From NCBI GenBank assembly GCA_965248435.1, contig OZ252100.1, positions 416,001 to 480,000 of the forward strand: DNA of 64,000 nucleotides, read 5' to 3'. Positions within the stretch are counted from its first letter, which is position 1. The number at the start of each line of letters is the position of its first letter. Source of the DNA: Candidatus Latescibacterota bacterium. Lineage in GTDB: Bacteria > Latescibacterota > UBA2968 > GCA-2709665. Position numbers and translations under genes: made by a program. Under the pieces are notes generated by a model. It did no database searches and was not told where the DNA came from. It saw only the letters and a list, made by a program, of their open reading frames with translations. Shown here one piece after another: positions 1 to 64,000 of this stretch.

Positions 1-30
1 AAAGATCGTCAGCGATGAAACTCGCTCCAT
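1..30 (-). CDS. 5' end of a gene running off the window (MERVSSLTIF...), possibly a glycosyltransferase
   Basis: ATG at 30, 19 bp after the aminotransferase stop; only 10 codons visible. Confidence 0.35.
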   Translation of the reverse strand, partial: MERVSSLTIF

Positions 31-49
31 GCGACCTGCCGGAATCGGG

Positions 50-1201
50 CTACGCGCCCTTGTCTTTGGATGTGACCTGCCCAAACGCCAGAACAGCCTT
101 CGAGACGATTTCAGCTTGCGTATCGGATAGCTCCGGATAGATCGGCAGACAGAGAATCTCTTTGGATACACGCTCAGTGTGGGCAAGCCCACCCTGCCCG
201 ACCCGGCAGCCTGCGAAGCCGGGCTGCAGGTGTATAGGAACGGGATAGAGCACCGCTGCATCCACGTTGAGTTCGTCCAGGGAATTCTTGAGGGCGTCTC
301 GGCGGGGGCTCCGTAGAACGTACTGGTGATAGACGTGAAATGCCCGCGGGGGTTCGGCCGGCAACAGGAAATCCAAACCGCTCAGGCGACTTGTATAGAA
401 TTTGGCCAGTTCGCGGCGGCGGCGGTTTGCCTCATCCAGGAACTTGAGCTTGACTCTAAGCACGGCTGCCTGCAGCTCGTCCAGGCGGCTGTTCGTACCT
501 GCCGTTTCACTCACGTACCGCCTTCTCCACCCATACTCCCGCAATAAGGCCAGTCGCTCTCCAAGCTCCGGGTCATCTGTCGCCACGAGTCCCCCATCTC
601 CGATCGCACCCAGATTCTTCGTGGGGTAGAAGCTGAAGGCCGATACATCGCCCCAGGCCCCCGTCATTCGATCGCCTATGGCAGCCCCGTGCGACTGCGC
701 GCAGTCTTCCACGACCGAGAGGCCATAGCGATGGGCGACCTCCAGAATCCCTTCCATTTCCGCAGGACAGCCGTAGAGATGGACGGGGACGATGCACCGG
801 GTGCGTGTTGTTATCGCCGATTCGATTCGTTCGGGATCCAGAGTAAAACGCTCCGGATCAATCTCAACAAGGACAGGGGAGGCCCCACAAAGCTGAATGG
901 CCGCTGCCGTCGCACCCGATGTAAAAGAGGCTGTGATCACTTCCCTCCCCGGACCTGCCCCACACGCCAGCAGCGCGAGTTGCAGCGCGTCCGTCCCACT
1001 CGCCACCCCGACCGCGTGCTCGAGTCCCAGATATGAAGCGAACTCAGACTCGAAGGCTTCGGTTTCAGATCCCAGAATGTAGCGCCCGCTCTCCAGGACC
1101 TTTTGAATCGCAGCCTCGATCTCCTGGCGGTGGGACAGGAAACTCGCCTTGGGATCGGCCGACGGTATTCGGCCTGGTTTCGTCACACTTTCCACTGACA
1201 C
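50..1201 (-). CDS. DegT/DnrJ/EryC1/StrS family PLP-dependent sugar aminotransferase
   Basis: Motifs SGTDAL, VPVHLYG, VVEDCAQSHG, FSFYPTKNLGAIGDGG (PLP lysine), NSRLDELQAA. Confidence 0.95.
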   Translation of the reverse strand: MSVESVTKPGRIPSADPKASFLSHRQEIEAAIQKVLESGRYILGSETEAFESEFASYLGLEHAVGVASGTDALQLALLACGAGPGREVITASFTSGATAAAIQLCGASPVLVEIDPERFTLDPERIESAITTRTRCIVPVHLYGCPAEMEGILEVAHRYGLSVVEDCAQSHGAAIGDRMTGAWGDVSAFSFYPTKNLGAIGDGGLVATDDPELGERLALLREYGWRRRYVSETAGTNSRLDELQAAVLRVKLKFLDEANRRRRELAKFYTSRLSGLDFLLPAEPPRAFHVYHQYVLRSPRRDALKNSLDELNVDAAVLYPVPIHLQPGFAGCRVGQGGLAHTERVSKEILCLPIYPELSDTQAEIVSKAVLAFGQVTSKDKGA

Positions 1202-1273
1202 GACGTGATCCTTTCACTCCGATCCACCGTATTGCCTCTTGACTCTCCCCTCTCAGGCTCTATCTTGGGCGAC

Positions 1274-1708
1274 ATGCTCGGCAGAAAGTTTATCGATGTT
1301 TTGTGTCGGACGGCTGTCTGTCTAGCGTGCCTGCTGGCCATTGAGATGGTTGCGTGCGGCGACGGCGGAAAGCTCAGTCAGACGATCATCGGGACCTGGT
1401 CCATCGACATCGGTGGGTCAAGACTTGCCATGAACGTCTCGATTCAGGATCTGTCCGGGTCCCTGATACAACGCCTTTCGGAACAGGGACACGCCGGCCG
1501 GTTTCGGTCGGCAGCCTATCGAATTGACGCTGAGAATGCGGACACACTCAGCATTTCGGTTGCGGCTCTGGGAGAATTCACCGTTGTCCGTTCTGGTGTC
1601 ACGTCGGTCGCCGAGCTCTTTTTCGTGAGCACCCACGACGGGTTCATGGGGGCCCATCCAGAACACCTGGGCCTGCTACGAAAAGAGGCCGGTTCATCGA
1701 ATCCCTGA
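1274..1708 (+). CDS. Hypothetical lipoprotein
   Basis: ATG at 1274 gives a basic N-terminus, hydrophobic stretch and lipobox-like MVAC; IIGTW motif typical of lipocalin-like lipoproteins. Confidence 0.55.
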   Translation: MLGRKFIDVLCRTAVCLACLLAIEMVACGDGGKLSQTIIGTWSIDIGGSRLAMNVSIQDLSGSLIQRLSEQGHAGRFRSAAYRIDAENADTLSISVAALGEFTVVRSGVTSVAELFFVSTHDGFMGAHPEHLGLLRKEAGSSNP

Positions 1709-1766
1709 ATCGGCCTTGCACATCCTTCGGAGACGCGTTGCGCGCAGGTCCGCAGCGGAGTCTGTC

Positions 1767-2117
1767 CTACGCCTCTTCGACAGACCCGAATTCCTCTGCG
1801 AGTTGTCGCAGATAATCAAAGGTGTAGATTCCTGTGTCGTGGCCGTCTGCCCACGTCACCTTGATGGCATATCTGCCCACGGCAGCAACATTGAGCACCT
1901 TATCCGTAGCGGCCGCCTCTCCGCTCGTGATAACGTGTAGCCCATCCTTTGCAACCTGCTTCTCCCTCTGATCCACGCATACCGCGCAGGGACAGTACCT
2001 TCGCAGATCAGCCAGGGAAAACCTGGCTTTCGTGCCGTCTTTCCATTGGGTCTTGATTTGACCTGCATCTCGATCGATGTCGATCTGCTGAAGTGTGTTT
2101 GCTTTCGGATTTTCCAG
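1767..2117 (-). CDS. DUF971 / gamma-butyrobetaine hydroxylase-like N-terminal domain protein (probable CTG start)
   Basis: Frame stays open upstream of the tracked GTG through WKDG...LRRYCPCAVC; C-terminal VGRYAI.V.WADGHDTGIYTFDYLR; AGGA SD 6 nt before an in-frame CTG at 2117. Confidence 0.85.
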   Translation of the reverse strand: MENPKANTLQQIDIDRDAGQIKTQWKDGTKARFSLADLRRYCPCAVCVDQREKQVAKDGLHVITSGEAAATDKVLNVAAVGRYAIKVTWADGHDTGIYTFDYLRQLAEEFGSVEEA

Positions 2118-2289
2118 ATCAGATCCTGACTACTTGAGAAGTGTCGATCAATACGACATTAGGCTAACTTCATTTCTCTTCCACACACAAGGTGCCGCCA
2201 AAGGAACTTTTCGGTCCGACGGGGGTCTACTTCATAAGAATGCATAATGCAGAATCATATCCCGGTCCAGGGCCCGCGGGTCGTTACAG

Positions 2290-3045
2290 ATGAACTTCAT
2301 CCATCATCGATTCTCAGACAGCCTGCTTTCGATCCTTGCCCGGAGTCGCGAGAGGCAGAAGCGATTCACCCGTCTGCTTGCCGACCGACCGACGGGCGTC
2401 AGGATAAAAGTCCGCGAAAAAGCTGCCGACGCGGACCTGAAACGGGCCTACACCCAGTTGATGGCCAGGTCTTCTGCCATTTCCTCCCTGTTCTTGGCAG
2501 CCCTTTTCCTTCTCTTCTCCGAGTTTGAGCCGTCGGTTTACCTGGGCACAGCCCGAACACCGTTTATCCAGATACAGGACATCCCTGAAACCGTGCAGCG
2601 CTTTCAGCCTGAAACGCCACGTCCCGCGGAACCCCTGGCCGTTGAAGGTGAGGAGATCCCCGAGGACGTGACGATCGAATCTACCGAACTGGATCTGGAC
2701 AACGTCCCGGTCGACTTGCGTATGACGGGTCCGATGGCCATGGGGCCGCCGGTGGATGAAGCCTTGGACATTTCAGAGATCGAAGACAAACCCAAGTTCG
2801 TCTTCTGGCCGCTTCCGGAATACCCCGAAGCCGCCTTGAAAGATAAACTGGAGGGTGTCGTAAATGTGCGTGTCTTGGTTGGCAAGGACGGCAGGGTTGA
2901 GCAGGTGGAAGTGATCGGCGGCACAAAACTCTTCTTTGAGGCAGCGGTCGCGACGGCACGCAGATATCGTTTTCGGCCGGGTAAGCACGAAGGCGAAATC
3001 AGGAAGGTCTGGATGCCGATGCCGATTCGCTTTTCCCTGAAATAG
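2290..3045 (+). CDS. tonB: Energy transducer TonB family protein
   Basis: TM helix, Pro-rich linker, C-terminal PEYPEAA..EGVV.VRVLVGKDGRV..FRPGK..PIRF. Confidence 0.85.
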   Translation: MNFIHHRFSDSLLSILARSRERQKRFTRLLADRPTGVRIKVREKAADADLKRAYTQLMARSSAISSLFLAALFLLFSEFEPSVYLGTARTPFIQIQDIPETVQRFQPETPRPAEPLAVEGEEIPEDVTIESTELDLDNVPVDLRMTGPMAMGPPVDEALDISEIEDKPKFVFWPLPEYPEAALKDKLEGVVNVRVLVGKDGRVEQVEVIGGTKLFFEAAVATARRYRFRPGKHEGEIRKVWMPMPIRFSLK

Positions 3046-3152
3046 CTCGGATCCGCCTTTCAGGGGAGGTAATCTCCTAATCCGCCTCACGTAGCCGCCT
3101 TGAAAACACGTGGACAATGTTGAACGGGACGCAGGGTCATTCCCTGGGCAGG

Positions 3153-3863
3153 CTACCTTTCCAAATTGTGTCTAAACGTCAATTCCTGCAACAAAATCCC
3201 GAAACGCTCCCGAAGTGCCGGCTTCAAACGAAACGCCCTCCGATAGGCCACCGCGGCGTCGTCATAGAATCCCTGTGCCGTCAAGACTCGCCCCATCAGC
3301 ACATAGCTGGGGGCGTAGTTTGGTGCACGTTCTGTGGTTTTGGACGCCATCGCCAGTGCCTCCTCCAGGTTCCTTCGCCGCAGATAGATCCAGCCCAGCC
3401 CTTGATAGGCCTGGATGACACCGGGATCCTGGCGCAAAGCCAGCTTGTAGTGCTGCTCCGCTACTTCCAGGTCCCCCTGCTTTTGATGAAAGTATCCAAG
3501 AGCAACGCTGACGCCTGCATCCACCGAATCCAGAAGGGCGATCCGCCTGCAGACCTGGATGGCCTGAAAATAGGCATCCAGATTGGCATAGGCGCTGGCC
3601 AGGAGCCGGAGTGCCTGGAAGTCTGACGAGTCTCGACGAACGATTTCATTCAGTTCGGCAGCGGCAGCCGCAAACTCCCCCGCTTCCATGGCCTCCACGG
3701 GCGCCCGCAGATTTGGTGGAACGGAGGAGACGAGCGTATCCTGCAGCACGTCCCAAAAGGGATCGTCCACTTCCTGTGCCCGGGCTTGGCCGGAGTACAG
3801 ACTCAGACCTGCCCACACCCAAACGATCGGGATTATTACGAATCGAGCCAATTCCTGTTTCAC
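3153..3863 (-). CDS. Secreted tetratricopeptide repeat protein
   Basis: Signal peptide (ARA|QE) and multiple TPR motifs. Confidence 0.85.
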   Translation of the reverse strand: MKQELARFVIIPIVWVWAGLSLYSGQARAQEVDDPFWDVLQDTLVSSVPPNLRAPVEAMEAGEFAAAAAELNEIVRRDSSDFQALRLLASAYANLDAYFQAIQVCRRIALLDSVDAGVSVALGYFHQKQGDLEVAEQHYKLALRQDPGVIQAYQGLGWIYLRRRNLEEALAMASKTTERAPNYAPSYVLMGRVLTAQGFYDDAAVAYRRAFRLKPALRERFGILLQELTFRHNLER

Positions 3864-4519
3864 CCCCTGCGGGCCCGCCTCCGTCGTCTGCGCATCACAA
3901 GAGAATAGACGATAATCAACCCCGCGAACGCACCGACAACAGCACCGATGGTCTTGTTCGACAACTTCCCGAGTTCACCCTTGATCCGACCGTGTTGGTT
4001 TACGAAAGCCGTGTTGTCCGGCTCCAGATCCATGGCCTTTTCGATCAGGAGCAGGGCCTTTTCTGCATCCCCCTGCGCGAAGTGGAGTCTCGACAGATTG
4101 TAGTAGGCCGTCCCGATTTCCGGATCGATAGAGATCGTTTTTTCGTAAAGCCTTTTCGCACGCTCGGCTTTGCCCTGTTTTTCATACACGGATCCCAGGT
4201 TGTTATAGGCGTGGCCTTCTCTGGGTCGGAGTTTGATGACCTCCAGGTAGTACTTGCCGGCCAAGTCGTAACGTTTCTGATTGAAGCAAAGACCCGCGAG
4301 ATTATAGAGGGCGTCCGCGTGTCCGGGATCCAGTTTGATGATCTCATAATAAAGTTTGACCGCCCTCCTTGGGTTGATCGGGCGGTCTATCCCCAAATGA
4401 TATCGTTGTGCCTCCTCGAACAACTGCTGCACTTCCCCAGCGGGAGGCCTCTGCCCCTGGGCGCCCGACGCCGTCACAAAAATCAGCAGCCCCGGGAGAA
4501 TCCTCCAGATCCTGTTCAC
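3860..4519 (-). CDS. Sel1/TPR repeat protein with C-terminal membrane anchor
   Basis: Signal peptide, ALYNLA/AYNNLG TPR motifs, C-terminal TM helix followed by a poly-Arg tail. Confidence 0.85.
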   Translation of the reverse strand: MNRIWRILPGLLIFVTASGAQGQRPPAGEVQQLFEEAQRYHLGIDRPINPRRAVKLYYEIIKLDPGHADALYNLAGLCFNQKRYDLAGKYYLEVIKLRPREGHAYNNLGSVYEKQGKAERAKRLYEKTISIDPEIGTAYYNLSRLHFAQGDAEKALLLIEKAMDLEPDNTAFVNQHGRIKGELGKLSNKTIGAVVGAFAGLIIVYSLVMRRRRRRARRG

Positions 4520-5769
4520 GTTTCCTCACAGTCGCCGGATCCGTCGGAGCCTCCGACGATGATGAATGAGGTATTGTCCCTGCCCGAAACCGCAAAATCC
4601 TGTGAAGTGCGATAAGCGATTTGGCCTAAATCTGTGTCGGCGTCCATTCTCCCCATGAGGGACTGAACGTTGAGCTCGGGATGTTTGATGATCCCGTCGG
4701 TTCCCAACAGAAAGAGACCGGGGCCGATGACCACAGAGCCGCAGTCAATAAAGTCTTTGTTAAATCGCTTGTCTCCCAACCAGATACTGAGTTTTCTTCC
4801 AGTGATTCCATACCCTAAATCCCGGTTGAGCTGGTGGACCTGCCCCCCGTTGGCCTGGTATAGAAACGCATCGCTCACAGACGCCCAGTGGAGTTTGGCA
4901 CCCTCCCTGACCGCAGCGACAAGGCTGGACCGACTCCGTTGTACCGTAATGTCGGAGAGGACTGAACGGTGACACCGCGTGATCGTATTGATCAAAAACT
5001 GTCTAATGTCTTCGTCCGCCATCGCCCCATCGGTCTCGAACCCGAGCCGGAAGAGCTCGAGCATCTTGCTGACGACCAGCTCGCTGCTGCGAGCCCCGTG
5101 GTGGGCGTCCGCAACAACGAAAATCTCTTTTCCAGCCGCGCGGTGAAATCCGAGGGCGTCTTCGTTCGGCTCCCGAGACATTGGGTCCGCTCGGCCCCCG
5201 GGCGTAAACCCGAATGCGGCCTGGTCCGCACCCCTCAGGCCCCCTCCCAGGAAATCCCCTCGGCGGCGATGGAATCGTCCCAGAATCAGCAAATCGTGAT
5301 GAAATCCTGCCGCTTTCTGAGCGTCGATCTGAGCCTTGGTTCGGTCGATCACTTCCAGGCGGTGCGGTTTCTCATCATTACCATCCTCCCGGCGCTCGGA
5401 TAAATCCCCTTCCAATTCCCTCAAAAACCCTTCAAGCACCTGACGCGGCGCATCACCCGGCTTGGAGGACCCGTTACTTTCTCTAGAGGAAAACCGGTCA
5501 GTGTAGAATTGCTTCAGTGAGCGATGGAAATCTCGAATCGATACCAGGGGAGGATCGATTTGGACACCGCCCGCTTCTGTGCGGAATACGAGCACTGTTG
5601 CTTCCTGGAATCCCCCTCTGCTGAGGTCGAAGTGCAACAGATGGGCCTCGAGCTTGTCCACCCGGTCCGAACCTGTTAAGGGCCCCACACGAAGGTCCAC
5701 GACTCGGGGCGCGAAGACCGCAGAAAAGACGGGGTTTGAAGCCCCGGTGCTTGAGTGAGATAGATTCAT
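4516..5769 (-). CDS. PP2C/SpoIIE-like protein phosphatase domain protein with an uncharacterised N-terminal region
   Basis: NEDA, VVADAHHG, ASVSD, LLGTDG, GRDNTS motifs of the PPM fold. Confidence 0.75.
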   Translation of the reverse strand: MNLSHSSTGASNPVFSAVFAPRVVDLRVGPLTGSDRVDKLEAHLLHFDLSRGGFQEATVLVFRTEAGGVQIDPPLVSIRDFHRSLKQFYTDRFSSRESNGSSKPGDAPRQVLEGFLRELEGDLSERREDGNDEKPHRLEVIDRTKAQIDAQKAAGFHHDLLILGRFHRRRGDFLGGGLRGADQAAFGFTPGGRADPMSREPNEDALGFHRAAGKEIFVVADAHHGARSSELVVSKMLELFRLGFETDGAMADEDIRQFLINTITRCHRSVLSDITVQRSRSSLVAAVREGAKLHWASVSDAFLYQANGGQVHQLNRDLGYGITGRKLSIWLGDKRFNKDFIDCGSVVIGPGLFLLGTDGIIKHPELNVQSLMGRMDADTDLGQIAYRTSQDFAVSGRDNTSFIIVGGSDGSGDCEET

Positions 5770-5966
5770 TATCGACCCAATCTTAAGGGTCGGGAGAACA
5801 CAAGGTGCTCCCCGATAGGTTCCGGATCACAGTAGCAGACCTGCGATCTTATGACGCGAGATATTCACCGTACGGGCACGTCGAACAGTGCCTCCGTCCG
5901 CTATTCCGATACTCGATGCAGCGAGCCCGATACATCCTGCGATCCACGAACGACGATCACCGCAAT

Positions 5967-6155
5967 TTAGAAAGGATACATCACATTCAGTCGCTGGACC
6001 AAGCCGTCGCGCCTCGAGTCAGGGTCTTCCAGAATCACCTCAATCGCGGGACGACTCTGCCAGAGCCTCAGACTGAGGGCCCAGTCGATGTCCAGGCTGC
6101 GAAGGGCAAGGCGGGCAACCAGAAACATAGGAGTCAGAATTTTGATCGCAAACAA
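5967..6155 (-). CDS. Small hypothetical protein
   Basis: 62-aa ORF co-directional with its neighbours in an otherwise unexplained gap; no motif. Confidence 0.3.
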   Translation of the reverse strand: MFAIKILTPMFLVARLALRSLDIDWALSLRLWQSRPAIEVILEDPDSRRDGLVQRLNVMYPF

Positions 6156-6296
6156 ACCTGTTCAACTCCGTCTGGGGGTTGTGAACCACACCCGGAAACA
6201 GGCCGCCTGCCGGGCTTAATAGCATACAACAATACCCTTCCGCCAGTCAAGGCCTTACGCTTCTGACCGCAGAAGAAGGAAGCGATACTCGAAGAT

Positions 6297-7385
6297 TCAC
6301 TCGTCGATATTGGCCAACTGTTCGATCCAGAGTCGAAATCGGCCGATTTGGGCGGGCGTAAGGAAGGGTCCCCCCTGAGGCATTCGGTCGCCAAGGATCC
6401 CTTCGTTCTCCTCTAGCTTCAGGATGATGTAGCTCTCGTCAGGGGCGCCGGGTTTAACCCGGCTCAGAGATGCGGATTGCCGGCTCGGCACCTCCAGGAG
6501 ATTTTCCAGTGAGAGCCCGGCCTCCAGGACAAGCCCCTCCCCGGGAGGGAACTGCTCGCTGGCAGCGTGGCAGCCGACAAATGCACAGGTGGTGTCGAAA
6601 ACGGGCTGGATCTGTGTCGCGAAAGAGACCACCGGCGAAAACCTGAAGGAAAAGCGATCTCCTTTCCCCTCGGCGATTTCCTGACCCGAGAGGTCTTTTA
6701 CTGCCCTCACGACCAGGGTGTAAGCGACCCCCGGAGATTGAGGCGCAGTCGTCAACAGGACGCGATCCTCGCCTGCCGTACGAGCATCTATCACGGCGAG
6801 GGATGTTCCCTCACTCGATATAGCATAGTTTTCCGGAAGGCCTGCAGTCGCAGGATCGACCGGCTCACTGAAGGTGACCTCCAGACTGATGCTGTCTGCC
6901 GAAACGACGGCCAGGACCGACGGCGGGGCTGGAGGCGCCGTGGACAGGAGTGCTCCCTCATCTATCCAGCGCTTAATGGCATCGATCTCGGCCGCGGTCA
7001 AGGGTGTGCGGCCGAGCGGCATCTGGTCCCCGAAAATGGGACGACCTGCCGGGTCCTGGCCCTCCAGCTTCCAGACGAGCAGACTGTTGTCAGGATCCCC
7101 CGGAATAACCTGCGGCCCGTTTTTGCTGAGAGTCGGGTCCAGAAGTTCCACGAAGGAAACCTCAGACGTCAGGAGTAGTCCTGCTTGTTGATTGCCTGTA
7201 CCGCCCGGTTCGTGACAGCCTCCTGTGCAGGTCCGATTGAACACGGCCTGGACGTCGCGGTCGTAGAAAGCCGTGGCCCCTTCGGGTGCCTCCACGGATC
7301 GCGCCGTCGGAAACGGAATGGGGTCCCGCACGGCACTGCACCCGGCCACTAGAATGTACGCTATTGTGAAAAGCGATCGATTCAT
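6297..7385 (-). CDS. Lipoprotein with two planctomycete-cytochrome-C-like domains (CTGGCH, CAFVGCH) flanking an Ig-like domain
   Basis: ATG 7385, lipobox LVAGC; duplicated domain VQ.VF..C..CH...GL.L...V.PG.PD.S.L..KLE...GD.MP....LT.A.I....WI. Confidence 0.85.
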   Translation of the reverse strand: MNRSLFTIAYILVAGCSAVRDPIPFPTARSVEAPEGATAFYDRDVQAVFNRTCTGGCHEPGGTGNQQAGLLLTSEVSFVELLDPTLSKNGPQVIPGDPDNSLLVWKLEGQDPAGRPIFGDQMPLGRTPLTAAEIDAIKRWIDEGALLSTAPPAPPSVLAVVSADSISLEVTFSEPVDPATAGLPENYAISSEGTSLAVIDARTAGEDRVLLTTAPQSPGVAYTLVVRAVKDLSGQEIAEGKGDRFSFRFSPVVSFATQIQPVFDTTCAFVGCHAASEQFPPGEGLVLEAGLSLENLLEVPSRQSASLSRVKPGAPDESYIILKLEENEGILGDRMPQGGPFLTPAQIGRFRLWIEQLANIDE

Positions 7386-7392
7386 TCCGAAC

Positions 7393-8583
7393 CTACTGGT
7401 GGCAATATCCGCAGAAGCCGACTCCCGAAATTCGGGTTTCCAGGTGACACGCGTAGCAAAGGGAGTGCGGGTCTGAATGAAATTCCCCGTTGCCAGCTTG
7501 ATCTGCAAACCGGGTCCCGTGGGTTTTGGGATCCGTCCCTCGGACACCGTCAAAATCGACGTGGCACTGGATGCAGCTCGGGTCCTCCCCGTCCACGTCG
7601 TGACAGCTCACGCAGGTCTCGATATCCCGACGCGCCCACGAACCGTGCCGTCCCCCACCTGAACCGACGCCGGCCAGGACCCATGGCCTTGGATCGTCCG
7701 GTAGTGGGCCGTGCCAGACCGGCTTGAACCGGCGTTCGTCCCCTTCGATCCTGTGACATTCAACGCAGAAGTCCGTGGCGTGGCAGGTCGCGCACTGCCG
7801 TTCTTTGCCCGCCGCATCCAACGGGTGCGTAAACCTGTAGTTCAGCTCGTGCTGCCTTTGCAGGATCTGTCCGACCCTGCAACGGTTTTGAGGTGCGCCA
7901 GACACAGACCGCTCCGGCGGTGCCTCCAGGTCCACCAAAAGGGCACCGGCGTGGCAGTCTTCGCACCAGGTGTCCTGGTGACACTGTGCACAAGGCATTT
8001 CGCCCGCACGGGAATGCTGTTTATGCTCGTGTATCCAGTCCGCCCTGTGGCTCTGCGGTCGAATCACCTCGACTTTGGGATGGCAGGTCTCGCAATCGTA
8101 TGGCGCATCAGCGTCCTGGTGACACGTGAGGCACTCGGGCATGGTAGGCCAATTCTTCCTGCTCGCGTAGTCGGTCTCCGGCATCCCGCGATGGCAGTCC
8201 TGGCAGTCCAGTTCAAGTTTCTCGATATGGAAGTTGTGGGGGAAGTCGATCACGCGTTCGGGGTTCTCGAACGCCACAGGTTGGGCAGGATCCTGATGGC
8301 ACTTCTCACACTGTGCCGGATCTTTTACCTCTTCTTTGTGGCAGTCCGCGCAGGTCTCTTCCAACGGAAGCAGATTTTCCCCGGCGAGACTGCTGGATTG
8401 AGCCTTCACGTGGCAATCCCTGCAGAAAAGCCCCATGTCCATCAAGTGGTAGCGATGAGAGAACAGGATGATGGCGCTTCGATTCTGCTCCGGGATCGTG
8501 ATGGGGATATCGGACTCCTCCGCGGATGCATCCCACGGAAGGCACGAAAATGCCAGAGCGATCGCCAGGTGCGTCAGCTTCAC
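7393..8583 (-). CDS. Periplasmic multiheme cytochrome c (14 CxxCH; c7/c3-like N-terminal repeats)
   Basis: Signal peptide; 14 CxxCH motifs counted; FSHxxH/FPHxxH c7-type axial His motifs. Confidence 0.95.
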   Translation of the reverse strand: MKLTHLAIALAFSCLPWDASAEESDIPITIPEQNRSAIILFSHRYHLMDMGLFCRDCHVKAQSSSLAGENLLPLEETCADCHKEEVKDPAQCEKCHQDPAQPVAFENPERVIDFPHNFHIEKLELDCQDCHRGMPETDYASRKNWPTMPECLTCHQDADAPYDCETCHPKVEVIRPQSHRADWIHEHKQHSRAGEMPCAQCHQDTWCEDCHAGALLVDLEAPPERSVSGAPQNRCRVGQILQRQHELNYRFTHPLDAAGKERQCATCHATDFCVECHRIEGDERRFKPVWHGPLPDDPRPWVLAGVGSGGGRHGSWARRDIETCVSCHDVDGEDPSCIQCHVDFDGVRGTDPKTHGTRFADQAGNGEFHSDPHSLCYACHLETRISGVGFCGYCHQ

Positions 8584-9908
8584 TGGGACGCGCTCCTCGT
8601 TGGGCCTGGGCCGCGGAAGAACCAGGTGGTCGCCCTGAAAAAGAAACGAAGATCGTGGGAACTGCCAGGAAAGGGGTTGGCTCGTGACGCGAGCTTCAGG
8701 TCCTGCACCAGATCCTGCCCCTGTACGCTGATCGTAAGGTGACGGCTGGGTCGGTAGCTGAGACCGAGCGTGGACGTCAGCACTGTGCTGCGCGCTCCCT
8801 CGCCATCATAGGTTCTGAACTTCGAGAAATGAAAGCCCCCGTCGACCCAGATTTCAGGATTCAGGCGAAATCGGAGATTCGCCGTCGCACCGTCCCCGAT
8901 ACCGCCATATCCGCGCCTCCGAATGTAGCCCACGTAGCCATTCAACAGGTTTGCTCCCAAGTTGGCCCTGTATCCCTGGTCTGCTTCATAATCCACCGAG
9001 GAAAATTCGCCGAAGAGGCTAAAATGTCGATTGAACCGGTAGCTGCTCCGGAAGGAGAGTTCCTGATTGCTGCTCTGATTGAACAGGGCAAAGATGCTGT
9101 TCTGATCCACATACGGCGTCCGGTAAAGGTATTCCCCCGAGATCGTGAACCCGCCCTGATGATAACGCAATACCCCCTCCATCCGGCGCGTGCGCAGCTC
9201 GCCAGGGATGCTCAGATCCCATCGAAGCGTGAGGTTCGTGCGTTGGCCCAGGTCTCTACCGACGTCGAACCCGACCATCTCCTGCTCCACCTCTCCGGGG
9301 CGCACCTCCAGATCACTCAGTCCGGCCGCAATGCGAGCGTCTGACAGGTAGGTCTCGGTACGGCGGCTTCGACGGTAGAAACTGATCCCCAGTCGGGTAT
9401 CCTGGATCCGTGAGGAAACGAGATGAATCCCGAACATGTGTCCATCTCCCCACGAACTTACGCCTTCACGGTCAAGGGAGGGAAGCGAGCCCGCATAGGC
9501 GTCCAGGCGGGCGAGTCCGCCGATGTCCAGATCTGCCCTTACGCCGTCGATCCGGCCTACGCCCACGCCCGCGAAGACCAGCTGTCGCCCCCAGGTCACC
9601 ACGAACCGGTCCTGTGTATCCTTCCATCTGAAATAACCGTGATAAAAACGATGCTCGGGCTGGTTCCCAGCCCTGTTGAATAGATCCAACGAGGTTCGCA
9701 CGTAGGTCTGAAAAGAAAACTCCGGACGAGCCAGTCGCATCACCCTGAGGCGTGCGGACTGGTAGGCCCGGAGGTCGGCCCGGCTGACCGTATCTGGATA
9801 CGATCGCTCGAACGTGTAAAGGGCGGTCGTAAAACGCCCCGTCACTCCAGTGGCAGACGCACTGCCGGCCAGGAGCGACAGGGCGACTGTCGCTGCGAGA
9901 AGACGCAA
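8580..9908 (-). CDS. Outer-membrane beta-barrel protein (putative porin of a porin-cytochrome complex)
   Basis: Signal peptide, alternating hydrophobic/aromatic beta-strand pattern, aromatic-rich C-terminal strand; 4-bp overlap with the multiheme gene. Confidence 0.75.
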   Translation of the reverse strand: MRLLAATVALSLLAGSASATGVTGRFTTALYTFERSYPDTVSRADLRAYQSARLRVMRLARPEFSFQTYVRTSLDLFNRAGNQPEHRFYHGYFRWKDTQDRFVVTWGRQLVFAGVGVGRIDGVRADLDIGGLARLDAYAGSLPSLDREGVSSWGDGHMFGIHLVSSRIQDTRLGISFYRRSRRTETYLSDARIAAGLSDLEVRPGEVEQEMVGFDVGRDLGQRTNLTLRWDLSIPGELRTRRMEGVLRYHQGGFTISGEYLYRTPYVDQNSIFALFNQSSNQELSFRSSYRFNRHFSLFGEFSSVDYEADQGYRANLGANLLNGYVGYIRRRGYGGIGDGATANLRFRLNPEIWVDGGFHFSKFRTYDGEGARSTVLTSTLGLSYRPSRHLTISVQGQDLVQDLKLASRANPFPGSSHDLRFFFRATTWFFRGPGPTRSASQ

Positions 9909-9935
9909 ATCCCCTCCCCTTCAAAAAGCGTCTTG

Positions 9936-11024
9936 CTATACGCTCAAATCGAAAAACCTGATGAAGACCAGGAAATCGAAGAAATCGATCCTGTCATCCG
10001 GGCTCAGATCAAACTTCGGGTCGTATTCAGCGTCTCCAAGAACCTTGTTAAAGACCACCGTGAATTCGATGAAGTCAAAGAAGTTTACCGTGTTGTCCCC
10101 GGTAAAATCCCCCAACAACATCTTGGCGACCGACCACTGCATCTGTGCCACAGAATTCTCCCCACTCGACGCCGTCACCAAAACTTCGTCATCAGCCTCA
10201 CCGGTCGTCACGGCCAAGATGAAAGAGGAGCCGGTCTCAGCCTGCTCAATGCCGTTTGCGATCCAGACATAGGTCACGGCCTCGCCATCGGGATCTTCGG
10301 CAACTATAGAAAACGTAATTGTCTCTTCGGGCATACCCAGGACGGTCGTCCTGCCCGGGTCGGCACTCGTAATCTCTACCTCGCGATCGACGTTTTCGAC
10401 GACGATCTGAACCGCCTGGGAGACCTCCTCCTCTCCGTCGCTAGCGGTAAAAGTAATGTCGAACGTGTTTCCACCCTGTTCGAAATCAGGCACCCAGGAA
10501 AAGCTGTTGTCTGAGAGGCTGCCGCCAGAAGGCAGTCCACTCGCTGCGTATACAATCTGATCGTTGTCCTCGTCGGTGGCTTCCACGAGGAAAGTCAGCG
10601 TTTCGCCCTCCTTCACGGTCGCGTTCGGAATGGACGCAAGAACGGGCGCACGATTCTGGACTACCTCAGGCTTGCTGTTCGCATCTCCAGGGTTCGTGAC
10701 CTGGGCTCCCGAGATGGGAGAACCCGTGCCGTTCGGATCACCGAGCTCCTCACCATTCGTGAAGCCGTCGCCGTCAGAATCCATAGACGCGATCGAGGAA
10801 TTCCAGACCACATTGCCGGCGTTTCCTGAGGCTGTCAGAAATCCACCGTTGATTGCGTTACCGAACGAATTTCTCGCACCGCCTCCACTCGCACTAACGT
10901 GGCAGTTCGCACATCGATTCACGCTGCCATTCGGGATCTGATTGACCCGCTTGCTTCTGGCACTGACGGACGAAGCTGAGGTGAGAACCAGGACCAGACT
11001 GAGAAACAGGTAGCTGTAGGCCAT
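9936..11024 (-). CDS. Secreted protein: temptin-like domain with CANCH heme motif + cadherin/Ig-like domains + C-terminal dockerin/EF-hand pair
   Basis: ATG 11024 with GGGAGG SD; IPNG..CANCH..GGGARNSFG..W..DSDGDGFTNGEELGDP..NPG; NRAPV Ig repeat; GDFTGDNTVNFFDF...DLSPDDRIDFFDF. Confidence 0.85.
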   Translation of the reverse strand: MAYSYLFLSLVLVLTSASSVSARSKRVNQIPNGSVNRCANCHVSASGGGARNSFGNAINGGFLTASGNAGNVVWNSSIASMDSDGDGFTNGEELGDPNGTGSPISGAQVTNPGDANSKPEVVQNRAPVLASIPNATVKEGETLTFLVEATDEDNDQIVYAASGLPSGGSLSDNSFSWVPDFEQGGNTFDITFTASDGEEEVSQAVQIVVENVDREVEITSADPGRTTVLGMPEETITFSIVAEDPDGEAVTYVWIANGIEQAETGSSFILAVTTGEADDEVLVTASSGENSVAQMQWSVAKMLLGDFTGDNTVNFFDFIEFTVVFNKVLGDAEYDPKFDLSPDDRIDFFDFLVFIRFFDLSV

Positions 11025-11188
11025 ACACGCCCTCCCACGGATGATGAAGTTGTAAAATCTGGGGAACTCCCAGTAGAAACATATGGCTGACCTCCGAGCT
11101 GCCCGGGTATGGCTTTCCGGGCAACTCATTGCTACCTTATACGCTTTCGTGGGTAGATGGATGCAGGAAAATTCGCGTGGGGACGCAG

Positions 11189-11318
11189 AAAAGAAAAAAC
11201 CCCGGCCCGCTCGATCGCCTGTTATTGAGATTCGCTCACTCAACGGCGTGGAGAGGTCCGTCACGTGAGGTCATAACGGCGGGGGAGAACTGAGCAGGCC
11301 GGGCAACTTCCACTGATC
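11189..11318 (-). ncRNA. Candidate structured RNA / attenuator (long hairpin ending in a U-tract)
   Basis: TATAAC -10 at 11325-11330; nested stems CCCGGCCUGCUC/GAGCGGGCCGGG, GCC-GUUAU-GA/UC-AUAAC-GGC, CUCAC/GUGAG, GACGG/CCGUU; followed by GUUUUUUCUUUU. Confidence 0.55.
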
Positions 11319-11384
11319 AAGATAGTTATACAGAAAACATAACAAACCCGACGAAGGGACGCAAGGATCAGGACGGCGGAAATC

Positions 11385-12464
11385 CTATCGTGCAGGACGC
11401 CAAACGATTCCGGATTCATCCATGCCGAAGGTCCCGTCGCTCATCTGCCCGATCTGATCGACCCGCTTTTCCCCGTTCAGATCGGTTATCTCCATCGCGA
11501 TCGATGCCTCGGCCTGAAAGGTCCTCGCGGCCGTCCAGGACTCATCCGTTTCCACATTACCTGAAGACGATATCTTAAATCCCTGCAGCTGAAGCAATTG
11601 TACCCGAACATCCTCTCCGACCTCGCCCTCGACTCGCAACGTCGCGCGCGCAGGACGATTGAGGACCATCACCAGCTCATCCCTTCTTTTGGAAACCTCC
11701 TCCAGATCTTCTTTGAGCTTATCCAGATTCCGAACAGACAGCAGGTGCTTTCTGATCTCCTCGATCAACCTGAGAAAGACCTTGTGTCGGCTGGGATTTC
11801 GGCTGATGTAATGTTTGTTGTTACGGGTCAGACCGCCGACCAAAACCCGCAGAATGAACTCTTCAAGCGCTTTGTCTACCTCTTCGAACGGTTTCCCCTT
11901 CACCGCCTTGTAAAACGTCGTGAGATCGACCACCAGTTCCCGCTTCCCTGGCTTCAGGATGCCTCCGAAGGACATGTCGACCTGGCGATAGGTCTTGATG
12001 AACTTTCGAGCGGCGAGGCTATTGGTCTGGGAGAGTGCCTCTATTTCCTCCTTCACATTTTGCTGGTCAGCTCGGAATCTTCGCAGCCTCGCCAGATCGG
12101 CAGAATGGGTGCCGAGGCAGACCTCTGATTCGAGAAGGCTCCCTTTTACGGTCGCACCCAGATCTAACCTGAGACTGCTCTTATCCACATCTCCCGACGC
12201 GACGACTTCGCGCGCCTTGATCTTCGCGTGGCAGACGGATCTTTCCAAAATGGCCTGTCCTGCCACCTCGATCAGGCAAGGATGGTTGGGTGCGCCCGTG
12301 ACTTCCCCGCAGATCAGGAGGTTTCCGTCACCCCGTATGACGCCCCCCTGCGTAACGTCCCCAGACACAACACCGTCGTGGTCGTGAAAGTCGACCTCTT
12401 TCGTAACGGTCACTTCTTCGACCTTGTGAACCTTTCGTTTCGGCTCCCGCCCAAGCTCCGTCAT
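11385..12464 (-). CDS. FapA/DUF342-like beta-helix and coiled-coil protein
   Basis: VSGDV..GG.I...GNL.I.GEV beta-helix repeats followed by a coiled coil and a VEGEV..V C-terminal segment. Confidence 0.6.
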   Translation of the reverse strand: MTELGREPKRKVHKVEEVTVTKEVDFHDHDGVVSGDVTQGGVIRGDGNLLICGEVTGAPNHPCLIEVAGQAILERSVCHAKIKAREVVASGDVDKSSLRLDLGATVKGSLLESEVCLGTHSADLARLRRFRADQQNVKEEIEALSQTNSLAARKFIKTYRQVDMSFGGILKPGKRELVVDLTTFYKAVKGKPFEEVDKALEEFILRVLVGGLTRNNKHYISRNPSRHKVFLRLIEEIRKHLLSVRNLDKLKEDLEEVSKRRDELVMVLNRPARATLRVEGEVGEDVRVQLLQLQGFKISSSGNVETDESWTAARTFQAEASIAMEITDLNGEKRVDQIGQMSDGTFGMDESGIVWRPAR

Positions 12465-12485
12465 TTCGCTAATCCCGCGCTGGAC

Positions 12486-12881
12486 CTACGCGTCCGCTCC
12501 TAATTCCCGAATCGTTCCCCGCTTGTCGACAAGCTCCCTCGTTAACCCGAACAGATCCTGTAACAGGTTGACGCGCACCGGCTTGGAGAGGACCAGATCG
12601 GCATACTCCCTCACTGTCTCCGGGACATCGTGCGTGTAGCCTGAGATGATTGCAATGACGGACCAGGGCATCATACCGCGGATCACGGAAAGGATATCCA
12701 GTCCGCTCACACCAGCCATCTTGATATCCAGAGTCACGAGGTCATAGGCCCCCTGCACAGCCTTCGCCAGGGCTTCCTCGCCACTCTCGGCGGTATCCAG
12801 CTTCTCGCATTCCAGGGTCTTCATACAGCTCACCATGAAGTCCCGGACATCCGCATCATCGTCTACTATGAGTACTTTCAT
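12486..12881 (-). CDS. Single-domain response regulator (receiver)
   Basis: KVLIVDDD, DLVTLDIKM, ISG, LSKP. Confidence 0.92.
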   Translation of the reverse strand: MKVLIVDDDADVRDFMVSCMKTLECEKLDTAESGEEALAKAVQGAYDLVTLDIKMAGVSGLDILSVIRGMMPWSVIAIISGYTHDVPETVREYADLVLSKPVRVNLLQDLFGLTRELVDKRGTIRELGADA

Positions 12882-12913
12882 ATGACCTCCAAAACCAGGC
12901 TTAGCCGCCCAAA

Positions 12914-13654
12914 TCAGGCAACTCTTCCAAACTGTCGAGCGAAATCCAGAAAGTCCAGAAAGTCCACCGCTTCGTTGTGGTTGAGATCGAACCTCTCGTC
13001 ATAGTGGATCTCTCCCAACCGGGTTCCGAATCGAAGGACGAATCCAAGGAAGTCGATGAAGTCGACCTTCCCACTATCGTCGAAATCGGCAGTTATCGTG
13101 TCCTTTTCCTCACCTCCTTGTCGCGTCATTCTGAGAATTCCCTGGGGGGGGGCCGTTTCTGCAACCAGGTCGGAGACCAGATCCTCGAACTCCCCCAGGG
13201 GGACGGTCTGGATCAGCCTGAGTGTATCCTCTCCGGCCGAATAAGAGAAGGTGTCCCGAACCCCGGGCGTCGGAATATTCTCAAGGATCAAAAGAGGTTC
13301 CTCCAGCCGGTATGTCCCTGCCGACCTTGCTGTATCCTCGTAGTCGGTCTGGATCGGAATCCCAAACAAGGAAAAAGACAGGCTTACGCTCAGGATGTAG
13401 CCTGCCTCGTAGCTTCCGTCCGGGCTGAGGGTGACGCGACCCGACACCCTCCCCGAAAAGGAGAGTCCAGAAATGGCTGAGAGCAGATCTGGCGATGCAT
13501 AAGCCTGCAAGGCAACCCTATCCGCTTCCCAGGTCCCAAGAGGGTCTCCTCCGGTGACGGCAGGCGCCTCGCTGAGTATCTCAGCATCTGCCCGAAATGC
13601 TGAGATCGCCAAAAAGCACAATACTGGAAGCACGGCCCTACACGACGCGCGCAC
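12914..13654 (-). CDS. Secreted protein with C-terminal dockerin/EF-hand pair
   Basis: Signal peptide; ADFDDSGKVDFIDF...FDLNHNEAVDFLDFLDFARQFG. Confidence 0.8.
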   Translation of the reverse strand: MRASCRAVLPVLCFLAISAFRADAEILSEAPAVTGGDPLGTWEADRVALQAYASPDLLSAISGLSFSGRVSGRVTLSPDGSYEAGYILSVSLSFSLFGIPIQTDYEDTARSAGTYRLEEPLLILENIPTPGVRDTFSYSAGEDTLRLIQTVPLGEFEDLVSDLVAETAPPQGILRMTRQGGEEKDTITADFDDSGKVDFIDFLGFVLRFGTRLGEIHYDERFDLNHNEAVDFLDFLDFARQFGRVA

Positions 13655-13899
13655 GACTCAGGGTTCGCCCAGAGTCATCGTGTCTCCGAACATCATAACA
13701 TCAATATAAATAAATGACATTACCCAAAAAAGCGGAACGTTGGGAATTCGTGGATAAACAGACTGGCGGAAATCCCTCACCCGCCATGGAGGATTTCCAC
13801 CATTTAACGCGAAGCTGCCGTGGAGAACATCCCGGATCAAAGGTTATAAACTAATTTAAAATAATGTATTATGAGGTATTTTCCGCTCTTTCTCCGTTT

Positions 13900-13915
13900 C
13901 GGTACGGAAAATGCA
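13900..13915 (+). promoter_or_regulatory. Putative sigma54 (-24/-12) promoter of the histidine kinase
   Basis: cGGTACGgaaaATGCa (GG-N10-GC), with an AT-rich IHF-like tract upstream. Confidence 0.45.
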
Positions 13916-13924
13916 AGCACATGA

Positions 13925-15244
13925 TTGGAGATTGAATCATCTCAACTATTCGCCAGAACCATGTTTTCGACCGCTATGGCTCCAATATACCTCATTTGGC
14001 TGATTCCTGCCGCCGGGCTACTTGTCATCCTGGTTTACGGGTCGTTTACCCTTGGCCGCAGAAAGGCACGTCGGGAGGAACGCCGACGCCTGGAAGCGCA
14101 AGTCAGGCACTCTCAGGAGTTGGAGACACTTGGAAAGTTGACTGCCGGCATCGCCCACGACTTCAACAACACCCTGGCGATCATCCTGGGCTACGCGGAA
14201 ATGGGACGCGACGAGGTCCCGAAGCAGGGCAGCGCCCGAGAGAACATCGAGGAAGCGCTCAAAGCAGGCTACCGCGCACGCGATCTGGCGAAACAGCTCC
14301 TGGTAATCAGCCGCGGGAGCTCACCCGAGCGCGGCCCGATCGCCATGGCCCAGCTGATTGAGGAATCCCTCCAGATGCTGCGTGCCTCTTTTCCAAGGAC
14401 TGTGAAAATTCAGAGGGAGATCGATCCCGATGCCGGCTTCATATCGGGCCACCTATCCCAAATCTACCAGGTGATCATCAACCTCTGCTTGAACGCCCGA
14501 GACGCGATGCAGGAAGGGACTGTAACGGTGGGGCTTTCCAGTGTCGTGCTCGATTCAGAATTCGTCGGGCGTCACGGTGTAGTGGCAGGAAACTACGTGA
14601 AACTCACCGTCTCAGATACAGGAGAGGGGATCACTCCCGAGGTGCGGTCAAGAATCTTCGAGCCCTTCTTCACGACGAAGATCGCTGGAGAGGGAACTGG
14701 GATGGGCCTCCCCGTGGTCAGGAGCATCATCGAAAATCACGATGGCGTGATCGAAGTGTCCAGTCGCCCCGGGGAAGGCGCAACGTTTGAGGTCTACCTC
14801 CCCAGAACAGAGGGACAGAGGGAGTCCGTGGAGTCCAAGGACCCGGACATTGCGGCTGAGGACACCCCTATCCGATCTAGGGCCCGCGTCCTGTTCGTAG
14901 ACGACGACGAGCCCATTGCCACAATGGGGCAGAGGATGCTCGAGCGGTTCGGATATGAGGTGACCGCGAAATTGGACAGCCGGGAGGCCTTTGAGACCTT
15001 TCGCAGCCAACCAGATAGGTTCGACGTCGTCGTAACGGACTACTACATGCCCCACCTGGTCGGCACGGATCTGGCCCGGAAACTGAAGACGATCCGGCCC
15101 GACATCCCGCTGATCCTGATCACCGGCTTCAGTCACATGGTAAGCCCGGAACAGGCGCGAGAAGCAGGCTTTCGAGAGTTTCTCCTGAAACCCATGGCTG
15201 CCCGGGAACTGGGAAGGGCAGTACGGCAGGCACTAACCCACTGA
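13925..15244 (+). CDS. Hybrid sensor histidine kinase/response regulator (CckA-like; start may be 13961 or slightly later)
   Basis: TM helix; H-box AGIAHDFNN; N-box NLCLNARDAM; DTGEG, FEPFFTTK, GTGMGL; C-terminal receiver. Confidence 0.95.
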   Translation: MEIESSQLFARTMFSTAMAPIYLIWLIPAAGLLVILVYGSFTLGRRKARREERRRLEAQVRHSQELETLGKLTAGIAHDFNNTLAIILGYAEMGRDEVPKQGSARENIEEALKAGYRARDLAKQLLVISRGSSPERGPIAMAQLIEESLQMLRASFPRTVKIQREIDPDAGFISGHLSQIYQVIINLCLNARDAMQEGTVTVGLSSVVLDSEFVGRHGVVAGNYVKLTVSDTGEGITPEVRSRIFEPFFTTKIAGEGTGMGLPVVRSIIENHDGVIEVSSRPGEGATFEVYLPRTEGQRESVESKDPDIAAEDTPIRSRARVLFVDDDEPIATMGQRMLERFGYEVTAKLDSREAFETFRSQPDRFDVVVTDYYMPHLVGTDLARKLKTIRPDIPLILITGFSHMVSPEQAREAGFREFLLKPMAARELGRAVRQALTH

Positions 15245-15269
15245 TGCACTATCCAGGGAGTCTGAATCC

Positions 15270-15680
15270 ATGATTCGTCCGACGCTCGCTGACAGTATCG
15301 TACAAGCCGCTCTGGTGACTCGAATCCTCATCGTAGATGATGATGACCAGATGCGGTCCCTGCTCGGAAAAATGCTCGACGGCACAGGACACGATGTAGT
15401 GGTTTCTCCAGATGGAAAGGCCGGGCTGGATCTAATCAGCGAGCAACCTCCGGACGTAGTCGTTACCGATATCCTGATGCCGGAGACGGACGGGCTGGAA
15501 CTTATCTATACACTGCGGCGCGACTTCCCGGACGTCAAGATTATCGCGATCTCGGGGTGTGGGGAAACGGGATATCTGAATTTTCTCTCCGAAGCCGAGG
15601 AGTTCGGCGCCGATGAAACCTTGCGAAAACCGTTTACTCGCGCCCAATTATTGGAAACTATAGAACGCGTCCTTTTCTAG
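15270..15680 (+). CDS. Single-domain response regulator (receiver)
   Basis: ILIVDDD, VVTDILMPETDG, ISG, LRKPF. Confidence 0.92.
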   Translation: MIRPTLADSIVQAALVTRILIVDDDDQMRSLLGKMLDGTGHDVVVSPDGKAGLDLISEQPPDVVVTDILMPETDGLELIYTLRRDFPDVKIIAISGCGETGYLNFLSEAEEFGADETLRKPFTRAQLLETIERVLF

Positions 15681-15730
15681 ATGACCTCCGGGGTGATTGT
15701 TGTTTCTCCCCCTCTCCCCCATTTTATCGC

Positions 15731-15761
15731 CGTAGAGACGCCCCACCGGGGCGTCTCTACG
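15731..15761. repeat. GTAG-type REP palindrome
   Basis: Perfect 14-bp inverted repeat CGTAGAGACGCCCC-acc-GGGGCGTCTCTACG between convergent genes. Confidence 0.75.
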
Positions 15762-15772
15762 ATTATCCGGAT

Positions 15773-18295
15773 TCAAATCCCGACCTGGTAGGCGATCTTC
15801 ATCAAGACGGCCCGGTTTCGCTGAGCGATCCCGCTTTCAGTGCCGAACGCCTGATCGAACACAAAAAAGAGGTTGCTTCCGGGTCGAAATCGATAGTTTA
15901 CGAGAAAGTTGGTACTTACCAGCTCCTTGTCGTTATTCCACTGGGCAAACAGCTTGAAAAAGAAATCGGTCGTCAAGGAGTAGATCACCCTGGCGCCAAG
16001 GGTGTTCAAACTCAGCTTCCCCTGGGGCAGCCGAATCCAATTGCTCACGTGGCGAATCCCCACTGAAAAACGGCCCGTCGGCCGAGCCTCGCCTTCCAGC
16101 AATGTGGCAAACCTGTGCCCCGTGAAATACCCCCCTGCTTGAAGCCTGATACGGACGTAGGCCTTTCTTGAGCGATCCGTCCACGGCCCAGTTGTAAACG
16201 TGGTGAAAGTATACGACCCCGCCGGGATCTCGACCTCTTCCCGCCGATCGGAGGGCGCAAACGGTTCATCGACCTCTTCGTGCTGAGTCGTAACCGCGAT
16301 CTGGTAATTGTGCCCGGAGTTGAAAATCGTCCACCACGAGAGTTCACTCTCCAGAGACTTCACCCGGTTCTCCCGGTCAGTGATCATATTGAATTCAGGT
16401 CCGATCGAAAAGTAGCGGATCCCGCCCAGGCCGGGCCTTGGTCTCGCCTTCATCCGGCCAAAATATCTGCGAAAACCCTCGAGGCCTTCCCTTCGGTTCA
16501 CGAATCCCACAGCCGGTTCGAATTCCGGATCTACATTCAGGAATCCGAGCTTTCCCGACAAGCGGTTTCCACAATAGATCAACCTCCCGAACTGCGCGTT
16601 GCCCCGAGTTCCGGTTTCAGAATCCCAGGTGCGCGCAACGAACCCCTGCAGGCTTAGCGACGCCGCGGGAGAATAGCTGAAATCGACGCCGCCTGCACGA
16701 TTGTAGTGACCCCATCCTGAATCGGACAGCTTCGACTGCTTGTTGACGAAGATGAACCCGACGTTAGACCGGGCGAGCAGGTCTCGCTTCACCCTGATTG
16801 CAGAAAAGTTGCTGCGTGGGATGAACAGGCTGTCGCCATCTTCCGTAAAGGACCGACTGTCCGTGAGCACGTTGAGCGCGCCCACACTCGTTCGATTCGC
16901 CTTCCCTACGATTTTTGTCGCGAGCCGCACGGGCACCGGCCTGTCTTCCTCCAATCCGATTCGCCGGCTGTAAAACAGGAGCGTCGGCGGCAGGGTTCCC
17001 CCGCTCCGATCCTCCGCGGCCTCGCCGAAATCGAACAGGTTGGCCCCCTCTAAGAAGAATCCCCGCTTTTCGGGGAAAAAGAGCGAAAACTGGGACAGGT
17101 TGACCTGCTCCTGGTCCCCTTCCACCTGGGCAAAATCAGTATTGTAGGAGAGGTCTGCCGTTAAGTTGGGTGTGAGTCCGTATCGCAGATCCACTCCGGA
17201 CTCAAAGCTCGGGTTCTCCTCGGGATTATCACCCTCTCGATCGATTGAGGTACCTGGAAGCATATAGGGCGTCACGTTGAGCAGCCTCCTGGAGCGGAGT
17301 CCTTCGAGACCGCGCAGTTCTCCAATGTCCGAGGTCCAGTAGCGCGCCCTGCTCGAGGATGCCCGGCCGCCGCCAACGACGAGACGCACCTCTTCGTTCT
17401 TGTAGGAGATGTTGCGTCCAAGATTGATTCCCCACACGATCGGTTCTCCAAGCCTGAATCGGAGTTGATTCAAGGGGATAGCAATCTCTGCCGTCCACCC
17501 CGTTGCGTGTTGCCTGGTACGGACCTCCCAGATACAGTCCCAGTCACCGTTAGAGGTCCGCCCTCCCTCCGAGAGTATGATATCCCGTTGAGCCCCAAGC
17601 GGATTTACGAAGAAGAAGAAACCGGTTTGTCTGTCGTTGTAAGTGTCGAGTAGGATCTGCACATTGTCGTCGTGCCGCAGGCTCGAATCCCTGCGCATAT
17701 TGTTCGCGACGACCCGGCCCGAATCGGAGAGGAAACACTCGAAGCCGAAATAGATCTTCTCCTCGTCATAGAGGATCCGAACGACCGTTCGCTCTGTACT
17801 CGGCATCCAGTAGTCCGGGTCCCGCTGGACGAAGCCTTCAATGGCCCTGGCCTCGAGCCAGACCGGGTCGTCCAATCGGCCATCCAGGCGAGGACCCTTT
17901 GGCACGTTTTCTGCATAGACGATGCGGCGCGCGCGGTGTCCGGGAGGGGGTGAACCTTCAATCGGCATCACGCGGCTGTGAACCTTGAACTGCTCGCCAC
18001 TGTCTGAGAGAACTCGTGCTACAAGCATCTCACCCAGATCCTTGATCACCTCCAGCGTTCCCACCTCGTTTCGACCGTTACCGGGAAGCACTCTCAACTG
18101 GCTCCAGACCGGAGCCGACCCGGAGAGTCCCTGCACGTAGACCAGGTCTCCAGATACGTGACGTATCTCCCCCACCTTTTGATCTATCCGCGGAGCCAAG
18201 CGTCCTGCTGACCCCAAACTGGAGTCAGCCCACAGGCCGGGCACCCCGATCGCGAGGGTCGCCATAAGTAAGACAGGTATGCCAAATTTGCTCAA
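15773..18295 (-). CDS. DUF5916 / carbohydrate-binding family 9-like domain + beta-barrel outer-membrane protein
   Basis: Signal peptide; P.LDGRLDD.VW, LDTYND, GWTAEIAIP, NTDFAQVEGD, LFFPEKRGFFLEG, FYSRRIG. Confidence 0.9.
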   Translation of the reverse strand: MSKFGIPVLLMATLAIGVPGLWADSSLGSAGRLAPRIDQKVGEIRHVSGDLVYVQGLSGSAPVWSQLRVLPGNGRNEVGTLEVIKDLGEMLVARVLSDSGEQFKVHSRVMPIEGSPPPGHRARRIVYAENVPKGPRLDGRLDDPVWLEARAIEGFVQRDPDYWMPSTERTVVRILYDEEKIYFGFECFLSDSGRVVANNMRRDSSLRHDDNVQILLDTYNDRQTGFFFFVNPLGAQRDIILSEGGRTSNGDWDCIWEVRTRQHATGWTAEIAIPLNQLRFRLGEPIVWGINLGRNISYKNEEVRLVVGGGRASSSRARYWTSDIGELRGLEGLRSRRLLNVTPYMLPGTSIDREGDNPEENPSFESGVDLRYGLTPNLTADLSYNTDFAQVEGDQEQVNLSQFSLFFPEKRGFFLEGANLFDFGEAAEDRSGGTLPPTLLFYSRRIGLEEDRPVPVRLATKIVGKANRTSVGALNVLTDSRSFTEDGDSLFIPRSNFSAIRVKRDLLARSNVGFIFVNKQSKLSDSGWGHYNRAGGVDFSYSPAASLSLQGFVARTWDSETGTRGNAQFGRLIYCGNRLSGKLGFLNVDPEFEPAVGFVNRREGLEGFRRYFGRMKARPRPGLGGIRYFSIGPEFNMITDRENRVKSLESELSWWTIFNSGHNYQIAVTTQHEEVDEPFAPSDRREEVEIPAGSYTFTTFTTGPWTDRSRKAYVRIRLQAGGYFTGHRFATLLEGEARPTGRFSVGIRHVSNWIRLPQGKLSLNTLGARVIYSLTTDFFFKLFAQWNNDKELVSTNFLVNYRFRPGSNLFFVFDQAFGTESGIAQRNRAVLMKIAYQVGI

Positions 18296-18424
18296 ACGAA
18301 AATCCTGCTATCTGGGACCGCAGACAATGGACGACCAAAACCTAAAGGTTGTTCTTCTTACGGACGGCGGTCATTTGATCACGGCTCAATATAAACCTTA
18401 CCGGCCCAATCGGCCTGCTTTTCC

Positions 18425-18454
18425 TTGACACGAACAGGTCGAGTTGTCTATCTT
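18425..18454 (+). promoter_or_regulatory. sigma70 promoter of the lysine riboswitch/asd leader
   Basis: TTGACA-18 nt-TATCTT directly upstream of the aptamer. Confidence 0.65.
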
Positions 18455-18463
18455 TTCATCGTT

Positions 18464-18642
18464 GCAAGGGTAGAGGCGCGGTCTTTCATCAGTAGCCGGC
18501 GCAGGAAGGCGAAACCGAACCGTCGGACGAAAGGGAAAGGCTGCCGAAGTCTGTTGTCCTTTTCGCCTGGGCAGCGGGCTGGGCCAGTGGTTAAGATCCG
18601 CTGGACTGTCACAGGGCACGGCCCCGTGGAGCGCTCTCTTGC
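18464..18642 (+). ncRNA. Lysine riboswitch
   Basis: AGAGGCGCG...AGUAG...GAAAGGGAAAGGCUGCCGAAG...GCUGGGCC...GGACUGUCAC...GUGGAGCGCU consensus; P1 GCAAGGG/CUCUUGC; located upstream of asd. Confidence 0.93.
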
Positions 18643-18667
18643 CGGTACGACCGCGCTGACAAGATTC

Positions 18668-18705
18668 GGCCGGCGATGCCGCACTCCTGGCACGCTGGCC
18701 TTTTT
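18668..18705 (+). terminator. Riboswitch expression-platform intrinsic terminator
   Basis: GGCCGGCG-ATGCC...GGCA-CGCTGGCC stem followed by TTTTT, just before the asd SD. Confidence 0.75.
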
Positions 18706-18726
18706 ATATCCCTGAAGGAGAAGCCG

Positions 18727-19809
18727 ATGGAGAAGCTCAGAGTGGGCATTTTGGGCGCCACGGGAATGGTTGGGCAGAGATTTGTTACGCTGCTCGCCGA
18801 CCATCCCTGGTTCGATGTGGTGTCGTTGGGTGCAAGCCCGCGCTCGGCCGGAAAGCCCTATCTTGAGGCCGTTGAAGGGCGCTGGACGATGCAGGAAGAT
18901 ATTCCTCCTGCCCTTTCACACGTCATCGTGAAAAACGCGACGGATGTTGATACCCTCTGTGAGGAGGTAGACTTCGTCTTTTCCGCTGTAGACATGCCCA
19001 GGGAAGCGATCCTCGACCTTGAAGAAGCGTTTGCCAGACACGAAACGCCCGTCGTTTCGAACAATTCTGCGCACCGCTGGACACCTGACGTCCCGATGCT
19101 GATCCCCGAAATCAACGCCGAACATACCGAGGTCATTCCGGCACAGCGAAAGCGACTCGGGACGACATCGGGGTTTATCTGTGTCAAGCCCAACTGTTCG
19201 ATACAGCCCTACGTGCCTGCGCTCCACGCACTTGCCGACTTCGAGCCGGAAAGGGCCGTGGTCTGCACCTATCAAGCCCTGTCCGGGGCCGGAAAGACCC
19301 TCGACAGCTGGCCCGAGATGGCGGACAATGTCATTCCGTTTATCGGTGGAGAAGAAGAAAAGAGCGAACGGGAACCACACAAGATTTGGGGCAAAGTAGA
19401 CCAGGGACGCATCGTAAGCGCGGACGGTCCTGTGATCTCCGCCCAATGTGTCAGGGTGCCGGTATCGGACGGACATATGGCCGCGGTATCGGTCGCTTTC
19501 AACCGGAAGCCTGCGATCGAGCAGATTCGAGAACGATGGGAAGCGTTCGTGGGAAGCCCGCGCGCTGTCAACCTCCCTTCTTCGGCCGATCCGTTCCTCG
19601 CCTACTCCGACGAGGATGATCGTCCGCAGACCCGAATCGACCGGGATGCCAGCCGGGGCATGGGGGTGACGCTGGGCCGCCTCAGGGAGGATGCAGTCCT
19701 GGACTACAAGTTCGTCGCCCTCAGCCACAACACGATTCGTGGAGCGGCCGGTGGTGGCATCCTGATGGCGGAGCTCCTCAAGGCCGAAGGCTATCTGAAT
19801 GCCAAGTGA
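18727..19809 (+). CDS. asd: Aspartate-semialdehyde dehydrogenase (archaeal/fungal-like subtype)
   Basis: AAGGAG SD; VGILGATGMVGQRF, KPNCS catalytic Cys, QALSGAG, RVPVSDGH, SHNTIRGAAGG. Confidence 0.96.
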   Translation: MEKLRVGILGATGMVGQRFVTLLADHPWFDVVSLGASPRSAGKPYLEAVEGRWTMQEDIPPALSHVIVKNATDVDTLCEEVDFVFSAVDMPREAILDLEEAFARHETPVVSNNSAHRWTPDVPMLIPEINAEHTEVIPAQRKRLGTTSGFICVKPNCSIQPYVPALHALADFEPERAVVCTYQALSGAGKTLDSWPEMADNVIPFIGGEEEKSEREPHKIWGKVDQGRIVSADGPVISAQCVRVPVSDGHMAAVSVAFNRKPAIEQIRERWEAFVGSPRAVNLPSSADPFLAYSDEDDRPQTRIDRDASRGMGVTLGRLREDAVLDYKFVALSHNTIRGAAGGGILMAELLKAEGYLNAK

Positions 19810-20749
19810 GTCGGGTGAGAAGGAGCGATATCCGGCCGATCACGAGCATCGCACGACCCTGGCCCTCCTGTCCCTCGACGGGCTCTCCGTCGGCGACGCC
19901 CTCGGACAACGCTTCTTCGGTCCGCCGGCGATCGTCTCTGGAATGATCGAGAATCGACAGATCCCACCCGCACCCTGGTACTTCACAGACGACACGGCCA
20001 TGGCCATCTCCATCGTGGAGACCCTTTCACGACACGGTCGAATCCATCAGGATGAACTTGCATTGGCCTTTGCGCGGCGTTACCGACAGGAGCCAGACAG
20101 AGGGTATGGCCCCTTCGCCCGCAAGATTCTGGCGAACATCGACCGCGGTGGGTCCTGGCGGGAACTCGCGCCGCAGGCCTTCGGCGGCTCTGGCTCGATG
20201 GGCAACGGCGGAGCGATGCGAGTGGCCCCGGTCGGCGCCTACTTTTACGATGACCTCGATTGCGCTGCAGAACAGGCAGAGGCGTCCGCGGAAATCACAC
20301 ACGCGCACGCGGAGGGAAGGGCGGGCGCGGTCGCAATCGCTGCAGCTGCGGCCACGGCCGCCAGGGCGCAGGCAGGCGGCGACGCCATAACGCCTGATCA
20401 CTTCTTTTCTGAGATCCTGTCCGTCACGCCTCCCTCGGCGACGAGAGACGCGATCGAATCCGCTCGAGATCTCTCGCCCGCTTCCCCTCCCGAGTTGGCC
20501 GCCCAGAAACTGGGCTCGGGCAATCGAATCACAGCGCCAGACACGGTCCCCTTTACGCTCTGGTGCGCCGTCAGGCATCTCGCCAGCTACCCGGAGGCCA
20601 TCTGGACCACGATTTCCGGCCTGGGTGATCGGGACACGACCTCCGCGATCGTCGGTGGAATCGTCGCGCTTTCGGCCGGACGCTTTTCCATTCCTCCCAC
20701 GTGGCTTTCTTCCCGAGAACCGCTCCCCGTTATTGTCCCCGAAAACTAG
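19799..20749 (+). CDS. ADP-ribosylglycohydrolase family protein
   Basis: VGDALG, FTDDT, GNGGAMR, ITH, GDRDTTSAIVG. Confidence 0.92.
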   Translation: MPSESGEKERYPADHEHRTTLALLSLDGLSVGDALGQRFFGPPAIVSGMIENRQIPPAPWYFTDDTAMAISIVETLSRHGRIHQDELALAFARRYRQEPDRGYGPFARKILANIDRGGSWRELAPQAFGGSGSMGNGGAMRVAPVGAYFYDDLDCAAEQAEASAEITHAHAEGRAGAVAIAAAAATAARAQAGGDAITPDHFFSEILSVTPPSATRDAIESARDLSPASPPELAAQKLGSGNRITAPDTVPFTLWCAVRHLASYPEAIWTTISGLGDRDTTSAIVGGIVALSAGRFSIPPTWLSSREPLPVIVPEN

Positions 20750-20803
20750 CCTTCCCTCCCTCACGCTTCACTCAAGTCCGCTTCACTTTCAAAGGAGATC
20801 GGC

Positions 20804-21856
20804 ATGGATACATCGATAACCACCCTGCTGGGGATCGTCTTTCTGGGACTGGCAGGGGCGTCTGTTTCGCTCATGTTCAAGCTGTGGGGCTATCCCTACG
20901 ACGAAGAGACTCACACCAGCACCGCACCCGAGTCCCTGGTTACGCTTCACAGGGTAATCGGCATTGCCTACGTGGTGATTTACATCGTCATGATGTGGCA
21001 AATGGTGCCGCGGATGTGGAACTACCAGATCGAGCTGCCGCCTCGCACCGTCGCCCACCTGATGCTCGGGATCTCCATCGGCGTGCTGCTGCTGATAAAG
21101 ATCTCCATTGTGCGTTTCTTCAGGCACTTCAGCAGTGCCCTCCCCTTTCTGGGTAGCGCGATTCTGCTCTTCACGGTTCTGCTCATCGGCCTCTCTGTGC
21201 CGTTCACGCTGCGCGAACATTACCTGCGCGCGGGGGCACAGCTTATGAGCGATGAGAGCCTTCAGCGGGTGCGGACCCAGTTGAAGACAGCCGACATGCA
21301 AGGAGATGTTCAGCTGGATCAACTGGCTTCCCGACGAAAGCTTCGAGAAGGGCGTCAAGTGCTGTTGTCCAAATGCGTCAAGTGTCACGATTTGCGAACG
21401 ATCCTGCTCAGACCTCGAACGCCCAAAAACTGGGTGCGAACGGTCGAACGGATGGCGCGAATGCCCACCATCGGGGAACCGATCACAGAAGCGGATGAGT
21501 GGACGGTGTCGGCATACCTCATCGCAATTACACCCGACCTGCAGAATTCGGCCAAGATCCGTCGGAAACGGAACCTGGAGGCGCGCGTGGTCCAGACGGC
21601 CATGCAGACCGCGTTCGTCCCGCACGACCAGGCCCGTGACGAGATGGCCTATGACCCGCAGATCGCCAGAGTCCTGTTTGAAGAGACCTGCTCTCAGTGC
21701 CACGAACTTTCGGAGGTCGACAACGCGCCCCCAACCACAGTGACGGAAACTCAGGGCCTCATCGCCCGCATGATCGAGAACGGGCTCTACCTGGAGGAGC
21801 CGGAGATCGAGGTCATTGTTCGATATCTGAATGAGATGTATGTCTCGAATGAGTGA
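20804..21856 (+). CDS. Membrane-bound diheme c-type cytochrome (4-TM N-terminal domain with conserved His + CVKCH and CSQCH)
   Basis: AAGGAG SD; four TM helices containing LHR and AHL; two CxxCH, each followed by an (E/A)RM distal Met motif. Confidence 0.85.
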   Translation: MDTSITTLLGIVFLGLAGASVSLMFKLWGYPYDEETHTSTAPESLVTLHRVIGIAYVVIYIVMMWQMVPRMWNYQIELPPRTVAHLMLGISIGVLLLIKISIVRFFRHFSSALPFLGSAILLFTVLLIGLSVPFTLREHYLRAGAQLMSDESLQRVRTQLKTADMQGDVQLDQLASRRKLREGRQVLLSKCVKCHDLRTILLRPRTPKNWVRTVERMARMPTIGEPITEADEWTVSAYLIAITPDLQNSAKIRRKRNLEARVVQTAMQTAFVPHDQARDEMAYDPQIARVLFEETCSQCHELSEVDNAPPTTVTETQGLIARMIENGLYLEEPEIEVIVRYLNEMYVSNE

Positions 21857-21976
21857 GGGGAATTCTACGACATCTATTCGTCCAGTGGAATCCTGAACTG
21901 CTTGTCGCCGGAGCAGGCCTCCGTGCCTGCCTGGACTTTCGGTCATCATTCGACAACGACCCGGTTTACTTCTTCC

Positions 21977-22020
21977 AAAAAAAAAACGGCGCCAGCGAAT
22001 TCGCATTCGCCGGCGCCGTC
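21977..22020 (-). terminator. Intrinsic terminator
   Basis: ACGGCGCCGGCGAAT/ATTCGCTGGCGCCGT stem followed by a long T run on the minus strand. Confidence 0.85.
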
Positions 22021-22046
22021 TCCTTGGGGACCGCAATCGCGGGGGG

Positions 22047-22220
22047 CTATAGCTTGGAGAAGTAGAGCGCTCTGACCTTGAAGAGGATCTGGCCCTTGGA
22101 TGTCATCGTCAGGATCGGAAAGGGTCGTGGGCCGACCCTTCCGAGGGTTCGCATGAGCTGAGATTCCTCATCGTTTCGATCTTCGTAGTGCCAGGTCAGT
22201 AATTTCTTAGACAGAGACAT
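22047..22220 (-). CDS. Small hypothetical protein (57 aa, MSLSKKLLTWHYED...) downstream of flgC
   Basis: ATG 13 bp after the flgC stop; fills the gap up to the terminator; below the ORF-track cutoff. Confidence 0.4.
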   Translation of the reverse strand: MSLSKKLLTWHYEDRNDEESQLMRTLGRVGPRPFPILTMTSKGQILFKVRALYFSKL

Positions 22221-22233
22221 ATTTATCGTTCGA

Positions 22234-22785
22234 TTAGATTTCGAGGGCCCGGTGGACCATATCTTTGGAGGCGTTCATGGCCGTGACGCTGGCTTCATAA
22301 GCCCTTGAGGCGGCGATCATGTCCACCATCTCCGTGATCACATTGATGTCCGGGTAGACCACGTAGCCATCCTCGCGGGCATCCGGGTGGGCCGGATCGT
22401 AAACAAGCTTCGGTTCGATCGGCTCTTCGCGAATCTCTACCGACTCGACGCCCGCGCCGAGCAGCTGATCTATCGTAGGCCTGGGAATTCCCGGAAGATG
22501 ACCTGGATGACTTCCCCGGAGATTGTCCTGCTGCCGCATCAGGAGGTTCGAAAACCGCCCGACTGTCGGCGACTCGATCATCACAACCCGTTTACGCTTG
22601 TATGGGCCGCCCTCTTCGGTCCGCGTCGTGTCAACGTTCGCGATATTGCTCGCAATCGCGTTCAGTTTCCGGCGCTGCGCCGAAAGTCCGGCGGCGCTGA
22701 TGTCGATGGAGTCGAAGATGCCGGCCTTGTTCGGGGCATAGCCCGTGGAGGATCTGGCCAGCGTTACGCTCTGGGATAAAGACAT
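22234..22785 (-). CDS. flgC: Flagellar basal-body rod protein FlgC
   Basis: ISAAGLSAQR..LNAIASNIAN.DTT, GPYKRK, YDPAHPDA..DGYV.YPDIN..EMVDMIAASRAYEA. Confidence 0.95.
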   Translation of the reverse strand: MSLSQSVTLARSSTGYAPNKAGIFDSIDISAAGLSAQRRKLNAIASNIANVDTTRTEEGGPYKRKRVVMIESPTVGRFSNLLMRQQDNLRGSHPGHLPGIPRPTIDQLLGAGVESVEIREEPIEPKLVYDPAHPDAREDGYVVYPDINVITEMVDMIAASRAYEASVTAMNASKDMVHRALEI

Positions 22786-22841
22786 GACAGTCCTTCCTCA
22801 AACAACCCGGTGAAGTGGGATGAAAATCCACTCCCCTCTCT

Positions 22842-22857
22842 CGCAAACCTCGTGCCG
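22842..22857 (-). promoter_or_regulatory. sigma54 (-24/-12) promoter of flgC
   Basis: cGGCACGaggtTTGCg closely matches TGGCACG-N4-TTGC; AT-rich IHF-like tract at about 22875-22900. Confidence 0.7.
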
Positions 22858-22971
22858 AACCAATAGGATCCTCGTAAGTCTCTAATTATCAAAAAAATAA
22901 GGGAGATCGACGCCGTCGAAGCCGATCTCCCGTTAGTCCATTTGCTCCCCCGAAGAGGAAATTTCCTCTCT

Positions 22972-24159
22972 TCAGACCCCCTTTATCACGATGACGCTTA
23001 CTTCTGAAGGCGCGAGATAGCGCACAGGGGCCAGTGTATGGCCCAACCCGTTGTTCACACTCAGAAGCATCCTGCTCACTTCATAGAACCCCGACAGGTA
23101 GGGCGTCTCGGCCAGCACTGGCGTAAAGTTCCACCCGAACCAGCGCATCACGACCTGTCCCCCGTGGGTATGCCCGGCGACCATCACACGGTAGCCCGCC
23201 TCCTCGGCGAAGTCCACGACCTCCTGAGTGGGTTGATGGGTCAGCAAGATGGAGAACGCATTTCCGGGCTTTCCAGTCTTGAAGGCCCCGAGGTCTGGCC
23301 GATCGCTGTAGGCGTTCGTGAGAACAGAAAGTCCGACGGTTCCTCCCGGCATTCGAATCTGCTCGTGAACATTTTCGAGGAGTTTGACGCCCTCAGCTTC
23401 AAGCCGTTCTGAAATCATCCCGCTGTCCGACCAGATATCGTGATCCCCAAGACAGGCATACACGCCGTAGCGGGACTGGATCTTTCCGAGGGCCGCTGCA
23501 CCAGCCGGAATAAACGCGTCTCCCCGCGTGACCAGGTCCCCCGAAAACAGGACGATGTCGGCCTCCTGTCGATTCACTACATCGATGTAAGCCTCCAGAC
23601 GTGTTTGATCGGTTCTGGCGTCTGCCTGGACGTCGCTGATGTGGACGATCCGTAGACCTTCCAGGCCCTCCGGGAGTCCTGCAACCCGATGCTCTTTTAC
23701 CTGTGCTCGTACTCCGAACGTGTCTTGATAGACTCTGGCGACGACAAACAGGACCACCAGGACGAGACCTGTAGAAACCAGCCAGGGCTCCACGCCGAGC
23801 CACGCGAGCCAGGATTGTCTGAAAAAGATCCTTGCACCCAGTCGGACAACTTCCAGCGTAAGCAGATAGGGGGCGACCTGCGCGACGAAGATCACTGAAA
23901 TCCAATAGGGGTAGGTCAGGAACCAGTCGAGGAGGCCACCCTCAAGTTGGAGTCGCGAGATTCGAAACGTATGTCCAAGGAAGAGGAGGAGAGGGTAGGC
24001 CGTGATCCAGATCCCGACGCCGAGCAGCGTCCAGGCGAGCACCGGTTTGAGCTCCGGCAAGAGCCGCAGGACTGCGCCGGACCCCCTCCAGCCCACGTAA
24101 AGGAACAGAGGGATTTCAATGACAAAGATGACCAGAGTCATCCGGGTAGGCCAGGGCAT
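22972..24159 (-). CDS. Membrane-anchored metallophosphoesterase (YkuE/YaeI-like)
   Basis: N-terminal TMs; HISD, GDL, LGDHD, LTHQP, AGHTHGGQ; ATG 24159 with GGAG SD. Confidence 0.9.
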   Translation of the reverse strand: MPWPTRMTLVIFVIEIPLFLYVGWRGSGAVLRLLPELKPVLAWTLLGVGIWITAYPLLLFLGHTFRISRLQLEGGLLDWFLTYPYWISVIFVAQVAPYLLTLEVVRLGARIFFRQSWLAWLGVEPWLVSTGLVLVVLFVVARVYQDTFGVRAQVKEHRVAGLPEGLEGLRIVHISDVQADARTDQTRLEAYIDVVNRQEADIVLFSGDLVTRGDAFIPAGAAALGKIQSRYGVYACLGDHDIWSDSGMISERLEAEGVKLLENVHEQIRMPGGTVGLSVLTNAYSDRPDLGAFKTGKPGNAFSILLTHQPTQEVVDFAEEAGYRVMVAGHTHGGQVVMRWFGWNFTPVLAETPYLSGFYEVSRMLLSVNNGLGHTLAPVRYLAPSEVSVIVIKGV

Positions 24160-24185
24160 CTGTTCTCCAAGGAATCGCCATCTAA

Positions 24186-24268
24186 GACCGCAGACCACGG
24201 ACCGCCAAAACCAGAAAAGATCACCCATTCATTTCGCCGTCCGTCGTCCGCCGTCTGTGGTCCACGGG
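24186..24268. repeat. 7-bp-periodic inverted-repeat element, related to the copy at 56419-56503
   Basis: GGACCGC-type heptamers, CCAAAACCAGAA core, then CCGTCCG/CCGTCTG heptamers. Confidence 0.55.
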
Positions 24269-24302
24269 TGATGAGTCAGTAAATGACGCTCTTGTACCTC
24301 AC

Positions 24303-26807
24303 TTAATGAGGAATCCCGTACTGATGCATCCGCTTGTGAATCGCCTCACGAGCCTCGACGAACGGCCGCTCCAGGTAGGCCAGGTGGTCTTCTTCGCCGT
24401 GGTGGTGCGTCACCTCTCCGGGCCTGTGCTGACGGCTGGTGTGTTGGATGTAAGAGATACATCCACCCACGAGGGTGAGCATATACTCCGCGCCTTCTTT
24501 ATTGAACATCCACCACTCGCCGCCGCACGCGATATAAACCGGCGACGTGTGGGCCATCACCCCGCGGCCCCATCCATCTAGATGAGGAACCGACTCCGCG
24601 TAGCCCGGCCCCCCACATCTTGCAGCCAGCCAGGAGTGGCCTTCCACCCTGACCTTGGCCTTCAAGCTCAGCCTTCGGGCCCCCGCAGATTCGTTCGAAG
24701 CGGCCACAACACGCCCCTCCTGCACGACCTCCAGTGAGTGGATGGGCAGGATCGACTCGGCCTCCGCCGTAACCTCCACGGTGCCGCCGTTGCCCGGCAG
24801 GGTCACGGTGTCCCCGACCGCGTGGCCGTCGACGCTGAACTTGAGGATCGGACCGCCGCTGTGAAAGGTCCTGCCGGCGGCCATATTCCTGCACCAGTTT
24901 TCATACGAGAACGGTTCGTCGGGTGGGATGTAGACGTAGGTCCGGTAGATCCCCACCGGCACGTCGCTCGTCATCTTATCGGTGCCGCCGACGAGCGGAA
25001 GTTTGTAGCCGGTGTTCAGATAGCGATAGTACTCCTGATGATTGTACATCCCGTGCCAAAGCATCTCAACCGCGTCGGCCCTGCCCGTAGCGATCAATGC
25101 GGCGGGCTCCCCGTTCGGCTCCGGCAGATGTGGAATGACCACCGTGCCGCCCTGTGCGTGACACCGGTCCGCCCAGTCCGACATCGTCACTTCCAGCGTC
25201 CCCCCCAGTTCGGCCTCGCTCGGGCCGTCGGAGCACCAGGGCATCACGACGTCCTTCAGGCCCATCAGAATCAGATGCCCGAGGAAGTGCTGCCGGTTCT
25301 CGGAACCGACATAGACGATACTGCTGCCGTCGGGGGAGACACTCGCCCTACCGGTGAATTCCTCCGTGCCCGTGAACAGGCTGCCCCACTGAGAAGGCAA
25401 GAGGTTGACCACGTTCAGGTCTTCGCCCTGCGCCTCGGTGTGGCTGCCCTGAGTCGAGAGGAAGTGGACGTGCGAATCTCCGCTGAACCATCTCTCCTGG
25501 TTCATGTGACACCAGCGCTTCAGTCGCAGCTCGAGCTCCCGCTGGCCCGGCTTCAGCTCCACCCTCGCGCGCAGCGGCTCGTACTCGTAGCCCCGGGCGA
25601 CATCAACGATCACTCTCCCTCTGGGCAGCCATCCCTGGCAGGTCCCGTCGATGTAGGCGTAGCTGATCTGCTCGAGTCTCACGTCCCCACCCACGTCGAT
25701 ATGCCAGCTCCCCAGGTTCGAATTGACGTGGGCGTGGTGGCCGTGCGGGGCGTACGGGATGCCCTCCGGGGAACGGAAGTGGACGCGGCAGGGAACCGGC
25801 TTGCCCGTCTCGTCGTCCACGACGCGGGTGTGCACCCAGTTCCGGCCCCGATCTACGATGCGAACGTTCAGTCTCTCTGTGGGGTCGAGCTGGCCCTCAC
25901 TCTCCAATTCGCCCCACGCCACCTCGCCGAGGACTTCTCCGCCCTGTTTCACTTTGACCGTTGCGGAGGGGATCGCCGCCACCTCCACGTAGGCGGGGCT
26001 GCTCTTTTCGTTCTGTGGTTCCCCCCATCCCTTCTTGTCGTCCTTCAGAAAATCCTCCGCCGACTGTTCCGGCAGCGGTTGTGGATAGGTCGCGATGCCC
26101 CGGTCTACATCCACTTCCAGATCGAACGGCTTCTCCGCATCCTCCTGCAGGGGCAGGGTGATAATGACTTCCCTTTTCGCCTCCCTGGAAATGGGAGGTT
26201 CATCTCTGAAGCCCAGGGTAATGCCCCCGATTAGGAAGCCCGGACCGGCGGGTACCACCTCCAGGGCCTCCAGGCCCAGGTCCGGGCTGGGATTCTCCCA
26301 GACCCAGAGGACATAGTTCTTTACCGAGGCCGGTATCGATTCTTTCTGTCTTAGGCCCATCTGGTCCCAGGGCCCCTCGGAACGCGGCATGAGACGGTCC
26401 TGCTGGTCGTCAAACGCGATAAAGGGCCGCCCTTCGCCCCCGGAAGAGCCGGGAGGCACGACCGTGATCTCGAAGCGCTCCCGAATGGACACCCGCTCTG
26501 TCTCGCCCCCGTTCAGGTGAAAGAGGTATTCGGCCACGGGTTCGCCGATCGGACCCCCTTCGCTGATCCTGGACTTCAAGAGCCGGTGGGCAACGATCAC
26601 CCGCCGTGCCGGTCGGTTGATGGGAATCGTCAATGGACCTTCGTTTGTCTCCTTGCCAAAGGCGACAAAACAGCGCTCGCCCGTCCCGACCTGAAAGGGA
26701 AGGCCGTGGTAGATCAGGTCACCCGTTTCGGGCGTTCTTTCCTCTTCCACCAACTCTGATCCCGCGTTACAGAATTCAGACAGGTCCAGAGGTTCATAGT
26801 CATCCAT
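24303..26807 (-). CDS. CehA/McbA family metallohydrolase (PHP-like), copy 1
   Basis: GGAGG SD; WFSGDSHVH, GSENRQHFLGH, YYRYLNTGYKLPLVGGTDKM, AHTSPVY. Confidence 0.88.
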   Translation of the reverse strand: MDDYEPLDLSEFCNAGSELVEEERTPETGDLIYHGLPFQVGTGERCFVAFGKETNEGPLTIPINRPARRVIVAHRLLKSRISEGGPIGEPVAEYLFHLNGGETERVSIRERFEITVVPPGSSGGEGRPFIAFDDQQDRLMPRSEGPWDQMGLRQKESIPASVKNYVLWVWENPSPDLGLEALEVVPAGPGFLIGGITLGFRDEPPISREAKREVIITLPLQEDAEKPFDLEVDVDRGIATYPQPLPEQSAEDFLKDDKKGWGEPQNEKSSPAYVEVAAIPSATVKVKQGGEVLGEVAWGELESEGQLDPTERLNVRIVDRGRNWVHTRVVDDETGKPVPCRVHFRSPEGIPYAPHGHHAHVNSNLGSWHIDVGGDVRLEQISYAYIDGTCQGWLPRGRVIVDVARGYEYEPLRARVELKPGQRELELRLKRWCHMNQERWFSGDSHVHFLSTQGSHTEAQGEDLNVVNLLPSQWGSLFTGTEEFTGRASVSPDGSSIVYVGSENRQHFLGHLILMGLKDVVMPWCSDGPSEAELGGTLEVTMSDWADRCHAQGGTVVIPHLPEPNGEPAALIATGRADAVEMLWHGMYNHQEYYRYLNTGYKLPLVGGTDKMTSDVPVGIYRTYVYIPPDEPFSYENWCRNMAAGRTFHSGGPILKFSVDGHAVGDTVTLPGNGGTVEVTAEAESILPIHSLEVVQEGRVVAASNESAGARRLSLKAKVRVEGHSWLAARCGGPGYAESVPHLDGWGRGVMAHTSPVYIACGGEWWMFNKEGAEYMLTLVGGCISYIQHTSRQHRPGEVTHHHGEEDHLAYLERPFVEAREAIHKRMHQYGIPH

Positions 26808-27015
26808 GTCTGTCCTCCAAATCGAATAAGAAATTCCCACCAGATTTGATCCGGCAGGAATGAGGAATGGCTCCGCGCCTATTTAATGCCTTCGGTCTAT
26901 ACTGTCAATACGATTCTCCTGATGCGTGATTATGTAACGACTTTCTGGGACCTGCCCTCCAGGAAGCGATCACATTCTCTACCGCCCCACTTGAAGATCG
27001 AGCGGATTCTATCTA

Positions 27016-27059
27016 GCCGTCTGCCGTCCGTCGTCTGCCGTCTGCCGTCTGCCGTCTGC
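27016..27059. repeat. Tandem heptamer repeat (GCCGTCT)n
   Basis: gccgtct gccgtcc gtcgtct gccgtct gccgtct gccgtct gc. Confidence 0.85.
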
Positions 27060-27095
27060 GGGTGATAAGACAACAAATTGGGCTTTGTGCCTCAC

Positions 27096-29599
27096 TCAAT
27101 GAGGAATCCCGTACTGATGCATCCGCCGGTGGATCGCCTCTCGAGCCTCGACGAACGGCCGCTCCAGGTACGCCATGTGGTCTTCCTCTCCATGATGATG
27201 TGTGACTTCGCCGGATCGATGCTGGCGGCTCGTGTGTCGAACGTAGGAGATGCACCCATCCACGAGGGTGAGCATATACTCCGCACCCTCTCGATTGAAC
27301 ATCCACCATTCGCCGCCGCACGCGATATAGACGGGCGACGTGTGGGCCATCACGCCCCGCCCCCATCCATCCAGGTGGGGAACCGACTCCGCGTAGCCCG
27401 GCCCCCCACATCGCGCCGCCAGCCAGGAGTGACCCTCCACTTTGACCTTGGCGTTCAGGCTCAGCCTTCGGGCCCCCGCAGATTCGTTCGAAGAAGCCAC
27501 GACACGCCCCTCCTGGACGATCTCCAGTGAGTGAATGGGCAGGATCGACTCTGCCTCCACCGTAACCTCTACGGTTCCCCCGTTGCCCGGCAGAGTGACC
27601 GTATCCCCCACACGGTGGCCGTCCACACTGAACTTGAGGATCGGCCCGCCGCTGTGGAAGGTCCGACCGGCGGTCATATTCCTGCACCAGTTTTCATATG
27701 TGAACGGCTCGTCCGGAGGGATGTAGACGTAGGTCCGATAGATCCCGACCGGCGTGTCGCTCGTCATCTTGTCCGTACCACCTACGAGAGGAAGCTTGTA
27801 GCCAGTGTTCAGATACCGATAGTATTCCCGATGGTTGTACATCCCGTGTCGTAGCATTTCGACCGCGTCTGCACGTCCCGTCGCGATCAATGTGGCGGGC
27901 TCCCCATTTGGGCTCGGCAGATGAGGGATGACCACCGTGCCACCCTGGGCGTGACACCGGTCCGCCCAGTCCGACATCGTCACTTCCAGCGTTCCCCCCA
28001 ACTCGGCCTCGTTCGGACCGTCAGAGCACCACGGCATCACGACGTCCTTCAGCCCGAGCAGGATAAGGTGCCCCAGAAAGTGCTGCCTGTTCTCGGAGCC
28101 GACATAGACGATACTGCTGCCGTCGGGTGACACGCTCGCCCTTCCTGTAAACTCCTCGGTGTTCGTGAACAGGCTGCCCCACTGAGAAGGAAGGAGATTG
28201 ACGACGTTCAGATCTTCACCCTGGGCTTCAGCATGGCTGCCCTGAGTCGAGAGAAAGTGGACGTGTGAGTCTCCGCTGAACCATCTGTCGCGATTCATGT
28301 CGCACCAGCGTTTCAGGCGAAGCTCCAGCTCCTGCTGTCCCGGCTTTACTTCCACCCTGTCGCGCAATGGTTCGTACTCGAACCCCCTGGCGACATCCAC
28401 GATCACCTCACCCCTCGGCAGCCAACCCTGACAGGACCCGTCGATATAGGCATAGGTGATCTGTCCCATCCGCAGATCTCCGCCCACGTCGTTATGCCAC
28501 GTGCCCAGGTTGGAATTGACGTGCGCGTGATGGCCGTGTGGGGCGTACGGTATGCCCTCGGGGACCGGAAATGGACGCGACAGGGAACCGGCTTGCCTGT
28601 CTCGTCGTCCACGACGCGGGTGTGCACCCAATTCCGGCCGTTGTCCACGACGCGGACGTTCAGCCTTTCCGTGGGGTCGAGTTGGCCTTTGCTCTCCAAT
28701 TCGCTCCATGGCACCTCCCCGAGCACTTCACCACCCTGTTTCACCTTGACAGTCGCTGATGGAATGGCCGCAATCTCCACGTAAGCGGGGCTGCTTTTCT
28801 CGTTCTGCGGCTCACCCCATCCCTTTGTCGAATCCTGCAGGAAGTCTTCCGCCGACTGCTCCGGAAGCGCGTAGGGATAGGTCGCGATACCTCGATCCAC
28901 ATCTACTTCTAGGTCGAACGGCTTCTCTGCGTCTTCCTCCTGCGGCAGGGTGATGATGACTTCCCGGGTCGCCTCTCGTGAAATCGGATGCTCGTCTCTA
29001 TGCCCAAGTGTGATCCCCCCGATGAGGAAGCCCGGGCCGGCCGGAATCACCTCCATCGCCTCTATCGTCCTGTCCGGTTTCGGGTTCTCCCAGACCCAGA
29101 GAACATACTCTAGCGCTGCGCCTGGGATCGACTCCATCTGCCTCCGTCCCGCCTGCTCCCACGGTCCCTCGTAGCGTGGCATGAGGCTGTCCTTTTGGTC
29201 GTCCACCGCGAGAAAGGGCTTGCCCTCACCCCCAAAAGACTTCGGGGGCACGACCGAGATTTCAAAGCGTTCCCGAATGGGCACCCGCTCCGTCTCGTCC
29301 CCCTCCAGGCGAAAGAGGTATTCGGCCACGGGGTCGCCGATCGGCCCCCCCTCCTTGATCGCGGACCTGAGGAGCCGGTGGGCTACGATCACCCGCCGTG
29401 CCGGTCGATCGATGGGGATCGTCAGTGGACCCTCGTCTATCCCTTCGCCAAAAGCCACAAAACATCGCTCACCCATCCCGGTCTGAAAAGGGAGGCCGTG
29501 GAAGGTCAAAGCACCCGTTTGTGGCGCTTGCCTCTCTGCTATCAACTCAACTCCTGCATTGCAGAATGCAGACAGGTCCAGCGGTTCATAGTCTTCCAT
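27096..29599 (-). pseudogene. CehA/McbA family metallohydrolase, copy 2, split by a 1-nt frameshift near 28560-28563 (may be a sequencing error)
   Basis: ORFs 28403-29599 and 27096-28709 together match copy 1 end to end; the junction HFRSP|EGIPY lacks one base. Confidence 0.85.
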
Positions 29600-29623
29600 G
29601 TCTGTCCTCCACTTGATGCCTTG

Positions 29624-30592
29624 TTATGTCACGACGTTTTGGGGCCTGTCCTCCAGAAAGGCGATCACGTTCTCTACCGCGCCACTGTTCAGCAGGTCGA
29701 CCCCTTCGGGCGTCATATCCGCGCAGTGCGGCGTGAGGACAACCTGCTCGCAAGAGAGCAGCGGATGGTCCGGCGCGACCGGTTCCTCATCGTAGACGTC
29801 GATGCTTGCCCCCCCCAGGTGTCCTGACCGAAGCGCTTCCACCAGCGCCCCGGTGTCTACGACGCCTCCTCTGGCACCGTTGATCAGGATCGCACCTTGC
29901 TTCATCAGCTCCAGCTCCCGTGCGCCGATCAGCCCCTTGCTCTGTTCGGTCAGTTTCACGTGAAGGCTAACTATGTCTGCCGTCTGCAGGAGTTCTTCAA
30001 GTTCGACGTACCGCAGCCCCAGATTCCCGCCGCGATCTTCCGAGGGGTGATAGGTCCACGCGATCACCTCCATTCCGATCGCGTTTCCCAGTCTCGCCAT
30101 CTCGGCTCCGATATTCCCCGTTCCGACGATCCCCAGGACCTTGCCCTGAAGCATCACGTTATCCATTCTGGGCCAGTGCCCTGCCTTCATTTCAGCGGTC
30201 ATATATGCCGCCCGCTTGGCCACGGCGAACATCAACCCGAACAAATGTTCAGCCACAACCGGCGCCGTCCGGCCCGGTTGATTGCAGATCACAATCCCTC
30301 TGGCCTTTGCCGCCTCCAGGTCGAACATATCGGTGCCGATCGAGCAGCTCGTGATCATTCTGAGTTTCGGGAGCTGCTCGAATTCCTCCATGCCCCAGGT
30401 CACCGCGCCTCGCGTGTTCATAAGAATGTCCGCACCTTTCGCCCGGGAGACCTTTTCCTCCAGCGTCTCCGGCCGATCCGAGTAAAGCACGACCTCTCCA
30501 TAGGTGTCCAAACGGGCAAGATGGGGGGACCCTGCGATCTGTACGGGGTGATCGCCGGGGATGACGATTTTGACGTTGGATTGCGTGGACAT
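29624..30592 (-). CDS. D-2-hydroxyacid dehydrogenase (phosphoglycerate/glycerate dehydrogenase family)
   Basis: GIVGTGNIG, INGARG, DVYDEEP, LTPHCA. Confidence 0.92.
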   Translation of the reverse strand: MSTQSNVKIVIPGDHPVQIAGSPHLARLDTYGEVVLYSDRPETLEEKVSRAKGADILMNTRGAVTWGMEEFEQLPKLRMITSCSIGTDMFDLEAAKARGIVICNQPGRTAPVVAEHLFGLMFAVAKRAAYMTAEMKAGHWPRMDNVMLQGKVLGIVGTGNIGAEMARLGNAIGMEVIAWTYHPSEDRGGNLGLRYVELEELLQTADIVSLHVKLTEQSKGLIGARELELMKQGAILINGARGGVVDTGALVEALRSGHLGGASIDVYDEEPVAPDHPLLSCEQVVLTPHCADMTPEGVDLLNSGAVENVIAFLEDRPQNVVT

Positions 30593-30751
30593 TTGGATCT
30601 TGCTCGAATAATCGAAAACTACAATATCTGCCAATCTCGCATGAACTGTTTGTTTGCCCAAGAAATATTTCACACCAAATTAGATCAAGAGAGCGGGACT
30701 TGAGATAAAGCCCTCGGGGACGATCGTCTTTCTGCTCGTGTTCCGTATTCC

Positions 30752-30789
30752 AAAAAGAAGGCCCCGGGAATCATCCAAATCCCAGGGCT
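30752..30789 (-). terminator. Intrinsic terminator after the response regulator
   Basis: GCCCTGGGA...TCCCGGGGC stem followed by CTTCTTTTT on the minus strand. Confidence 0.6.
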
Positions 30790-30842
30790 CATTACCAATG
30801 GTAAGGATTTCTATATCAGCGTCGGATCAGCTGTCGAAACCG

Positions 30843-31205
30843 CTATACCAACATCTTATCGATTGTACTCAACATTTCCTCTACATCCAGAGGCTTGGAT
30901 AAAGATCGAGCAGCCCCCAAATCTCTGACGGAGTTCATCAAGTCCGGTTTGCTTTCAAACGCACCCGACATGGCGATGATTTTGGCAGTCGGGAAATCTC
31001 GCCTCAATTCTCGAATCACTTCCAGCCCGTCCTTCTTTGGCATTTGGATGTCTGTGATTACGAGGTCGGTCTGTTGTTCGCGGTATGCGGTAACGCCGCT
31101 CTCTCCGTCGCAAGCTTCCAGCACGTTGTGACCCGCGAGCTCAAGGGTCCGCCGGAGTAAACGTCTTACCAGGTTTTCATCTTCAATAATCAAGATCTTT
31201 GCCAA
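30843..31205 (-). CDS. Single-domain response regulator (receiver)
   Basis: TTG start with GGAG SD; ILIIEDE, VITDIQMPKKDG, MSG, LSKP. Confidence 0.92.
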   Translation of the reverse strand: MAKILIIEDENLVRRLLRRTLELAGHNVLEACDGESGVTAYREQQTDLVITDIQMPKKDGLEVIRELRRDFPTAKIIAMSGAFESKPDLMNSVRDLGAARSLSKPLDVEEMLSTIDKMLV

Positions 31206-31298
31206 TGGATCTCCCTCCCGACTGTTTGTGGAGTAAGCCCTCTCCACCGAGAATCACGTAAAGAAGCTCCAACATCCTATGTTTTTTGACGTTAGATA

Positions 31299-31327
31299 TT
31301 GCCAACCGGGGATTCTTTTGCTATCAT
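31299..31327 (+). promoter_or_regulatory. sigma70 promoter of a candidate sRNA
   Basis: TTGCCA-17 nt-TATCAT with extended -10 TG. Confidence 0.6.
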
Positions 31328-31332
31328 GTACG

Positions 31333-31411
31333 TACCAAAGCGGTCAGGTTTTCCTGTTCGCTTGGTAGGCGCCGGAGGGTGAGCTGGCCAAGCTAATGCC
31401 CTCCGGCTTTT
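31333..31411 (+). ncRNA. Candidate ~80-nt two-hairpin small RNA
   Basis: Hairpin UACCAAAGCG...CGCUUGGUA, then terminator GCCGGAGGGU...GCCCUCCGGC-UUUU; has its own promoter; no ORF. Confidence 0.5.
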
Positions 31412-31426
31412 ATATGTTCCAAGGTG

Positions 31427-32497
31427 CTAGTTCAAGTTCGTTTTTCGCGCGATTTTGATTTTGATTTCTATTTCGTCACCGAACAGTTGATAATACCGGG
31501 ATTCGCGCAGCGCTAGAAGGTCTTCGAAACTCTCGTGATGATAAATTTCTTTAGCCAATTCCCATCGATCCAATAAATGCCATGTATCATTGTACTTCCT
31601 GAACGTGGCATCCACATCCTCCATCCTATGCGGATGAACTCTCTCAATCCTTTCTACACCACCCTCCCAACACGGAAACGATCTAGACAGTATGAATTCG
31701 GCAAACTGCCGCATTTCAAGATCGTCTGAATATTCATACAGAATCATACGGGCAATGATATCGTGGCAATGGCAACCATAAAAGAGTTTCCCCGGAAAAT
31801 GGTGCTGAGGTCTAAGGCGGGAAAGAACCGCAGGATCAAAGTCTGGCAGCTTAATCCCTATTGTTCTGGCCCCGTTGGTATTCCAGCAAATGTTCTCGAG
31901 CGTAGCGTCCGAAAGATCAGCACAGCGCAGATCCGCGATTTCTATCCAAACATTGCGAATCTCTGCCCCTTTCATACTGGTCATAGAGAGATCTGTCCGT
32001 TTGAGTGTTGAGTCCACGATTCTACAGCCATCCATCATAGCTCCACACAGATCCGTACGCTCTAACACAGCACCTGAAAGGTCTGCGTCACGGAGATTGG
32101 CCTGGCACAATTGAGAATGCCTTAGATTTGCCCCAGAAAGGTTAGCTCCCCGAAGATCTGCGCCAAACAAGCACCAATTGCTGAGGTCCTCTCCCGACAA
32201 ATCCGCACCTTTGAGTTCACCATTCAAGAAAACTCTTTGTTTTCGGCTATGATTGACCAGGCTTTCTGCGGTGATCTCACCATCTGTCTCATTTTCAATG
32301 AATTCAGCCAATACACTGGCAGTACCATTTCTCATCCTGTTTACCTTGTCATTGATCGCCCTGCTAACCGTATCTCGGCTCACTTTGTGCCCGTGCTGAC
32401 TTGTCCACGCTTCCACGTATTCAAGCTTGAAACCCTGCGTCTTGTATAGCGATTTCAACGTATTCGAAATGCGCCTGGCGACGAAGACTCCGGTCAT
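31427..32497 (-). CDS. Pentapeptide-repeat protein with N-terminal HTH-like region and uncharacterised C-terminal domain
   Basis: A(D/N)Lxx repeats from about residue 95 to 205; VSRDTVSRAIN resembles an XRE recognition helix; AT-richer than neighbours by eye. Confidence 0.8.
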   Translation of the reverse strand: MTGVFVARRISNTLKSLYKTQGFKLEYVEAWTSQHGHKVSRDTVSRAINDKVNRMRNGTASVLAEFIENETDGEITAESLVNHSRKQRVFLNGELKGADLSGEDLSNWCLFGADLRGANLSGANLRHSQLCQANLRDADLSGAVLERTDLCGAMMDGCRIVDSTLKRTDLSMTSMKGAEIRNVWIEIADLRCADLSDATLENICWNTNGARTIGIKLPDFDPAVLSRLRPQHHFPGKLFYGCHCHDIIARMILYEYSDDLEMRQFAEFILSRSFPCWEGGVERIERVHPHRMEDVDATFRKYNDTWHLLDRWELAKEIYHHESFEDLLALRESRYYQLFGDEIEIKIKIARKTNLN

Positions 32498-32950
32498 GTC
32501 CAGTTTCCTAATATGAAAACGTCTGAACGAAATCCCTATGTTTCGTGCTCATAGGAGGGTATAATTTAGAAGCGTTGCGGGAGTATATACTCTAGCGACA
32601 CCAACAGGCTGAGGAACGTTCTGCCTCCAAGCTGGCGCTCCTTGGCCTATTATTTTGCTCGCATTAATTTGTGGTGATATGGGCGAAAAGTCAAGATTTC
32701 GTTTCAGAGAGCCCTTATCCCCTTTGATAGCAACAGATTCGCATCAGCACCCCTTCCGACAAAAGCCCATTATTTTCTTACCCTCACCTGATCGTTTTCG
32801 ACCCATTCTTGGCCAAAGCCCGGCAACCCGCTGCTCTCAGTACGTTTGTGCTTGATCTGCCCAGTCTTGGTTGTTACCCTTTCTCGCCAGCAGCTGCTAG
32901 CCATTCCAGCATCGATCCTCTCTGATCCGTAAAACGCACCGCTCCCAGCT

Positions 32951-34423
32951 ATGTCCACCAAACCCTTCTCCCAAATCGGTCGTATAAAGAGCGTCGATCA
33001 GTTTCGCGAAACTGTCGCTCAACTCGGCCTGGACATACCGTGCGACGACGATATCCTGACCGAACCTGAATCCCCCCTGTCCCATCCATGCCAACTTGGT
33101 GATTTCCAGATCGGGAATCGCTTCGCCATCCAGCCGATGGAAGGCTGGGACGGTACGGCGGACGGAAACCCGACAGATTTCGTCACCCGCCGCTGGCGCA
33201 ACTTCGGATTGAGCGGGGCAAAGCTCATCTGGGGGGGTGAGGCCGTGGCCGTCTGCCACAGCGGTCGCGCGAATCCGAATCAACTCGTGAGCGGCGATCA
33301 CACCCGTGAAGGCATCGGGAGACTGCTGGAGGCGCTCCAGGAGACGCACCGGGAACAGGTCGGGTCGACGGACGACCTTCTGGTCGGGCTGCAGCTGACA
33401 CACTCAGGACGTTTCTGCCAACCCAACACCAAAGGCAAACCAGAGCCCAAGATCCTCTATCACCACCCGATTCTGGATCGCAAGTTCAACGTCGACCCCG
33501 AAATGCCGGTTCTGACGGACGATGAAATTCGGCGCATCATCGAGAACTATCTGGAAGCCGCTCGAATGGCCTGCGAACTCGGGTTTCGGTTCGTCGACGT
33601 CAAACACTGCCACGGCTACCTTGGACACGAATTCCTGAGCGCCTTCACGCGTCCGGGGCGATATGGCGGCAGCTTCGAGAACCGAACTCGATTTCTTAAA
33701 GAGATTGTTCAGGGCATTCGAGCGAGCGTCCCGAATCTCGAAATCGGCGTTCGCCTGAGTGCCTTCGACTTCGTACCCTTTCGTGCCGACACGGCGACGG
33801 ACAGCGGTCGCGGTGTGCCCGAGAACTTCTCCGAGTACCTCCCCTATCAGTTCGGTTTCGGTGTCGACAGGGGCGATCCGCTTAGCTTAGACCTCACAGA
33901 GACCTTCCTGTTCCTGGACCTGCTTGCAGAGCTGGATATCCGAATGGTGAACATCACCGCGGGAAGCCCGTATTACACGCCTCACATCCAGCGTCCCGCC
34001 CTTTATCCCCCATCAGACGGCTACCAGCCCCCTGAGGATCCCCTCGCCGGGGTTGCACGTCAGATCGACGCCACGGCACAGATCAAGGCCCGATATCCCG
34101 ACTTTCTCCTCGTCGGTTCGGCCTACTCCTACCTTCAGGAATATCTCCCTCACGTGGCCCAGTCCGTAGTGCGTGACGGAAAGGTGGACTTCGTCGGGCT
34201 GGGCCGGATGGTACTCTCCTATCCCGAACTCCCACACGACGTGTTGACCAAAGGCAAGCTGACCAAGCGAAAGATCTGCCGGACGTTCAGCGACTGCACA
34301 ACCGGACCCCGAAACCACCTCATATCAGGCTGCTTCCCGTTGGATCCCTTCTACAAAAAATCCCCCGAAGGCGAACGCCTGCGGGAGATCAAGAAGAAAT
34401 TGCGAATATCGAACGTCGAATGA
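32951..34423 (+). CDS. NADH:flavin oxidoreductase (Old Yellow Enzyme family)
   Basis: NRFAIQPMEG, LQLTHSGR, DVKHCHGYL, YGGSFENRTRF, GLGR; C-terminal CRTFSDC..C. Confidence 0.92.
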   Translation: MSTKPFSQIGRIKSVDQFRETVAQLGLDIPCDDDILTEPESPLSHPCQLGDFQIGNRFAIQPMEGWDGTADGNPTDFVTRRWRNFGLSGAKLIWGGEAVAVCHSGRANPNQLVSGDHTREGIGRLLEALQETHREQVGSTDDLLVGLQLTHSGRFCQPNTKGKPEPKILYHHPILDRKFNVDPEMPVLTDDEIRRIIENYLEAARMACELGFRFVDVKHCHGYLGHEFLSAFTRPGRYGGSFENRTRFLKEIVQGIRASVPNLEIGVRLSAFDFVPFRADTATDSGRGVPENFSEYLPYQFGFGVDRGDPLSLDLTETFLFLDLLAELDIRMVNITAGSPYYTPHIQRPALYPPSDGYQPPEDPLAGVARQIDATAQIKARYPDFLLVGSAYSYLQEYLPHVAQSVVRDGKVDFVGLGRMVLSYPELPHDVLTKGKLTKRKICRTFSDCTTGPRNHLISGCFPLDPFYKKSPEGERLREIKKKLRISNVE

Positions 34424-34518
34424 TGAATTTAGAATCTCGAAGGAAAAGCGGTCAAGAATGACTCAAGGGTTCTTCCTTCAACGTTTGATATTCTGCGGTT
34501 CGACATTCATCATTCGAC
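34403..34518. repeat. 7-bp-periodic (GAAT) inverted-repeat element
   Basis: Perfect 14-bp IR GTCGAATGATGAAT (34415-34428) / ATTCATCATTCGAC (34505-34518), with heptamer periodicity on both arms. Confidence 0.75.
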
Positions 34519-34526
34519 TCTTCTTT

Positions 34527-35321
34527 TCAGGGTGCTCCCTTCAGCACAAACACCTCCTCGAGGTTCGCGAAGTTTACGCCCGCCTCAAGGATCACCTCGC
34601 GAAAGAGCCCACTCTCTTCCTCACCCAGTTCGGAAACCTTCCCCACGAGCAGTCCCTTCGGGAAAACGCCTCCGAGCCCGGATGACACCACGATGTCCTC
34701 TTCCTGGATGTCGACTCTAACCGGAACGTACTTCAGGTAGAAGGTGCCATTCTCACAGACCACGACGCCCTGAGCCCGCGCTGACTGCTGAACCACCGCA
34801 CTCACACGGCAGTTTCGATCCAGGAGCAACTGAACCACCGCTGTCCCATCGTGGGCTTCGAGCACGCGGCCAACCAGCCCGTCTGCTGTCACGACCGGCA
34901 TCCGATCCTGCACACCATCCTTGCGGCCCACATCTACGAGGATGGTATTGGCAACTCGATCAGCATCCCGGGCGATGACCCTTCCGGCGAGGAAGCCTTC
35001 CGCATCGACTTCCCGGGTCTTGAAGTTCAGCAGACCGTGAAGTCGGATGTTTTCGAACCGCGCCTCTCTGAGTTCCATCAACTCCAGAGAGAGACGCAGG
35101 TTCTGCTCCCGCAGAACCTGGTTTTCAAACCGTAGACCCGCGATGTCCATCGGCCACGTAAAGAGCCAGTGACCGGCCTTCAATAACTCGGTCGTAACCC
35201 CGCGGGCCAGACCCAGCTTTTTCGACGGCCCCAGTGCAATCAAGACCAGAGAAACGAGCAGGGTCAAGCTTAGCGCAACATACGCCTTGTTGACGCCCAG
35301 GAAGTGATAGAAGCGCTGCAT
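34527..35321 (-). CDS. mreC: Rod shape-determining protein MreC
   Basis: TM + coiled coil ENIRL..LL, GLVGRV, VVSSGLGGVFPKGL.VG; follows mreB. Confidence 0.93.
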   Translation of the reverse strand: MQRFYHFLGVNKAYVALSLTLLVSLVLIALGPSKKLGLARGVTTELLKAGHWLFTWPMDIAGLRFENQVLREQNLRLSLELMELREARFENIRLHGLLNFKTREVDAEGFLAGRVIARDADRVANTILVDVGRKDGVQDRMPVVTADGLVGRVLEAHDGTAVVQLLLDRNCRVSAVVQQSARAQGVVVCENGTFYLKYVPVRVDIQEEDIVVSSGLGGVFPKGLLVGKVSELGEEESGLFREVILEAGVNFANLEEVFVLKGAP

Positions 35322-35325
35322 TTAG

Positions 35326-36345
35326 CTACATGAGCACCTTTTGATACGATTCGATATTTTCCAGAATCCTGCCCGTCCCCCGAACGACGCAGGTAAGCGG
35401 ATCTTCTGCAACGATAACGGGGAGACTGGTTTCCTCCACTAGACGCCGATCGAGGCCGCGCAGCAACGCGCCTCCCCCCGTCATGATGATGCCCCGATCC
35501 AGGATATCGGCGGCAAGTTCCGGGGGTGTCTGTTCCAGGGTCTGGCGCACCGCGTCGATGATAGCATCTACATCCTCTTTCAGTGCATCCCTGATCTCGG
35601 AAGAGTCCACGACGATCGTTTTCGGGATCGAGGAGACCAGGTCCAACCCCCTGCAGGTATGCTGAATCTCGGTCTCGAGGATCCCGGCAGAACCCACGGA
35701 GCACTTGATCTCTTCGGCACTCCGGTCCCCGACGAGCAGGCTGTGCTTTCGTTTGAGGAACTGCACGATTGCGTCATTCAGTTCGTCACCGCCGACTTTG
35801 ATCGACCTCCAGGTCACGATCCCAGAGAGCGCGATCACCGCGATCTCCGTCGTGCCTCCGCCGATGTCGATCACCATCGAACCGACCGGATCTTCAACCG
35901 GAAGTCCGATTCCAACCGCAGCAGCCATCGGTTCCTTGATCAGGTAGACGTCACGTGCGCCAGCGCGTTCTGCAGATTCTCGAACCGCTCGCTTTTCGAC
36001 CTCGGTCACACCGGAGGGCACGCAGATGACAATCCTTGGTCGCACCAGGAGCTTGTTTTTTTGAACTTTTTTGATGAAAAACCGGAGCATCTCCTCCGTA
36101 ACTTCAAAATCGGCAATCACACCGTCCCGCAGGGGGCGAACGACGAGGATGTCCGGGTTCTCACGTCCCATCATCTCCTTGGCGCCCTTCCCGATGGCCA
36201 ACGGCTTCCCGGTCTTGGTCTCCAGGGCCACGATCGAGGGCTCGTTCACGACAATGCCCTCTCCCTTCACATATACGAGTGTGTTTGCCGTTCCGAGATC
36301 GATGCCGATATCGTTCGAGAGCAGCTTCGAAAGAGAGAATCCCAT
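35326..36345 (-). CDS. mreB: Rod shape-determining protein MreB
   Basis: DIGIDLGTANT, RPLRDGVIADF, VIDIGGGTTE, TGGGALL. Confidence 0.98.
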   Translation of the reverse strand: MGFSLSKLLSNDIGIDLGTANTLVYVKGEGIVVNEPSIVALETKTGKPLAIGKGAKEMMGRENPDILVVRPLRDGVIADFEVTEEMLRFFIKKVQKNKLLVRPRIVICVPSGVTEVEKRAVRESAERAGARDVYLIKEPMAAAVGIGLPVEDPVGSMVIDIGGGTTEIAVIALSGIVTWRSIKVGGDELNDAIVQFLKRKHSLLVGDRSAEEIKCSVGSAGILETEIQHTCRGLDLVSSIPKTIVVDSSEIRDALKEDVDAIIDAVRQTLEQTPPELAADILDRGIIMTGGGALLRGLDRRLVEETSLPVIVAEDPLTCVVRGTGRILENIESYQKVLM

Positions 36346-36352
36346 AACTCCC

Positions 36353-36949
36353 CTAACACTGAACGAGGACGCGACTCAGATAAGCCGCGATGGTCTGGTC
36401 GTAATGTGCGGTATGTTCAAACGCTTTGATGCAGAGCCGGGTCCGAGTGGCCTCTGACACCGAGCCCGCTGCTTCGAGTTCTGAGGCAACCCCAGGATAG
36501 TCGTCGGGATCTACGATCACGGTGACGAATGCATGGTTTTTGGCCGCGCTCCTGAGCATCGCGGGACCGCCGATGTCGATCTGTTCGATCGCCTCGTCGA
36601 TCGTCACATCAGCCCTGGCCACCGTCTCCTCGAACGGATAAAGATTCACCGCCAGAAGATCGATCATGCGGATGTCGTGGGCCTCGGCATCCCCAACGTG
36701 CCCGGGGTGATCGCGCCTGGCCAGCAGCCCTCCGTGAATACGAGGATGAAGCGTCTTGACGCGACCTTCCATCATCTCCGGGAATCCCGTGACTTCAGAA
36801 ACGTCCTTGACGGGCAGGCCGCCTTCTCGTAGCACCCCGGCAGTGCCCCCCGTGGACAGGATCTCGATCCCGATATTCGAGAGGCGGGTCCCGAAATCTA
36901 CTATGCCCCGCCTGTCAGACACACTGAACAGCGCCCGATTTACCGACAA
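36353..36949 (-). CDS. purH: IMP cyclohydrolase (stand-alone N-terminal half of PurH)
   Basis: ALFSVSD, STGGTA, GRVKTLHP, VNLYPF, IDIGGPAMLRSAAKN; ends before the AICAR transformylase domain. Confidence 0.9.
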   Translation of the reverse strand: MSVNRALFSVSDRRGIVDFGTRLSNIGIEILSTGGTAGVLREGGLPVKDVSEVTGFPEMMEGRVKTLHPRIHGGLLARRDHPGHVGDAEAHDIRMIDLLAVNLYPFEETVARADVTIDEAIEQIDIGGPAMLRSAAKNHAFVTVIVDPDDYPGVASELEAAGSVSEATRTRLCIKAFEHTAHYDQTIAAYLSRVLVQC

Positions 36950-36963
36950 AGAGCCAAACCTCG

Positions 36964-37842
36964 CTATCCAAGCAGCCGATCCCGGGCCTGCCGGTATTTG
37001 TCCAATGTCTGTTCAACAATTTCATCCGGCAGGGCCGGTGCCGGGGGTGTCTTGTCCCAGTCTACGGAATCGAGATAGTCTCTCACAAACTGCTTGTCGA
37101 AACTATCCTGTGAGCGTCCGGGCTCGTAAATCGATTTGTCCCAGAACCTGGAAGAATCCGGTGAAAGAATCTCGTCGATCAGGATGATGTCGCCGTTCAA
37201 GAGCCCGAACTCGAACTTGGTGTCTGCAATGATGATGCCGGTGGAATCTGCAAAGTCACGCGCAAAGGAGTAGATCGCGAGCGTCAGGTCCCTGAGCTTC
37301 CCACCCAGTTCAGGGGTTGTGATCTCACACATCTCTTCAAATGAGATATTTTCGTCGTGTCCGCTTTCCGCCTTTGTCGCCGGCGTGAATATCGGTTCCC
37401 CCAGCAGACTCGACTCCTTCAGCCCTTCGGGAAGCGAGATGCCGCAGACGCTTTGACCCTCTCGATACTCTCGCCAACCCGACCCCGCCAGGTATCCCCG
37501 CGCAACACATTCCACGTCGATCCGCTCCGCCTTTGCCACAAGCATAGACCGCCCTTCCAGCTGATCTCCATACCCCTTCAGCTCCTCAGGATAGGCCTCC
37601 ACGTCTGCGGTGATCAGGTGGTTCCGGACGATAGGCGCTGTCTTTTCGAACCAGAACAGTGACATTTCAGTCAGGATCTTGCCCTTGTCGGGAATCCCAT
37701 TGGGCATCACGACATCATAGGCCGATATCCGATCCGTGGCGACGATCAGAAGGCGGTCGCCGAGGTCATACACGTCCCTGACCTTCCCCTTCGCGAAAAG
37801 GGGCAGATCTCCGAGCTTAGACTCCTTCAATGCCTTTTCCAT
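36964..37842 (-). CDS. purC: Phosphoribosylaminoimidazole-succinocarboxamide synthase
   Basis: GKVRDVY, ATDRISAYD, ECVARGYL.GSG, IADTKFEFG, SFDKQFVRDYL. Confidence 0.97.
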   Translation of the reverse strand: MEKALKESKLGDLPLFAKGKVRDVYDLGDRLLIVATDRISAYDVVMPNGIPDKGKILTEMSLFWFEKTAPIVRNHLITADVEAYPEELKGYGDQLEGRSMLVAKAERIDVECVARGYLAGSGWREYREGQSVCGISLPEGLKESSLLGEPIFTPATKAESGHDENISFEEMCEITTPELGGKLRDLTLAIYSFARDFADSTGIIIADTKFEFGLLNGDIILIDEILSPDSSRFWDKSIYEPGRSQDSFDKQFVRDYLDSVDWDKTPPAPALPDEIVEQTLDKYRQARDRLLG

Positions 37843-37872
37843 ATACGCCTCTTATAAACTTACACCTTCACT

Positions 37873-38541
37873 CTACTCATCATTGCGAAGGATTCGGACC
37901 TCATCCCCCGCAACGCCAACCTTCCCTTCAGCGAACCAGCGAATCACCTCCGGATAGAACCGGTGTTCCACTTCCAGGACCCGCGCAGCCAGGGACTCAG
38001 GCGTATCCTCGGGATTTACTTTGACCGTCTCCTGTGCGACGACCCGGCCGTGGTCGTATTCTTCGTCCACGATGTGTACGCTGACTCCGGTGACTTCGAC
38101 CCCACTCTTGATCACGGCTTCGTGCACTCGAAGGCCAAACATCCCCTTTCCGCCGAACGCCGGCAGAAGCGCAGGATGCACGTTCAGGATCCGATTTGCG
38201 TATGCCTCGAGCACTTTTGGACCGAGTTTCTTCACGTAACCAGCCAACACAACAAGGTCCACCTGATGTTCCTGAAGAGCTTCAACGATCGCCCGGTCCA
38301 GCGCTTTCGGCTTCGGATGGGTACGACTGCTCAGATGCAGAACGGGGATACCTACACGCCGAGCCCGGTCTAGGGCCTTCGACCTGCTGTTGTTGCCGAT
38401 CACAACGCCCACTCGGATGGGGAGTTCGCCAGATGCCTTTCGGTCCAGGATCGCCTGGAGGTTGGTCCCGCCTCCAGAGGCAAGCACACCCAGACAGAAA
38501 GATGCCTCATCATTCGAATGAGTACGGCCTACCGAAGACAT
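37873..38541 (-). CDS. purN: Phosphoribosylglycinamide formyltransferase
   Basis: LASGGGTNLQA, LNVHPALLP.FGG, GVSVH.VDEEYDHG. Confidence 0.96.
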   Translation of the reverse strand: MSSVGRTHSNDEASFCLGVLASGGGTNLQAILDRKASGELPIRVGVVIGNNSRSKALDRARRVGIPVLHLSSRTHPKPKALDRAIVEALQEHQVDLVVLAGYVKKLGPKVLEAYANRILNVHPALLPAFGGKGMFGLRVHEAVIKSGVEVTGVSVHIVDEEYDHGRVVAQETVKVNPEDTPESLAARVLEVEHRFYPEVIRWFAEGKVGVAGDEVRILRNDE

Positions 38542-38764
38542 GCCGAATAATTGAATCCAAAGATGGAATCGACAAGAATTTGATCGAAACTTTCCGGAGT
38601 TGAGAGGAACAAAGGGTAGGACACTTACAAAACTTCAAGGTCCCGAGGACGCTATACGGGGGAGCCCCGAAATCCCGGGAGAGGAATCGTGAACGTGACC
38701 TAAAACCCGCTACGCACGACCACGGACCGCGAAAACCATAATCATAAAATAACTAACCCGTTGA

Positions 38765-38793
38765 ATGATAGGTGATTGGCCCCGTAAAGTCAA
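38765..38793 (-). promoter_or_regulatory. sigma70 promoter of the pur operon
   Basis: TTGACT-17 nt-TATCAT, about 220 nt upstream of purN. Confidence 0.6.
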
Positions 38794-38805
38794 GAAATTT
38801 GGCGG

Positions 38806-39312
38806 TCATTGGCGGTCTGCCGTCTGCTTCTCCGCGACCTCGATCAGCAGCCCGTCCAGTTTTAATATGATCTCTTCTCTCTTGTCCACGATTTCCCGTT
38901 CCTGGGTAGAGATCCAGTCCACGTCGGATTCCTTCAGCGTTCCGTCGGACCTGAAGGCCGCTACATCTTCCCGGTCGAGTACCTCCATCCGGCCATCTGG
39001 GTCGAACCAGAGGTCGAGAAGAAGATCCTGGTATTCCACCTCGTCCTCTCTGACTTCCAGTGCTTTGCAAATGTGGAATAGAAACCCCTTGAGCGCGCCG
39101 TCGACCCCACACATCTTCCATACCACGTAGCCACAGCCCGTTTCGTAGTAGGCAAATGTCGTCGATCCGACTTCGAAGCGCACATCCCCAACCTTACCTG
39201 GTTCTTCGTGCACATATCTGACGAGTGCGTATCCACCGCTCTGTTTCATCAACTCGCACTCGTACTTCTCGTCGGGCTTATCGAGATGTCGCTTGATCTC
39301 GAGGTAACTCAT
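38806..39312 (-). CDS. DUF402 domain protein
   Basis: YQDLLLDLW..PDG...VLD.ED motif. Confidence 0.8.
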   Translation of the reverse strand: MSYLEIKRHLDKPDEKYECELMKQSGGYALVRYVHEEPGKVGDVRFEVGSTTFAYYETGCGYVVWKMCGVDGALKGFLFHICKALEVREDEVEYQDLLLDLWFDPDGRMEVLDREDVAAFRSDGTLKESDVDWISTQEREIVDKREEIILKLDGLLIEVAEKQTADRQ

Positions 39313-39473
39313 CCCTTAACCAGATAGCAGATCAACATCGACCCGGAGGCAATGATCCAGCAGCTCCACTGGAGAAGCTTAGACTTCACTCCTGCCATTC
39401 CCGAGGAGATCGACTGCCCCAGGTAACTGGCCAGAAAAATGACCCAGAGCAGCGCACCCCATCCCGTTATCAT
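39309..39473 (-). CDS. Small two-helix membrane protein (54 aa, MITGWGALLWVIFLASY...)
   Basis: AAGGAG SD, two hydrophobic segments, ATGA stop/start overlap with the DUF402 gene. Confidence 0.7.
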   Translation of the reverse strand: MITGWGALLWVIFLASYLGQSISSGMAGVKSKLLQWSCWIIASGSMLICYLVKG

Positions 39474-39501
39474 TCGACGCTCCTTTCAACCCCAAATGTG
39501 A

Positions 39502-40245
39502 TCATTTTTGTAGCGCCTCTCCTGTCATTGGAACAAACCGCACGGAGATGATCTTCTCTTTCCTCAGTTCGGCCCCTTCCCTGACGAGCAGCATCAGCTC
39601 CTGCTCATCTCGGCCGAGCGGGAGCACCATTCGGCCGCCATCGCGGAGCTGGCTTACCAGGGGTTGGGGGATGTGATCGGGTGATGCCGTGACGATAATC
39701 GCATCGAACGGTGCCTTCTCCGGCCATCCGCGATAGCCGTCCCCAAGGCGGACACTGACGTTGGTGTAGCCCAGCTCGCGCAGCCTTTTTCCCGCCTGAG
39801 TCGCCAGGGGTTCAACGATTTCAATCGTGAACACACTGTCGACGTGCATCGCCAGCACCGCGGCCTGATATCCGGATCCCGTACCGACTTCCAGTACTCG
39901 ATCGCTTTTTCTCAGGTTGAGCAGCTCGGTCATAATCGCGACGATGTATGGCTGCGAAATGGTCTGCCCTTCGCCGATCGGCAGCGCACTATCGTCATAA
40001 GCTCGATCGTCTACGTCGGGTGGCACAAAAAGGTGTCGAGGCACTTCCGCCATGGCCTCGAGCACGCGTTTGGACTTGATCCCCCGCCGCTCCAGCTGGG
40101 TCTTCACCATTTTTTTTCGCATCAGCTCAAACCGTGCGTCGCCGTTCTGTCCGCGATCTTCCCCTTCTGAAACGGCGCCGCTGCACGAAGCCCCGAACAG
40201 AAGCAACATCCCGGCCCCGGCGCCCAACTTTACCCAGCCTTCCAC
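39502..40245 (-). CDS. pcm: Protein-L-isoaspartate O-methyltransferase (with lipoprotein-like N-terminus)
   Basis: [44 protein letters not shown]. Confidence 0.96.
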
Positions 40246-40367
40246 AGGCGATGATCTCCGATGGCGTGAGAAGAAGCTATGCTTGACCGCAGGCGACGGA
40301 CCAAGGGCGGCTCAAGGCCTGAGAAATCGGCCGATCCATTTAGCGGACTCCCGGTCTGTCGCCTGAT

Positions 40368-40869
40368 TCAGGTCGACGCCTTATGCCTTTCCTTGTGATC
40401 CATTCCCGGACAGTAAGTATGTCTGCTGTCGTCGGGTGCAAGAAACAGACCGTTGCAGTAATGACAACGCCCCAATCTTCCAACAAAAGCGCCAGAAAGA
40501 AACCTGCCCAGGCTTGCGTACATCCCTGCGACTCCTTGTATGTTCGCAAAGAGAAAGGGCCTTGCTTCGAACGCGTGTGCAAGATCTGTCCAGCGAGCGT
40601 CGGGGGAAAATTGCGGGTTCGGCACGATCGTCTGGTCCATGAGCTTCAAGTTGCCGCTGATCTCCTCAGCGATCTCTGTGAAGGCGCTGAGTCTCTCTAC
40701 GCGTTCTTTGGGCATGCTGTCCAGAAAACGGTGAAGCAGGACCAACATGTGATCGACGGCGTTCCCACCATTCTCTCAGATTCAGGAACCGGACCCACTC
40801 CGCTTCCTCTTTGCTCAGGAAGGAGACAACCGGTGCTTCAATAGTCGATCGATCCTTGTTCGCTGCCAT
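40368..40869 (-). CDS. Hypothetical protein with C-terminal CGNR-like zinc finger, apparently frameshifted near 40775
   Basis: ORFs 40666-40869 and 40368-40748 join across a (GA)3 tract; CHYC..F.....YC...H motif. Confidence 0.5.
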
Positions 40870-40928
40870 TTAGAGAAGCGGCTCCTCACAAACTGATGGA
40901 AAATTTCAAGGGTGCACCGAATTCCGCG

Positions 40929-40960
40929 AAAAAAAAAGGCCGCCTCATCAGAGACGGCCT
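40929..40960 (-). terminator. Intrinsic terminator
   Basis: GGCCGTCTC-tgat-GAGGCGGCC followed by T9. Confidence 0.85.
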
Positions 40961-40979
40961 AGATTGGTACGATCTTTGA

Positions 40980-41789
40980 TCACTTCAAAAGCATCATCCG
41001 CCGAATTTGCGCGAAATTTCCGGCCTGGATTCGATAGATATAGATTCCACTCGCCAGCTGCCGCCCGTGTTCGTCCCTGGCATCCCAGTCCGCCGTATAA
41101 AACCCGGCATCGAGCGCTTCATTCACGAGGGTCCGGACCTCCTGCCCAAGCACATTGTAAATGACCAGACTCGCGTGCGCCTGCTCAGCCAGCTGGTAGC
41201 TGATCGTCGTGGTAGGGTTGAAGGGATTAGGCACATTCTGGTCCAGCCCGAAATCCTGTGGGAGAGCCCTCAGATCACCGACCTCTATGTTTTGGATTTC
41301 ATCGATGTTTCCTTCCAGGTCGACCAGAATGCCCTCGGCGATCTGAAAATCGGAAGGTAAGGGTGTATCGATGGCCTTGAACGTGACCTCGACCAACCTG
41401 CCTTCACCATCTGCGCTCTCTCCATCAACCTTCATAGATCCCAACGCCAGCCTTCCGGGCGTTCGATTCGAGGAGAGAAACAGGGTCGGCTCTCCGCTTC
41501 CGGTGTCCAGCAGGTTTCCTTCCCCCTCCTGGGCCTCTACGAACTCGTACTTTGCTGGATCGAATTGAAGCACAAACCCATAGCCTTTCAGCTGCTCGGT
41601 TTGGCCTATCCTGACCTGAAGCTTCAGGATCCCATCTTCTGCCTTGCGCGGATCCGCGCGTTCCAGCGTCAGTTCTGCGAATGCGTTCTTGCCCCCGGTG
41701 ATTTCTAGACCACTTGTGAGGTCTCTTGCCACGGCGGAAGTCGCCAGGATGAGCCCCCCACAGACCAATGCGGTAACACTCGATTTCAT
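40980..41789 (-). CDS. Secreted cohesin-domain protein with FlgD-Ig / T9SS-type C-terminal sorting domain
   Basis: GGAGG SD; signal peptide; LKGYGFVLQFDP...GEGRLVEVTF; L.QN.PNPFNP.T.I.Y...IYN.LGQ.VRTL...SGIY.Y...MMLLK. Confidence 0.88.
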   Translation of the reverse strand: MKSSVTALVCGGLILATSAVARDLTSGLEITGGKNAFAELTLERADPRKAEDGILKLQVRIGQTEQLKGYGFVLQFDPAKYEFVEAQEGEGNLLDTGSGEPTLFLSSNRTPGRLALGSMKVDGESADGEGRLVEVTFKAIDTPLPSDFQIAEGILVDLEGNIDEIQNIEVGDLRALPQDFGLDQNVPNPFNPTTTISYQLAEQAHASLVIYNVLGQEVRTLVNEALDAGFYTADWDARDEHGRQLASGIYIYRIQAGNFAQIRRMMLLK

Positions 41790-42003
41790 TCTCACACCTC
41801 CTGTTTTTACTGGTGCATCCTGCACCGAGTCGGCCTACGATCAGGCCTTTTCCTACAGTATTAATTATCGGCACAAACGCCACATCTCACTCAAAAAATT
41901 TACAGCCTAACTCTCCATTTGTCAACTAGTTTTCCCGTTCGGGGGACTCAGAAGAGGCCTCAGAATCGCCATTCTGGGGCGTTCCGAGCAAGATAATTGC
42001 CCT

Positions 42004-43530
42004 CTACGAGCCTTCCGAACTGTCCCTGAAATATCCTAGAATTCCCTCCACCATTCCGGGAATGGAGACCTGATTCGGGGGAGGCTCCGCGACAACGCGG
42101 AAACCTGCATCTCTCGCCGTCCTGGAGGTGACCTGACCAATACACGCTGCAGGCAGACGGCTCGTGACACCATCCAGTATCTCGGGACCGACCAGTTCTG
42201 CAAAATTCTTGACCGTGGATGAGCTGGTGAACGTCACCAGGTCCATCTCTCCACCGGCCAGTCGGTCCCTAACGGATTCTGGAATCCCCTCTGGCCGTTC
42301 TGTCCGATATGTTGTAATCTCGGTCACGTCGCCTCCTCTGTCCCTAAGGCCCTCTACAAGCACCTTTCTACCGATCTCGGACCGCGGAACCAGAAATCTT
42401 CGCACCGAAATGTCCACCTGATTCACGAGGGCCTCAAGGAGACCTTCCGCAACATGATTCGATGGGGTCAGATCTTCGCGGAGGGAGTATGTCGCAAGCT
42501 TTTCTGTTGTCGCGGGACCCACCGTCGCGACTTTGGTTCCCTTCAGGATCCGCAGGTCCTTCCCCAGGGCCAGGATCCGTCCAAACAGCCGCTCAACTGC
42601 GTTCGGACTCGCAAACACGATCCAGTCGAACTCTTCGATCTGAGAGATCGCCCGATCCACAGGAGACCAGTCTTCAGGATCCTGGATACAAATCGTGGGT
42701 ACCTCGACGACCTCCGCGCCCTGCTCCCGCAGGCTTCGAACGAGGTCGCTGTTTTGCGTACGGCTTCGGGTCACCACGATGGATCGGCCGAAGAGGGGGC
42801 GAGACTCGAACCAGGAAAGGTCGAAACTAGCGACCTCCCCAACGATGATCGCAGCAGGGGCCTGGATCTCCATCCGACTCAGGTCTCCCAAGGTTCCTCG
42901 GGCGGTTTCCTGATGCGGCAGACTGACCCAGCGTACGGCCGCAACCGGTGTATTTGGAGAAAGCCCGCCGGCCATCAACCGTTGCGCGATCTCGGCGCGA
43001 TTACCCACGCCCATCAGAATGACCAGCGTGCCGTTCACCTGAGATAACGCCTCCCAACGCACATCGGTTCCCGACTTTTTTGGATCCTCGTGGCCGGTCA
43101 CAACCGTCACGTTCCCGGAAACTCCCCTATAGGTCAAGGGAATCCCGGAGTAGGATGCAGCTGCAGTCGCGCTCGACACGCCCGGGACCACCTCGAATTC
43201 GATGCCGGCCTCCTTCAAGCTCCCGGCCTCCTCCCCACCGCGCCCGAAGATGAATGGATCGCCGCCCTTCAAACGAACGACTCGCTTTCCGGCCGCGCCC
43301 TTCTCGATCAACAGCGCGTTGATCTCCTCCTGCTGCATCGCCTGAAAGCCCGCGCGTTTTCCGACGTAGATCTTCTCGCAGGCTGGTTCTGCCTCATCGA
43401 TCAGGGCTTCGTCCACAAGATCATCATAGAGCAGCACTTCAGCTGCCTGGATACAGTGCAGCCCTTTCATGCTGATGAGCTCAGGGTCTCCGGGCCCCGC
43501 ACCAACGAGGGTTACTTTGCCCTTTTTCAT
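42004..43530 (-). CDS. cobA: Uroporphyrinogen-III C-methyltransferase / uroporphyrinogen-III synthase fusion (CobA-HemD)
   Basis: LVGAGPGDP, RLKGGDPFIFGRGGEE; C-terminal PLFG..VVTR, FTSSSTV. Confidence 0.96.
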   Translation of the reverse strand: MKKGKVTLVGAGPGDPELISMKGLHCIQAAEVLLYDDLVDEALIDEAEPACEKIYVGKRAGFQAMQQEEINALLIEKGAAGKRVVRLKGGDPFIFGRGGEEAGSLKEAGIEFEVVPGVSSATAAASYSGIPLTYRGVSGNVTVVTGHEDPKKSGTDVRWEALSQVNGTLVILMGVGNRAEIAQRLMAGGLSPNTPVAAVRWVSLPHQETARGTLGDLSRMEIQAPAAIIVGEVASFDLSWFESRPLFGRSIVVTRSRTQNSDLVRSLREQGAEVVEVPTICIQDPEDWSPVDRAISQIEEFDWIVFASPNAVERLFGRILALGKDLRILKGTKVATVGPATTEKLATYSLREDLTPSNHVAEGLLEALVNQVDISVRRFLVPRSEIGRKVLVEGLRDRGGDVTEITTYRTERPEGIPESVRDRLAGGEMDLVTFTSSSTVKNFAELVGPEILDGVTSRLPAACIGQVTSRTARDAGFRVVAEPPPNQVSIPGMVEGILGYFRDSSEGS

Positions 43531-43589
43531 CCACCTCTCCGAAAAACCCTAGATGCGTTCCGCGTCACGGTATCGTCTTTCATGAATCG

Positions 43590-44510
43590 CTACCTCAGAC
43601 TTTTCAAAATCTCGCCGGCCCCATCGGACAGGAGCTGGTCCGCCAGCGCCTGACCGAGTGCTTCCGAGGCCGAGGCGACACCCTCAGTCTGTCCTTGCAC
43701 CACACGGCTGCCATCCGGCAGTGCCACAAGCCCGTCCAGCACCATCCCGCTGCCCTCTTCACGTGCCCACGCGCCGATCGGTACCTCGCATCCCCCCTCG
43801 AGCGCACGGAGCATGGATCGCTCCGCCGTCACCGCACGGCGACTGGCCTTATCCTCCAGATCCGATACGATCTCCTCCACACCCGACTCTCTCGATCTGA
43901 CGGTAACGGCCATTGCGCCCTGTCCGGGGGCTGGCAGAATGCGGTCAGCGGCCAGGTACTCAGAGATCCGATCACGGAGGCCCAGCCGCTCGAGACCTGC
44001 GGCCGCCAGCACGACGGCATCCAGATCCTTCGCTTCCAGACTGTCGATGCGCCTCTCCACGTTCCCCCTCACCCCTTCGATCCTCAGATCAGGCCGGATG
44101 TTTAGGAGTTGCGCCTGCCTGCGGAGACTGCTCGTTCCCACGCGTGCCCCTTCTTTCAGCTCCGTCAAGTTTTCTCCTTTTCGACTTACCAGGGCATCCC
44201 TCACATCCGCCCTCGAGCTGACCGCTCCGATCTCCAGACCCTCCGGCAGTTCAGTGGGCAAGTCTTTCAGGCTATGCACGGCAAGATCGACCCCCCCATC
44301 CAGGAGCGCTTCGTCGATCTCCTTAGTAAAAACCCCCTTCCCGCCGATCGCGGAAAAGGGGGCATTCGAAATTCGGTCCCCTTTAGTACGAATGACCTGA
44401 ATCTCGACTGTAAGATCAGACCTGCGTTCCAGGAGGCCCTTTCGTGCCCACTCCGCCTGCCACAAGGCTAGGCGGCTACCTCGACTCCCTATGACCAGGT
44501 GTTTGGCCAT
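43590..44510 (-). CDS. hemC: Hydroxymethylbilane synthase
   Basis: GSRGS.LALWQ, GGKGVFTKE, AVHSLKD, GTSSLRR, LEGGC. Confidence 0.97.
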   Translation of the reverse strand: MAKHLVIGSRGSRLALWQAEWARKGLLERRSDLTVEIQVIRTKGDRISNAPFSAIGGKGVFTKEIDEALLDGGVDLAVHSLKDLPTELPEGLEIGAVSSRADVRDALVSRKGENLTELKEGARVGTSSLRRQAQLLNIRPDLRIEGVRGNVERRIDSLEAKDLDAVVLAAAGLERLGLRDRISEYLAADRILPAPGQGAMAVTVRSRESGVEEIVSDLEDKASRRAVTAERSMLRALEGGCEVPIGAWAREEGSGMVLDGLVALPDGSRVVQGQTEGVASASEALGQALADQLLSDGAGEILKSLR

Positions 44511-45834
44511 CTAAGACCACATTCCTTAGAGCCTCCGATGCGCTTTCAGACGGTTCCTCGGTCACTGCTTTACTTTCCGTCTGAAGATCGAACAGATGTA
44601 CGAGGGATTCGACATAGGACAACGGGTTCCCGCGCTCGGTGGCCTCCTTGAGCCGCGTTTGAGGCGCGTGCAGAATCTTGTTCATGTACCGGCGGAGCAC
44701 CTCGGCCACCTTCGCCATCTGAGCGTCCGAAAACTCAGAGAGCCTGGCGTGCGCGAGTTCTTCCTCCATGACATCTTGAAAATACCGTCTTAGAGCCGTA
44801 ATGATGGGCACAACCTGAAGTGAGTTCTGCCACGAAATAAAGGAGGTCACCTCTTCCTCCAAGATCCGTCTCGCCTTCTCCGCTTCCTCCTGGCGCTTCT
44901 TCAAGTTCACGCCCACCACAGACTGGAGGTCATCCACGTCGTAGAGAAAGACGTTGTAGAGCTCACCGACTTCAGGGTCGATGTCTCGCGGGACCGCGAT
45001 GTCGATCAGAAACATCTGCTGGTTCCGCCTTCGTTTCATCGCCTCTGCAACGGACTCCCGATGCAGAATGTATTTGGGGGCCCCGGTCGAGCTGATCACG
45101 ATATCTGCCCGATGCAGGCTCTCCACGGCCTCCTGCCACCCCATCGCCTGCCCCCCCACACGATCAGCCAGATCCTTCGCCCGCTCGAACGTTCTGCTGG
45201 CCACGATCAGGTAACCCACCCCATTTTGCGCGAGATGTCTGGCGGTCAATTCGCTCATCTCTCCCGCACCCAGGACCAGCCCCACCCGACCCCGGAGATC
45301 GCCGAAGATCTTCCTGGCCAGCTCGACGGCTGCAAAGCCTACCGAAACTGCGCCGACACCGATCTCAGTCTCTGACCTCGCCCGCTTTGAAGCCCCGAGG
45401 GCGCAGCTGAACAGCCGGTTGAGCAATGCACGGCTGGTCCCGCGCTCCAAGGCTGCAGCGCCTGCCTCCTTCACCTGCCCGGCGATCTGAGGCTCCCCCA
45501 TAATCATCGAATCCAGTCCCGAGGCGACCTGGAAGAGGTGGGAAGCCACCTCGCGATCTCTATAGACGATGAGGTGCTTTCGCAGCGCGTCCTTTCCAAG
45601 GCCACTCTGTATGCCGAACATCTCGACGGCATCATCGATGGCAAGATCCGGCAGATCACTCACCAGGTAGGCTTCGAGCCGATTGCAGGTAGAAAGGACC
45701 GCGCACTCCGATATGGAGGCCTGCCGATGGAGTCGCTCCAGGACCGAAGGGAGTGAATGGTCGGGCACGGCGACCCGGTCCCGTATGTCCACGGAAGCCG
45801 TGCGGTGGTTGAGCCCGACGACTAGGAAAGACAT
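44476..45834 (-). CDS. hemA: Glutamyl-tRNA reductase
   Basis: GLNHRTA, STCNRLE, GLDSMIMGEPQI, GAGEM, DIAVPRD. Confidence 0.97.
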   Translation of the reverse strand: MSFLVVGLNHRTASVDIRDRVAVPDHSLPSVLERLHRQASISECAVLSTCNRLEAYLVSDLPDLAIDDAVEMFGIQSGLGKDALRKHLIVYRDREVASHLFQVASGLDSMIMGEPQIAGQVKEAGAAALERGTSRALLNRLFSCALGASKRARSETEIGVGAVSVGFAAVELARKIFGDLRGRVGLVLGAGEMSELTARHLAQNGVGYLIVASRTFERAKDLADRVGGQAMGWQEAVESLHRADIVISSTGAPKYILHRESVAEAMKRRRNQQMFLIDIAVPRDIDPEVGELYNVFLYDVDDLQSVVGVNLKKRQEEAEKARRILEEEVTSFISWQNSLQVVPIITALRRYFQDVMEEELAHARLSEFSDAQMAKVAEVLRRYMNKILHAPQTRLKEATERGNPLSYVESLVHLFDLQTESKAVTEEPSESASEALRNVVLDGQTPGHRESR

Positions 45835-46463
45835 TCGGCCACCTTTTCCTCGATCTCGTCCCATTTCCTTTGCCGAATCAGCTCGACGGTCTCCCACGTC
45901 ACCAACCTGTCCCATACGCAGCGGCGGCGCTCTCCATCATCGGGGAATCTGGCCATGACCTCAGGCCGGAGGCGTTCGCACAGTTCGACAAGTTCTTCCT
46001 GCTCGGGTCCGAGCAAATCTTCCAGCCTTTCGCGGATCAGCCGGGCATAGGCGGGGCTGGCGCCTCCCGTAGAGAAGGCGACGCGGATGATTCCCCGCTC
46101 GACGACAGAGGGCATTACAAAGTCTCCTTCAGCAGAAGCGTTCGAGACATTCGACAGCGCGCCGATGGACTCTGCCTCGGCCGCAACTTCTCGATTCACG
46201 TCTGGATGATCCGTCGCGGCGAACACCAGGAGCGCGCCCTTCAGGTCTCCCTCTGCGAACGGTCTGGGCACCAGCTCGATCTTTCCTGCCTTCGCCAGCT
46301 GCACAAGATGCTCGGTCGTCTCTGGGCTGACAACCCGGACACACGCACCTGCTTCGAGCAGTCCATTCACCTTTCGTTCGCCGACCTTCCCACCCCCGAC
46401 GACCACGCAGGTTCTGCCCTGGATGCTGAGAAAAATCGGGTAAGCAAATCGCGCTGCGCCCAT
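45822..46463 (-). CDS. sirC: Precorrin-2 dehydrogenase/sirohydrochlorin ferrochelatase (SirC/Met8/CysG N-terminal type)
   Basis: YPIFL, VVVGGG.VGERK, AATD, STGGASP. Confidence 0.9.
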   Translation of the reverse strand: MGAARFAYPIFLSIQGRTCVVVGGGKVGERKVNGLLEAGACVRVVSPETTEHLVQLAKAGKIELVPRPFAEGDLKGALLVFAATDHPDVNREVAAEAESIGALSNVSNASAEGDFVMPSVVERGIIRVAFSTGGASPAYARLIRERLEDLLGPEQEELVELCERLRPEVMARFPDDGERRRCVWDRLVTWETVELIRQRKWDEIEEKVAECLS

Positions 46464-46501
46464 CGTGATATAGAATCCGTGACCCCCACGCGAAGGCGAG
46501 G

Positions 46502-47329
46502 TTATTGGCCGAGTGAATGTCGCCCGGAAAACAACACTCCGACGACCGGGAACGAGAGCACCACCAGGGCAAATCCGATGATCGAGAGAAATGCGGATCG
46601 TTTGCCTCGCCATCCCGCAATCAGGCGCACGCCGAGGTGGCAGGCGTAGACGAAGCAGGTGACAAGGAGGGCGGCGAACGCCGGTTCGTTCCAAACCCAC
46701 AGCCGTTCGAGCTCCTGATAAGCCCAGGCGGAACTCGCGATCAACCCGGCGACCAGAAACAGGAAACCAAAGGTGACTGCGCGATTGTTGATCTGGTCCA
46801 ACGTCTCCAGCGGCGGAAGGCGCTCGTAGAAGAAGCCGAGATGCTTGGCCTGAATCTCACCCAACAGCAGCACATACATCACCGCGCTCACACAGGAGAT
46901 CGCGAACGCGGCATATGCACCAATGTAGGCCAGAACGTGGAGTTTAAACCAGCTCCCGGCGAAGGCCACTGGAGGCACCTCGCCAAGCGCCATTAATTTG
47001 ATAAGCGTAAACAGCTGCAGCAGCGTAACGATCGGTACGACGAGGGCACCGAGGGAACGGTCCCGGGTTGTCAGTTCCAGGTAGAAATAGACGATCACTA
47101 CGAGCCAGGCGCACAAAGACGGTAATACTTCGTTCGTCAGAGGAACGCCTGCGCCGGCCACCGTGAGCCGCCCCAAAAGAAACGTGTGGAGGACCCATCC
47201 AAGGACCAGGCCACGCGTGGCGATGTTGCCCCGCAGTTCGCTCTTCGCGTGGAAGTTCACCGCGTAGGCGCCCGCGCTGATGACATAGGCCAGCGTAACG
47301 AGAACCAATGATAATTCTTGTATGTCCAT
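46502..47329 (-). CDS. ccsA: Cytochrome c biogenesis protein (CcsA/HemX-like)
   Basis: Multi-TM; conserved His residues (LHT, LHV, GRHS), LPPLETLD, Trp-rich WA...W.W motif, GWRGKR. Confidence 0.85.
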   Translation of the reverse strand: MDIQELSLVLVTLAYVISAGAYAVNFHAKSELRGNIATRGLVLGWVLHTFLLGRLTVAGAGVPLTNEVLPSLCAWLVVIVYFYLELTTRDRSLGALVVPIVTLLQLFTLIKLMALGEVPPVAFAGSWFKLHVLAYIGAYAAFAISCVSAVMYVLLLGEIQAKHLGFFYERLPPLETLDQINNRAVTFGFLFLVAGLIASSAWAYQELERLWVWNEPAFAALLVTCFVYACHLGVRLIAGWRGKRSAFLSIIGFALVVLSFPVVGVLFSGRHSLGQ

Positions 47330-47439
47330 CCGGGTGTGGCCCGATCGCACGGTTGAAAGAGGCCATAAAACCGACGCCGTCCGGCGGCACCTAAAATTCG
47401 AGGTGACCCAAGTTCCCGGACGGCGATTAAGCGACCTCT

Positions 47440-48681
47440 TTATAGCGGTGAGTCGAGAAACTCCTCAACATTCACGTCGTGACGCCTCGGATCATCCGCT
47501 TCTATGATTCGTCGACAGTTCTCTTCACCTTTTTCTCTGAATTCCTGATACAGGTCGATCACGAACGGACTCGACCTGCGCTTTCCATATTGCGAGAACA
47601 GGACCCCGACCTTGGGATGGAGCGAATCTTCCGGGTTTACTTCCATCACGATCCCCATCTCCTTCGTGTTCAACTTCACGAAGCTTCCGACCGGATAGAC
47701 TCCCAGCTGTTTGATGAAGGTATTCACAACCTCCTCCTTGAAGTCCGTACCCCTTCCATCAAACACGACGCGGAGGGCGATATACGGGGGCAGCCCCGGT
47801 TTGTAAGGACGCGCCGATGTCAACGCGTCGTAGACGTCAGCCACCGCCGCCATGGCTGCAAAGGGATGCATCTGGTCGCTCGTCAATCCCCTCGGATACC
47901 CGGCGCCGTTGACCTTCTCGTGATGCTGGCCTGTAATGGCGATGGCTGGCTCGGCAACGTGGCCCATCTCCTCAAGGATCTTCTCACCGAACAAGGGGTG
48001 ACTCATTACGATTTTTCGTTCCTTGTCCGTGAGTGGGCCGGGCTTATCCAGGATCGACAGCGGGATCTTGCCCTTCCCGACATCGTGTAAGAGCCCTCCC
48101 ACGCCGATCACCGCTGCCTCCTCCTCCGTCACACCCGAAGCGTACGCAATCGCAAGCGTGAGCACGCAGACGTTGACGGAATGCATGTAGGTGTGTTCGC
48201 TGTAGTTCTTCAAGGCGGTCAGACTCAACAGGGCATCCACGTTCCTGAAGACACTGCCTGTGAGAGTCTTGGATGCCATACCGACCTTTTCGGCATCGAT
48301 GCTCCCCCCCGTGGCAACGTTCGACATGAACTCTTTGACAACCTTGACAGACGCCCCGCGGATCTTCTTGGCAACCTTGATCTCGTCTTTAAAGAAGGCC
48401 TGCCGTCCGGCAGGAGGCTTCGCTTTCTTCACCTCCTTGATCTGAACTGGCGGAGCGACCATCTGGCCGCCCGCTGTGTCTTTGCCCTTGGACGTGTCGA
48501 TCGTGACTTCTTTAAGCCCGGCCTCCTTGAGGCGCCTGATCTGATTGCCCGAAGTGACCAGCATCCCCTTGCCCAGGAGAAGCACGTTCTTCTTCGATGA
48601 ACCCCCTGCACCTTCTTTGATGTCGGCCTCCATAAACATGCCGACTTCCAGTTTGTCTAAAGAGATCTTCTTCTTCGCCAT
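47440..48681 (-). CDS. HD-GYP c-di-GMP phosphodiesterase with DUF3391 N-terminus
   Basis: L.VGMF, HSVNV, LLHDVGK, HHEK.NG.GYP, DVYDALTS.RPYK. Confidence 0.93.
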   Translation of the reverse strand: MAKKKISLDKLEVGMFMEADIKEGAGGSSKKNVLLLGKGMLVTSGNQIRRLKEAGLKEVTIDTSKGKDTAGGQMVAPPVQIKEVKKAKPPAGRQAFFKDEIKVAKKIRGASVKVVKEFMSNVATGGSIDAEKVGMASKTLTGSVFRNVDALLSLTALKNYSEHTYMHSVNVCVLTLAIAYASGVTEEEAAVIGVGGLLHDVGKGKIPLSILDKPGPLTDKERKIVMSHPLFGEKILEEMGHVAEPAIAITGQHHEKVNGAGYPRGLTSDQMHPFAAMAAVADVYDALTSARPYKPGLPPYIALRVVFDGRGTDFKEEVVNTFIKQLGVYPVGSFVKLNTKEMGIVMEVNPEDSLHPKVGVLFSQYGKRRSSPFVIDLYQEFREKGEENCRRIIEADDPRRHDVNVEEFLDSPL

Positions 48682-48785
48682 GCGCTGAGGTTTCCTAAAA
48701 TTCCCGGATAACCAGCCGCTTTACTGAGCCACGGGGCGAAAATCGTCCCAACGGGCTTAGATTTCTTAAGTTAGCAAAAGAATGC

Positions 48786-49979
48786 CTATGAATCAACCGA
48801 AATCCTCATTCCAGCACCGGGCGTAATCGAGCCCAGGACCGAAGCGTGTTTGGCCCCGGTCACACTTGGGATGCTCCCCGTCATGCCGCCCAGCGTCTGA
48901 TTGGCCAGTACCGCGAATCCAATCGCTTCCTTCGCTTCAGAAGGGATACCGAACGCATCGGTCGTAATCACTTCGATGCCGCTCAGCTTCTGCATCAACA
49001 TTCGCATCATCTCAGGATTCTCTGAACCGCCTCCGCTTACAACAACCCGGTCGACATTCCATTTAGGGAACACGAGCGCCACCAGCGCATCTGAAATGCT
49101 CATTACCGTGAATGTGGTCGCGGTCAGAATCAGGTCAGGACCCGACAGATCCTTTCCCCAGGCAAGCACTTGATCTACGAAATCTCTTCCGAAGGTTTCA
49201 CGACCCGTCGACTTCGGAGGAGGAAGCGCGAGGAAGGGATGCCGCATCAATTTTTTCAGGAGCACTTCATCGGCCTCTCCCTCCGCAGCCATCTTCCCGT
49301 CCACATCGTATGATTGAACACCGTCAGTCAGACTGTTCACGAGCGCGTCCACGACCATATTCCCCGGACCCGTGTCGAAAGCCGTCACATCGTCAACACT
49401 GCAGCCCGCCGGCAGTGACGTGATGTTCGAGATCCCACCGATGTTCAACATCACACTGCCAACCTGGTCCGACCTGAATAGGATGTAGTCCACGAGGGGG
49501 ATCAGGGGGGCGCCTTGACCTCCTGCGGCCATATCTCGAGATCGGAAGTCTGAAATCGTCGTCACCCCGGTGCGCTCGGCGATGACGGAAGGACTCCCGA
49601 CCTGAAATGTCGCACGCACATCGGTCTCGAAAACCCGCTCCGGTCCCGGAAGGTGGTGTACGGTATGTCCGTGTGAGCCGATCAGGTCAACCGAAGCTAA
49701 AGGCACCCTGGCCTTTCTACAGACCTCCTCGGCCGCCTGGGCAAACCGTTCTCCAAGCACGGCGTTGATCTGACACAGTTGATCCACGCGAGCGGTCTGT
49801 GCGTCGCTCTGATTCAGGACGGCCTCCCGAAGGGACTTCGGGTATCCGACGGTAACGAACTCGACCAGACTGACCCGCGTGTTGATTCCAGAACCGGTCA
49901 CCTCTACCAGGGCGGCATCAACACCGTCGGCCGACGTCCCCGACATCAGACCGATGATCTTCTTCACGCTTTTGTCCAA
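48786..49979 (-). CDS. anmK: Anhydro-N-acetylmuramic acid kinase
   Basis: IGLMSGTSADGVD, GSHGHT, GGQGAPL, NIGGISN, FDTGPGN, PPKSTGRE. Confidence 0.96.
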   Translation of the reverse strand: MDKSVKKIIGLMSGTSADGVDAALVEVTGSGINTRVSLVEFVTVGYPKSLREAVLNQSDAQTARVDQLCQINAVLGERFAQAAEEVCRKARVPLASVDLIGSHGHTVHHLPGPERVFETDVRATFQVGSPSVIAERTGVTTISDFRSRDMAAGGQGAPLIPLVDYILFRSDQVGSVMLNIGGISNITSLPAGCSVDDVTAFDTGPGNMVVDALVNSLTDGVQSYDVDGKMAAEGEADEVLLKKLMRHPFLALPPPKSTGRETFGRDFVDQVLAWGKDLSGPDLILTATTFTVMSISDALVALVFPKWNVDRVVVSGGGSENPEMMRMLMQKLSGIEVITTDAFGIPSEAKEAIGFAVLANQTLGGMTGSIPSVTGAKHASVLGSITPGAGMRISVDS

Positions 49980-49992
49980 GCGCCTCTCACAG

Positions 49993-50961
49993 TCAATGCG
50001 TTTCCTCAGAATTCCCACCACTCAAAACGTGAGCCCGCCTGAACGCGAAGACGATCCCCCCCGCCACGCTGGCCACGATGCCCGCCAGATAGCCCAGAAA
50101 CATCAAGGCCAGTGCTGACGCTGCGTGCATGCCCACGCGTCCGAACAACAGCGCGCCCATATTCTCTCGAACGCCAATTCCCCCGATCGAAACAGGAACG
50201 GCAGCGACAATGGCTATAAGCGGGATAAAGACGACGTAGTTCGTGAAGGCGACCTCCTGCCCAAGGGCCTCGCCCACCGTATAGTAAACGGCGATCCTGC
50301 AGATTTGAACGCCCAAAGCAAGCATCCCGGCGCGGATGAGCACGCCGTAGGCGTGACGATAGAGCAGGAAGCTGTTCCGAACATCCTCCATGAATCGAAC
50401 GGCCTTGAGAGGCAGTATTCGAGTGCACTTTGTAAGCAGGGCACCGCTCACACGACGGCTAAACCCGAAGCAGAGCACGCCCAGGAGCGCCGCATTCAAC
50501 AACAGGACAGAGATTTCCAGGTCTGGACTTCGCAGGCCTCCGCCAAGATAGTAAGCAAAAGTCGCGAAACAGCTCAACGTAAAGAGCCCGATAAATCGGT
50601 CCAGAAAAGTGGCGGCAAACCCGCCCAAACCTTTGCCGGTTAAACGATTCAGGTCATAGATGCGAATCGCATCTCCGCCTATATTGCTGATCAAGAAATT
50701 GTTGAAGAAAACCCCGACCAGATAAAGAGAGATGACAGTTCGCACAGGAAGCCTGATCTCCTGTGTCGAAAGTAGCTCACGCCACTGAAACGCACCCAGC
50801 AGGTTGCTCACGCCGAAAAGGGCGACCGCGATTGCCCATTGCTCTGCACGCACGGAGGCCAGCGCCGACTTGAGTTGTGGCCATCCGACCTGATGAAGAA
50901 AGAAGATGACCAGACACAGGCTGATCCCCACTTTCAAAAGGGTGAAGAAAAGCCGCTTCAC
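49993..50961 (-). CDS. Lysylphosphatidylglycerol synthase TM / flippase-like protein (UPF0104)
   Basis: FFNNFL...GGD..R, LDR..G, PVSIGGIGVRE. Confidence 0.88.
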   Translation of the reverse strand: MKRLFFTLLKVGISLCLVIFFLHQVGWPQLKSALASVRAEQWAIAVALFGVSNLLGAFQWRELLSTQEIRLPVRTVISLYLVGVFFNNFLISNIGGDAIRIYDLNRLTGKGLGGFAATFLDRFIGLFTLSCFATFAYYLGGGLRSPDLEISVLLLNAALLGVLCFGFSRRVSGALLTKCTRILPLKAVRFMEDVRNSFLLYRHAYGVLIRAGMLALGVQICRIAVYYTVGEALGQEVAFTNYVVFIPLIAIVAAVPVSIGGIGVRENMGALLFGRVGMHAASALALMFLGYLAGIVASVAGGIVFAFRRAHVLSGGNSEETH

Positions 50962-52061
50962 ACAACTTCTCCTGCCCGAAGTTGGGCGACCGTCCTCACG
51001 CCTCTTACGTAATGCTGGTAGACAATCGACCCTCGGTACATCTTACTCAAGACTTCGGCATCCGAAACGGCCTGTGAACGCCTGGCCTCTCTTCTACGCA
51101 GCCAAATATTCAATGGATGCGTGAAGACCCATGACAGTCCGGCAATGGCCGCCAGCGGATGCTTCCAGTTGCCCTTTATCAGAGGAAGGAAGAGTGTCGC
51201 CGACAACAACAAAACACGCGCAGGGAATGCCCAGGACAGGTTCAGAAAAGACCAGTTCTTCAGGATCATGACTAGCTGGTTCCTGTGGTTGAGATAGGTC
51301 TTCCTGAAACTGTCCGCTTTGAGCGAAAAGGCTCCGTGATGGTAGACGACCGAACCTGGAACGGACAGAACGCGGAGTCCGGCCAGATGAAATCGCCAGC
51401 AGAGATCGATTTCCTCCATGTGCATGAAAAAGTCTTCATCCATCAGGCCTGTCTTCTCTAGACAGGACATTTTGATCAGCATGGCCCCGCCCATCGCCCA
51501 AAAAATGTCTTCAGACCGATCGTACTGCCCGCGATCTTCTTCTACGACATCGAACATCCTGCCCCTGCAGAACGTAAACCCGAGAACGTCGATCATTCCC
51601 CCCGCGGCCCCTCCGTAGTCGAATTGAGACCGCAACTGCATCGAGCGCACTTTAGGCTGACAGACCGCGACACCCTCATCCGATGCGGCTGCCACCAGAG
51701 AGGCCAGCCAATTATCCGTCACCTCAACATCGGAATTCAAAAGCATGGCATACTGTCCGCGGGCGACTTCCAAACCCCGGTTGCACCCCGCCCCCATCCC
51801 CCTGGGCGATTTCCGAAATGCGTCTCCGGTCTTGACCACTCGAACCTCCGGAAAACGACTCACTGCCCGCTCGAGGCTTCCGTCGTCATAAGGCTGGTCA
51901 TCCGCCACGATCACTTCGAACGAGGGCTCGAGAGTTCTGGAATAGATTGACTCCAGGCAGTCGGAGAGGATATCTCCAAGGTGATGGGGAATGATAATGG
52001 AAACGGTGGGACGCTCTGCCATCTGAGGGCTTGCCCTATGAGTCTGCCTTGAGACATGCAA
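50958..52061 (-). CDS. Glycosyltransferase family 2 (start may be 52022)
   Basis: VSIIIP, LLNSD, EEIDLCWR, VYH. Confidence 0.92.
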   Translation of the reverse strand: MHVSRQTHRASPQMAERPTVSIIIPHHLGDILSDCLESIYSRTLEPSFEVIVADDQPYDDGSLERAVSRFPEVRVVKTGDAFRKSPRGMGAGCNRGLEVARGQYAMLLNSDVEVTDNWLASLVAAASDEGVAVCQPKVRSMQLRSQFDYGGAAGGMIDVLGFTFCRGRMFDVVEEDRGQYDRSEDIFWAMGGAMLIKMSCLEKTGLMDEDFFMHMEEIDLCWRFHLAGLRVLSVPGSVVYHHGAFSLKADSFRKTYLNHRNQLVMILKNWSFLNLSWAFPARVLLLSATLFLPLIKGNWKHPLAAIAGLSWVFTHPLNIWLRRREARRSQAVSDAEVLSKMYRGSIVYQHYVRGVRTVAQLRAGEVV

Positions 52062-52066
52062 TTGAG

Positions 52067-53479
52067 CTAAATGACACGCTGCTCTCCGGGAATGACTTCC
52101 TTCAAACCTTCGAATTCAATCACTCGCATCGACTTCCACTTTCCACCTCGAAATCGAATCAGGTATACGATCCCCGTGACCACAATGTAAGCACAAACGA
52201 ACGTCCAGGCCACGTAGAGCCCCCAACCATAGACGGAACAGGCAAGGTATACCGGAATCACCAGCAATGTCCAAGAAAGGAGCAGTGAGACCACCATCAC
52301 GAACCGAGTATCGCCTGCGCCTTTTATCGCGGAGGACAAGACGATTAAGCTCGCGTCGAATACGGAAAAGAACGCCACATACCTGAGCAGGACGATCGTG
52401 GCTTCCCTGACGGGTGCAAATGACGCGGGATCAGCGAAAGACCCAAAGGGCCTTAAGAGGAATTCTGGGATCGCAACATACAGGAATGCCATCACCAGCA
52501 TGTAGCCCACAGCGAGATAGAGTGCGGAGTAGGCGCTGCGCTCCGCCAGGTTGGCCCGGTTCTGGCCCAGGTAGCGCCCAACGAGCGTGGATACGCCAAT
52601 CCCTAGGCCGAGCATCGGAAGAAAGGCGAGGACGTTGATGTTGAACGCAAGGTTGGTCGCGGCAAGGGGAATCTCCCCGAGCCGCCCTACAAGAAGAATA
52701 AATAGAGAGAACCCCAGGACTTCCAATGTGAACTGCAATCCGCTGGGGATACCGAATCTCATCAGCCGCCTGAATAATGTGAAGTCGAATCGCCAAGCAC
52801 TAAGCGTATGGAACTCGCGGCGGAACTTGCGGCGGAAAATAAGAAGAATGAAGAGCACCGCACCCAAGAAATGAGCAACCACCGTGGCCCACGCCGCGCC
52901 CCGGATGCCGAGTTCGGGGAATCCACCTCTCCCGAAGATCCAGAAGAAATCCAGAACGACGTTTGAGGCCACCGCAGCAAGATTCACCCACATCACAGTC
53001 CACGTATCTCCCCTCCCAGTAAAGAAGGAAGAGAGTGCCGCCATCATCACGGCCGGGCCTACCATAAAGCAGAGGATGCGAAAGTAGGGAACCTCAAGCT
53101 CCTGGATTTGTGGTGCGTGGCCCGCCCAGTAAAATATCGCCGGTGCAACAGGAAGAAATACGAGCATGACCAGCCCGGCGAAAATGGACAGATAGATCCC
53201 CTGCCAAACGGCCGCTCCAACCCGCTCGGGGCGCTCCGCGCCCACATACTGCGCCACAAATGTATTCACATATCCCGCAGTACCCAGAAAAAGTGCGCCG
53301 ATCGTAAAGTTCAACACGCCCGCTGGTAGTGCTGCAGCAAGCGCTTCCCGATCGTACCACGTCAAAAACATGCGGTCCACGAAGTGCATGATACTCCACG
53401 ACCCCATGCTCAGTATCAGGGGAAAGGCGATCCGCAGTACCTCCCCGTATCCTCCATCCCGCCGCCATCGGTCTCCCAT
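52067..53479 (-). CDS. MATE family efflux transporter
   Basis: About 12 TMs; FVDRMFL, G.GDT, ELGIRGAAWAT, KGAGDTRF. Confidence 0.93.
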   Translation of the reverse strand: MGDRWRRDGGYGEVLRIAFPLILSMGSWSIMHFVDRMFLTWYDREALAAALPAGVLNFTIGALFLGTAGYVNTFVAQYVGAERPERVGAAVWQGIYLSIFAGLVMLVFLPVAPAIFYWAGHAPQIQELEVPYFRILCFMVGPAVMMAALSSFFTGRGDTWTVMWVNLAAVASNVVLDFFWIFGRGGFPELGIRGAAWATVVAHFLGAVLFILLIFRRKFRREFHTLSAWRFDFTLFRRLMRFGIPSGLQFTLEVLGFSLFILLVGRLGEIPLAATNLAFNINVLAFLPMLGLGIGVSTLVGRYLGQNRANLAERSAYSALYLAVGYMLVMAFLYVAIPEFLLRPFGSFADPASFAPVREATIVLLRYVAFFSVFDASLIVLSSAIKGAGDTRFVMVVSLLLSWTLLVIPVYLACSVYGWGLYVAWTFVCAYIVVTGIVYLIRFRGGKWKSMRVIEFEGLKEVIPGEQRVI

Positions 53480-53614
53480 TGAACGTGATCCCCGGATTTA
53501 GAATGCCCCTTCAGACCCTTTTTGCCTTGCCTCGAGATGGCGCTCCGCTATCTTTCCCCCGCTACTCAGTGCACCAACTTCAGACTCGCTGAAAATTCAA
53601 CCTGAGGAACCGAA

Positions 53615-54985
53615 ATGAAATTCGATGTCGTCGTCATCGGGGCTGGTAGTGCCGGCTACGCCGCCGCGCGTTCCGCCGCCGACGCTGGGGCGAAGGTAGC
53701 CATCATAGACAAGGGACCGCTCGGCGGTCTCTGCATCTTACGTGGCTGCATGCCTTCCAAGACCCTATTGAGATCCTCGGACATCATGGCGTTGATGCAG
53801 CGCAGCAAGGAATTCGGGCTCAGTGCGCACCGCGTGACGGCCAACCTCGCCTCGATAAACCAAAGGAAGAAAGCCCTCGTCAAAGAGTTTGTGGACTACC
53901 GTATCGGCGAGCTCAAGAGCACCCGATACAAACTCATCCGGGGTCGCGCCCGGTTTGAAAGCCCCAACAGGCTCAGGGTCGGTTCAACCGTGCTCGATTC
54001 GAGAACCTTTGTCATCGCGACCGGTTCCGTCGTGCAGAAAGTCGCCATTCCGGGACTCGAAGAGGTTGGGTATATCACCAGTGACGAAGCACTGGATCTG
54101 AGGAAGCTTCCCAAGTCGATGATCGTACTCGGGGGCGGACCCACAGCGACAGAACTGGGTCAATTTTTTTGCAGGCTGGGAACAAAGACGACCTTGATCC
54201 AGCGAAGCGCTCATATCTTCAGCGATAAAGACGAAGACCTGGCAACCCCCGTGGAAGCCCGGTTGCGAAATGAAGGTATGGTCGTTCATACAAGAACAAA
54301 ACTGACCGAGTTCACGAAAAGAGGTAAACTCGTCACCGCCCATTTTCACCAGAACGGTAAACGAAGGCGGGCATCCGCAGAAATCATCTTCCAGGCCCTC
54401 GGCCGAATTCCCAACCTGAGGGGCCTTGAGTTGGAAAACGCGGGCGTAAAGGTCAACGGCGGACGCATCAGGGTCAACGGTTGGATGCAGACCAGCGCAA
54501 GCCACATCTATGCCGCCGGGGATTGTGTAGGACTACACGAAATCGTTCACATCGCGGTTCAGCAGGGAGAGATCGCAGGTCGCAATGCGGCAGTCAGAGG
54601 CAGGGAGCAGAGGATGAACGACCGACTTCGCGCGGAAGTCGTGTTCACAGACCCACAGGTCGCGTCCGTCGGGCTTTCGGAAAAGGACTGCCAGAGATTG
54701 GGGCTGGAGTATGACGCTGCCAGCACCCCCTTCTCAGACCACGGAAAATCGATCATCCTGGGTGAAACACTGGGCTTCGTCAAACTTATCTGTGAACCGA
54801 AGCGGGGAAAACTCCTGGGCGCCCACATCGTGGGGCCTGAAGCGTCTGAACTGATACACGAACTGATTGCGGTCATGTATTTTCGAGGCACCGTGAACGA
54901 TCTCCTTCGCATTCCCCATTACCACCCTACCCTCGCAGAGATTCTGACATACCCTGCTGAAGAGCTGTCCTCTCGAATCGGCTGA
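53615..54985 (+). CDS. Dihydrolipoyl dehydrogenase family pyridine nucleotide-disulfide oxidoreductase
   Basis: GAGSAG, GGLCILRGCMPSK, IYAAGD, HYHPTLAE; lacks the MerA C-terminal CC pair. Confidence 0.9.
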   Translation: MKFDVVVIGAGSAGYAAARSAADAGAKVAIIDKGPLGGLCILRGCMPSKTLLRSSDIMALMQRSKEFGLSAHRVTANLASINQRKKALVKEFVDYRIGELKSTRYKLIRGRARFESPNRLRVGSTVLDSRTFVIATGSVVQKVAIPGLEEVGYITSDEALDLRKLPKSMIVLGGGPTATELGQFFCRLGTKTTLIQRSAHIFSDKDEDLATPVEARLRNEGMVVHTRTKLTEFTKRGKLVTAHFHQNGKRRRASAEIIFQALGRIPNLRGLELENAGVKVNGGRIRVNGWMQTSASHIYAAGDCVGLHEIVHIAVQQGEIAGRNAAVRGREQRMNDRLRAEVVFTDPQVASVGLSEKDCQRLGLEYDAASTPFSDHGKSIILGETLGFVKLICEPKRGKLLGAHIVGPEASELIHELIAVMYFRGTVNDLLRIPHYHPTLAEILTYPAEELSSRIG

Positions 54986-55060
54986 ACGTCAGCCAGGCGC
55001 CCTAATCTCACTCACCCTTTGAGTGAAGCGGATCCCGTCCAGAACCTGTTACACAATAAG

Positions 55061-56359
55061 TTAAGCCGCGTCACCCTGCTGCTGCGTCAGACTTGTGGCC
55101 AGGAGTACCGCCGGCGCCGCAAGCACCAATGCGACCAAGAACGCTGCGGAATAAGACACGCTTGTAACGAGCCACGCCGCGATCAACGGAGCCAGTACCT
55201 GTGGAAGCATGAAGAGATTCAGGAAGCTCGTGTAGGTCGGTCGACGCCCCGGCGGGGCAATATCCAGCACATAGCTCATCCGCCCCGAGGCGAGGCCGCT
55301 TGTCGCGGAACCCAAAAGAAAAAACGACAGGCAGAAGAAGGTGACCCGAAGGTCGATGGACAGACCGGAGGAGAGATCACGGTCCGGAACAAAAGGAGTC
55401 AACAGTGGTATGACGACAGAAGCCGCCATGACGTAGGACCCATACACGAGTAAGGCCCTGGATCCGTGACGGTGTCCGACGTAGGCCCACAGGATGTTGG
55501 AGCACACCCTGCCGATCTGAACCGTGGCTACGAAGATTCCGACAAAGACCGTTCTGATCCTGAGCACCGAAATCGCGAACGGCACGTAGAACGAGGCGGC
55601 CATCGTCGGCAGCCCCTCGAATGACCGAAACATGCAAAGCCGCCTGTAGTTCGCATCACTCTGCAGCAGACGCAGCAAGCTTGACAGGTAGGGCTTGAGA
55701 GGCATCTTCTCTCTTGTTTTCTGTTCTGTCGGCTCCGAAATCAAGGAAAACAGAAGGGTGGCTGCTGCCATTCCAAGTCCCGCGAGCACGAAAAGGAGGG
55801 CATAGTTGTCCGGAAAGAACAACGCGCTCCGTTCACTGAGGATGTACGAAACCAGGACGCCCCCCAGTACGGCCAGCGAACTCCCCAGAAGCCGCCTGTA
55901 GGCGATCGACCGCGCCCGGATACGAGGGGGAATCGCCTTCCCTATCACGTCCAGCATCGGAACGTTGGCAATACCGATCGCGGTCGTGGTCAGACAATAG
56001 AGCGTCAGGAAACTGGTGATCTTGATGTCGGGCATCCACCCCGGCAGATCGCCGCCCTGAAGAAGGAACGTCGACAGGCCGATCGCAAGCCAAAGCCCCC
56101 CCCTGGCGCCGTTCGCGAACAGGTAGATCGGCTTCTTACGGGCACGGGGTTCTATCCATCGAGACACGAATATCTGAGGACAGACCCACCCCATTCTCAA
56201 CAGCGCCCCCGTCAGCCCGACCATCCAGCTTGAATCGGTGAGGGTTTGGACGTAGGCCGGGACGACCACATCGTGACTGGCGAAACTCGATCCCAGCAAT
56301 ACGAAACCACCGCTGAGGATCACCATTGACGTATTCCGGCTTACCTGTCTCTCATCCAT
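55061..56359 (-). CDS. MFS transporter
   Basis: About 12 TMs; FPDNYALLF, RRPTY motifs; GGAG SD before ATG 56359. Confidence 0.88.
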   Translation of the reverse strand: MDERQVSRNTSMVILSGGFVLLGSSFASHDVVVPAYVQTLTDSSWMVGLTGALLRMGWVCPQIFVSRWIEPRARKKPIYLFANGARGGLWLAIGLSTFLLQGGDLPGWMPDIKITSFLTLYCLTTTAIGIANVPMLDVIGKAIPPRIRARSIAYRRLLGSSLAVLGGVLVSYILSERSALFFPDNYALLFVLAGLGMAAATLLFSLISEPTEQKTREKMPLKPYLSSLLRLLQSDANYRRLCMFRSFEGLPTMAASFYVPFAISVLRIRTVFVGIFVATVQIGRVCSNILWAYVGHRHGSRALLVYGSYVMAASVVIPLLTPFVPDRDLSSGLSIDLRVTFFCLSFFLLGSATSGLASGRMSYVLDIAPPGRRPTYTSFLNLFMLPQVLAPLIAAWLVTSVSYSAAFLVALVLAAPAVLLATSLTQQQGDAA

Positions 56360-56418
56360 CTCTCCTGCAATATCCACAGATGAATTCAAGCTGTGACTCC
56401 AAGAGAGGCTATACTTGA

Positions 56419-56503
56419 CCACGTACGACGGACCGCGGACCGCCAAACCAGAACGATGACGTAATCCTTCCCGCGGTCCACCGTCCGCCGTCTACGGTCG
56501 TGG
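56419..56503. repeat. 7-bp-periodic inverted-repeat element, related to 24186-24268
   Basis: GGACCGCGG/CCGCGGTCC IR, CCAAACCAGAA core, CCGTCCG heptamers. Confidence 0.55.
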
Positions 56504-56519
56504 TGTTCTATCACAGCGA

Positions 56520-58148
56520 CTATATTCCCAACACGTATCCATCCCGTCTCGGGTCCGCGCCCCCCATCAGTGCCCCGCTTCCTTCATCGACCGTAATTCC
56601 TTGCGCGCCTCCAACCACGATTGCAAAGTCCTCCAGAAGGTCGATCTCGTGGCCCTTCTGTTCGAGGCCGTCGCGAACATCCTTTGGAACCCGCCCCTCC
56701 ATCATCACCTTCCTACCAGCATCCATCATCCTGACCCGGGGCGCCTCGATCGCTGCCTGAATGTTCATCTCGTAGTCCAAAAAGTTGGTCAGGAACTGAA
56801 CGCTCGTCTGCTCGATCCCCCAACTGCCCGGGGTGCCCAACGCCGAGACCAGGCGACCCTCCCTGAACACCATCAGGGGCGAGAGGCACATGTCGATCTT
56901 CTTGTGGGATCCGAGGCAGTTCGGGCTCTCGGGAACGCGGTCCGTCCAGTAGAGAAAATTGTTCAGGAACATCCCGGTTTCTCCGAGCATCACACCCGAA
57001 CCGAATCCGCCTCCCACACTCTGCGTGATTGCAACCGCATTCCCCTCCGCGTCGACGACATCGAAGTGCGTCGTACACTCCTTGGTCCACGCCTCGGGCT
57101 GACCCGGACGGACCTCCTCGGCGTTGCGGGAAGCCTCGTACCATTCCCCGCGCCCGAACGCGGCCTGCTTACCGATGTTTGCCCTGCGCTCCTCGGCATA
57201 CGCCTTCGACAGCAGCCCCGAAATCGGTGGATTGTCGGCGGCTGCATATTCAACCCGGTCAGTGTTGGCCAGCTTGATGGCTTCGATAAAGAGGTGCAAG
57301 GCGTCTTCTGTGTGATGTCCCATGTCGGCGAGCGGATACCCTTCTAGGATATTCAGGGTCTCCAGAATCTGAAACCCGGCGCTCGGAGGTGCGGGGCAAA
57401 AGACCTCGTAGCCTCGATAAGGGACCGAAATAGGATCCCCCCATTCCGGTTCGTAGTCCACCATGTCCCGTTCGGTCAGGACGCCCCCTTCCTGCTGCAG
57501 GTACTGAATGACCTCCCGGGCGAGTTCTCCCCGGTAGAAGAGCTCAGCGCCCCCCTCAACGACCCGCCGAAAGGTCCTCCCCAATTCCTTTTGCACGAGG
57601 ATCTCCCCCGGAAGAGGTGCACGACCCTGCGGAAACATCACCCGTTCCCCTTCCCTGTTCACCCTGGGTCTACACGCATCGATAATATGGGAATTCCTGA
57701 CGGTCACCGGAAACCCGTTCTCGGCCAGGTCGATCGCCGGGGCAAAAACGGCCCCCAGGTCGAGGCGGCCATATCTCTGTTGCAGCTCCAGCCACCCGCC
57801 GCACGCGCCAGGCACAAGGCCCGATTTACTGCCCACTCCCTGAGCATCGGCATCAGGAATCGATTCCAAACTGGCTTCGTAAGGTGTATGCGAGCAGTAG
57901 TCCAGGAATCGGACGGCTTTCTGATCTGCAAGATAGACCAGTGCATACCCGTTTCCAGCGATGCCGGAATAGTACGGTTCGACCACGTTCAGGGCGGCCG
58001 CCACACCCACTGCCGCGTCGAAAGCATTGCCTCCCTGAAGCAGAATCCTCGTACCGGCGAGGCAGGCCTGCGGATGGCCGCACGCGACCATGCCTTGTCT
58101 GCCTGTTACCGTCGGTCTGTGCGTTATTCCGTGCGATGAAAACGCCAT
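56520..58148 (-). CDS. ggt: Gamma-glutamyltransferase family protein
   Basis: GGNAFDAA, CTTHFDVVD.EGNAV (Thr nucleophile), GTPG, GADPRRDG. Confidence 0.93.
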   Translation of the reverse strand: MAFSSHGITHRPTVTGRQGMVACGHPQACLAGTRILLQGGNAFDAAVGVAAALNVVEPYYSGIAGNGYALVYLADQKAVRFLDYCSHTPYEASLESIPDADAQGVGSKSGLVPGACGGWLELQQRYGRLDLGAVFAPAIDLAENGFPVTVRNSHIIDACRPRVNREGERVMFPQGRAPLPGEILVQKELGRTFRRVVEGGAELFYRGELAREVIQYLQQEGGVLTERDMVDYEPEWGDPISVPYRGYEVFCPAPPSAGFQILETLNILEGYPLADMGHHTEDALHLFIEAIKLANTDRVEYAAADNPPISGLLSKAYAEERRANIGKQAAFGRGEWYEASRNAEEVRPGQPEAWTKECTTHFDVVDAEGNAVAITQSVGGGFGSGVMLGETGMFLNNFLYWTDRVPESPNCLGSHKKIDMCLSPLMVFREGRLVSALGTPGSWGIEQTSVQFLTNFLDYEMNIQAAIEAPRVRMMDAGRKVMMEGRVPKDVRDGLEQKGHEIDLLEDFAIVVGGAQGITVDEGSGALMGGADPRRDGYVLGI

Positions 58149-58207
58149 ACGTCAATCTCCCGATGAAAAAGAAACGAGCGAAAGGCGGTCTGGATGGAAT
58201 TAGAAAC

Positions 58208-58250
58208 GGCCTCCGGTCTTCCAGGGTGTGCTTCACGTGGACCGGAGGCC
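58208..58250. other. Stem-loop between the cNMP gene and ggt (possible terminator)
   Basis: Perfect 11-bp IR GGCCTCCGGTC/GACCGGAGGCC. Confidence 0.5.
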
Positions 58251-58280
58251 TGAATCATCCCCAGAGGCGGACCGTAGTGC

Positions 58281-58826
58281 CTATCCAGAGGAATCCTCCG
58301 GATAGAGTTCCGATAAGAGCGGGTCGTCCGGCGCGATTTCCGCCAAACGTGCCTTGAGACGATCGGCCTGGTTTCGAAGATCCTGCATCTCCTCGTTCGT
58401 GTCGTAGACCCTGCCATAGAGGACGGTGATCAACTTGACCAGAAGGTGATTCCCCATCTGGGGGTCTTCATCCACAAGCTCCTGAAGCTTGGATGCCTCC
58501 AGCTCAAGAATGGTGGACGGGTCCTGCACGATCACCTTGGATGAGCGCATCTGCCCTGTAAATACGCCCATCTCGCCCAGGATGCGAACCGGTGTCATTT
58601 CGGCAAACTTCTTGCCCTCTGCCGACTCAAGACTCAGTTTGCCTTTCAGAAGAACCACAAGTTTATCGTCTATCGTTCGCGGCTCGCAAAGGACCTCGCC
58701 CGGCTCCGCATCTCGATGAACACAGCTTTCGAGAATGCTCGAAATCTGGGTGTAGTCAAGGTCCTCGAATAGCTCTGTGTCCAGCATGACCTTCGCTAGC
58801 TGGACCCCGCTCGAATGTTCGGACAT
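58281..58826 (-). CDS. Cyclic nucleotide-binding domain protein with C-terminal coiled coil
   Basis: LFEDL, ILGEMGVFTG..RSS cNMP motif; no HTH. Confidence 0.85.
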   Translation of the reverse strand: MSEHSSGVQLAKVMLDTELFEDLDYTQISSILESCVHRDAEPGEVLCEPRTIDDKLVVLLKGKLSLESAEGKKFAEMTPVRILGEMGVFTGQMRSSKVIVQDPSTILELEASKLQELVDEDPQMGNHLLVKLITVLYGRVYDTNEEMQDLRNQADRLKARLAEIAPDDPLLSELYPEDSSG

Positions 58827-58929
58827 CTTGAATCCCTTCGCAATAGAGTGAATAGACAACGAACTGTATAATAATCCGTGACCGCGGGGAAAGCAAGGCC
58901 TTTCGGGTGTGTTTAGACGCCATTTTCTC

Positions 58930-58957
58930 TTGACAATTGACTATTCCAACGTAGGTT
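58930..58957 (+). promoter_or_regulatory. Putative sigma70 promoter of the mgs operon
   Basis: TTGACA-16 nt-TAGGTT. Confidence 0.45.
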
Positions 58958-58989
58958 AGCGATTCGTTTTACAGCGCAAGGAGAAGCCT

Positions 58990-59895
58990 TTGTGCGGCAT
59001 CGTAGGATACCTGGATAAGACCGGAAGCGAGGCAGGGCTAGGAAAGGTCGTGCTCAGGATGTTGGAGCCTCTTGCGCTCAGGGGGCCGGACTCTACGGGG
59101 GTGGCCCTCTTCCAGTCTCCTCGTGACGGCGCCCTTTCTTTGAATATTTCCCTGGGCTCGAACGGCGCTTCGGACGAAAAAAGAACGCGGGTGATAGACA
59201 CCCTCGAAGAGGATGGTGTTCTGCGTGATCAAGATTCAACGTCCGGCTTTTTGCGACTCACGCTGGACGATGAAGGCAGCTCAACCGAACTCGAACGACG
59301 CATCGAGGCACTAGATGACCAGATCGAAGTGATCAGCATTGGGCGATGTCTCGAAGTGCTCAAGCAGGTCGGCTCCCCAAGCGACCTCGATTCTACCTAC
59401 GACATATCTGAAATGACGGGCACGCACGGCATCGGTCACACCCGGATGTCCACGGAATCGAAAGTGGATCTGAGTCACTCGCAACCTTTTTGGGCTCACG
59501 GGTGCCCGGATCTGGCGATCGCGCACAACGGACACATCACGAACTATCACGAACTCCGTCGCCACTACGAACAAGAAGGGAATCGTTTCTACACCGAGAA
59601 CGATTCCGAAGTCATCGGCATTTATATCGGAAATCGACTTTCTGAAGGGATGACGCTCGAGGAAGCGCTCGCTGCATCGGTCAGCGACCTGGACGGTTCG
59701 TTCTCATACGTTGCATCTACCTCCGACGACATCGGATTTGCGAGAGATCCCTTTGCGTTCAAACCGCTCCTGTTCTCTGAGACGGATGAATTCGTAGCCA
59801 TCGCCACCGAGGAAATCGCCATCCGATCTGCCTTCAGCGGCAATTTCGAAGCCGCGGAAGCCCCAGCGGGAGAAGTCAGGACATGGCGGAAATAG
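58990..59895 (+). CDS. mgsA: N-methylglutamate synthase subunit A (class II glutamine amidotransferase, GlxB)
   Basis: MCGIVG, RGPDSTG, GHTRMSTES, HNG.ITNY, TENDSE; operon context. Confidence 0.85.
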   Translation: MCGIVGYLDKTGSEAGLGKVVLRMLEPLALRGPDSTGVALFQSPRDGALSLNISLGSNGASDEKRTRVIDTLEEDGVLRDQDSTSGFLRLTLDDEGSSTELERRIEALDDQIEVISIGRCLEVLKQVGSPSDLDSTYDISEMTGTHGIGHTRMSTESKVDLSHSQPFWAHGCPDLAIAHNGHITNYHELRRHYEQEGNRFYTENDSEVIGIYIGNRLSEGMTLEEALAASVSDLDGSFSYVASTSDDIGFARDPFAFKPLLFSETDEFVAIATEEIAIRSAFSGNFEAAEAPAGEVRTWRK

Positions 59896-60587
59896 TCTGC
59901 AAAGACAAGACGACGCGCGAGATCAACCGCGCCATTCGGCGCCTTGCCGGCGAGGGGACGCAACAGATTCGGTTAACCAGTCCAGGCGCGAGGCACAACT
60001 TGGGCGTGGCTGTCCTGGATGCCACCCATCTCACCGTTGACGGCAGCGTCGGATATTACTGCGCCGGGATGGTGGACGGTCCAACAGTCGAAATCAAAGG
60101 CAGCGCCGGTTGGGGCCTCGCAGAGTCCATGATATCGGGCACCGTGATCGTGCACGGGAACGCCGGGAACGGCGCGGGCGCCGCGATCCGGAGCGGGACG
60201 CTTGTCATCCACGGGGACGCAGCAGCTCGCCTCGGTGTATCGATGAAAGGCGGGCAGATCCTCGTCGAGGGAAACTGTGGATACATGGCTGGATTCATGG
60301 GGCAAAAGGGCACGATTATCGTCTGTGGAGACACCGGCGCGGCATTTGCAGACTCCATGTACGAGACGGTATGTTTCGTCGGTGGAAAGATCGGTGAACT
60401 CGGAAACGATGCGGTGATCGAGGAACCGAGCGAAGGAGAGAGATCGTCCCTCAGTGAAACCCTGTCGCGTCATCTATCAGAAACCATCCCTGATCCCGAT
60501 GCCCTCCCTTTCAAGAAGGTCGTTTCGGGACGTAAGCTCTGGAATTTCGACAAGCACGAACGCGCCCTTTGGCGTGAAGCACTATAA
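59883..60587 (+). CDS. mgsB: N-methylglutamate synthase subunit B (GXGXG / GlxC)
   Basis: GxxG beta-helix repeats, SMKG, FMGQKG, DSMYE, SGRKLWNF. Confidence 0.88.
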   Translation: MAEIVCKDKTTREINRAIRRLAGEGTQQIRLTSPGARHNLGVAVLDATHLTVDGSVGYYCAGMVDGPTVEIKGSAGWGLAESMISGTVIVHGNAGNGAGAAIRSGTLVIHGDAAARLGVSMKGGQILVEGNCGYMAGFMGQKGTIIVCGDTGAAFADSMYETVCFVGGKIGELGNDAVIEEPSEGERSSLSETLSRHLSETIPDPDALPFKKVVSGRKLWNFDKHERALWREAL

Positions 60588-60680
60588 ACCGTGGATCGTC
60601 GTTCGTCGTACGATGATCGGGGACCGGTTCGGTCGACTGGTTTTGTAGAGACGGATAGCTGAATTCAGAAACGCAAACAG

Positions 60681-62030
60681 ATGAGCAAACGCGACGACAC
60701 AGGTCCCCTGAGGACAAGCGGTACGTTTACGCCGGAAGTCATCGAAGACATTCAGGTCAAGTCTGACCTGGGACGCTACCGGATTCGTGGATTCGGCACC
60801 CTGCGGGAAAGGCGATGGGCGACGCTGGACGATCTCACCTTCATCCCCTGTAGTCTCACAAGGATCCCACTCGAAGGTTATCGCGAGCGGTGCACCACGA
60901 AAACGCTTCTGGGTACCCGTTTTGCCGAAAGGCCGATTGAGCTCGACACTCCGATCATGATTACAGGCATGAGTTGGGGTGCACTTTCCTACAACGCCAA
61001 GGTCGCCCTTGCAAAAGGGGCGAACATGGTGGGCTCTTCGAACACAACGGGAGACGGCGGCATGCTGAAGGCGGAACGCGAGGAGAGCAAGAGCCTCATC
61101 TACGAAGTGCTGCCCTCGCGATACGGAATGAGCGTTCACGATCTCCGGATAGCGGATGGGATCGAATTGACGATCGGACAGGGCGCAAAACCAGGCACAG
61201 GAGGCCTGCTCCTGGACGCCAAGGTCCTGGGCGATGTTGCCCTGCAGCGCGATCTTCCGCTGGGGGTAGACCAACGAAGTCCGGCCAGACATCCCGACTT
61301 CCTCGGACCCGATGACATGATCATCAAGATCGAAGAACTCCGGGAAGCAACAGACTGGCAGGTGCCGATCTTCGTCAAGATGGGGGCGACGCGAGTCTTC
61401 GATGATGTCAGGCTTGCGGTGAAGGCGGGTGCGGACGTCGTCGTCGTGGACGGCATGGAAGGGGGAACGGGTGCGTCCGCCGAGATCTCACAGGAGCATA
61501 CCGGCATCCCAACTCTGGCTGCCGTATGCGAAGCGCGAGCCGCACTCGAGGACATCGGCATGTACGGCAAAGTCCAGCTGATTATCGCTGGCGGCATCCG
61601 AAATGGCGTGGACGCGGCCAAGGCCATGGCACTGGGCGCGGATGCGATCTACATCGGTACTGCGGCCCTGATCGCTCTCAACTGCAACAAGGCGCTGTAC
61701 GTTGAAGACTACCACGAGCTGGGTACGGAGCCCTACCACTGTCACCATTGTCACACGGGCCGCTGTCCCGTCGGCATCACGACCCAGGATCCCGATCTGA
61801 TGCAGCGGCTCGAGATTGAAAGTGGCGCGGATCGCGTGGCGAATCTGCTTCAGGCCATGACATCAGAGATCCAGCTCCTGGCCAGGGCGTGCGGAAAGGC
61901 AAACGTCCACGACCTGGACCCCGAAGACCTGCGCGCGTTGACCCTGGAGGCTTCCGCAACCTGCGGCATCCCTCTTGCAGGCACCAACCGGATTTTCGGT
62001 GGGGGACCGGGATGGAGGGAATCCCACTGA
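60681..62030 (+). CDS. mgsC: N-methylglutamate synthase subunit C (FMN-binding glutamate synthase family, GlxD)
   Basis: PLEGYRE.C, GMSWGAL, GQGAKPG.GG, DQRS..RHPD..GPDD, CHTGRCP.GITTQDP. Confidence 0.9.
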   Translation: MSKRDDTGPLRTSGTFTPEVIEDIQVKSDLGRYRIRGFGTLRERRWATLDDLTFIPCSLTRIPLEGYRERCTTKTLLGTRFAERPIELDTPIMITGMSWGALSYNAKVALAKGANMVGSSNTTGDGGMLKAEREESKSLIYEVLPSRYGMSVHDLRIADGIELTIGQGAKPGTGGLLLDAKVLGDVALQRDLPLGVDQRSPARHPDFLGPDDMIIKIEELREATDWQVPIFVKMGATRVFDDVRLAVKAGADVVVVDGMEGGTGASAEISQEHTGIPTLAAVCEARAALEDIGMYGKVQLIIAGGIRNGVDAAKAMALGADAIYIGTAALIALNCNKALYVEDYHELGTEPYHCHHCHTGRCPVGITTQDPDLMQRLEIESGADRVANLLQAMTSEIQLLARACGKANVHDLDPEDLRALTLEASATCGIPLAGTNRIFGGGPGWRESH

Positions 62031-62077
62031 GAATCTGTGTCCCCCAGCCGACGTTTACGCGTTGAGGCTTCAGGAAT

Positions 62078-63316
62078 ATGTCGTTCAAGCTTATTCGGCA
62101 GGCCTTTAACGGGCAGCGGGCGCTGCCACGGATGTGGCGAAAGCATGCCCTGAAAGATCGATACGAAGTCGTGATCATCGGTGGGGGTGCGCACGGCCTC
62201 GCCTGCGCCTACTATCTGGCGAAGGATCACGGCATCACAGACGTCGCGGTGTTGGAAAGGCGTTACATCGGTTCGGGAGGGAGCGGACGCAACACGGCGA
62301 TCGTCAGAAGCAACTACCTCACGCCGGAAGGCGTCCACTTCTACAACGAGAGCGTAAAACTCTATGAGCAGATGGCCCTTGAGCTCGACTTTAACGTGAT
62401 GTTCAGTCAGAGGGGCCACATCACCCTCGCTCACACCGATGGCTCTGTAAACACCATGCGCCGCAGGGCCGAGGTCAACCGCCTCCAGGGCGTGAATTCA
62501 AGCCTGATCTGGCCGGACGAAATTGCCCGCCTCTGCCCCAGCCTGGATGTGAGCGACCATCCCCGCTATCCCGTGCTCGCCGGACTCTACCACCCTCCGG
62601 GTGGCATCATTCGTCATGATGCGGTGGTGTGGGCATACGCGCACCACGCCGATCGATTCGGCGCCCACATCCACCAGGAGACAGCGGTCACCGGCATCCA
62701 GGTTCAAAACGGCAAACTGTCCGGGGTGTCCACGACGCAGGGCTTCATCGAGGCGGGGACTGTGCTGAACGCGACAGCGGGCTGGGGATCTACGATCGCA
62801 GAGATGGCCCAGGTCTCTCTGCCACTCGTTACCTATCCCCTTCAGGCCTGCGTGACCGAATCGCTCAAACCTTTCCTGGATGTTGTTATCGTGTCCGGGA
62901 GCCTGCACGTCTACATCAGCCAGTCCGACCGGGGTGAGCTGGTGATGGGCGCCAGTGTAGACCCGTTCTCGTCCTACTCGATGGACTCTTCTCTGCTCTT
63001 CCTGGAGGACATCGCCGGGCATACCCTGGAGCTCTTTCCAGCCCTGAGCCAGGTCCGGATCCTCAGGCAGTGGGCAGGTCTCTGCGATATGACACCCGAC
63101 TTCAGCCCGATCATGGGGTTCACGCCGGTCGAAGGGTTCCTTGTAGACGTCGGCTGGGGCACCTACGGATTCAAGGCCTCCCCGATCTGCGGCAAGACCC
63201 TCGCCGAAACCATCGCCACGGGTAGAACCCCGGATCTGATCGCCCCCTTCAGACTGTCGAGATTCGTGGAAGGGGACCTCGTGGGCGAAAAGGGCGCCGC
63301 ATCCGTCGGACATTGA
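62078..63316 (+). CDS. soxB: Sarcosine oxidase beta subunit-like / N-methylglutamate dehydrogenase subunit A
   Basis: IIGGGAHGLA.AYYLA, GRNTAIVRSNY, RHDAV.W.YA, GWGTYGFKA. Confidence 0.92.
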   Translation: MSFKLIRQAFNGQRALPRMWRKHALKDRYEVVIIGGGAHGLACAYYLAKDHGITDVAVLERRYIGSGGSGRNTAIVRSNYLTPEGVHFYNESVKLYEQMALELDFNVMFSQRGHITLAHTDGSVNTMRRRAEVNRLQGVNSSLIWPDEIARLCPSLDVSDHPRYPVLAGLYHPPGGIIRHDAVVWAYAHHADRFGAHIHQETAVTGIQVQNGKLSGVSTTQGFIEAGTVLNATAGWGSTIAEMAQVSLPLVTYPLQACVTESLKPFLDVVIVSGSLHVYISQSDRGELVMGASVDPFSSYSMDSSLLFLEDIAGHTLELFPALSQVRILRQWAGLCDMTPDFSPIMGFTPVEGFLVDVGWGTYGFKASPICGKTLAETIATGRTPDLIAPFRLSRFVEGDLVGEKGAASVGH

Positions 63317-63486
63317 GGCCGTATCTCGTATTTCGTATTTCGGGTGATCCTATCGGGGGGAATGCATCTAAGACGTCTCGAAATTGAGAGTGCAAGTCGA
63401 TTACGGCTCCCGGTACCTGTGTCTTGTTTTCCCGGTACCCGGTTTTGCGATCCACGAACAACGATTCACGATCGACGGGTTTCCCC

Positions 63487-63765
63487 ATGTTGATCCTGAC
63501 CTGCCCAAATTGCGGTGAACGAAACGTGAGCGAATTTCGATTCGGAGGCGAATACGCCCCACGTCCATCCGACCCTTCAGCCCCAACAGACGAGGCGTGG
63601 GCGGACTATCTGTATATGCGCGAAAACAGATTGGGCCAGCAAACAGAATGGTGGTATCACCACGCGGGTTGTGGGCTCTGGTTTCTGGCCGAAAGACATA
63701 CGAAAACAAACGAAGTGACTCGGACCTATCTATGGAAATCCGATTCCGTGTCGAAAGAGGCCTAA
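63487..63765 (+). CDS. soxD: Sarcosine oxidase delta subunit / MgdB
   Basis: CPNCG.R..EF..GGE, W..YLY.R.N..G...E.W.H..GC. Confidence 0.92.
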   Translation: MLILTCPNCGERNVSEFRFGGEYAPRPSDPSAPTDEAWADYLYMRENRLGQQTEWWYHHAGCGLWFLAERHTKTNEVTRTYLWKSDSVSKEA

Positions 63766-64000
63766 TTGCGATCCGTTGACGAGATCGAAACGGCCCCCTA
63801 CCGCCTGTCTCGCCAGAACGAGGAGGTAATCGACCGATCAAGAAGCGTCGCGTTCACCTTTAGCGGACGAAACTTCTCGGCCCACCCCGGAGACACGATC
63901 GCTTCTGCCCTGGCCGCATCCGGAGTCAAGGTATTCAGCCGATCCTTCAAATATCACCGGCCTCGCGGCCTGCTCTGCTGTGCCGGGCACTGCCCTAACT
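63766..64000 (+). CDS. soxA: Sarcosine oxidase alpha subunit / MgdC, 5' part (runs off window)
   Basis: TTG directly after the soxD stop; IDRS....FTF.G....H.GDTIASAL.A.G....SRSFKYHRPRG. Confidence 0.9.
   Translation, partial: MRSVDEIETAPYRLSRQNEEVIDRSRSVAFTFSGRNFSAHPGDTIASALAASGVKVFSRSFKYHRPRGLLCCAGHCPN

Follow-up and report, generated by a model that had tools for sequence, protein, structure and literature searches.

The four consecutive genes at positions 6297-11024 of the 64-kb window (the whole stretch of DNA that was analyzed) raise the question whether their products form an electron conduit across the outer membrane. Through porin-cytochrome conduits, Gram-negative bacteria pass electrons to, or receive them from, minerals, electrodes, and partner cells. 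To our knowledge, almost all of the mechanistic information on such conduits comes from Shewanella and Geobacter. The original prediction for this locus was a porin-cytochrome conduit of unfamiliar architecture. Our analysis suggests, with a probability of roughly 0.6, that the products of the second and third genes (B and C) are a conduit of the porin-cytochrome (Pcc) type, with a clade-specific partner (D) and an accessory protein (A).

All four genes are on the minus strand and co-directional, and all four products are predicted to be exported. Gene A is located at 9936-11024 (ATG start, 362 aa), B at 8580-9908 (TTG start, 442 aa), C at 7393-8583 (GTG start, 396 aa), and D at 6297-7385 (ATG start, 362 aa). 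The coordinates and the strand were confirmed, as were the spacings given in the original prediction, 27 bp between A and B, -4 bp between B and C (a GTGA overlap), and 7 bp between C and D. Longer open reading frames, starting at 11264 for A and at 7553 for D, were discarded, as the signal peptide of A and the lipobox of D begin at internal ATG codons. In the region 5600-13900, scans for sigma-70 promoters and terminators gave counts that are not above those for shuffled sequences. No inner-membrane quinol dehydrogenase was found in the 64-kb window, and no multiheme cytochrome other than C. A gene for a diheme cbb3-type class I cytochrome is located nearby, at 20804-21856.

B is an outer-membrane, porin-like β-barrel with a signal peptide. 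The model of B from AlphaFold2, based on a 35-sequence alignment, contains 22 strands (mean pLDDT 86.6, pTM 0.79), consistent with the barrel that had been proposed for this gene. This number is within the range of 18-22 strands given for Pcc porins (PMC4245776), and the stop codon of B overlaps the start codon of C, as noted above. No match to B was found in Pfam or NCBIfam at E≤0.1, and the best match of its profile to PDB sequences has an E value no lower than 0.2. A search through the PDB with Foldseek finds generic large barrels (FimD usher, AlgE, and porins), with TMq up to 0.53, and no specific fold relative. Similarity to MtrB is not detectable in the sequence and not specific in the fold. 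At an E value of at most 1e-3, the family profile of B recovers 989 cluster representatives. B is presumed to be the sheath of the conduit.

C is an exported c-type cytochrome with a signal peptide and 14 CxxCH motifs, and no lipobox is conserved among its relatives. Thirteen of the motifs are invariant and one is nearly invariant in an alignment of 36 relatives, which also contains 12 further invariant His residues. The last motif, FCGYCH, forms the extreme C-terminus of the protein and is invariant in the 36 relatives. C is the only frame in the window with more than two CxxCH motifs, and therefore the count of 14 hemes is not due to chance. It lies within the range of the exported periplasmic cytochromes of Pcc systems (5-14 CxxCH motifs). 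Pfam finds Cytochrome_C7 (1.1e-16) as well as Cytochrom_c3_2. The profile of C matches GSU1996 (3ov0, E 1.5e-29), ActA of ACIII (7e-18), and MtrA (6r2q_A, 6.9e-6) in the PDB, in each case in the N-terminal part only, and for MtrA no single stretch passes alone. Modeled by itself with AlphaFold2, C yields a poor structure (mean pLDDT 59.4) that is confident only for residues 30-150, approximately. C is presumed to be the heme wire through barrel B.

The pairing of these two genes is widespread. Of 80 related loci, 78 have a barrel HMM match immediately upstream of the cytochrome and in the same orientation, and in the other two the cytochrome is at a contig edge. Where upstream DNA is present, the adjacency is strict (78/78 loci), across at least seven phylum labels and often with overlapping stop and start codons, a pattern that would be difficult to account for if the two proteins did not work together. 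In a collection with one genome per species, the cytochrome is encoded in at least 522 of the 598 stretches scanned, indicating a very wide distribution of a single barrel/14-heme module among FCB bacteria. The window has the same organization, a barrel gene directly upstream of a gene for a cytochrome of about 390-410 aa with 14 CxxCH motifs. Judged from these sequence comparisons, the B-C pair is a member of this large FCB-wide module. It belongs to a Latescibacterota-type clade of nine loci (the window and L001-L008), with an SH-aLRT value of 100. Co-occurrence in other FCB genomes had been set as a check on the prediction, and it was found both for the pair and, in 8 of 8 clade loci, for B, C, and D together. 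Use of the barrel tree for a mirror-tree comparison was dropped, as shared ancestry alone would yield a correlation and the L005 entry was a wrongly called ORF.

The partners of the module are swapped by clade. A small c554-like tetraheme cytochrome is encoded upstream in 37 of the 78 loci, and a cytochrome with at least three hemes is encoded downstream in 48 of them (47 with CX3-4CH motifs). Neither is present in the window or in L001-L008. In the Ignavibacteriota loci, the pair is preceded by a NapC/NirT-like cytochrome, Rieske/cytochrome b, an 11-heme cytochrome, and a c554-like tetraheme, and the 14-heme cytochrome is followed by multiheme lipoproteins with the Geobacter C4xC-C2xCH motif (OmcB motif). 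These cytochrome-rich clusters, together with the recurrence of the pair, agree with the porin and multiheme logic of the original prediction. The partners in KSB1 and Calditrichota are upstream multihemes. The locus of Stygiobacter electus, an organism on which our literature search found nothing, contains a 16-heme/cytochrome b561 fusion.

A cluster of this type from Ignavibacterium album, also of the FCB group, has been published as a Pcc (IALB_1840-1837; Shi et al. 2014, PMC4245776). In that paper, IALB_1838 (400 aa, 14 hemes) is the largest periplasmic cytochrome among the Pcc systems, and its neighbors are the porin-like IALB_1839 and IALB_1837, with an atypical motif. As in I. album, a porin-like barrel is followed in the window by a cytochrome of about 400 aa with 14 CxxCH motifs. 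C is 38-41% identical to the I. album-type cytochromes in end-to-end alignment, and the barrels are recognized by the same HMM. The link of B and C to Pcc systems runs through this member, and the criterion used in 2014 was a BLAST E value below 0.01 to OmbB/OmaB/OmcB of G. sulfurreducens (PMC4245776). In the literature available to us, the I. album-type module is a genomic prediction rather than a biochemically demonstrated conduit. The architecture of the B-C pair is known already, and what differs in the window is the presence of D and A as partners, so that the claim of unfamiliarity holds only in part. Unlike I. album, the window has no upstream c554-like tetraheme, no downstream multiheme lipoprotein with the OmcB motif, and no adjacent NapC/NirT, Rieske, or cytochrome b genes, and has A and D instead.

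The Pcc of Geobacter sulfurreducens (OmbB-OmaB-OmcB) also combines a porin-like protein of 18-22 strands with a periplasmic multiheme cytochrome into a conduit through the outer membrane, but this cytochrome has 8 hemes compared to 14 in C (PMC4245776), and its 12-heme outer lipoprotein has no equivalent in the window. An OmcB-like lipoprotein is reported to be absent from some accepted Pcc members as well, in Anaeromyxobacter and Kuenenia (PMC4245776). The principle of a cytochrome in a barrel is shared with Shewanella MtrCAB, Sideroxydans MtoAB, and Rhodopseudomonas PioAB, and the Mto and Pio systems resemble the window in having no outer multiheme cytochrome. However, the barrel in the window has no match to the MtrB/PioB family in Pfam or NCBIfam, and MtrA has 10 hemes instead of 14 and matches C only weakly, as described above. 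The combination of an MtrB/PioB barrel and a decaheme MtrA-family cytochrome is not found in the window. Our literature search found nothing on porin-cytochrome systems in Latescibacteria, and the cluster is not described in one paper found for Latescibacterota (PMC11323493).

D contains a lipobox (LVAGC), one CX3CH motif (C53-H58), and one CX4CH motif (C267-H273). Two PSCyt1/FoxE-type c-heme domains flank an Ig domain of the Big_5/SbsA type, and the Pfam matches are PSCyt1 (24.3 bits, against a cut-off of 22) and Big_5 (24.7 bits). Residues C53, C57, H58, M122, and P123 of the first heme domain and C267, C272, H273, M335, and P336 of the second are invariant among 25 aligned relatives. At the homologous positions, distant members have CxxCH or CX4CH, and the Cys spacing ranges from 2 to 4. 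The lipoprotein with non-canonical motifs described in the original prediction is confirmed, but it is not a multiheme cytochrome. D itself contains no CxxCH motif and gives no match to GSu_C4xC__C2xCH, and the cluster has no OmcB-like multiheme lipoprotein of the kind known from Pcc systems. All eight clade loci have D-homologous sequence immediately downstream of C, compared with none of the 72 others, although in four of the eight it is broken into several frames, reflecting either errors in the assembly of the MAGs or decay of the gene. D is a diheme lipoprotein specific to the Latescibacterota-type clade, where it replaces the OmcB-like multiheme lipoprotein.

The profile of D matches the Ig domain of SbsC (4.4e-9), the heme domain of hydrazine synthase alpha (5e-6), and FoxE of Rhodobacter ferrooxidans (5mab), with a summed E value of 1.5e-5 in the last case and weak values for each domain alone (i-E 0.43-0.59). 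Both domains of FoxE align to D, and the motifs C..CH, PGDP.S, RMP.G, and WI..GA are in the same order in the two heme domains, but the similarity is weak. D differs in being a lipoprotein with an Ig spacer and with CX3CH and CX4CH spacing. We know of no lipobox or Ig domain in FoxE.

In the Pcc-type conduit that we favor, the 22-strand barrel in the outer membrane would sheathe the mostly bis-His C, threaded through it, and C would carry electrons across this membrane, linking periplasm and cell surface. D, with two His/Met-type hemes of the PSCyt1/FoxE class separated by the S-layer-type Ig domain, would take the place of the OmcB-like multiheme lipoprotein at the end of the wire. It would be the redox partner at one end, most likely the outer one, and its His/Met ligation points to a higher-potential couple than that of the classical metal reducers. 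A could be docked at the surface by a T9SS-anchored cohesin-like protein (see below). We infer these locations of D and A. If D is the working partner, it would open a way to test what tunes the redox window of such conduits, and perhaps their direction, and one protein of the large and uncharacterized PSCyt1 family would gain a function.

The same proteins may instead serve electron uptake, for Fe(II) or Mn(II) oxidation by the logic of Mto and Pio, with D facing the periplasm as a higher-potential acceptor that feeds an aerobic chain. MtoD and PioC act in this manner, downstream of MtoAB and PioAB. The Met-Pro axial-ligand signatures in D are typical of class I cytochromes, its profile matches both heme domains of an Fe(II) oxidoreductase, FoxE, and the cbb3-type class I cytochrome gene mentioned above would also fit such a chain. 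Moreover, a cluster without an extracellular multiheme cytochrome corresponds to the "mto-like" criterion of Fortney et al. (PMC6137239). The match to FoxE, however, is weak (i-E 0.4-0.6 for each domain) and reflects mainly the shared PSCyt1 signature. The lipobox of D, its S-layer-type Ig spacer, and its location in the operon slot that in relatives is taken by outer lipoprotein cytochromes favor the surface, and the eight clade loci show no linkage of the cluster to an oxidase gene or any other respiratory gene. We consider uptake to be unlikely, but worth serious attention. It is very improbable that there is no conduit at all, with B acting as an ordinary barrel for diffusion or export, and C as a periplasmic electron-storage or reductase-associated cytochrome that is merely co-transcribed: such a view can draw on the generic Foldseek matches of B (ushers, AlgE, and porins), its missing family assignment, and the resemblance of the N-terminal half of C to soluble or periplasmic c7-type proteins and to ActA of ACIII, but it conflicts with the strict adjacency of the two genes and with the Ignavibacteriota loci, where the cytochrome chain runs from a quinol-oxidizing complex to lipoprotein cytochromes.

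A has a Sec-type signal peptide and one CxxCH motif, located within a Temptin_C domain (48.2 bits, cut-off 27), as well as Ig-like domains, with a match to Big_9 (34.8 bits), and a TSP3-like Ca site. Its C-terminus resembles an X-module/dockerin. Pfam Dockerin_1 scores 16.7 bits, under the cut-off of 22.9, and phmmer finds solved X-module/type II dockerin chains with E values of 2.6e-5 (2b59_B) and 3.2e-5 (5k39_B). Two Ca-loop repeats are present, as duplicated DFDGDGxVxFxDF loops that can be aligned. Judged by these matches, the dockerin is genuine, and A is the CxxCH/Ig/dockerin protein that had been described. However, only three of the eight clade genomes contain A, and orthologs beside the barrel are found only in L003/L006 (one MAG) and L005 (truncated by the contig end). 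A is a lineage-variable accessory rather than a conserved member of the module, and the proposal of a dockerin-tagged cytochrome as part of it is not sustained.

Not noticed in the original prediction, a gene in the same window (40980-41825, minus strand) encodes an exported 281-aa protein that combines a cohesin-like domain with a C-terminal sorting domain of the T9SS. Pfam scores are 22.5 bits for Cohesin (cut-off 24.1), 42.7 for FlgD_ig, and 26.6 for Por_Secre_tail. An ortholog (44% identical, Cohesin 26.1 bits) is encoded at 15549-16352 of L008, about 5.3 kb downstream of the B-C-D cluster of that locus. We infer a tie between this candidate docking partner and the cluster, and the protein could hold A at the surface.

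As in known cohesin-dockerin systems, the duplicated-loop dockerin of A resembles the X-module/type II dockerin of CipA, with a cohesin-like protein encoded in the same window. The arrangement here differs from those systems in occurring in a Gram-negative host of the FCB group, in having a one-heme cargo, and in having, instead of a scaffoldin, a single cohesin-like module joined to a T9SS sorting domain. Neighboring dockerin/cohesin proteins and multiheme cytochromes have been reported for ANME archaea (PMC9012536), and our literature search found nothing relevant on dockerins in Latescibacteria. A distinctly doubtful extension of the favored model is that an ancestral wire in the style of the metal reducers was re-plumbed, with a FoxE-like His/Met diheme lipoprotein swapped in, and that some lineages added a dockerin-tagged heme protein docking on a T9SS-anchored cohesin, giving a surface "cytochrome-some" with a high-potential extracellular partner. 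The coupling might, for example, be to the oxidation of Fe(II)/Mn(II), to oxidants bound to particles, or to a neighboring cell, and this would be the first redox chain organized by cohesin and dockerin in a Gram-negative bacterium. The dockerin-heme and T9SS-cohesin proteins also offer a secondary clue to the possible organization of redox proteins at the cell surface.

A second dockerin-tagged exported protein (246 aa) is encoded at 12914-13654 on the minus strand, recognized by a dockerin HMM built here (5.3e-31). Its orthologs are located upstream of the barrel in L001, L002, L004, and L008, making it a syntenic neighbor in the clade. These upstream matches had been considered for A as a core component, which was rejected as they are orthologs of the 246-aa protein. 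A response regulator (12486-12881, from Pfam) is encoded 3' of this gene, followed by a 359-aa protein (11385-12464).

The four genes lie on the minus strand in the order A (9936-11024, ATG start, 362 residues), B (8580-9908, TTG start, 442 residues), C (7393-8583, GTG start, 396 residues) and D (6297-7385, ATG start, 362 residues). They are tightly packed, with 27 bp between A and B, a 4-bp overlap (GTGA) between B and C, and 7 bp between C and D. Purine-rich, GGAGG-like stretches are found 5' of A and of B. All four products carry export signals at their start: Sec-type leaders in A (the CxxCH/Ig/dockerin protein), B (the β-barrel) and C (the cytochrome), and a lipobox (LVAGC) in the lipoprotein D. 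Among all frames of the 64-kb window, only C has more than two CxxCH motifs. The original description of the four genes, a candidate porin-cytochrome conduit at 6297-11024, is right at the coordinates given, and the four-gene feature is real.

B has no sequence match in Pfam, NCBIfam or the PDB. Searched against 1.84 billion proteins, its profile yields 989 cluster representatives with E≤1e-3, including 202 with E≤1e-30. The predicted fold is a 22-strand barrel (35-sequence alignment; mean pLDDT 86.6, pTM 0.79), for which Foldseek returns only generic large barrels (ushers, AlgE, porins; TMq ≤0.53). With the standard formula for barrel geometry and an assumed shear number of about 24, 22 strands give a Cα diameter of about 40 Å. 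TonB-dependent receptors have a comparable diameter and hold a plug domain inside, and the lumen of B is thus plausibly wide enough for a slim heme chain, as a geometric estimate rather than a measurement on the model.

C has 14 CxxCH motifs, 13 of them invariant and one nearly so among 36 relatives, together with 12 further invariant His residues. The N-terminal third is made up of c7-type repeats, and the final motif (FCGYCH) is at the very C-terminus. In the PDB, the C profile matches GSU1996 (1.5e-29) and ActA of Alternative Complex III (7e-18), whereas MtrA is matched only at 6.9e-6. The AlphaFold2 prediction for C alone is poor (pLDDT 59.4).

Related loci were collected by a pattern scan with the cytochrome alignment, using one genome per species. 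At least 598 stretches were obtained, and a relative is encoded by at least 522 of them; the comparison below uses the best 80 loci. Among these best 80 (of at least 522), 78 have a match to the barrel HMM as the immediate upstream neighbor of the cytochrome, in the same orientation; in the two misses (L013 and L017) the cytochrome is at a contig edge. Barrel and cytochrome frames are separated by under 200 bp, and often overlap, in 74 of these 78. By record label, the best 80 loci belong to Ignavibacteriota (34), Bacteroidota (17), Latescibacterota (4), Gemmatimonadota (4), Calditrichota (2), Kryptoniota (2) and Chlorobiota (1), and 16 are unassigned, many of them titled KSB1.

The partners of the B-C pair vary by clade. 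A small c554-like tetraheme is encoded upstream in 37 of the 78 loci, and a downstream cytochrome with at least three hemes is present in 48, 47 of which have CX3-4CH motifs, mostly with a lipobox. In L041, from an I. album MAG, the order is a NapC/NirT-like hexaheme, a Rieske protein, cytochrome b, an 11-heme cytochrome, a c554-like tetraheme, the barrel, the 14-heme cytochrome, a pair of lipoprotein cytochromes (Geobacter C4xC-C2xCH motif in the first) and a CcmF-like protein. In L031 (Stygiobacter electus), a 16-heme/cytochrome b561 fusion is found upstream of the same core. The first four genes of L041 (1136-5641) and the fusion in L031 (3643-6087) are candidates for the inner-membrane entry into the pathway. 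No inner-membrane quinol dehydrogenase was found within the 64-kb window.

In the cytochrome tree (79 sequences, quick tree search, no bootstrap; L038 and L069 were omitted as they have no complete cytochrome ORF), the window groups with L001-L008, loci of the Latescibacterota type, in a nine-row clade with a long stem (SH-aLRT 100). A tetraheme or a multiheme lipoprotein is absent from every locus of this clade (L001-L008). Downstream of D come genes for two TPR proteins and for a protein with a TonB C-terminal domain (3153-4519, minus strand, and 2290-3045, plus strand), whose synteny with the cluster is kept in most of L001-L008. In the window and in L003/L006, D and the TPR genes are separated by a PP2C-like gene (4516-5769). 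Because the clade genomes are related, this wider synteny is a weak indicator of function.

The core itself has been described before. Shi, Fredrickson and Zachara (2014; PMC4245776) list a Pcc cluster in I. album, with IALB_1839 as the porin-like protein, IALB_1840 as a periplasmic cytochrome and IALB_1837 as a cytochrome of the outer membrane whose motif is atypical, and give the range of Pcc systems as 18-22 strands and 5-14 hemes. Later genomic papers (PMC7399161, PMC6137239) again ascribe Geobacter-like pcc porins to Ignavibacteria, Melioribacter and Caldithrix. The gene order of L041 agrees with the description of the I. album cluster in PMC4245776, which places the B-C core with the described kind: it is a further member of the Pcc-type module predicted from genomes in these papers. 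The architecture had originally been called unfamiliar; the novelty is in the partner set, the core being already known as a predicted module. Within the main texts of open-access papers, no account of porin-cytochrome systems in Latescibacteria was found, and the variant with A and D as partners is not described in PMC11323493.

D consists of two PSCyt1-class heme domains flanking a Big_5/SbsA Ig domain. Residues Cys53, Cys57, His58, Met122 and Pro123 of the first site are invariant in 25 relatives, as are Cys267, Cys272, His273, Met335 and Pro336 of the second, and in more remote members the equivalent positions are occupied by CxxCH or CX4CH. Judged from these alignments, the odd Cys spacings are predicted to reflect heme sites of variable length that carry a Met-Pro signature of axial ligation, rather than cysteines occurring by chance. 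FoxE, an Fe(II) oxidoreductase, aligns to the D profile over both of its heme domains (weakly for each, with a summed E of 1.5e-5), as does the heme domain of hydrazine synthase alpha. Sequence homologous to D is found 3' of C in all eight loci L001-L008 and in none of the 72 others (best 80 of at least 522). In L001, L002, L005 and L008 one ORF spans it; in L003, L004, L006 and L007 it is broken into two to four frames, L003 and L006 being near-duplicate contigs of one MAG. The broken frames in these four of the eight loci reflect either assembly error or gene decay.

We favor, at a probability of roughly 0.6, an arrangement in which B would form a sheath around C, C would serve as a heme wire through the outer membrane, and D would be a clade-specific partner of this wire, probably at the surface. 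The surface position of D is suggested by its lipobox, its S-layer-type spacer and its place in the operon, which is that of the outer cytochromes of the relatives. The predicted Met-ligated hemes of D suggest a couple of higher potential than that of the bis-His multihemes they replace, which makes electron uptake or Fe(II) oxidation, with D in the periplasm, a serious rival, if a distinctly less probable one. That B and C do not form a conduit at all is improbable given how strictly they are paired.

In A, the sole CxxCH is contained in a Temptin_C-type domain (48.2 bits, cut-off 27), a stretch that the NCBIfam GEGP diheme model also matches, far under its cut-off. In a protein atlas this N-terminal domain groups with proteins of Latescibacterota and Gemmatimonadota that consist of Temptin_C alone. 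A also has a calcium site of the TSP3 type and an Ig domain (Big_9). The C-terminus, from about residue 265 to residue 362, is sub-threshold for Pfam Dockerin_1 (16.7 versus 22.9 bits) and matches solved dockerins, the CipA X-module with type II dockerin (2b59_B, E 2.6e-5) and 5k39_B (3.2e-5); its two DFDGDGxVxFxDF-type loops are aligned with five other dockerin tails of related loci. A is not conserved in the clade: clear orthologs are found only in L003/L006 and in L005, where the contig end cuts the gene (three of eight genomes, including the window).

The window has another exported protein with a dockerin tag (12914-13654, minus strand), and the weaker matches to A in L001, L002, L004 and L008 are its orthologs. 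Its gene, a stand-alone response regulator (12486-12881, minus strand) and a 359-residue protein of unassigned family with weak MinC/bactofilin-like hits (11385-12464, minus strand) form a block that is syntenic upstream of the barrel in the same four loci.

A 281-residue exported protein (40980-41825, minus strand) combines a cohesin-like domain at about residues 40-190 (22.5 bits, cut-off 24.1) with a C-terminal sorting domain of the T9SS. The L008 ortholog (15549-16352; 44% identical) scores 26.1 bits, above the cut-off, and is located about 5.3 kb downstream of the B-C-D cluster there. Proteins with a dockerin tag, A among them, could be held by a single cohesin anchored at the surface in this way, and the 40980-41825 product is a possible anchor for both dockerin-tagged proteins of the window. 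Dockerin and cohesin proteins are discussed in PMC9012536 for genomes of ANME archaea that also encode multiheme cytochromes.

Elsewhere in the window, a heme-biosynthesis block (42004-47350, minus strand) encodes glutamyl-tRNA reductase, porphobilinogen deaminase, a uroporphyrinogen-III synthase/methylase fusion, a siroheme-synthase-like protein and a CcsA-type cytochrome c assembly protein. A 350-residue ORF (20804-21856, plus strand) contains two CxxCH motifs and scores 30.1 bits against Cytochrome_CBB3, with a cut-off of 27; a longer antisense ORF (20789-22036) is probably spurious. The latter and the large ORFs at 24303-26840, 27096-28709 and 28403-29599 have no family match above cut-off, that at 27096-28709 having only a sub-cut-off match to PD40 (17.4 versus 20.9 bits). 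An 840-residue protein (15773-18295, minus strand) has DUF5916 and a weak CBM9-like match. A lysine riboswitch (18463-18644, plus strand; 89.3 bits, E 4e-22) is located directly 5' of an aspartate-semialdehyde dehydrogenase-like gene (18676-19809).

Follow-up and report, generated by a model that had tools for sequence, protein, structure and literature searches.

The first gene of a cytochrome operon in the window (the whole stretch of 64,000 nucleotides that was analysed) encodes a protein, P0001, which is probably a monohaem c-type cytochrome that binds Ca and is secreted and tethered to the cell surface; its domain family is homologous to animal temptin. As shown in Table 1, P0001 is composed of a signal peptide, a temptin-like domain of about 100 residues, Ig-like domains, and a dockerin-like tail. 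A large bacterial family with this putative haem domain is undescribed in the literature searched. No connection between temptin and cytochromes was found there, and the co-mentions of temptin and cytochrome c were expression studies, as judged by title. For Temptin_C or the temptin-like domain, and for Latescibacter together with dockerin, the searched literature gave only unrelated material, and it gave nothing for the GEGP motif, a dockerin cytochrome, or a T9SS cytochrome.

The Temptin-Like Gene and Its Product

The reading frame 9936..11264 (-) is open across 442 aa, and a start at the ATG of 11024 yields a product of 362 aa. The sequence GGGAGG, a putative ribosome-binding site, lies 7 nt upstream of this ATG, and the closest homologue, P0002, is likewise 362 aa long. 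The GTG at 11264 was rejected as the start of the longer frame, since that product would be without a leader, and the length of the homologue as well as the ribosome-binding site point to 11024. The leader, MAYSYLFLSLVLVLTSASSVSA, is hydrophobic, ends in VSA, and would be cut before RSK, as read from the sequence without a predictor.

All elements of the motif string in the original prediction are present as described, namely IPNG (residues 30-33), CANCH (38-42), GGGARNSFG (47-55), W74, DSDGDGFTNGEELGDP (82-97), and NPG (111-113). However, IPNG does not form the mature N-terminus as had been stated: the predicted mature N-terminus is R23, and IPNG follows seven residues later. Among the best 120 of 206 homologues, CxxCH starts by residue 74 in 119, with a median of 38, which indicates that the temptin-like domain sits directly behind the leader.

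Table 1. Features of the temptin-like gene, its product P0001, and the downstream genes of the operon.
Feature	Coordinates	Strand	Basis
Temptin-like gene, product P0001 (362 aa)	9936..11024	(-)	Stop codon 9936-9938
Signal peptide, residues 1-22, predicted cleavage after VSA	10959..11024	(-)	Read from sequence
Temptin-like domain, residues 23 to about 120	10665..10958	(-)	Pfam Temptin_C, hhalign, column conservation
CANCH, residues 38-42, candidate haem c attachment motif	10899..10913	(-)	Read from sequence; at temptin's GVGH position
DSDGDGFTNGEE, residues 82-93, EF-hand-like 12-residue putative Ca-binding loop	10746..10781	(-)	Column conservation
Big_9 bacterial Ig-like domain, residues 124-205	10410..10655	(-)	Pfam E 3.2e-8, 34.8 bits, cut-off 23.6
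Second Ig-like region, residues 206-303, weak evidence	10116..10409	(-)	PKD E 0.028
Dockerin-like module, residues 304-357, two D-rich loops	9954..10115	(-)	Similarity to solved dockerins
Gene 2, 442 aa, signal peptide, putative outer-membrane beta-barrel	8580..9908	(-)	Heuristic beta-amphipathic signal
Gene 3, 396-aa cytochrome, 14 CxxCH, c7-type repeats	7393..8583	(-)	Pfam Cytochrome_C7 1.1e-16; PDB 3ouq_A 7.9e-11
Gene 4, 363-aa putative lipoprotein (LVAGC lipobox), two PSCyt1/cytochrome-c-like regions and Ig-like Big_5	6297..7388	(-)	Pfam

Homology With Animal Temptin

By sequence comparison, the N-terminal domain of P0001 is clearly homologous to animal temptin, as had been proposed. The Pfam profile PF24784 (Temptin_C) matched residues 21-102 over profile positions 2-82 of 98 with 48.2 bits (gathering cut-off 27, E 1.6e-12), and it matched all 120 homologues examined (the best 120 of 206). 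When 32 bacterial sequences were aligned against 28 eukaryotic sequences by hhalign, the probability was 99.8% with an E of 1.8e-29 over 96 columns at 39% identity. Moreover, in a phmmer search of 5.8 billion sequences P0001 matched Trichoplax temptin directly (E 3.3e-4). The temptin motif on which the original prediction relied is correct: Trichoplax temptin and 37 further eukaryotic homologues conform to it, and their consensus reads IPNG..VPNPC..W.GVGH..GG..RN.FG..W..LC..DSDGDGKTNGEELGDP.C..HPGICEP.

The temptin profile retrieved 3,566 cluster representatives, and the phyla of the family include Latescibacterota, Ignavibacteriota, Bacteroidota, Verrucomicrobiota, Gemmatimonadota, Calditrichota, and others; cultured carriers are Melioribacter roseus or Stygiobacter electus relatives. 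By profile, temptin, the water-borne pheromone of Aplysia, is the same domain as that of the bacterial members, and so is the domain at the N-terminus of the lophotrochozoan DBH-like/MOXD1-like monooxygenases. Both have IPNG, the His, GGxxRNxFG, the Trp, DSDGDGxTNGEELGDP, and PG in the same order and spacing, and both are secreted with the domain directly behind the signal peptide. They differ at the His, which is preceded by C-x-x-C in the bacterial members (C-x-x-C-H) compared to P-C-x(6-9)-W-x-G-V-G-H in temptin. The further conserved Cys of temptin (LC, DPxC, ICEP, and C) are absent from the bacterial members, and the invariant eukaryotic Cys columns C79, C99, and C137 have no bacterial counterpart, so P0001 does not have the Cys framework of temptin. 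UniRef carries the label ‘Temptin Cys/Cys disulfide domain', and a passage of PMC2762978 gives temptin two disulfides. The Temptin_C scores of the bacterial members are modest (best 3.3e-16) compared to about 1e-38 in eukaryotes. A sequence and profile search of the PDB gave no significant solved relative of the temptin-like domain (best E 0.036, on EF-hand loops).

The CxxCH Motif and Proposed Haem Attachment

The original prediction had placed CxxCH at the GVGH position of temptin, which was borne out by the bacterial-eukaryotic alignment and the profile-profile comparison. The tabulation of the motif that it had suggested separated the two groups, since all complete bacterial members have CxxCH and the eukaryote-type members have none. 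The motif was found in 120 of 120 homologues of 199-634 aa (the best 120 of 206 passing E 1e-3), in 41 of 44 shorter homologues, and in every one of 80 genome loci (80 kept of 484 confirmed). Of the three shorter homologues that lack it, one is Trichoplax temptin and the other two are fragments truncated at the N-terminus. CxxCH was found in none of the 38 eukaryotic homologues and none of 145 eukaryote-type cluster representatives. In the alignment of 162 sequences, C38 and C41 were each conserved in 161, with Trichoplax temptin as the exception, and H42 in all 162. Among the best 120 of 206 homologues, the spacing P-N-G-x4-CxxCH was constant in 119, and the Cys pair of CxxCH was the sole Cys of the domain in 118. 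In a protein as long as P0001, CxxCH would be expected by chance well under 0.01 times, by a rough estimate (about 1% Cys, 2% His) rather than a computed control. Because of this low expectation, and because the motif is invariant across the bacterial family, CxxCH is not a product of chance.

Haem c attachment is defined by the signature C-x-x-C-H behind a Sec leader. The two Cys of CANCH are the only ones in P0001, and its export leader, as read from the sequence, is a path to the haem-attachment compartment. The host has the capacity for c-type cytochromes: a 14-CxxCH cytochrome is encoded two genes downstream, and the window carries a gene of the Cytochrom_C_asm family (46505-47350) as well as hemA, hemC, and hemD. 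Motif and context together thus point to haem attachment. The Sec leader would bring P0001 into the periplasm, and C38 and C41 would then receive haem from the cytochrome c maturation system, while H42 would serve as its proximal ligand. Conservation of this His is by itself no argument for haem, since the eukaryotic homologues, which are haem-free, have it without exception as well.

It is highly improbable that the domain is haem-free, with a C38-C41 disulfide or a non-haem metal site, and serves as a Ca-dependent ‘glue' module like temptin. Such a module would fit the eukaryotic homologues, which function without CxxCH and retain the His, the missing similarity to known cytochromes, and the passages of PMC2762978 and PMC10075465 that describe temptin as a Ca-binding, disulfide-stabilised protein. 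But it would have to account for a C-x-x-C-H that is invariant right after the Sec leader across several phyla (more than 240 sequences), in genomes with many c-type cytochromes, and for five loci in which the family gene directly follows cytochrome c biogenesis genes.

P0001 had no match to a Pfam cytochrome family at E 0.1 or better, and the PDB cytochrome c 4nfg_B matched at an E of only 1.3. The domain is like the class I monohaem cytochromes c in its size of about 100 residues, in the single CxxCH near the N-terminus, and in Sec export. On the other hand, it has no profile match to Cytochrom_C or Cytochrome_CBB3 and no conserved Met or His as sixth ligand, and it adds an EF-hand-like Ca loop and surface-tethering domains. 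The sole cytochrome-named family with a sub-threshold match from CxxCH through the Ca loop was NCBIfam NF041762 (GEGP motif-containing dihaem protein), which aligned residues 34-130 with profile positions 47-130 of 359 (E 3.2e-7, 29.9 bits, cut-off 300). NF041762 is dihaem compared to the one CxxCH of P0001, in a comparison made at the profile level.

The Putative Calcium Loop

D82, D84, D86, G87, N90, and E93 were each found in 161 of 162 sequences and fit the 12-residue D1-D3-D5-G6-N9-E12 pattern. The profile placed the loop on the EF-hand loops of polcalcin and calmodulin without significance (best E 0.036), and Pfam TSP3_bac matched with an E of 0.012. From this pattern, the loop D82-E93 probably binds Ca2+, which would stiffen the small domain.

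Evolution of the Temptin Family

The derivation of temptin from a cytochrome, as had been proposed, is the more parsimonious direction, but the tree is unrooted and cannot itself show direction. We speculate, with considerable reserve, that the temptins of animals, together with the domain that stands in for DOMON at the head of the lophotrochozoan DBH-like copper monooxygenases, descend by a single change from a bacterial Ca-binding surface monohaem cytochrome c. Covalent haem would have been lost in this descent for want of a haem lyase in the secretory pathway of eukaryotes. The axial His, kept by all members, would still hold a redox cofactor, haem b or copper, which would feed the copper monooxygenase. 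A redox cofactor retained at the axial His would fit the natural fusions of temptin with Cu monooxygenase and cytochrome b561. Passages of PMC10075465 and PMC2762978 describe temptin as a pheromone of molluscs and a protein of biomineralisation, and ascribe to it a ‘Ca-binding EGF-like' motif.

If the bacterial relatives do carry haem, a family of thousands of secreted proteins gains a testable function as surface cytochromes, and the animal temptin family gains an origin and a structural hypothesis, that of a cytochrome fold minus haem. The swap of temptin for DOMON in the DBH-like monooxygenases would then exchange one electron-transfer module for another.

Ig-Like and Dockerin-Like Modules

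The fusion of the temptin-like domain to Ig-like and dockerin-like domains was also recovered. Besides the Big_9 match above its cut-off, the Ig-repeat region of NF038112 matched residues 123-258, and the cadherin-related 5cyx_A matched residues 143-249 (E 4.1e-4). The dockerin-like assignment comes from solved structures, which matched residues 265-359 with an E of 2.6e-5 for 2b59_B and 3.2e-5 for 5k39_B and a range to 2.2e-4, while Pfam Dockerin_1 scored 16.7 bits on the tail, under its cut-off of 22.9. The C-terminal 55-residue module is thus like the cellulosomal type I dockerins with their two D-rich loops, but it lies below the Pfam cut-off and on a putative cytochrome instead of a glycoside hydrolase, and no cohesin partner was recognised among the window proteins scanned. 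Family members usually have a surface-sorting tail: among the best 120 of 206 homologues, 53 carry a T9SS sorting domain and 7 a dockerin. In the same set, 13 carry a CHRD domain, and many have Ig-like domains. The fusion partners are Ig, dockerin, T9SS, and CHRD in bacteria compared to Cu monooxygenase in eukaryotes. These modules point to a surface location for P0001, in which the Ig-like spacers and the dockerin-like tail would anchor the domain to a surface scaffold. If the haem assignment is true, the T9SS tails on many members would point to T9SS as an export route for haem proteins.

A scaffold of dockerins and cohesins could also hold extracellular oxidative enzymes, to which the domain would feed electrons instead of to minerals. 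We regard this as improbable. Another dockerin-like protein is encoded two genes upstream of the P0001 gene, which together with the tail of P0001 would suit such a scaffold, as would the glucuronoyl-esterase genes that lie immediately upstream of the family gene at 4 loci from Verrucomicrobiota and the CHRD domains counted above. A Cu2 monooxygenase is fused to 15 of 20 picked eukaryote-type members (mostly long ones), 2 of which also have cytochrome b561. These animal temptin-Cu monooxygenase fusions offer one parallel, and fungal cellobiose dehydrogenase, whose cytochrome domain feeds copper monooxygenases, offers another. However, the scan of window proteins turned up no recognisable gene for a copper oxidase, an LPMO-like enzyme, or a cohesin, and P0001 has cytochromes and a putative barrel as its direct partners in this operon. 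A match of TrAA12 in P0117 was rejected as evidence of a dehydrogenase fusion, since its 22.5 bits are under the cut-off of 30.9 and the matched region is a tail rich in Cys.

The Operon in the Window

The position of the temptin-like gene at the head of a cytochrome operon, which had been noted before, was confirmed: the genes are co-directional and tightly spaced, the temptin-like gene is the first, and a 14-CxxCH cytochrome follows. The start of gene 3 and the end of gene 2 overlap by 4 nt. Gene 2 had no Pfam, NCBIfam, or PDB match, and a Pfam search at E up to 10 was likewise empty. Its product has no hydrophobic helix beyond the leader, and its beta-amphipathic moment was 1.12 compared to 0.86 ± 0.06 in 200 shuffles, a heuristic by which it is a putative outer-membrane barrel. 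In gene 4, Pfam found Big_5 (4.1e-5), PSCyt1 (4.8e-5), and Cytochrom_C (0.0017), and the motifs CTGGCH and CAFVGCH are of the forms CX3CH and CX4CH, not CxxCH.

The arrangement suggests that P0001 works together with the products of this operon. At the surface, P0001 may relay electrons between the cell and an external partner, and here the electrons would be supplied through the co-transcribed putative outer-membrane barrel, the 14-haem cytochrome, and the lipoprotein cytochrome. Porin-cytochrome conduits are known as MtrCAB of Shewanella and Pcc of Geobacter. The operon in the window is like them in that it encodes a multihaem cytochrome together with a lipoprotein cytochrome and a putative barrel of the outer membrane. 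But no porin family matches the barrel candidate, the 14-haem protein belongs to the c7 type and not to the MtrA type, and the surface cytochrome would be monohaem and dockerin-anchored. If the reading is true, extracellular electron-transfer conduits gain such a monohaem, dockerin-anchored component.

Distal Ligand and Family Neighbourhoods in Other Genomes

The 162 aligned sequences have no conserved residue, be it Met, Lys, Tyr, or a second His, that could be the sixth ligand; position 81 holds L, M, or I in 72, 26, and 15 of them, respectively. It is therefore not certain that the domain is a classical low-spin electron carrier. It could instead carry a five-coordinate, high-spin haem with an open distal face that binds or turns over O2, NO, or H2O2, as a sensor, a scavenger, or a peroxidase-like enzyme, or else a partner protein could give the distal ligand; we consider this unlikely, if worth keeping in mind. 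The missing invariant distal residue is what such a haem would show, and regulator or stress-type genes are among the neighbours (MarR in 7 loci, ECF sigma in 6, YceI in 13). The operon partners of the window recur in only 2 of 80 loci, L047 and L050, which are two contigs of one genome and in which homologues of gene 2 (58% identity) come after the family gene. A same-strand gene for a cytochrome or for cytochrome c biogenesis lies no more than 3 genes away in 19 of 71 loci, and the other 52, which also fit a ligand-binding role, are without one. These results indicated that the cytochrome-operon context is not general.

Against a ligand-binding role, and in line with a relay of electrons by P0001, multihaem cytochromes and MtrAB-like modules are enriched beside the family, and no catalytic-type residues can be named from the sequence. 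Cytochrome and biogenesis genes made up 26 of 375 near genes compared to 8 of 391 farther genes (odds ratio 3.6, Fisher p 0.0013, in loci that are related and not independent). The five loci with biogenesis genes have the order CcsA-x-ResB/CcmF-like, then the family gene. In L025, the family gene is followed by a DmsE/GSU2203-like 7-haem cytochrome and then by a PSCyt1+MtrB_PioB protein, a true porin; hhalign found no similarity between gene 2 and this porin (probability 0.2%). In L034, a 16-CxxCH cytochrome with a T9SS tail adjoins the family gene.

Architecture of P0001 and Its Gene

The gene of P0001 lies on the reverse strand within a longer open reading frame (see table). Its start was assigned to the ATG at 11024, with GGGAGG 7 nt upstream, and the product has 362 aa, as does P0002, the closest homologue among the matches listed (domain identity 78%). 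Read by eye, residues 1-22 resemble a Sec leader ending in VSA. After the leader come R23-SKRVNQ, IPNG (30-33), SVNR, CANCH (38-42), VSAS, GGGARNSFG (47-55), W74, DSDGDGFTNGEELGDP (82-97) and NPG (111-113), so the motif string of the original prediction was recovered complete and in order. Residues 21-102 matched Pfam Temptin_C with 48.2 bits (cut-off 27; E 1.6e-12) and residues 124-205 matched Big_9 (E 3.2e-8). The Dockerin_1 match was weak (16.7 bits against a cut-off of 22.9), and the C-terminus matched solved cellulosomal dockerins with E 2.6e-5 and 3.2e-5, in agreement with the predicted fusion to Ig and dockerin domains.

Upstream of the P0001 gene, a 360-nt gap is followed by a 359-aa protein without known family and a response regulator. 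A 246-aa secreted protein encoded two genes upstream also ends in a dockerin-like module. Its Dockerin_1 match reached just E 0.051, and its tail matched the C-termini of P0001 orthologues at about 1e-11, at genome loci such as L075 and L059. These tails indicate that at least two dockerin-bearing proteins are encoded side by side in the window, where no cohesin was seen. A role of P0001 as electron donor for oxidative enzymes that sit outside the cell on a dockerin scaffold is quite improbable.

Features of the window, with positions counted within it
Feature	Position	Strand	Description
P0001 gene	9936..11024	-	temptin-like domain, Ig-like domains, dockerin-like tail
Open reading frame	9936..11264	-	442 aa open; contains the P0001 gene
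Gene 2	8580-9908	-	442 aa, leader, putative outer-membrane barrel
Gene 3	7393-8583	-	396-aa cytochrome, 14 CxxCH motifs, c7-type repeats
Gene 4	6297-7388	-	putative lipoprotein, lipobox LVAGC, two PSCyt1/cytochrome-c-like regions flanking a Big_5 Ig-like domain
Dockerin-tailed protein	12914-13654	-	246 aa, secreted
Diheme cytochrome	20804-21856	+	350 aa, membrane-anchored, two CxxCH; Cytochrome_CBB3 E 6e-7
ORF antisense to diheme gene	20789-22036		415 aa, no family
T9SS-tailed protein	40983-41825	-	281 aa; FlgD_ig and T9SS C-terminal sorting domain (domain matches)
Heme biosynthesis cluster	42007-47350	-	Cytochrom_C_asm (CcsA/HemX-like), precorrin-2 dehydrogenase-like, hemA, hemC, fused cobA/hemD

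Conservation of the CxxCH Motif

The best 120 of 206 bacterial homologues (199-634 aa, E 1e-3) were analyzed. CxxCH was present in 120/120 and the P-N-G-x4-CxxCH spacing in 119/120. Its two cysteines were the sole ones of the domain in 118/120 and of the whole protein in 85/120. Heme attachment is expected from general knowledge of CxxCH and cytochrome c maturation, and a heme-free domain, with the pair serving as a disulfide or metal site, is very improbable. Among the shorter matches the motif occurred in 41/44, the exceptions being the fragments P0148 and P0161, which begin after it, and a Trichoplax temptin. In one-genome-per-species contigs, 500 stretches fitted the search pattern, of which tblastn confirmed 484; CxxCH preceded the Ca loop in the same reading frame in 80/80 of the best loci taken from these 484.

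On the eukaryotic side, CxxCH was found in 0/38 proteins matched by P0163, a Trichoplax protein named Temptin. Moreover, a profile of 28 eukaryotic temptin-type sequences (A3) was run against 1.84 billion cluster representatives and gave 3,566 proteins at E ≤1e-3 (2,040 at ≤1e-10 and 216 at ≤1e-30), part of which may match by the Ca loop alone, as does P0241. This 6,532-aa protein, probably a TSP3-type repeat protein and not a family member, matched the temptin profile in 36 stretches, the best covering profile positions 66-92 (the Ca loop) alone. Among the best 150 of the 3,566, 145 were new and are termed eukaryote-type here; CxxCH occurred in 0/145 and a GVGH-type x-x-x-G/S/P-H in 122/145, the other 23 not being parsed by the pattern used. 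The roughly 3,400 weaker matches may include bacterial members that lack CxxCH, or eukaryotic ones that carry it.

Column conservation was taken from an alignment of 162 sequences, 161 of them bacterial and one from Trichoplax. Invariant or nearly so are P31, N32, G33, C38, C41, H42, G47-G49, R51, N52, F54, G55, W74, L78, A79, D82, D84, D86, G87, N90, G91, E93, L94, D96, P97, P112 and G113. Among these, D82-x-D84-x-D86-G87-x-x-N90-x-x-E93 forms the canonical 12-residue EF-hand-type loop pattern. PDB sequence and profile searches returned no solved structure related to the whole domain; in the profile search the Ca-loop region aligned to EF-hand loops alone, at a non-significant best E of 0.036. 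No Met, Lys or Tyr is conserved across the 162 sequences, nor is a second His; at position 81, where P0001 has Met, 72 of them have L, 26 have M and 15 have I. Since no sixth heme ligand is obvious, the heme could be five-coordinate or could take a ligand from a partner protein; a five-coordinate heme that itself binds a ligand appears unlikely.

Relationship to Animal Temptin

A search of short proteins among 5.8 billion sequences with residues 21-125 reached P0163 (E 3.3e-4). P0163 in turn matched 38 proteins, the named ones from molluscs, placozoans and one flatworm, with names such as 'temptin', 'temptin-like', 'MOXD1 homolog' and the UniRef 'Temptin Cys/Cys disulfide domain-containing protein'. 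In an hhalign comparison, a bacterial profile built from 32 sequences (A2) aligned to A3 with 99.8% probability (E 1.8e-29, 96 columns, 39% identity). Temptin_C scores ran from about 1e-33 to 1e-57 for eukaryotic members and reached 3.3e-16 at the top of the 120 bacterial members. The Pfam model is centered on eukaryotes, and the match of P0001 to it is therefore real, non-circular evidence of relatedness to animal temptin. On these sequence comparisons the bacterial domain is related to temptin, as had been proposed.

In the alignments the bacterial C-x-x-C-H falls on P-C-x(6-9)-W-x-G-V-G-H of the temptins, which places CxxCH at the GVGH position that the original prediction gave it. Both forms share the His. 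The second bacterial Cys is a Gly in temptins, in which a short insertion also separates the first Cys from the His relative to the bacterial motif.

The bacterial proteins are already assigned to PF24784 (Temptin_C) in databases; the precomputed label stands on all listed family matches except P0149, a short partial fragment. A few bacterial members bear a wrong name: one source labels P0123 and P0126, stand-alone proteins of about 155 aa, 'dopamine beta-monooxygenase'. Both lack a monooxygenase domain and Pfam lists PF24784 alone. The label was presumably carried over from animal DBH-like proteins by way of their temptin part. In the open-access articles searched, no mention of bacterial temptin-like proteins, the heme motif of the family or PF24784 was found. 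The family may be described either as the putative heme-binding version of the temptin domain in bacteria or, with equal right, as a new family of small c-type cytochromes of the cell surface.

Eukaryotic Members and Direction of Change

Fusion to Cu2 monooxygenase domains was seen in 15/20 eukaryote-type representatives, a hand-picked, mostly long and non-random sample; 2 of the 15 also carry cytochrome b561. P0320 and P0336 are natural single-chain fusions that join the temptin domain to both Cu2 monooxygenase domains (N and C) and to cytochrome b561. In P0244 the temptin domain follows Ig domains, and P0262 has C-type lectin and dermatopontin domains in addition. Length exceeded 400 aa in 64/145 of the new representatives. 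According to a 2009 study (PMC2762978), temptin replaces the DOMON domain in lophotrochozoan DBH-like proteins.

An unrooted tree was built on 96 columns from thinned sets of 55 out of 160 bacterial and 45 out of 161 eukaryotic domains. One branch parts the CxxCH and GVGH forms (SH-aLRT 99), so that a single change of state is enough; the order of the forms is left undecided by this tree, as it is unrooted and its bacterial sample is biased to relatives of P0001. The proposed cytochrome-first course with later loss of heme is the more economical reading, because the bacterial family is broad (at least seven phylum-level labels among 80 loci), the names on the eukaryotic side are metazoan only, and the eukaryotic secretory pathway is not known to have a heme lyase.

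Partner Domains and Proposed Function

Among the best 120 of 206 bacterial members, 53 carry a T9SS sorting domain, 31 FlgD_ig, 20 Big_9, 19 He_PIG, 13 CHRD, 12 Cadherin_5 and 7 dockerin. The median start of CxxCH is residue 38, which indicates that the putative heme domain always lies at the mature N-terminus, with the remainder as spacer or anchor. Judged from sequence, this layout is that of a protein displayed outside the cell. P0001 is most likely a Ca-stabilized monoheme c-type cytochrome tethered to the cell surface, where it would transfer electrons.

The window organism may use T9SS, as judged from its 281-aa T9SS-tailed protein, whereas its temptin-like cytochrome ends in a dockerin instead.

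Operon and Gene Neighborhoods

The P0001 gene opens a tightly spaced run of four co-directional genes, and its predicted position at the head of a cytochrome operon was confirmed by genes 3 and 4, the latter cytochrome-like. Gene 2 gave no family or PDB match and no hydrophobic helix, and its beta-amphipathic signal was about 4 sd above shuffles. The motifs of gene 4 are CTGGCH (CX3CH) and CAFVGCH (CX4CH), not CxxCH, and its heme binding is putative. A simple promoter and terminator scan added nothing. Within this set, the module of putative barrel, multiheme cytochrome and lipoprotein cytochrome would have P0001 as its outermost redox partner.

Homologues of genes 2 and 3 followed the family gene in two of the 80 loci, L047 and L050, both contigs of a single genome labelled Gemmatimonadetes. 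The downstream genes differ in other Latescibacterota orthologues that share the Ig-dockerin tail of P0001. The family ORF was recognized in 71/80 loci, and neighbors were counted in these. A same-strand CxxCH gene or cytochrome c biogenesis gene lay within three genes in 19/71. Such genes numbered 26/375 near and 8/391 farther away (odds ratio 3.6; Fisher p 0.0013, which overstates independence because the loci are related). A CcsA-x-ResB/CcmF-like order precedes the family gene in 5 loci, with a 6- or 8-heme cytochrome just ahead in 3, and a 365-388-aa one-CxxCH protein follows it in 5.

A YceI-linked arrangement is a recurrent module: YceI, DUF5777 and the family gene in 5 loci (L009, L028, L041, L052, L071), and YceI, MarR and the family gene in 7 (L012, L014, L026, L032, L033, L062, L078), with a 118-127-aa one-CxxCH protein, a small cytochrome, ahead in L026, L032 and L033. 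In Ignavibacteriota and Bacteroidota, T9SS-tailed members are immediately preceded by either YceI-like and DUF5777 beta-barrel genes or YceI and MarR.

In Verrucomicrobiae (L025:1435-6111, forward strand), a DmsE/GSU2203-like 7-heme cytochrome and an 813-aa PSCyt1+MtrB_PioB porin come after the family gene, by domain content a recognizable MtrAB-type module. Such a cytochrome-porin fusion is not known to have been described. At L034, the gene ahead of the family gene encodes a 16-CxxCH cytochrome that has a T9SS tail. Elsewhere in the window, the diheme cytochrome gene sits beneath a longer antisense ORF, which a longest-ORF rule would choose in its place.
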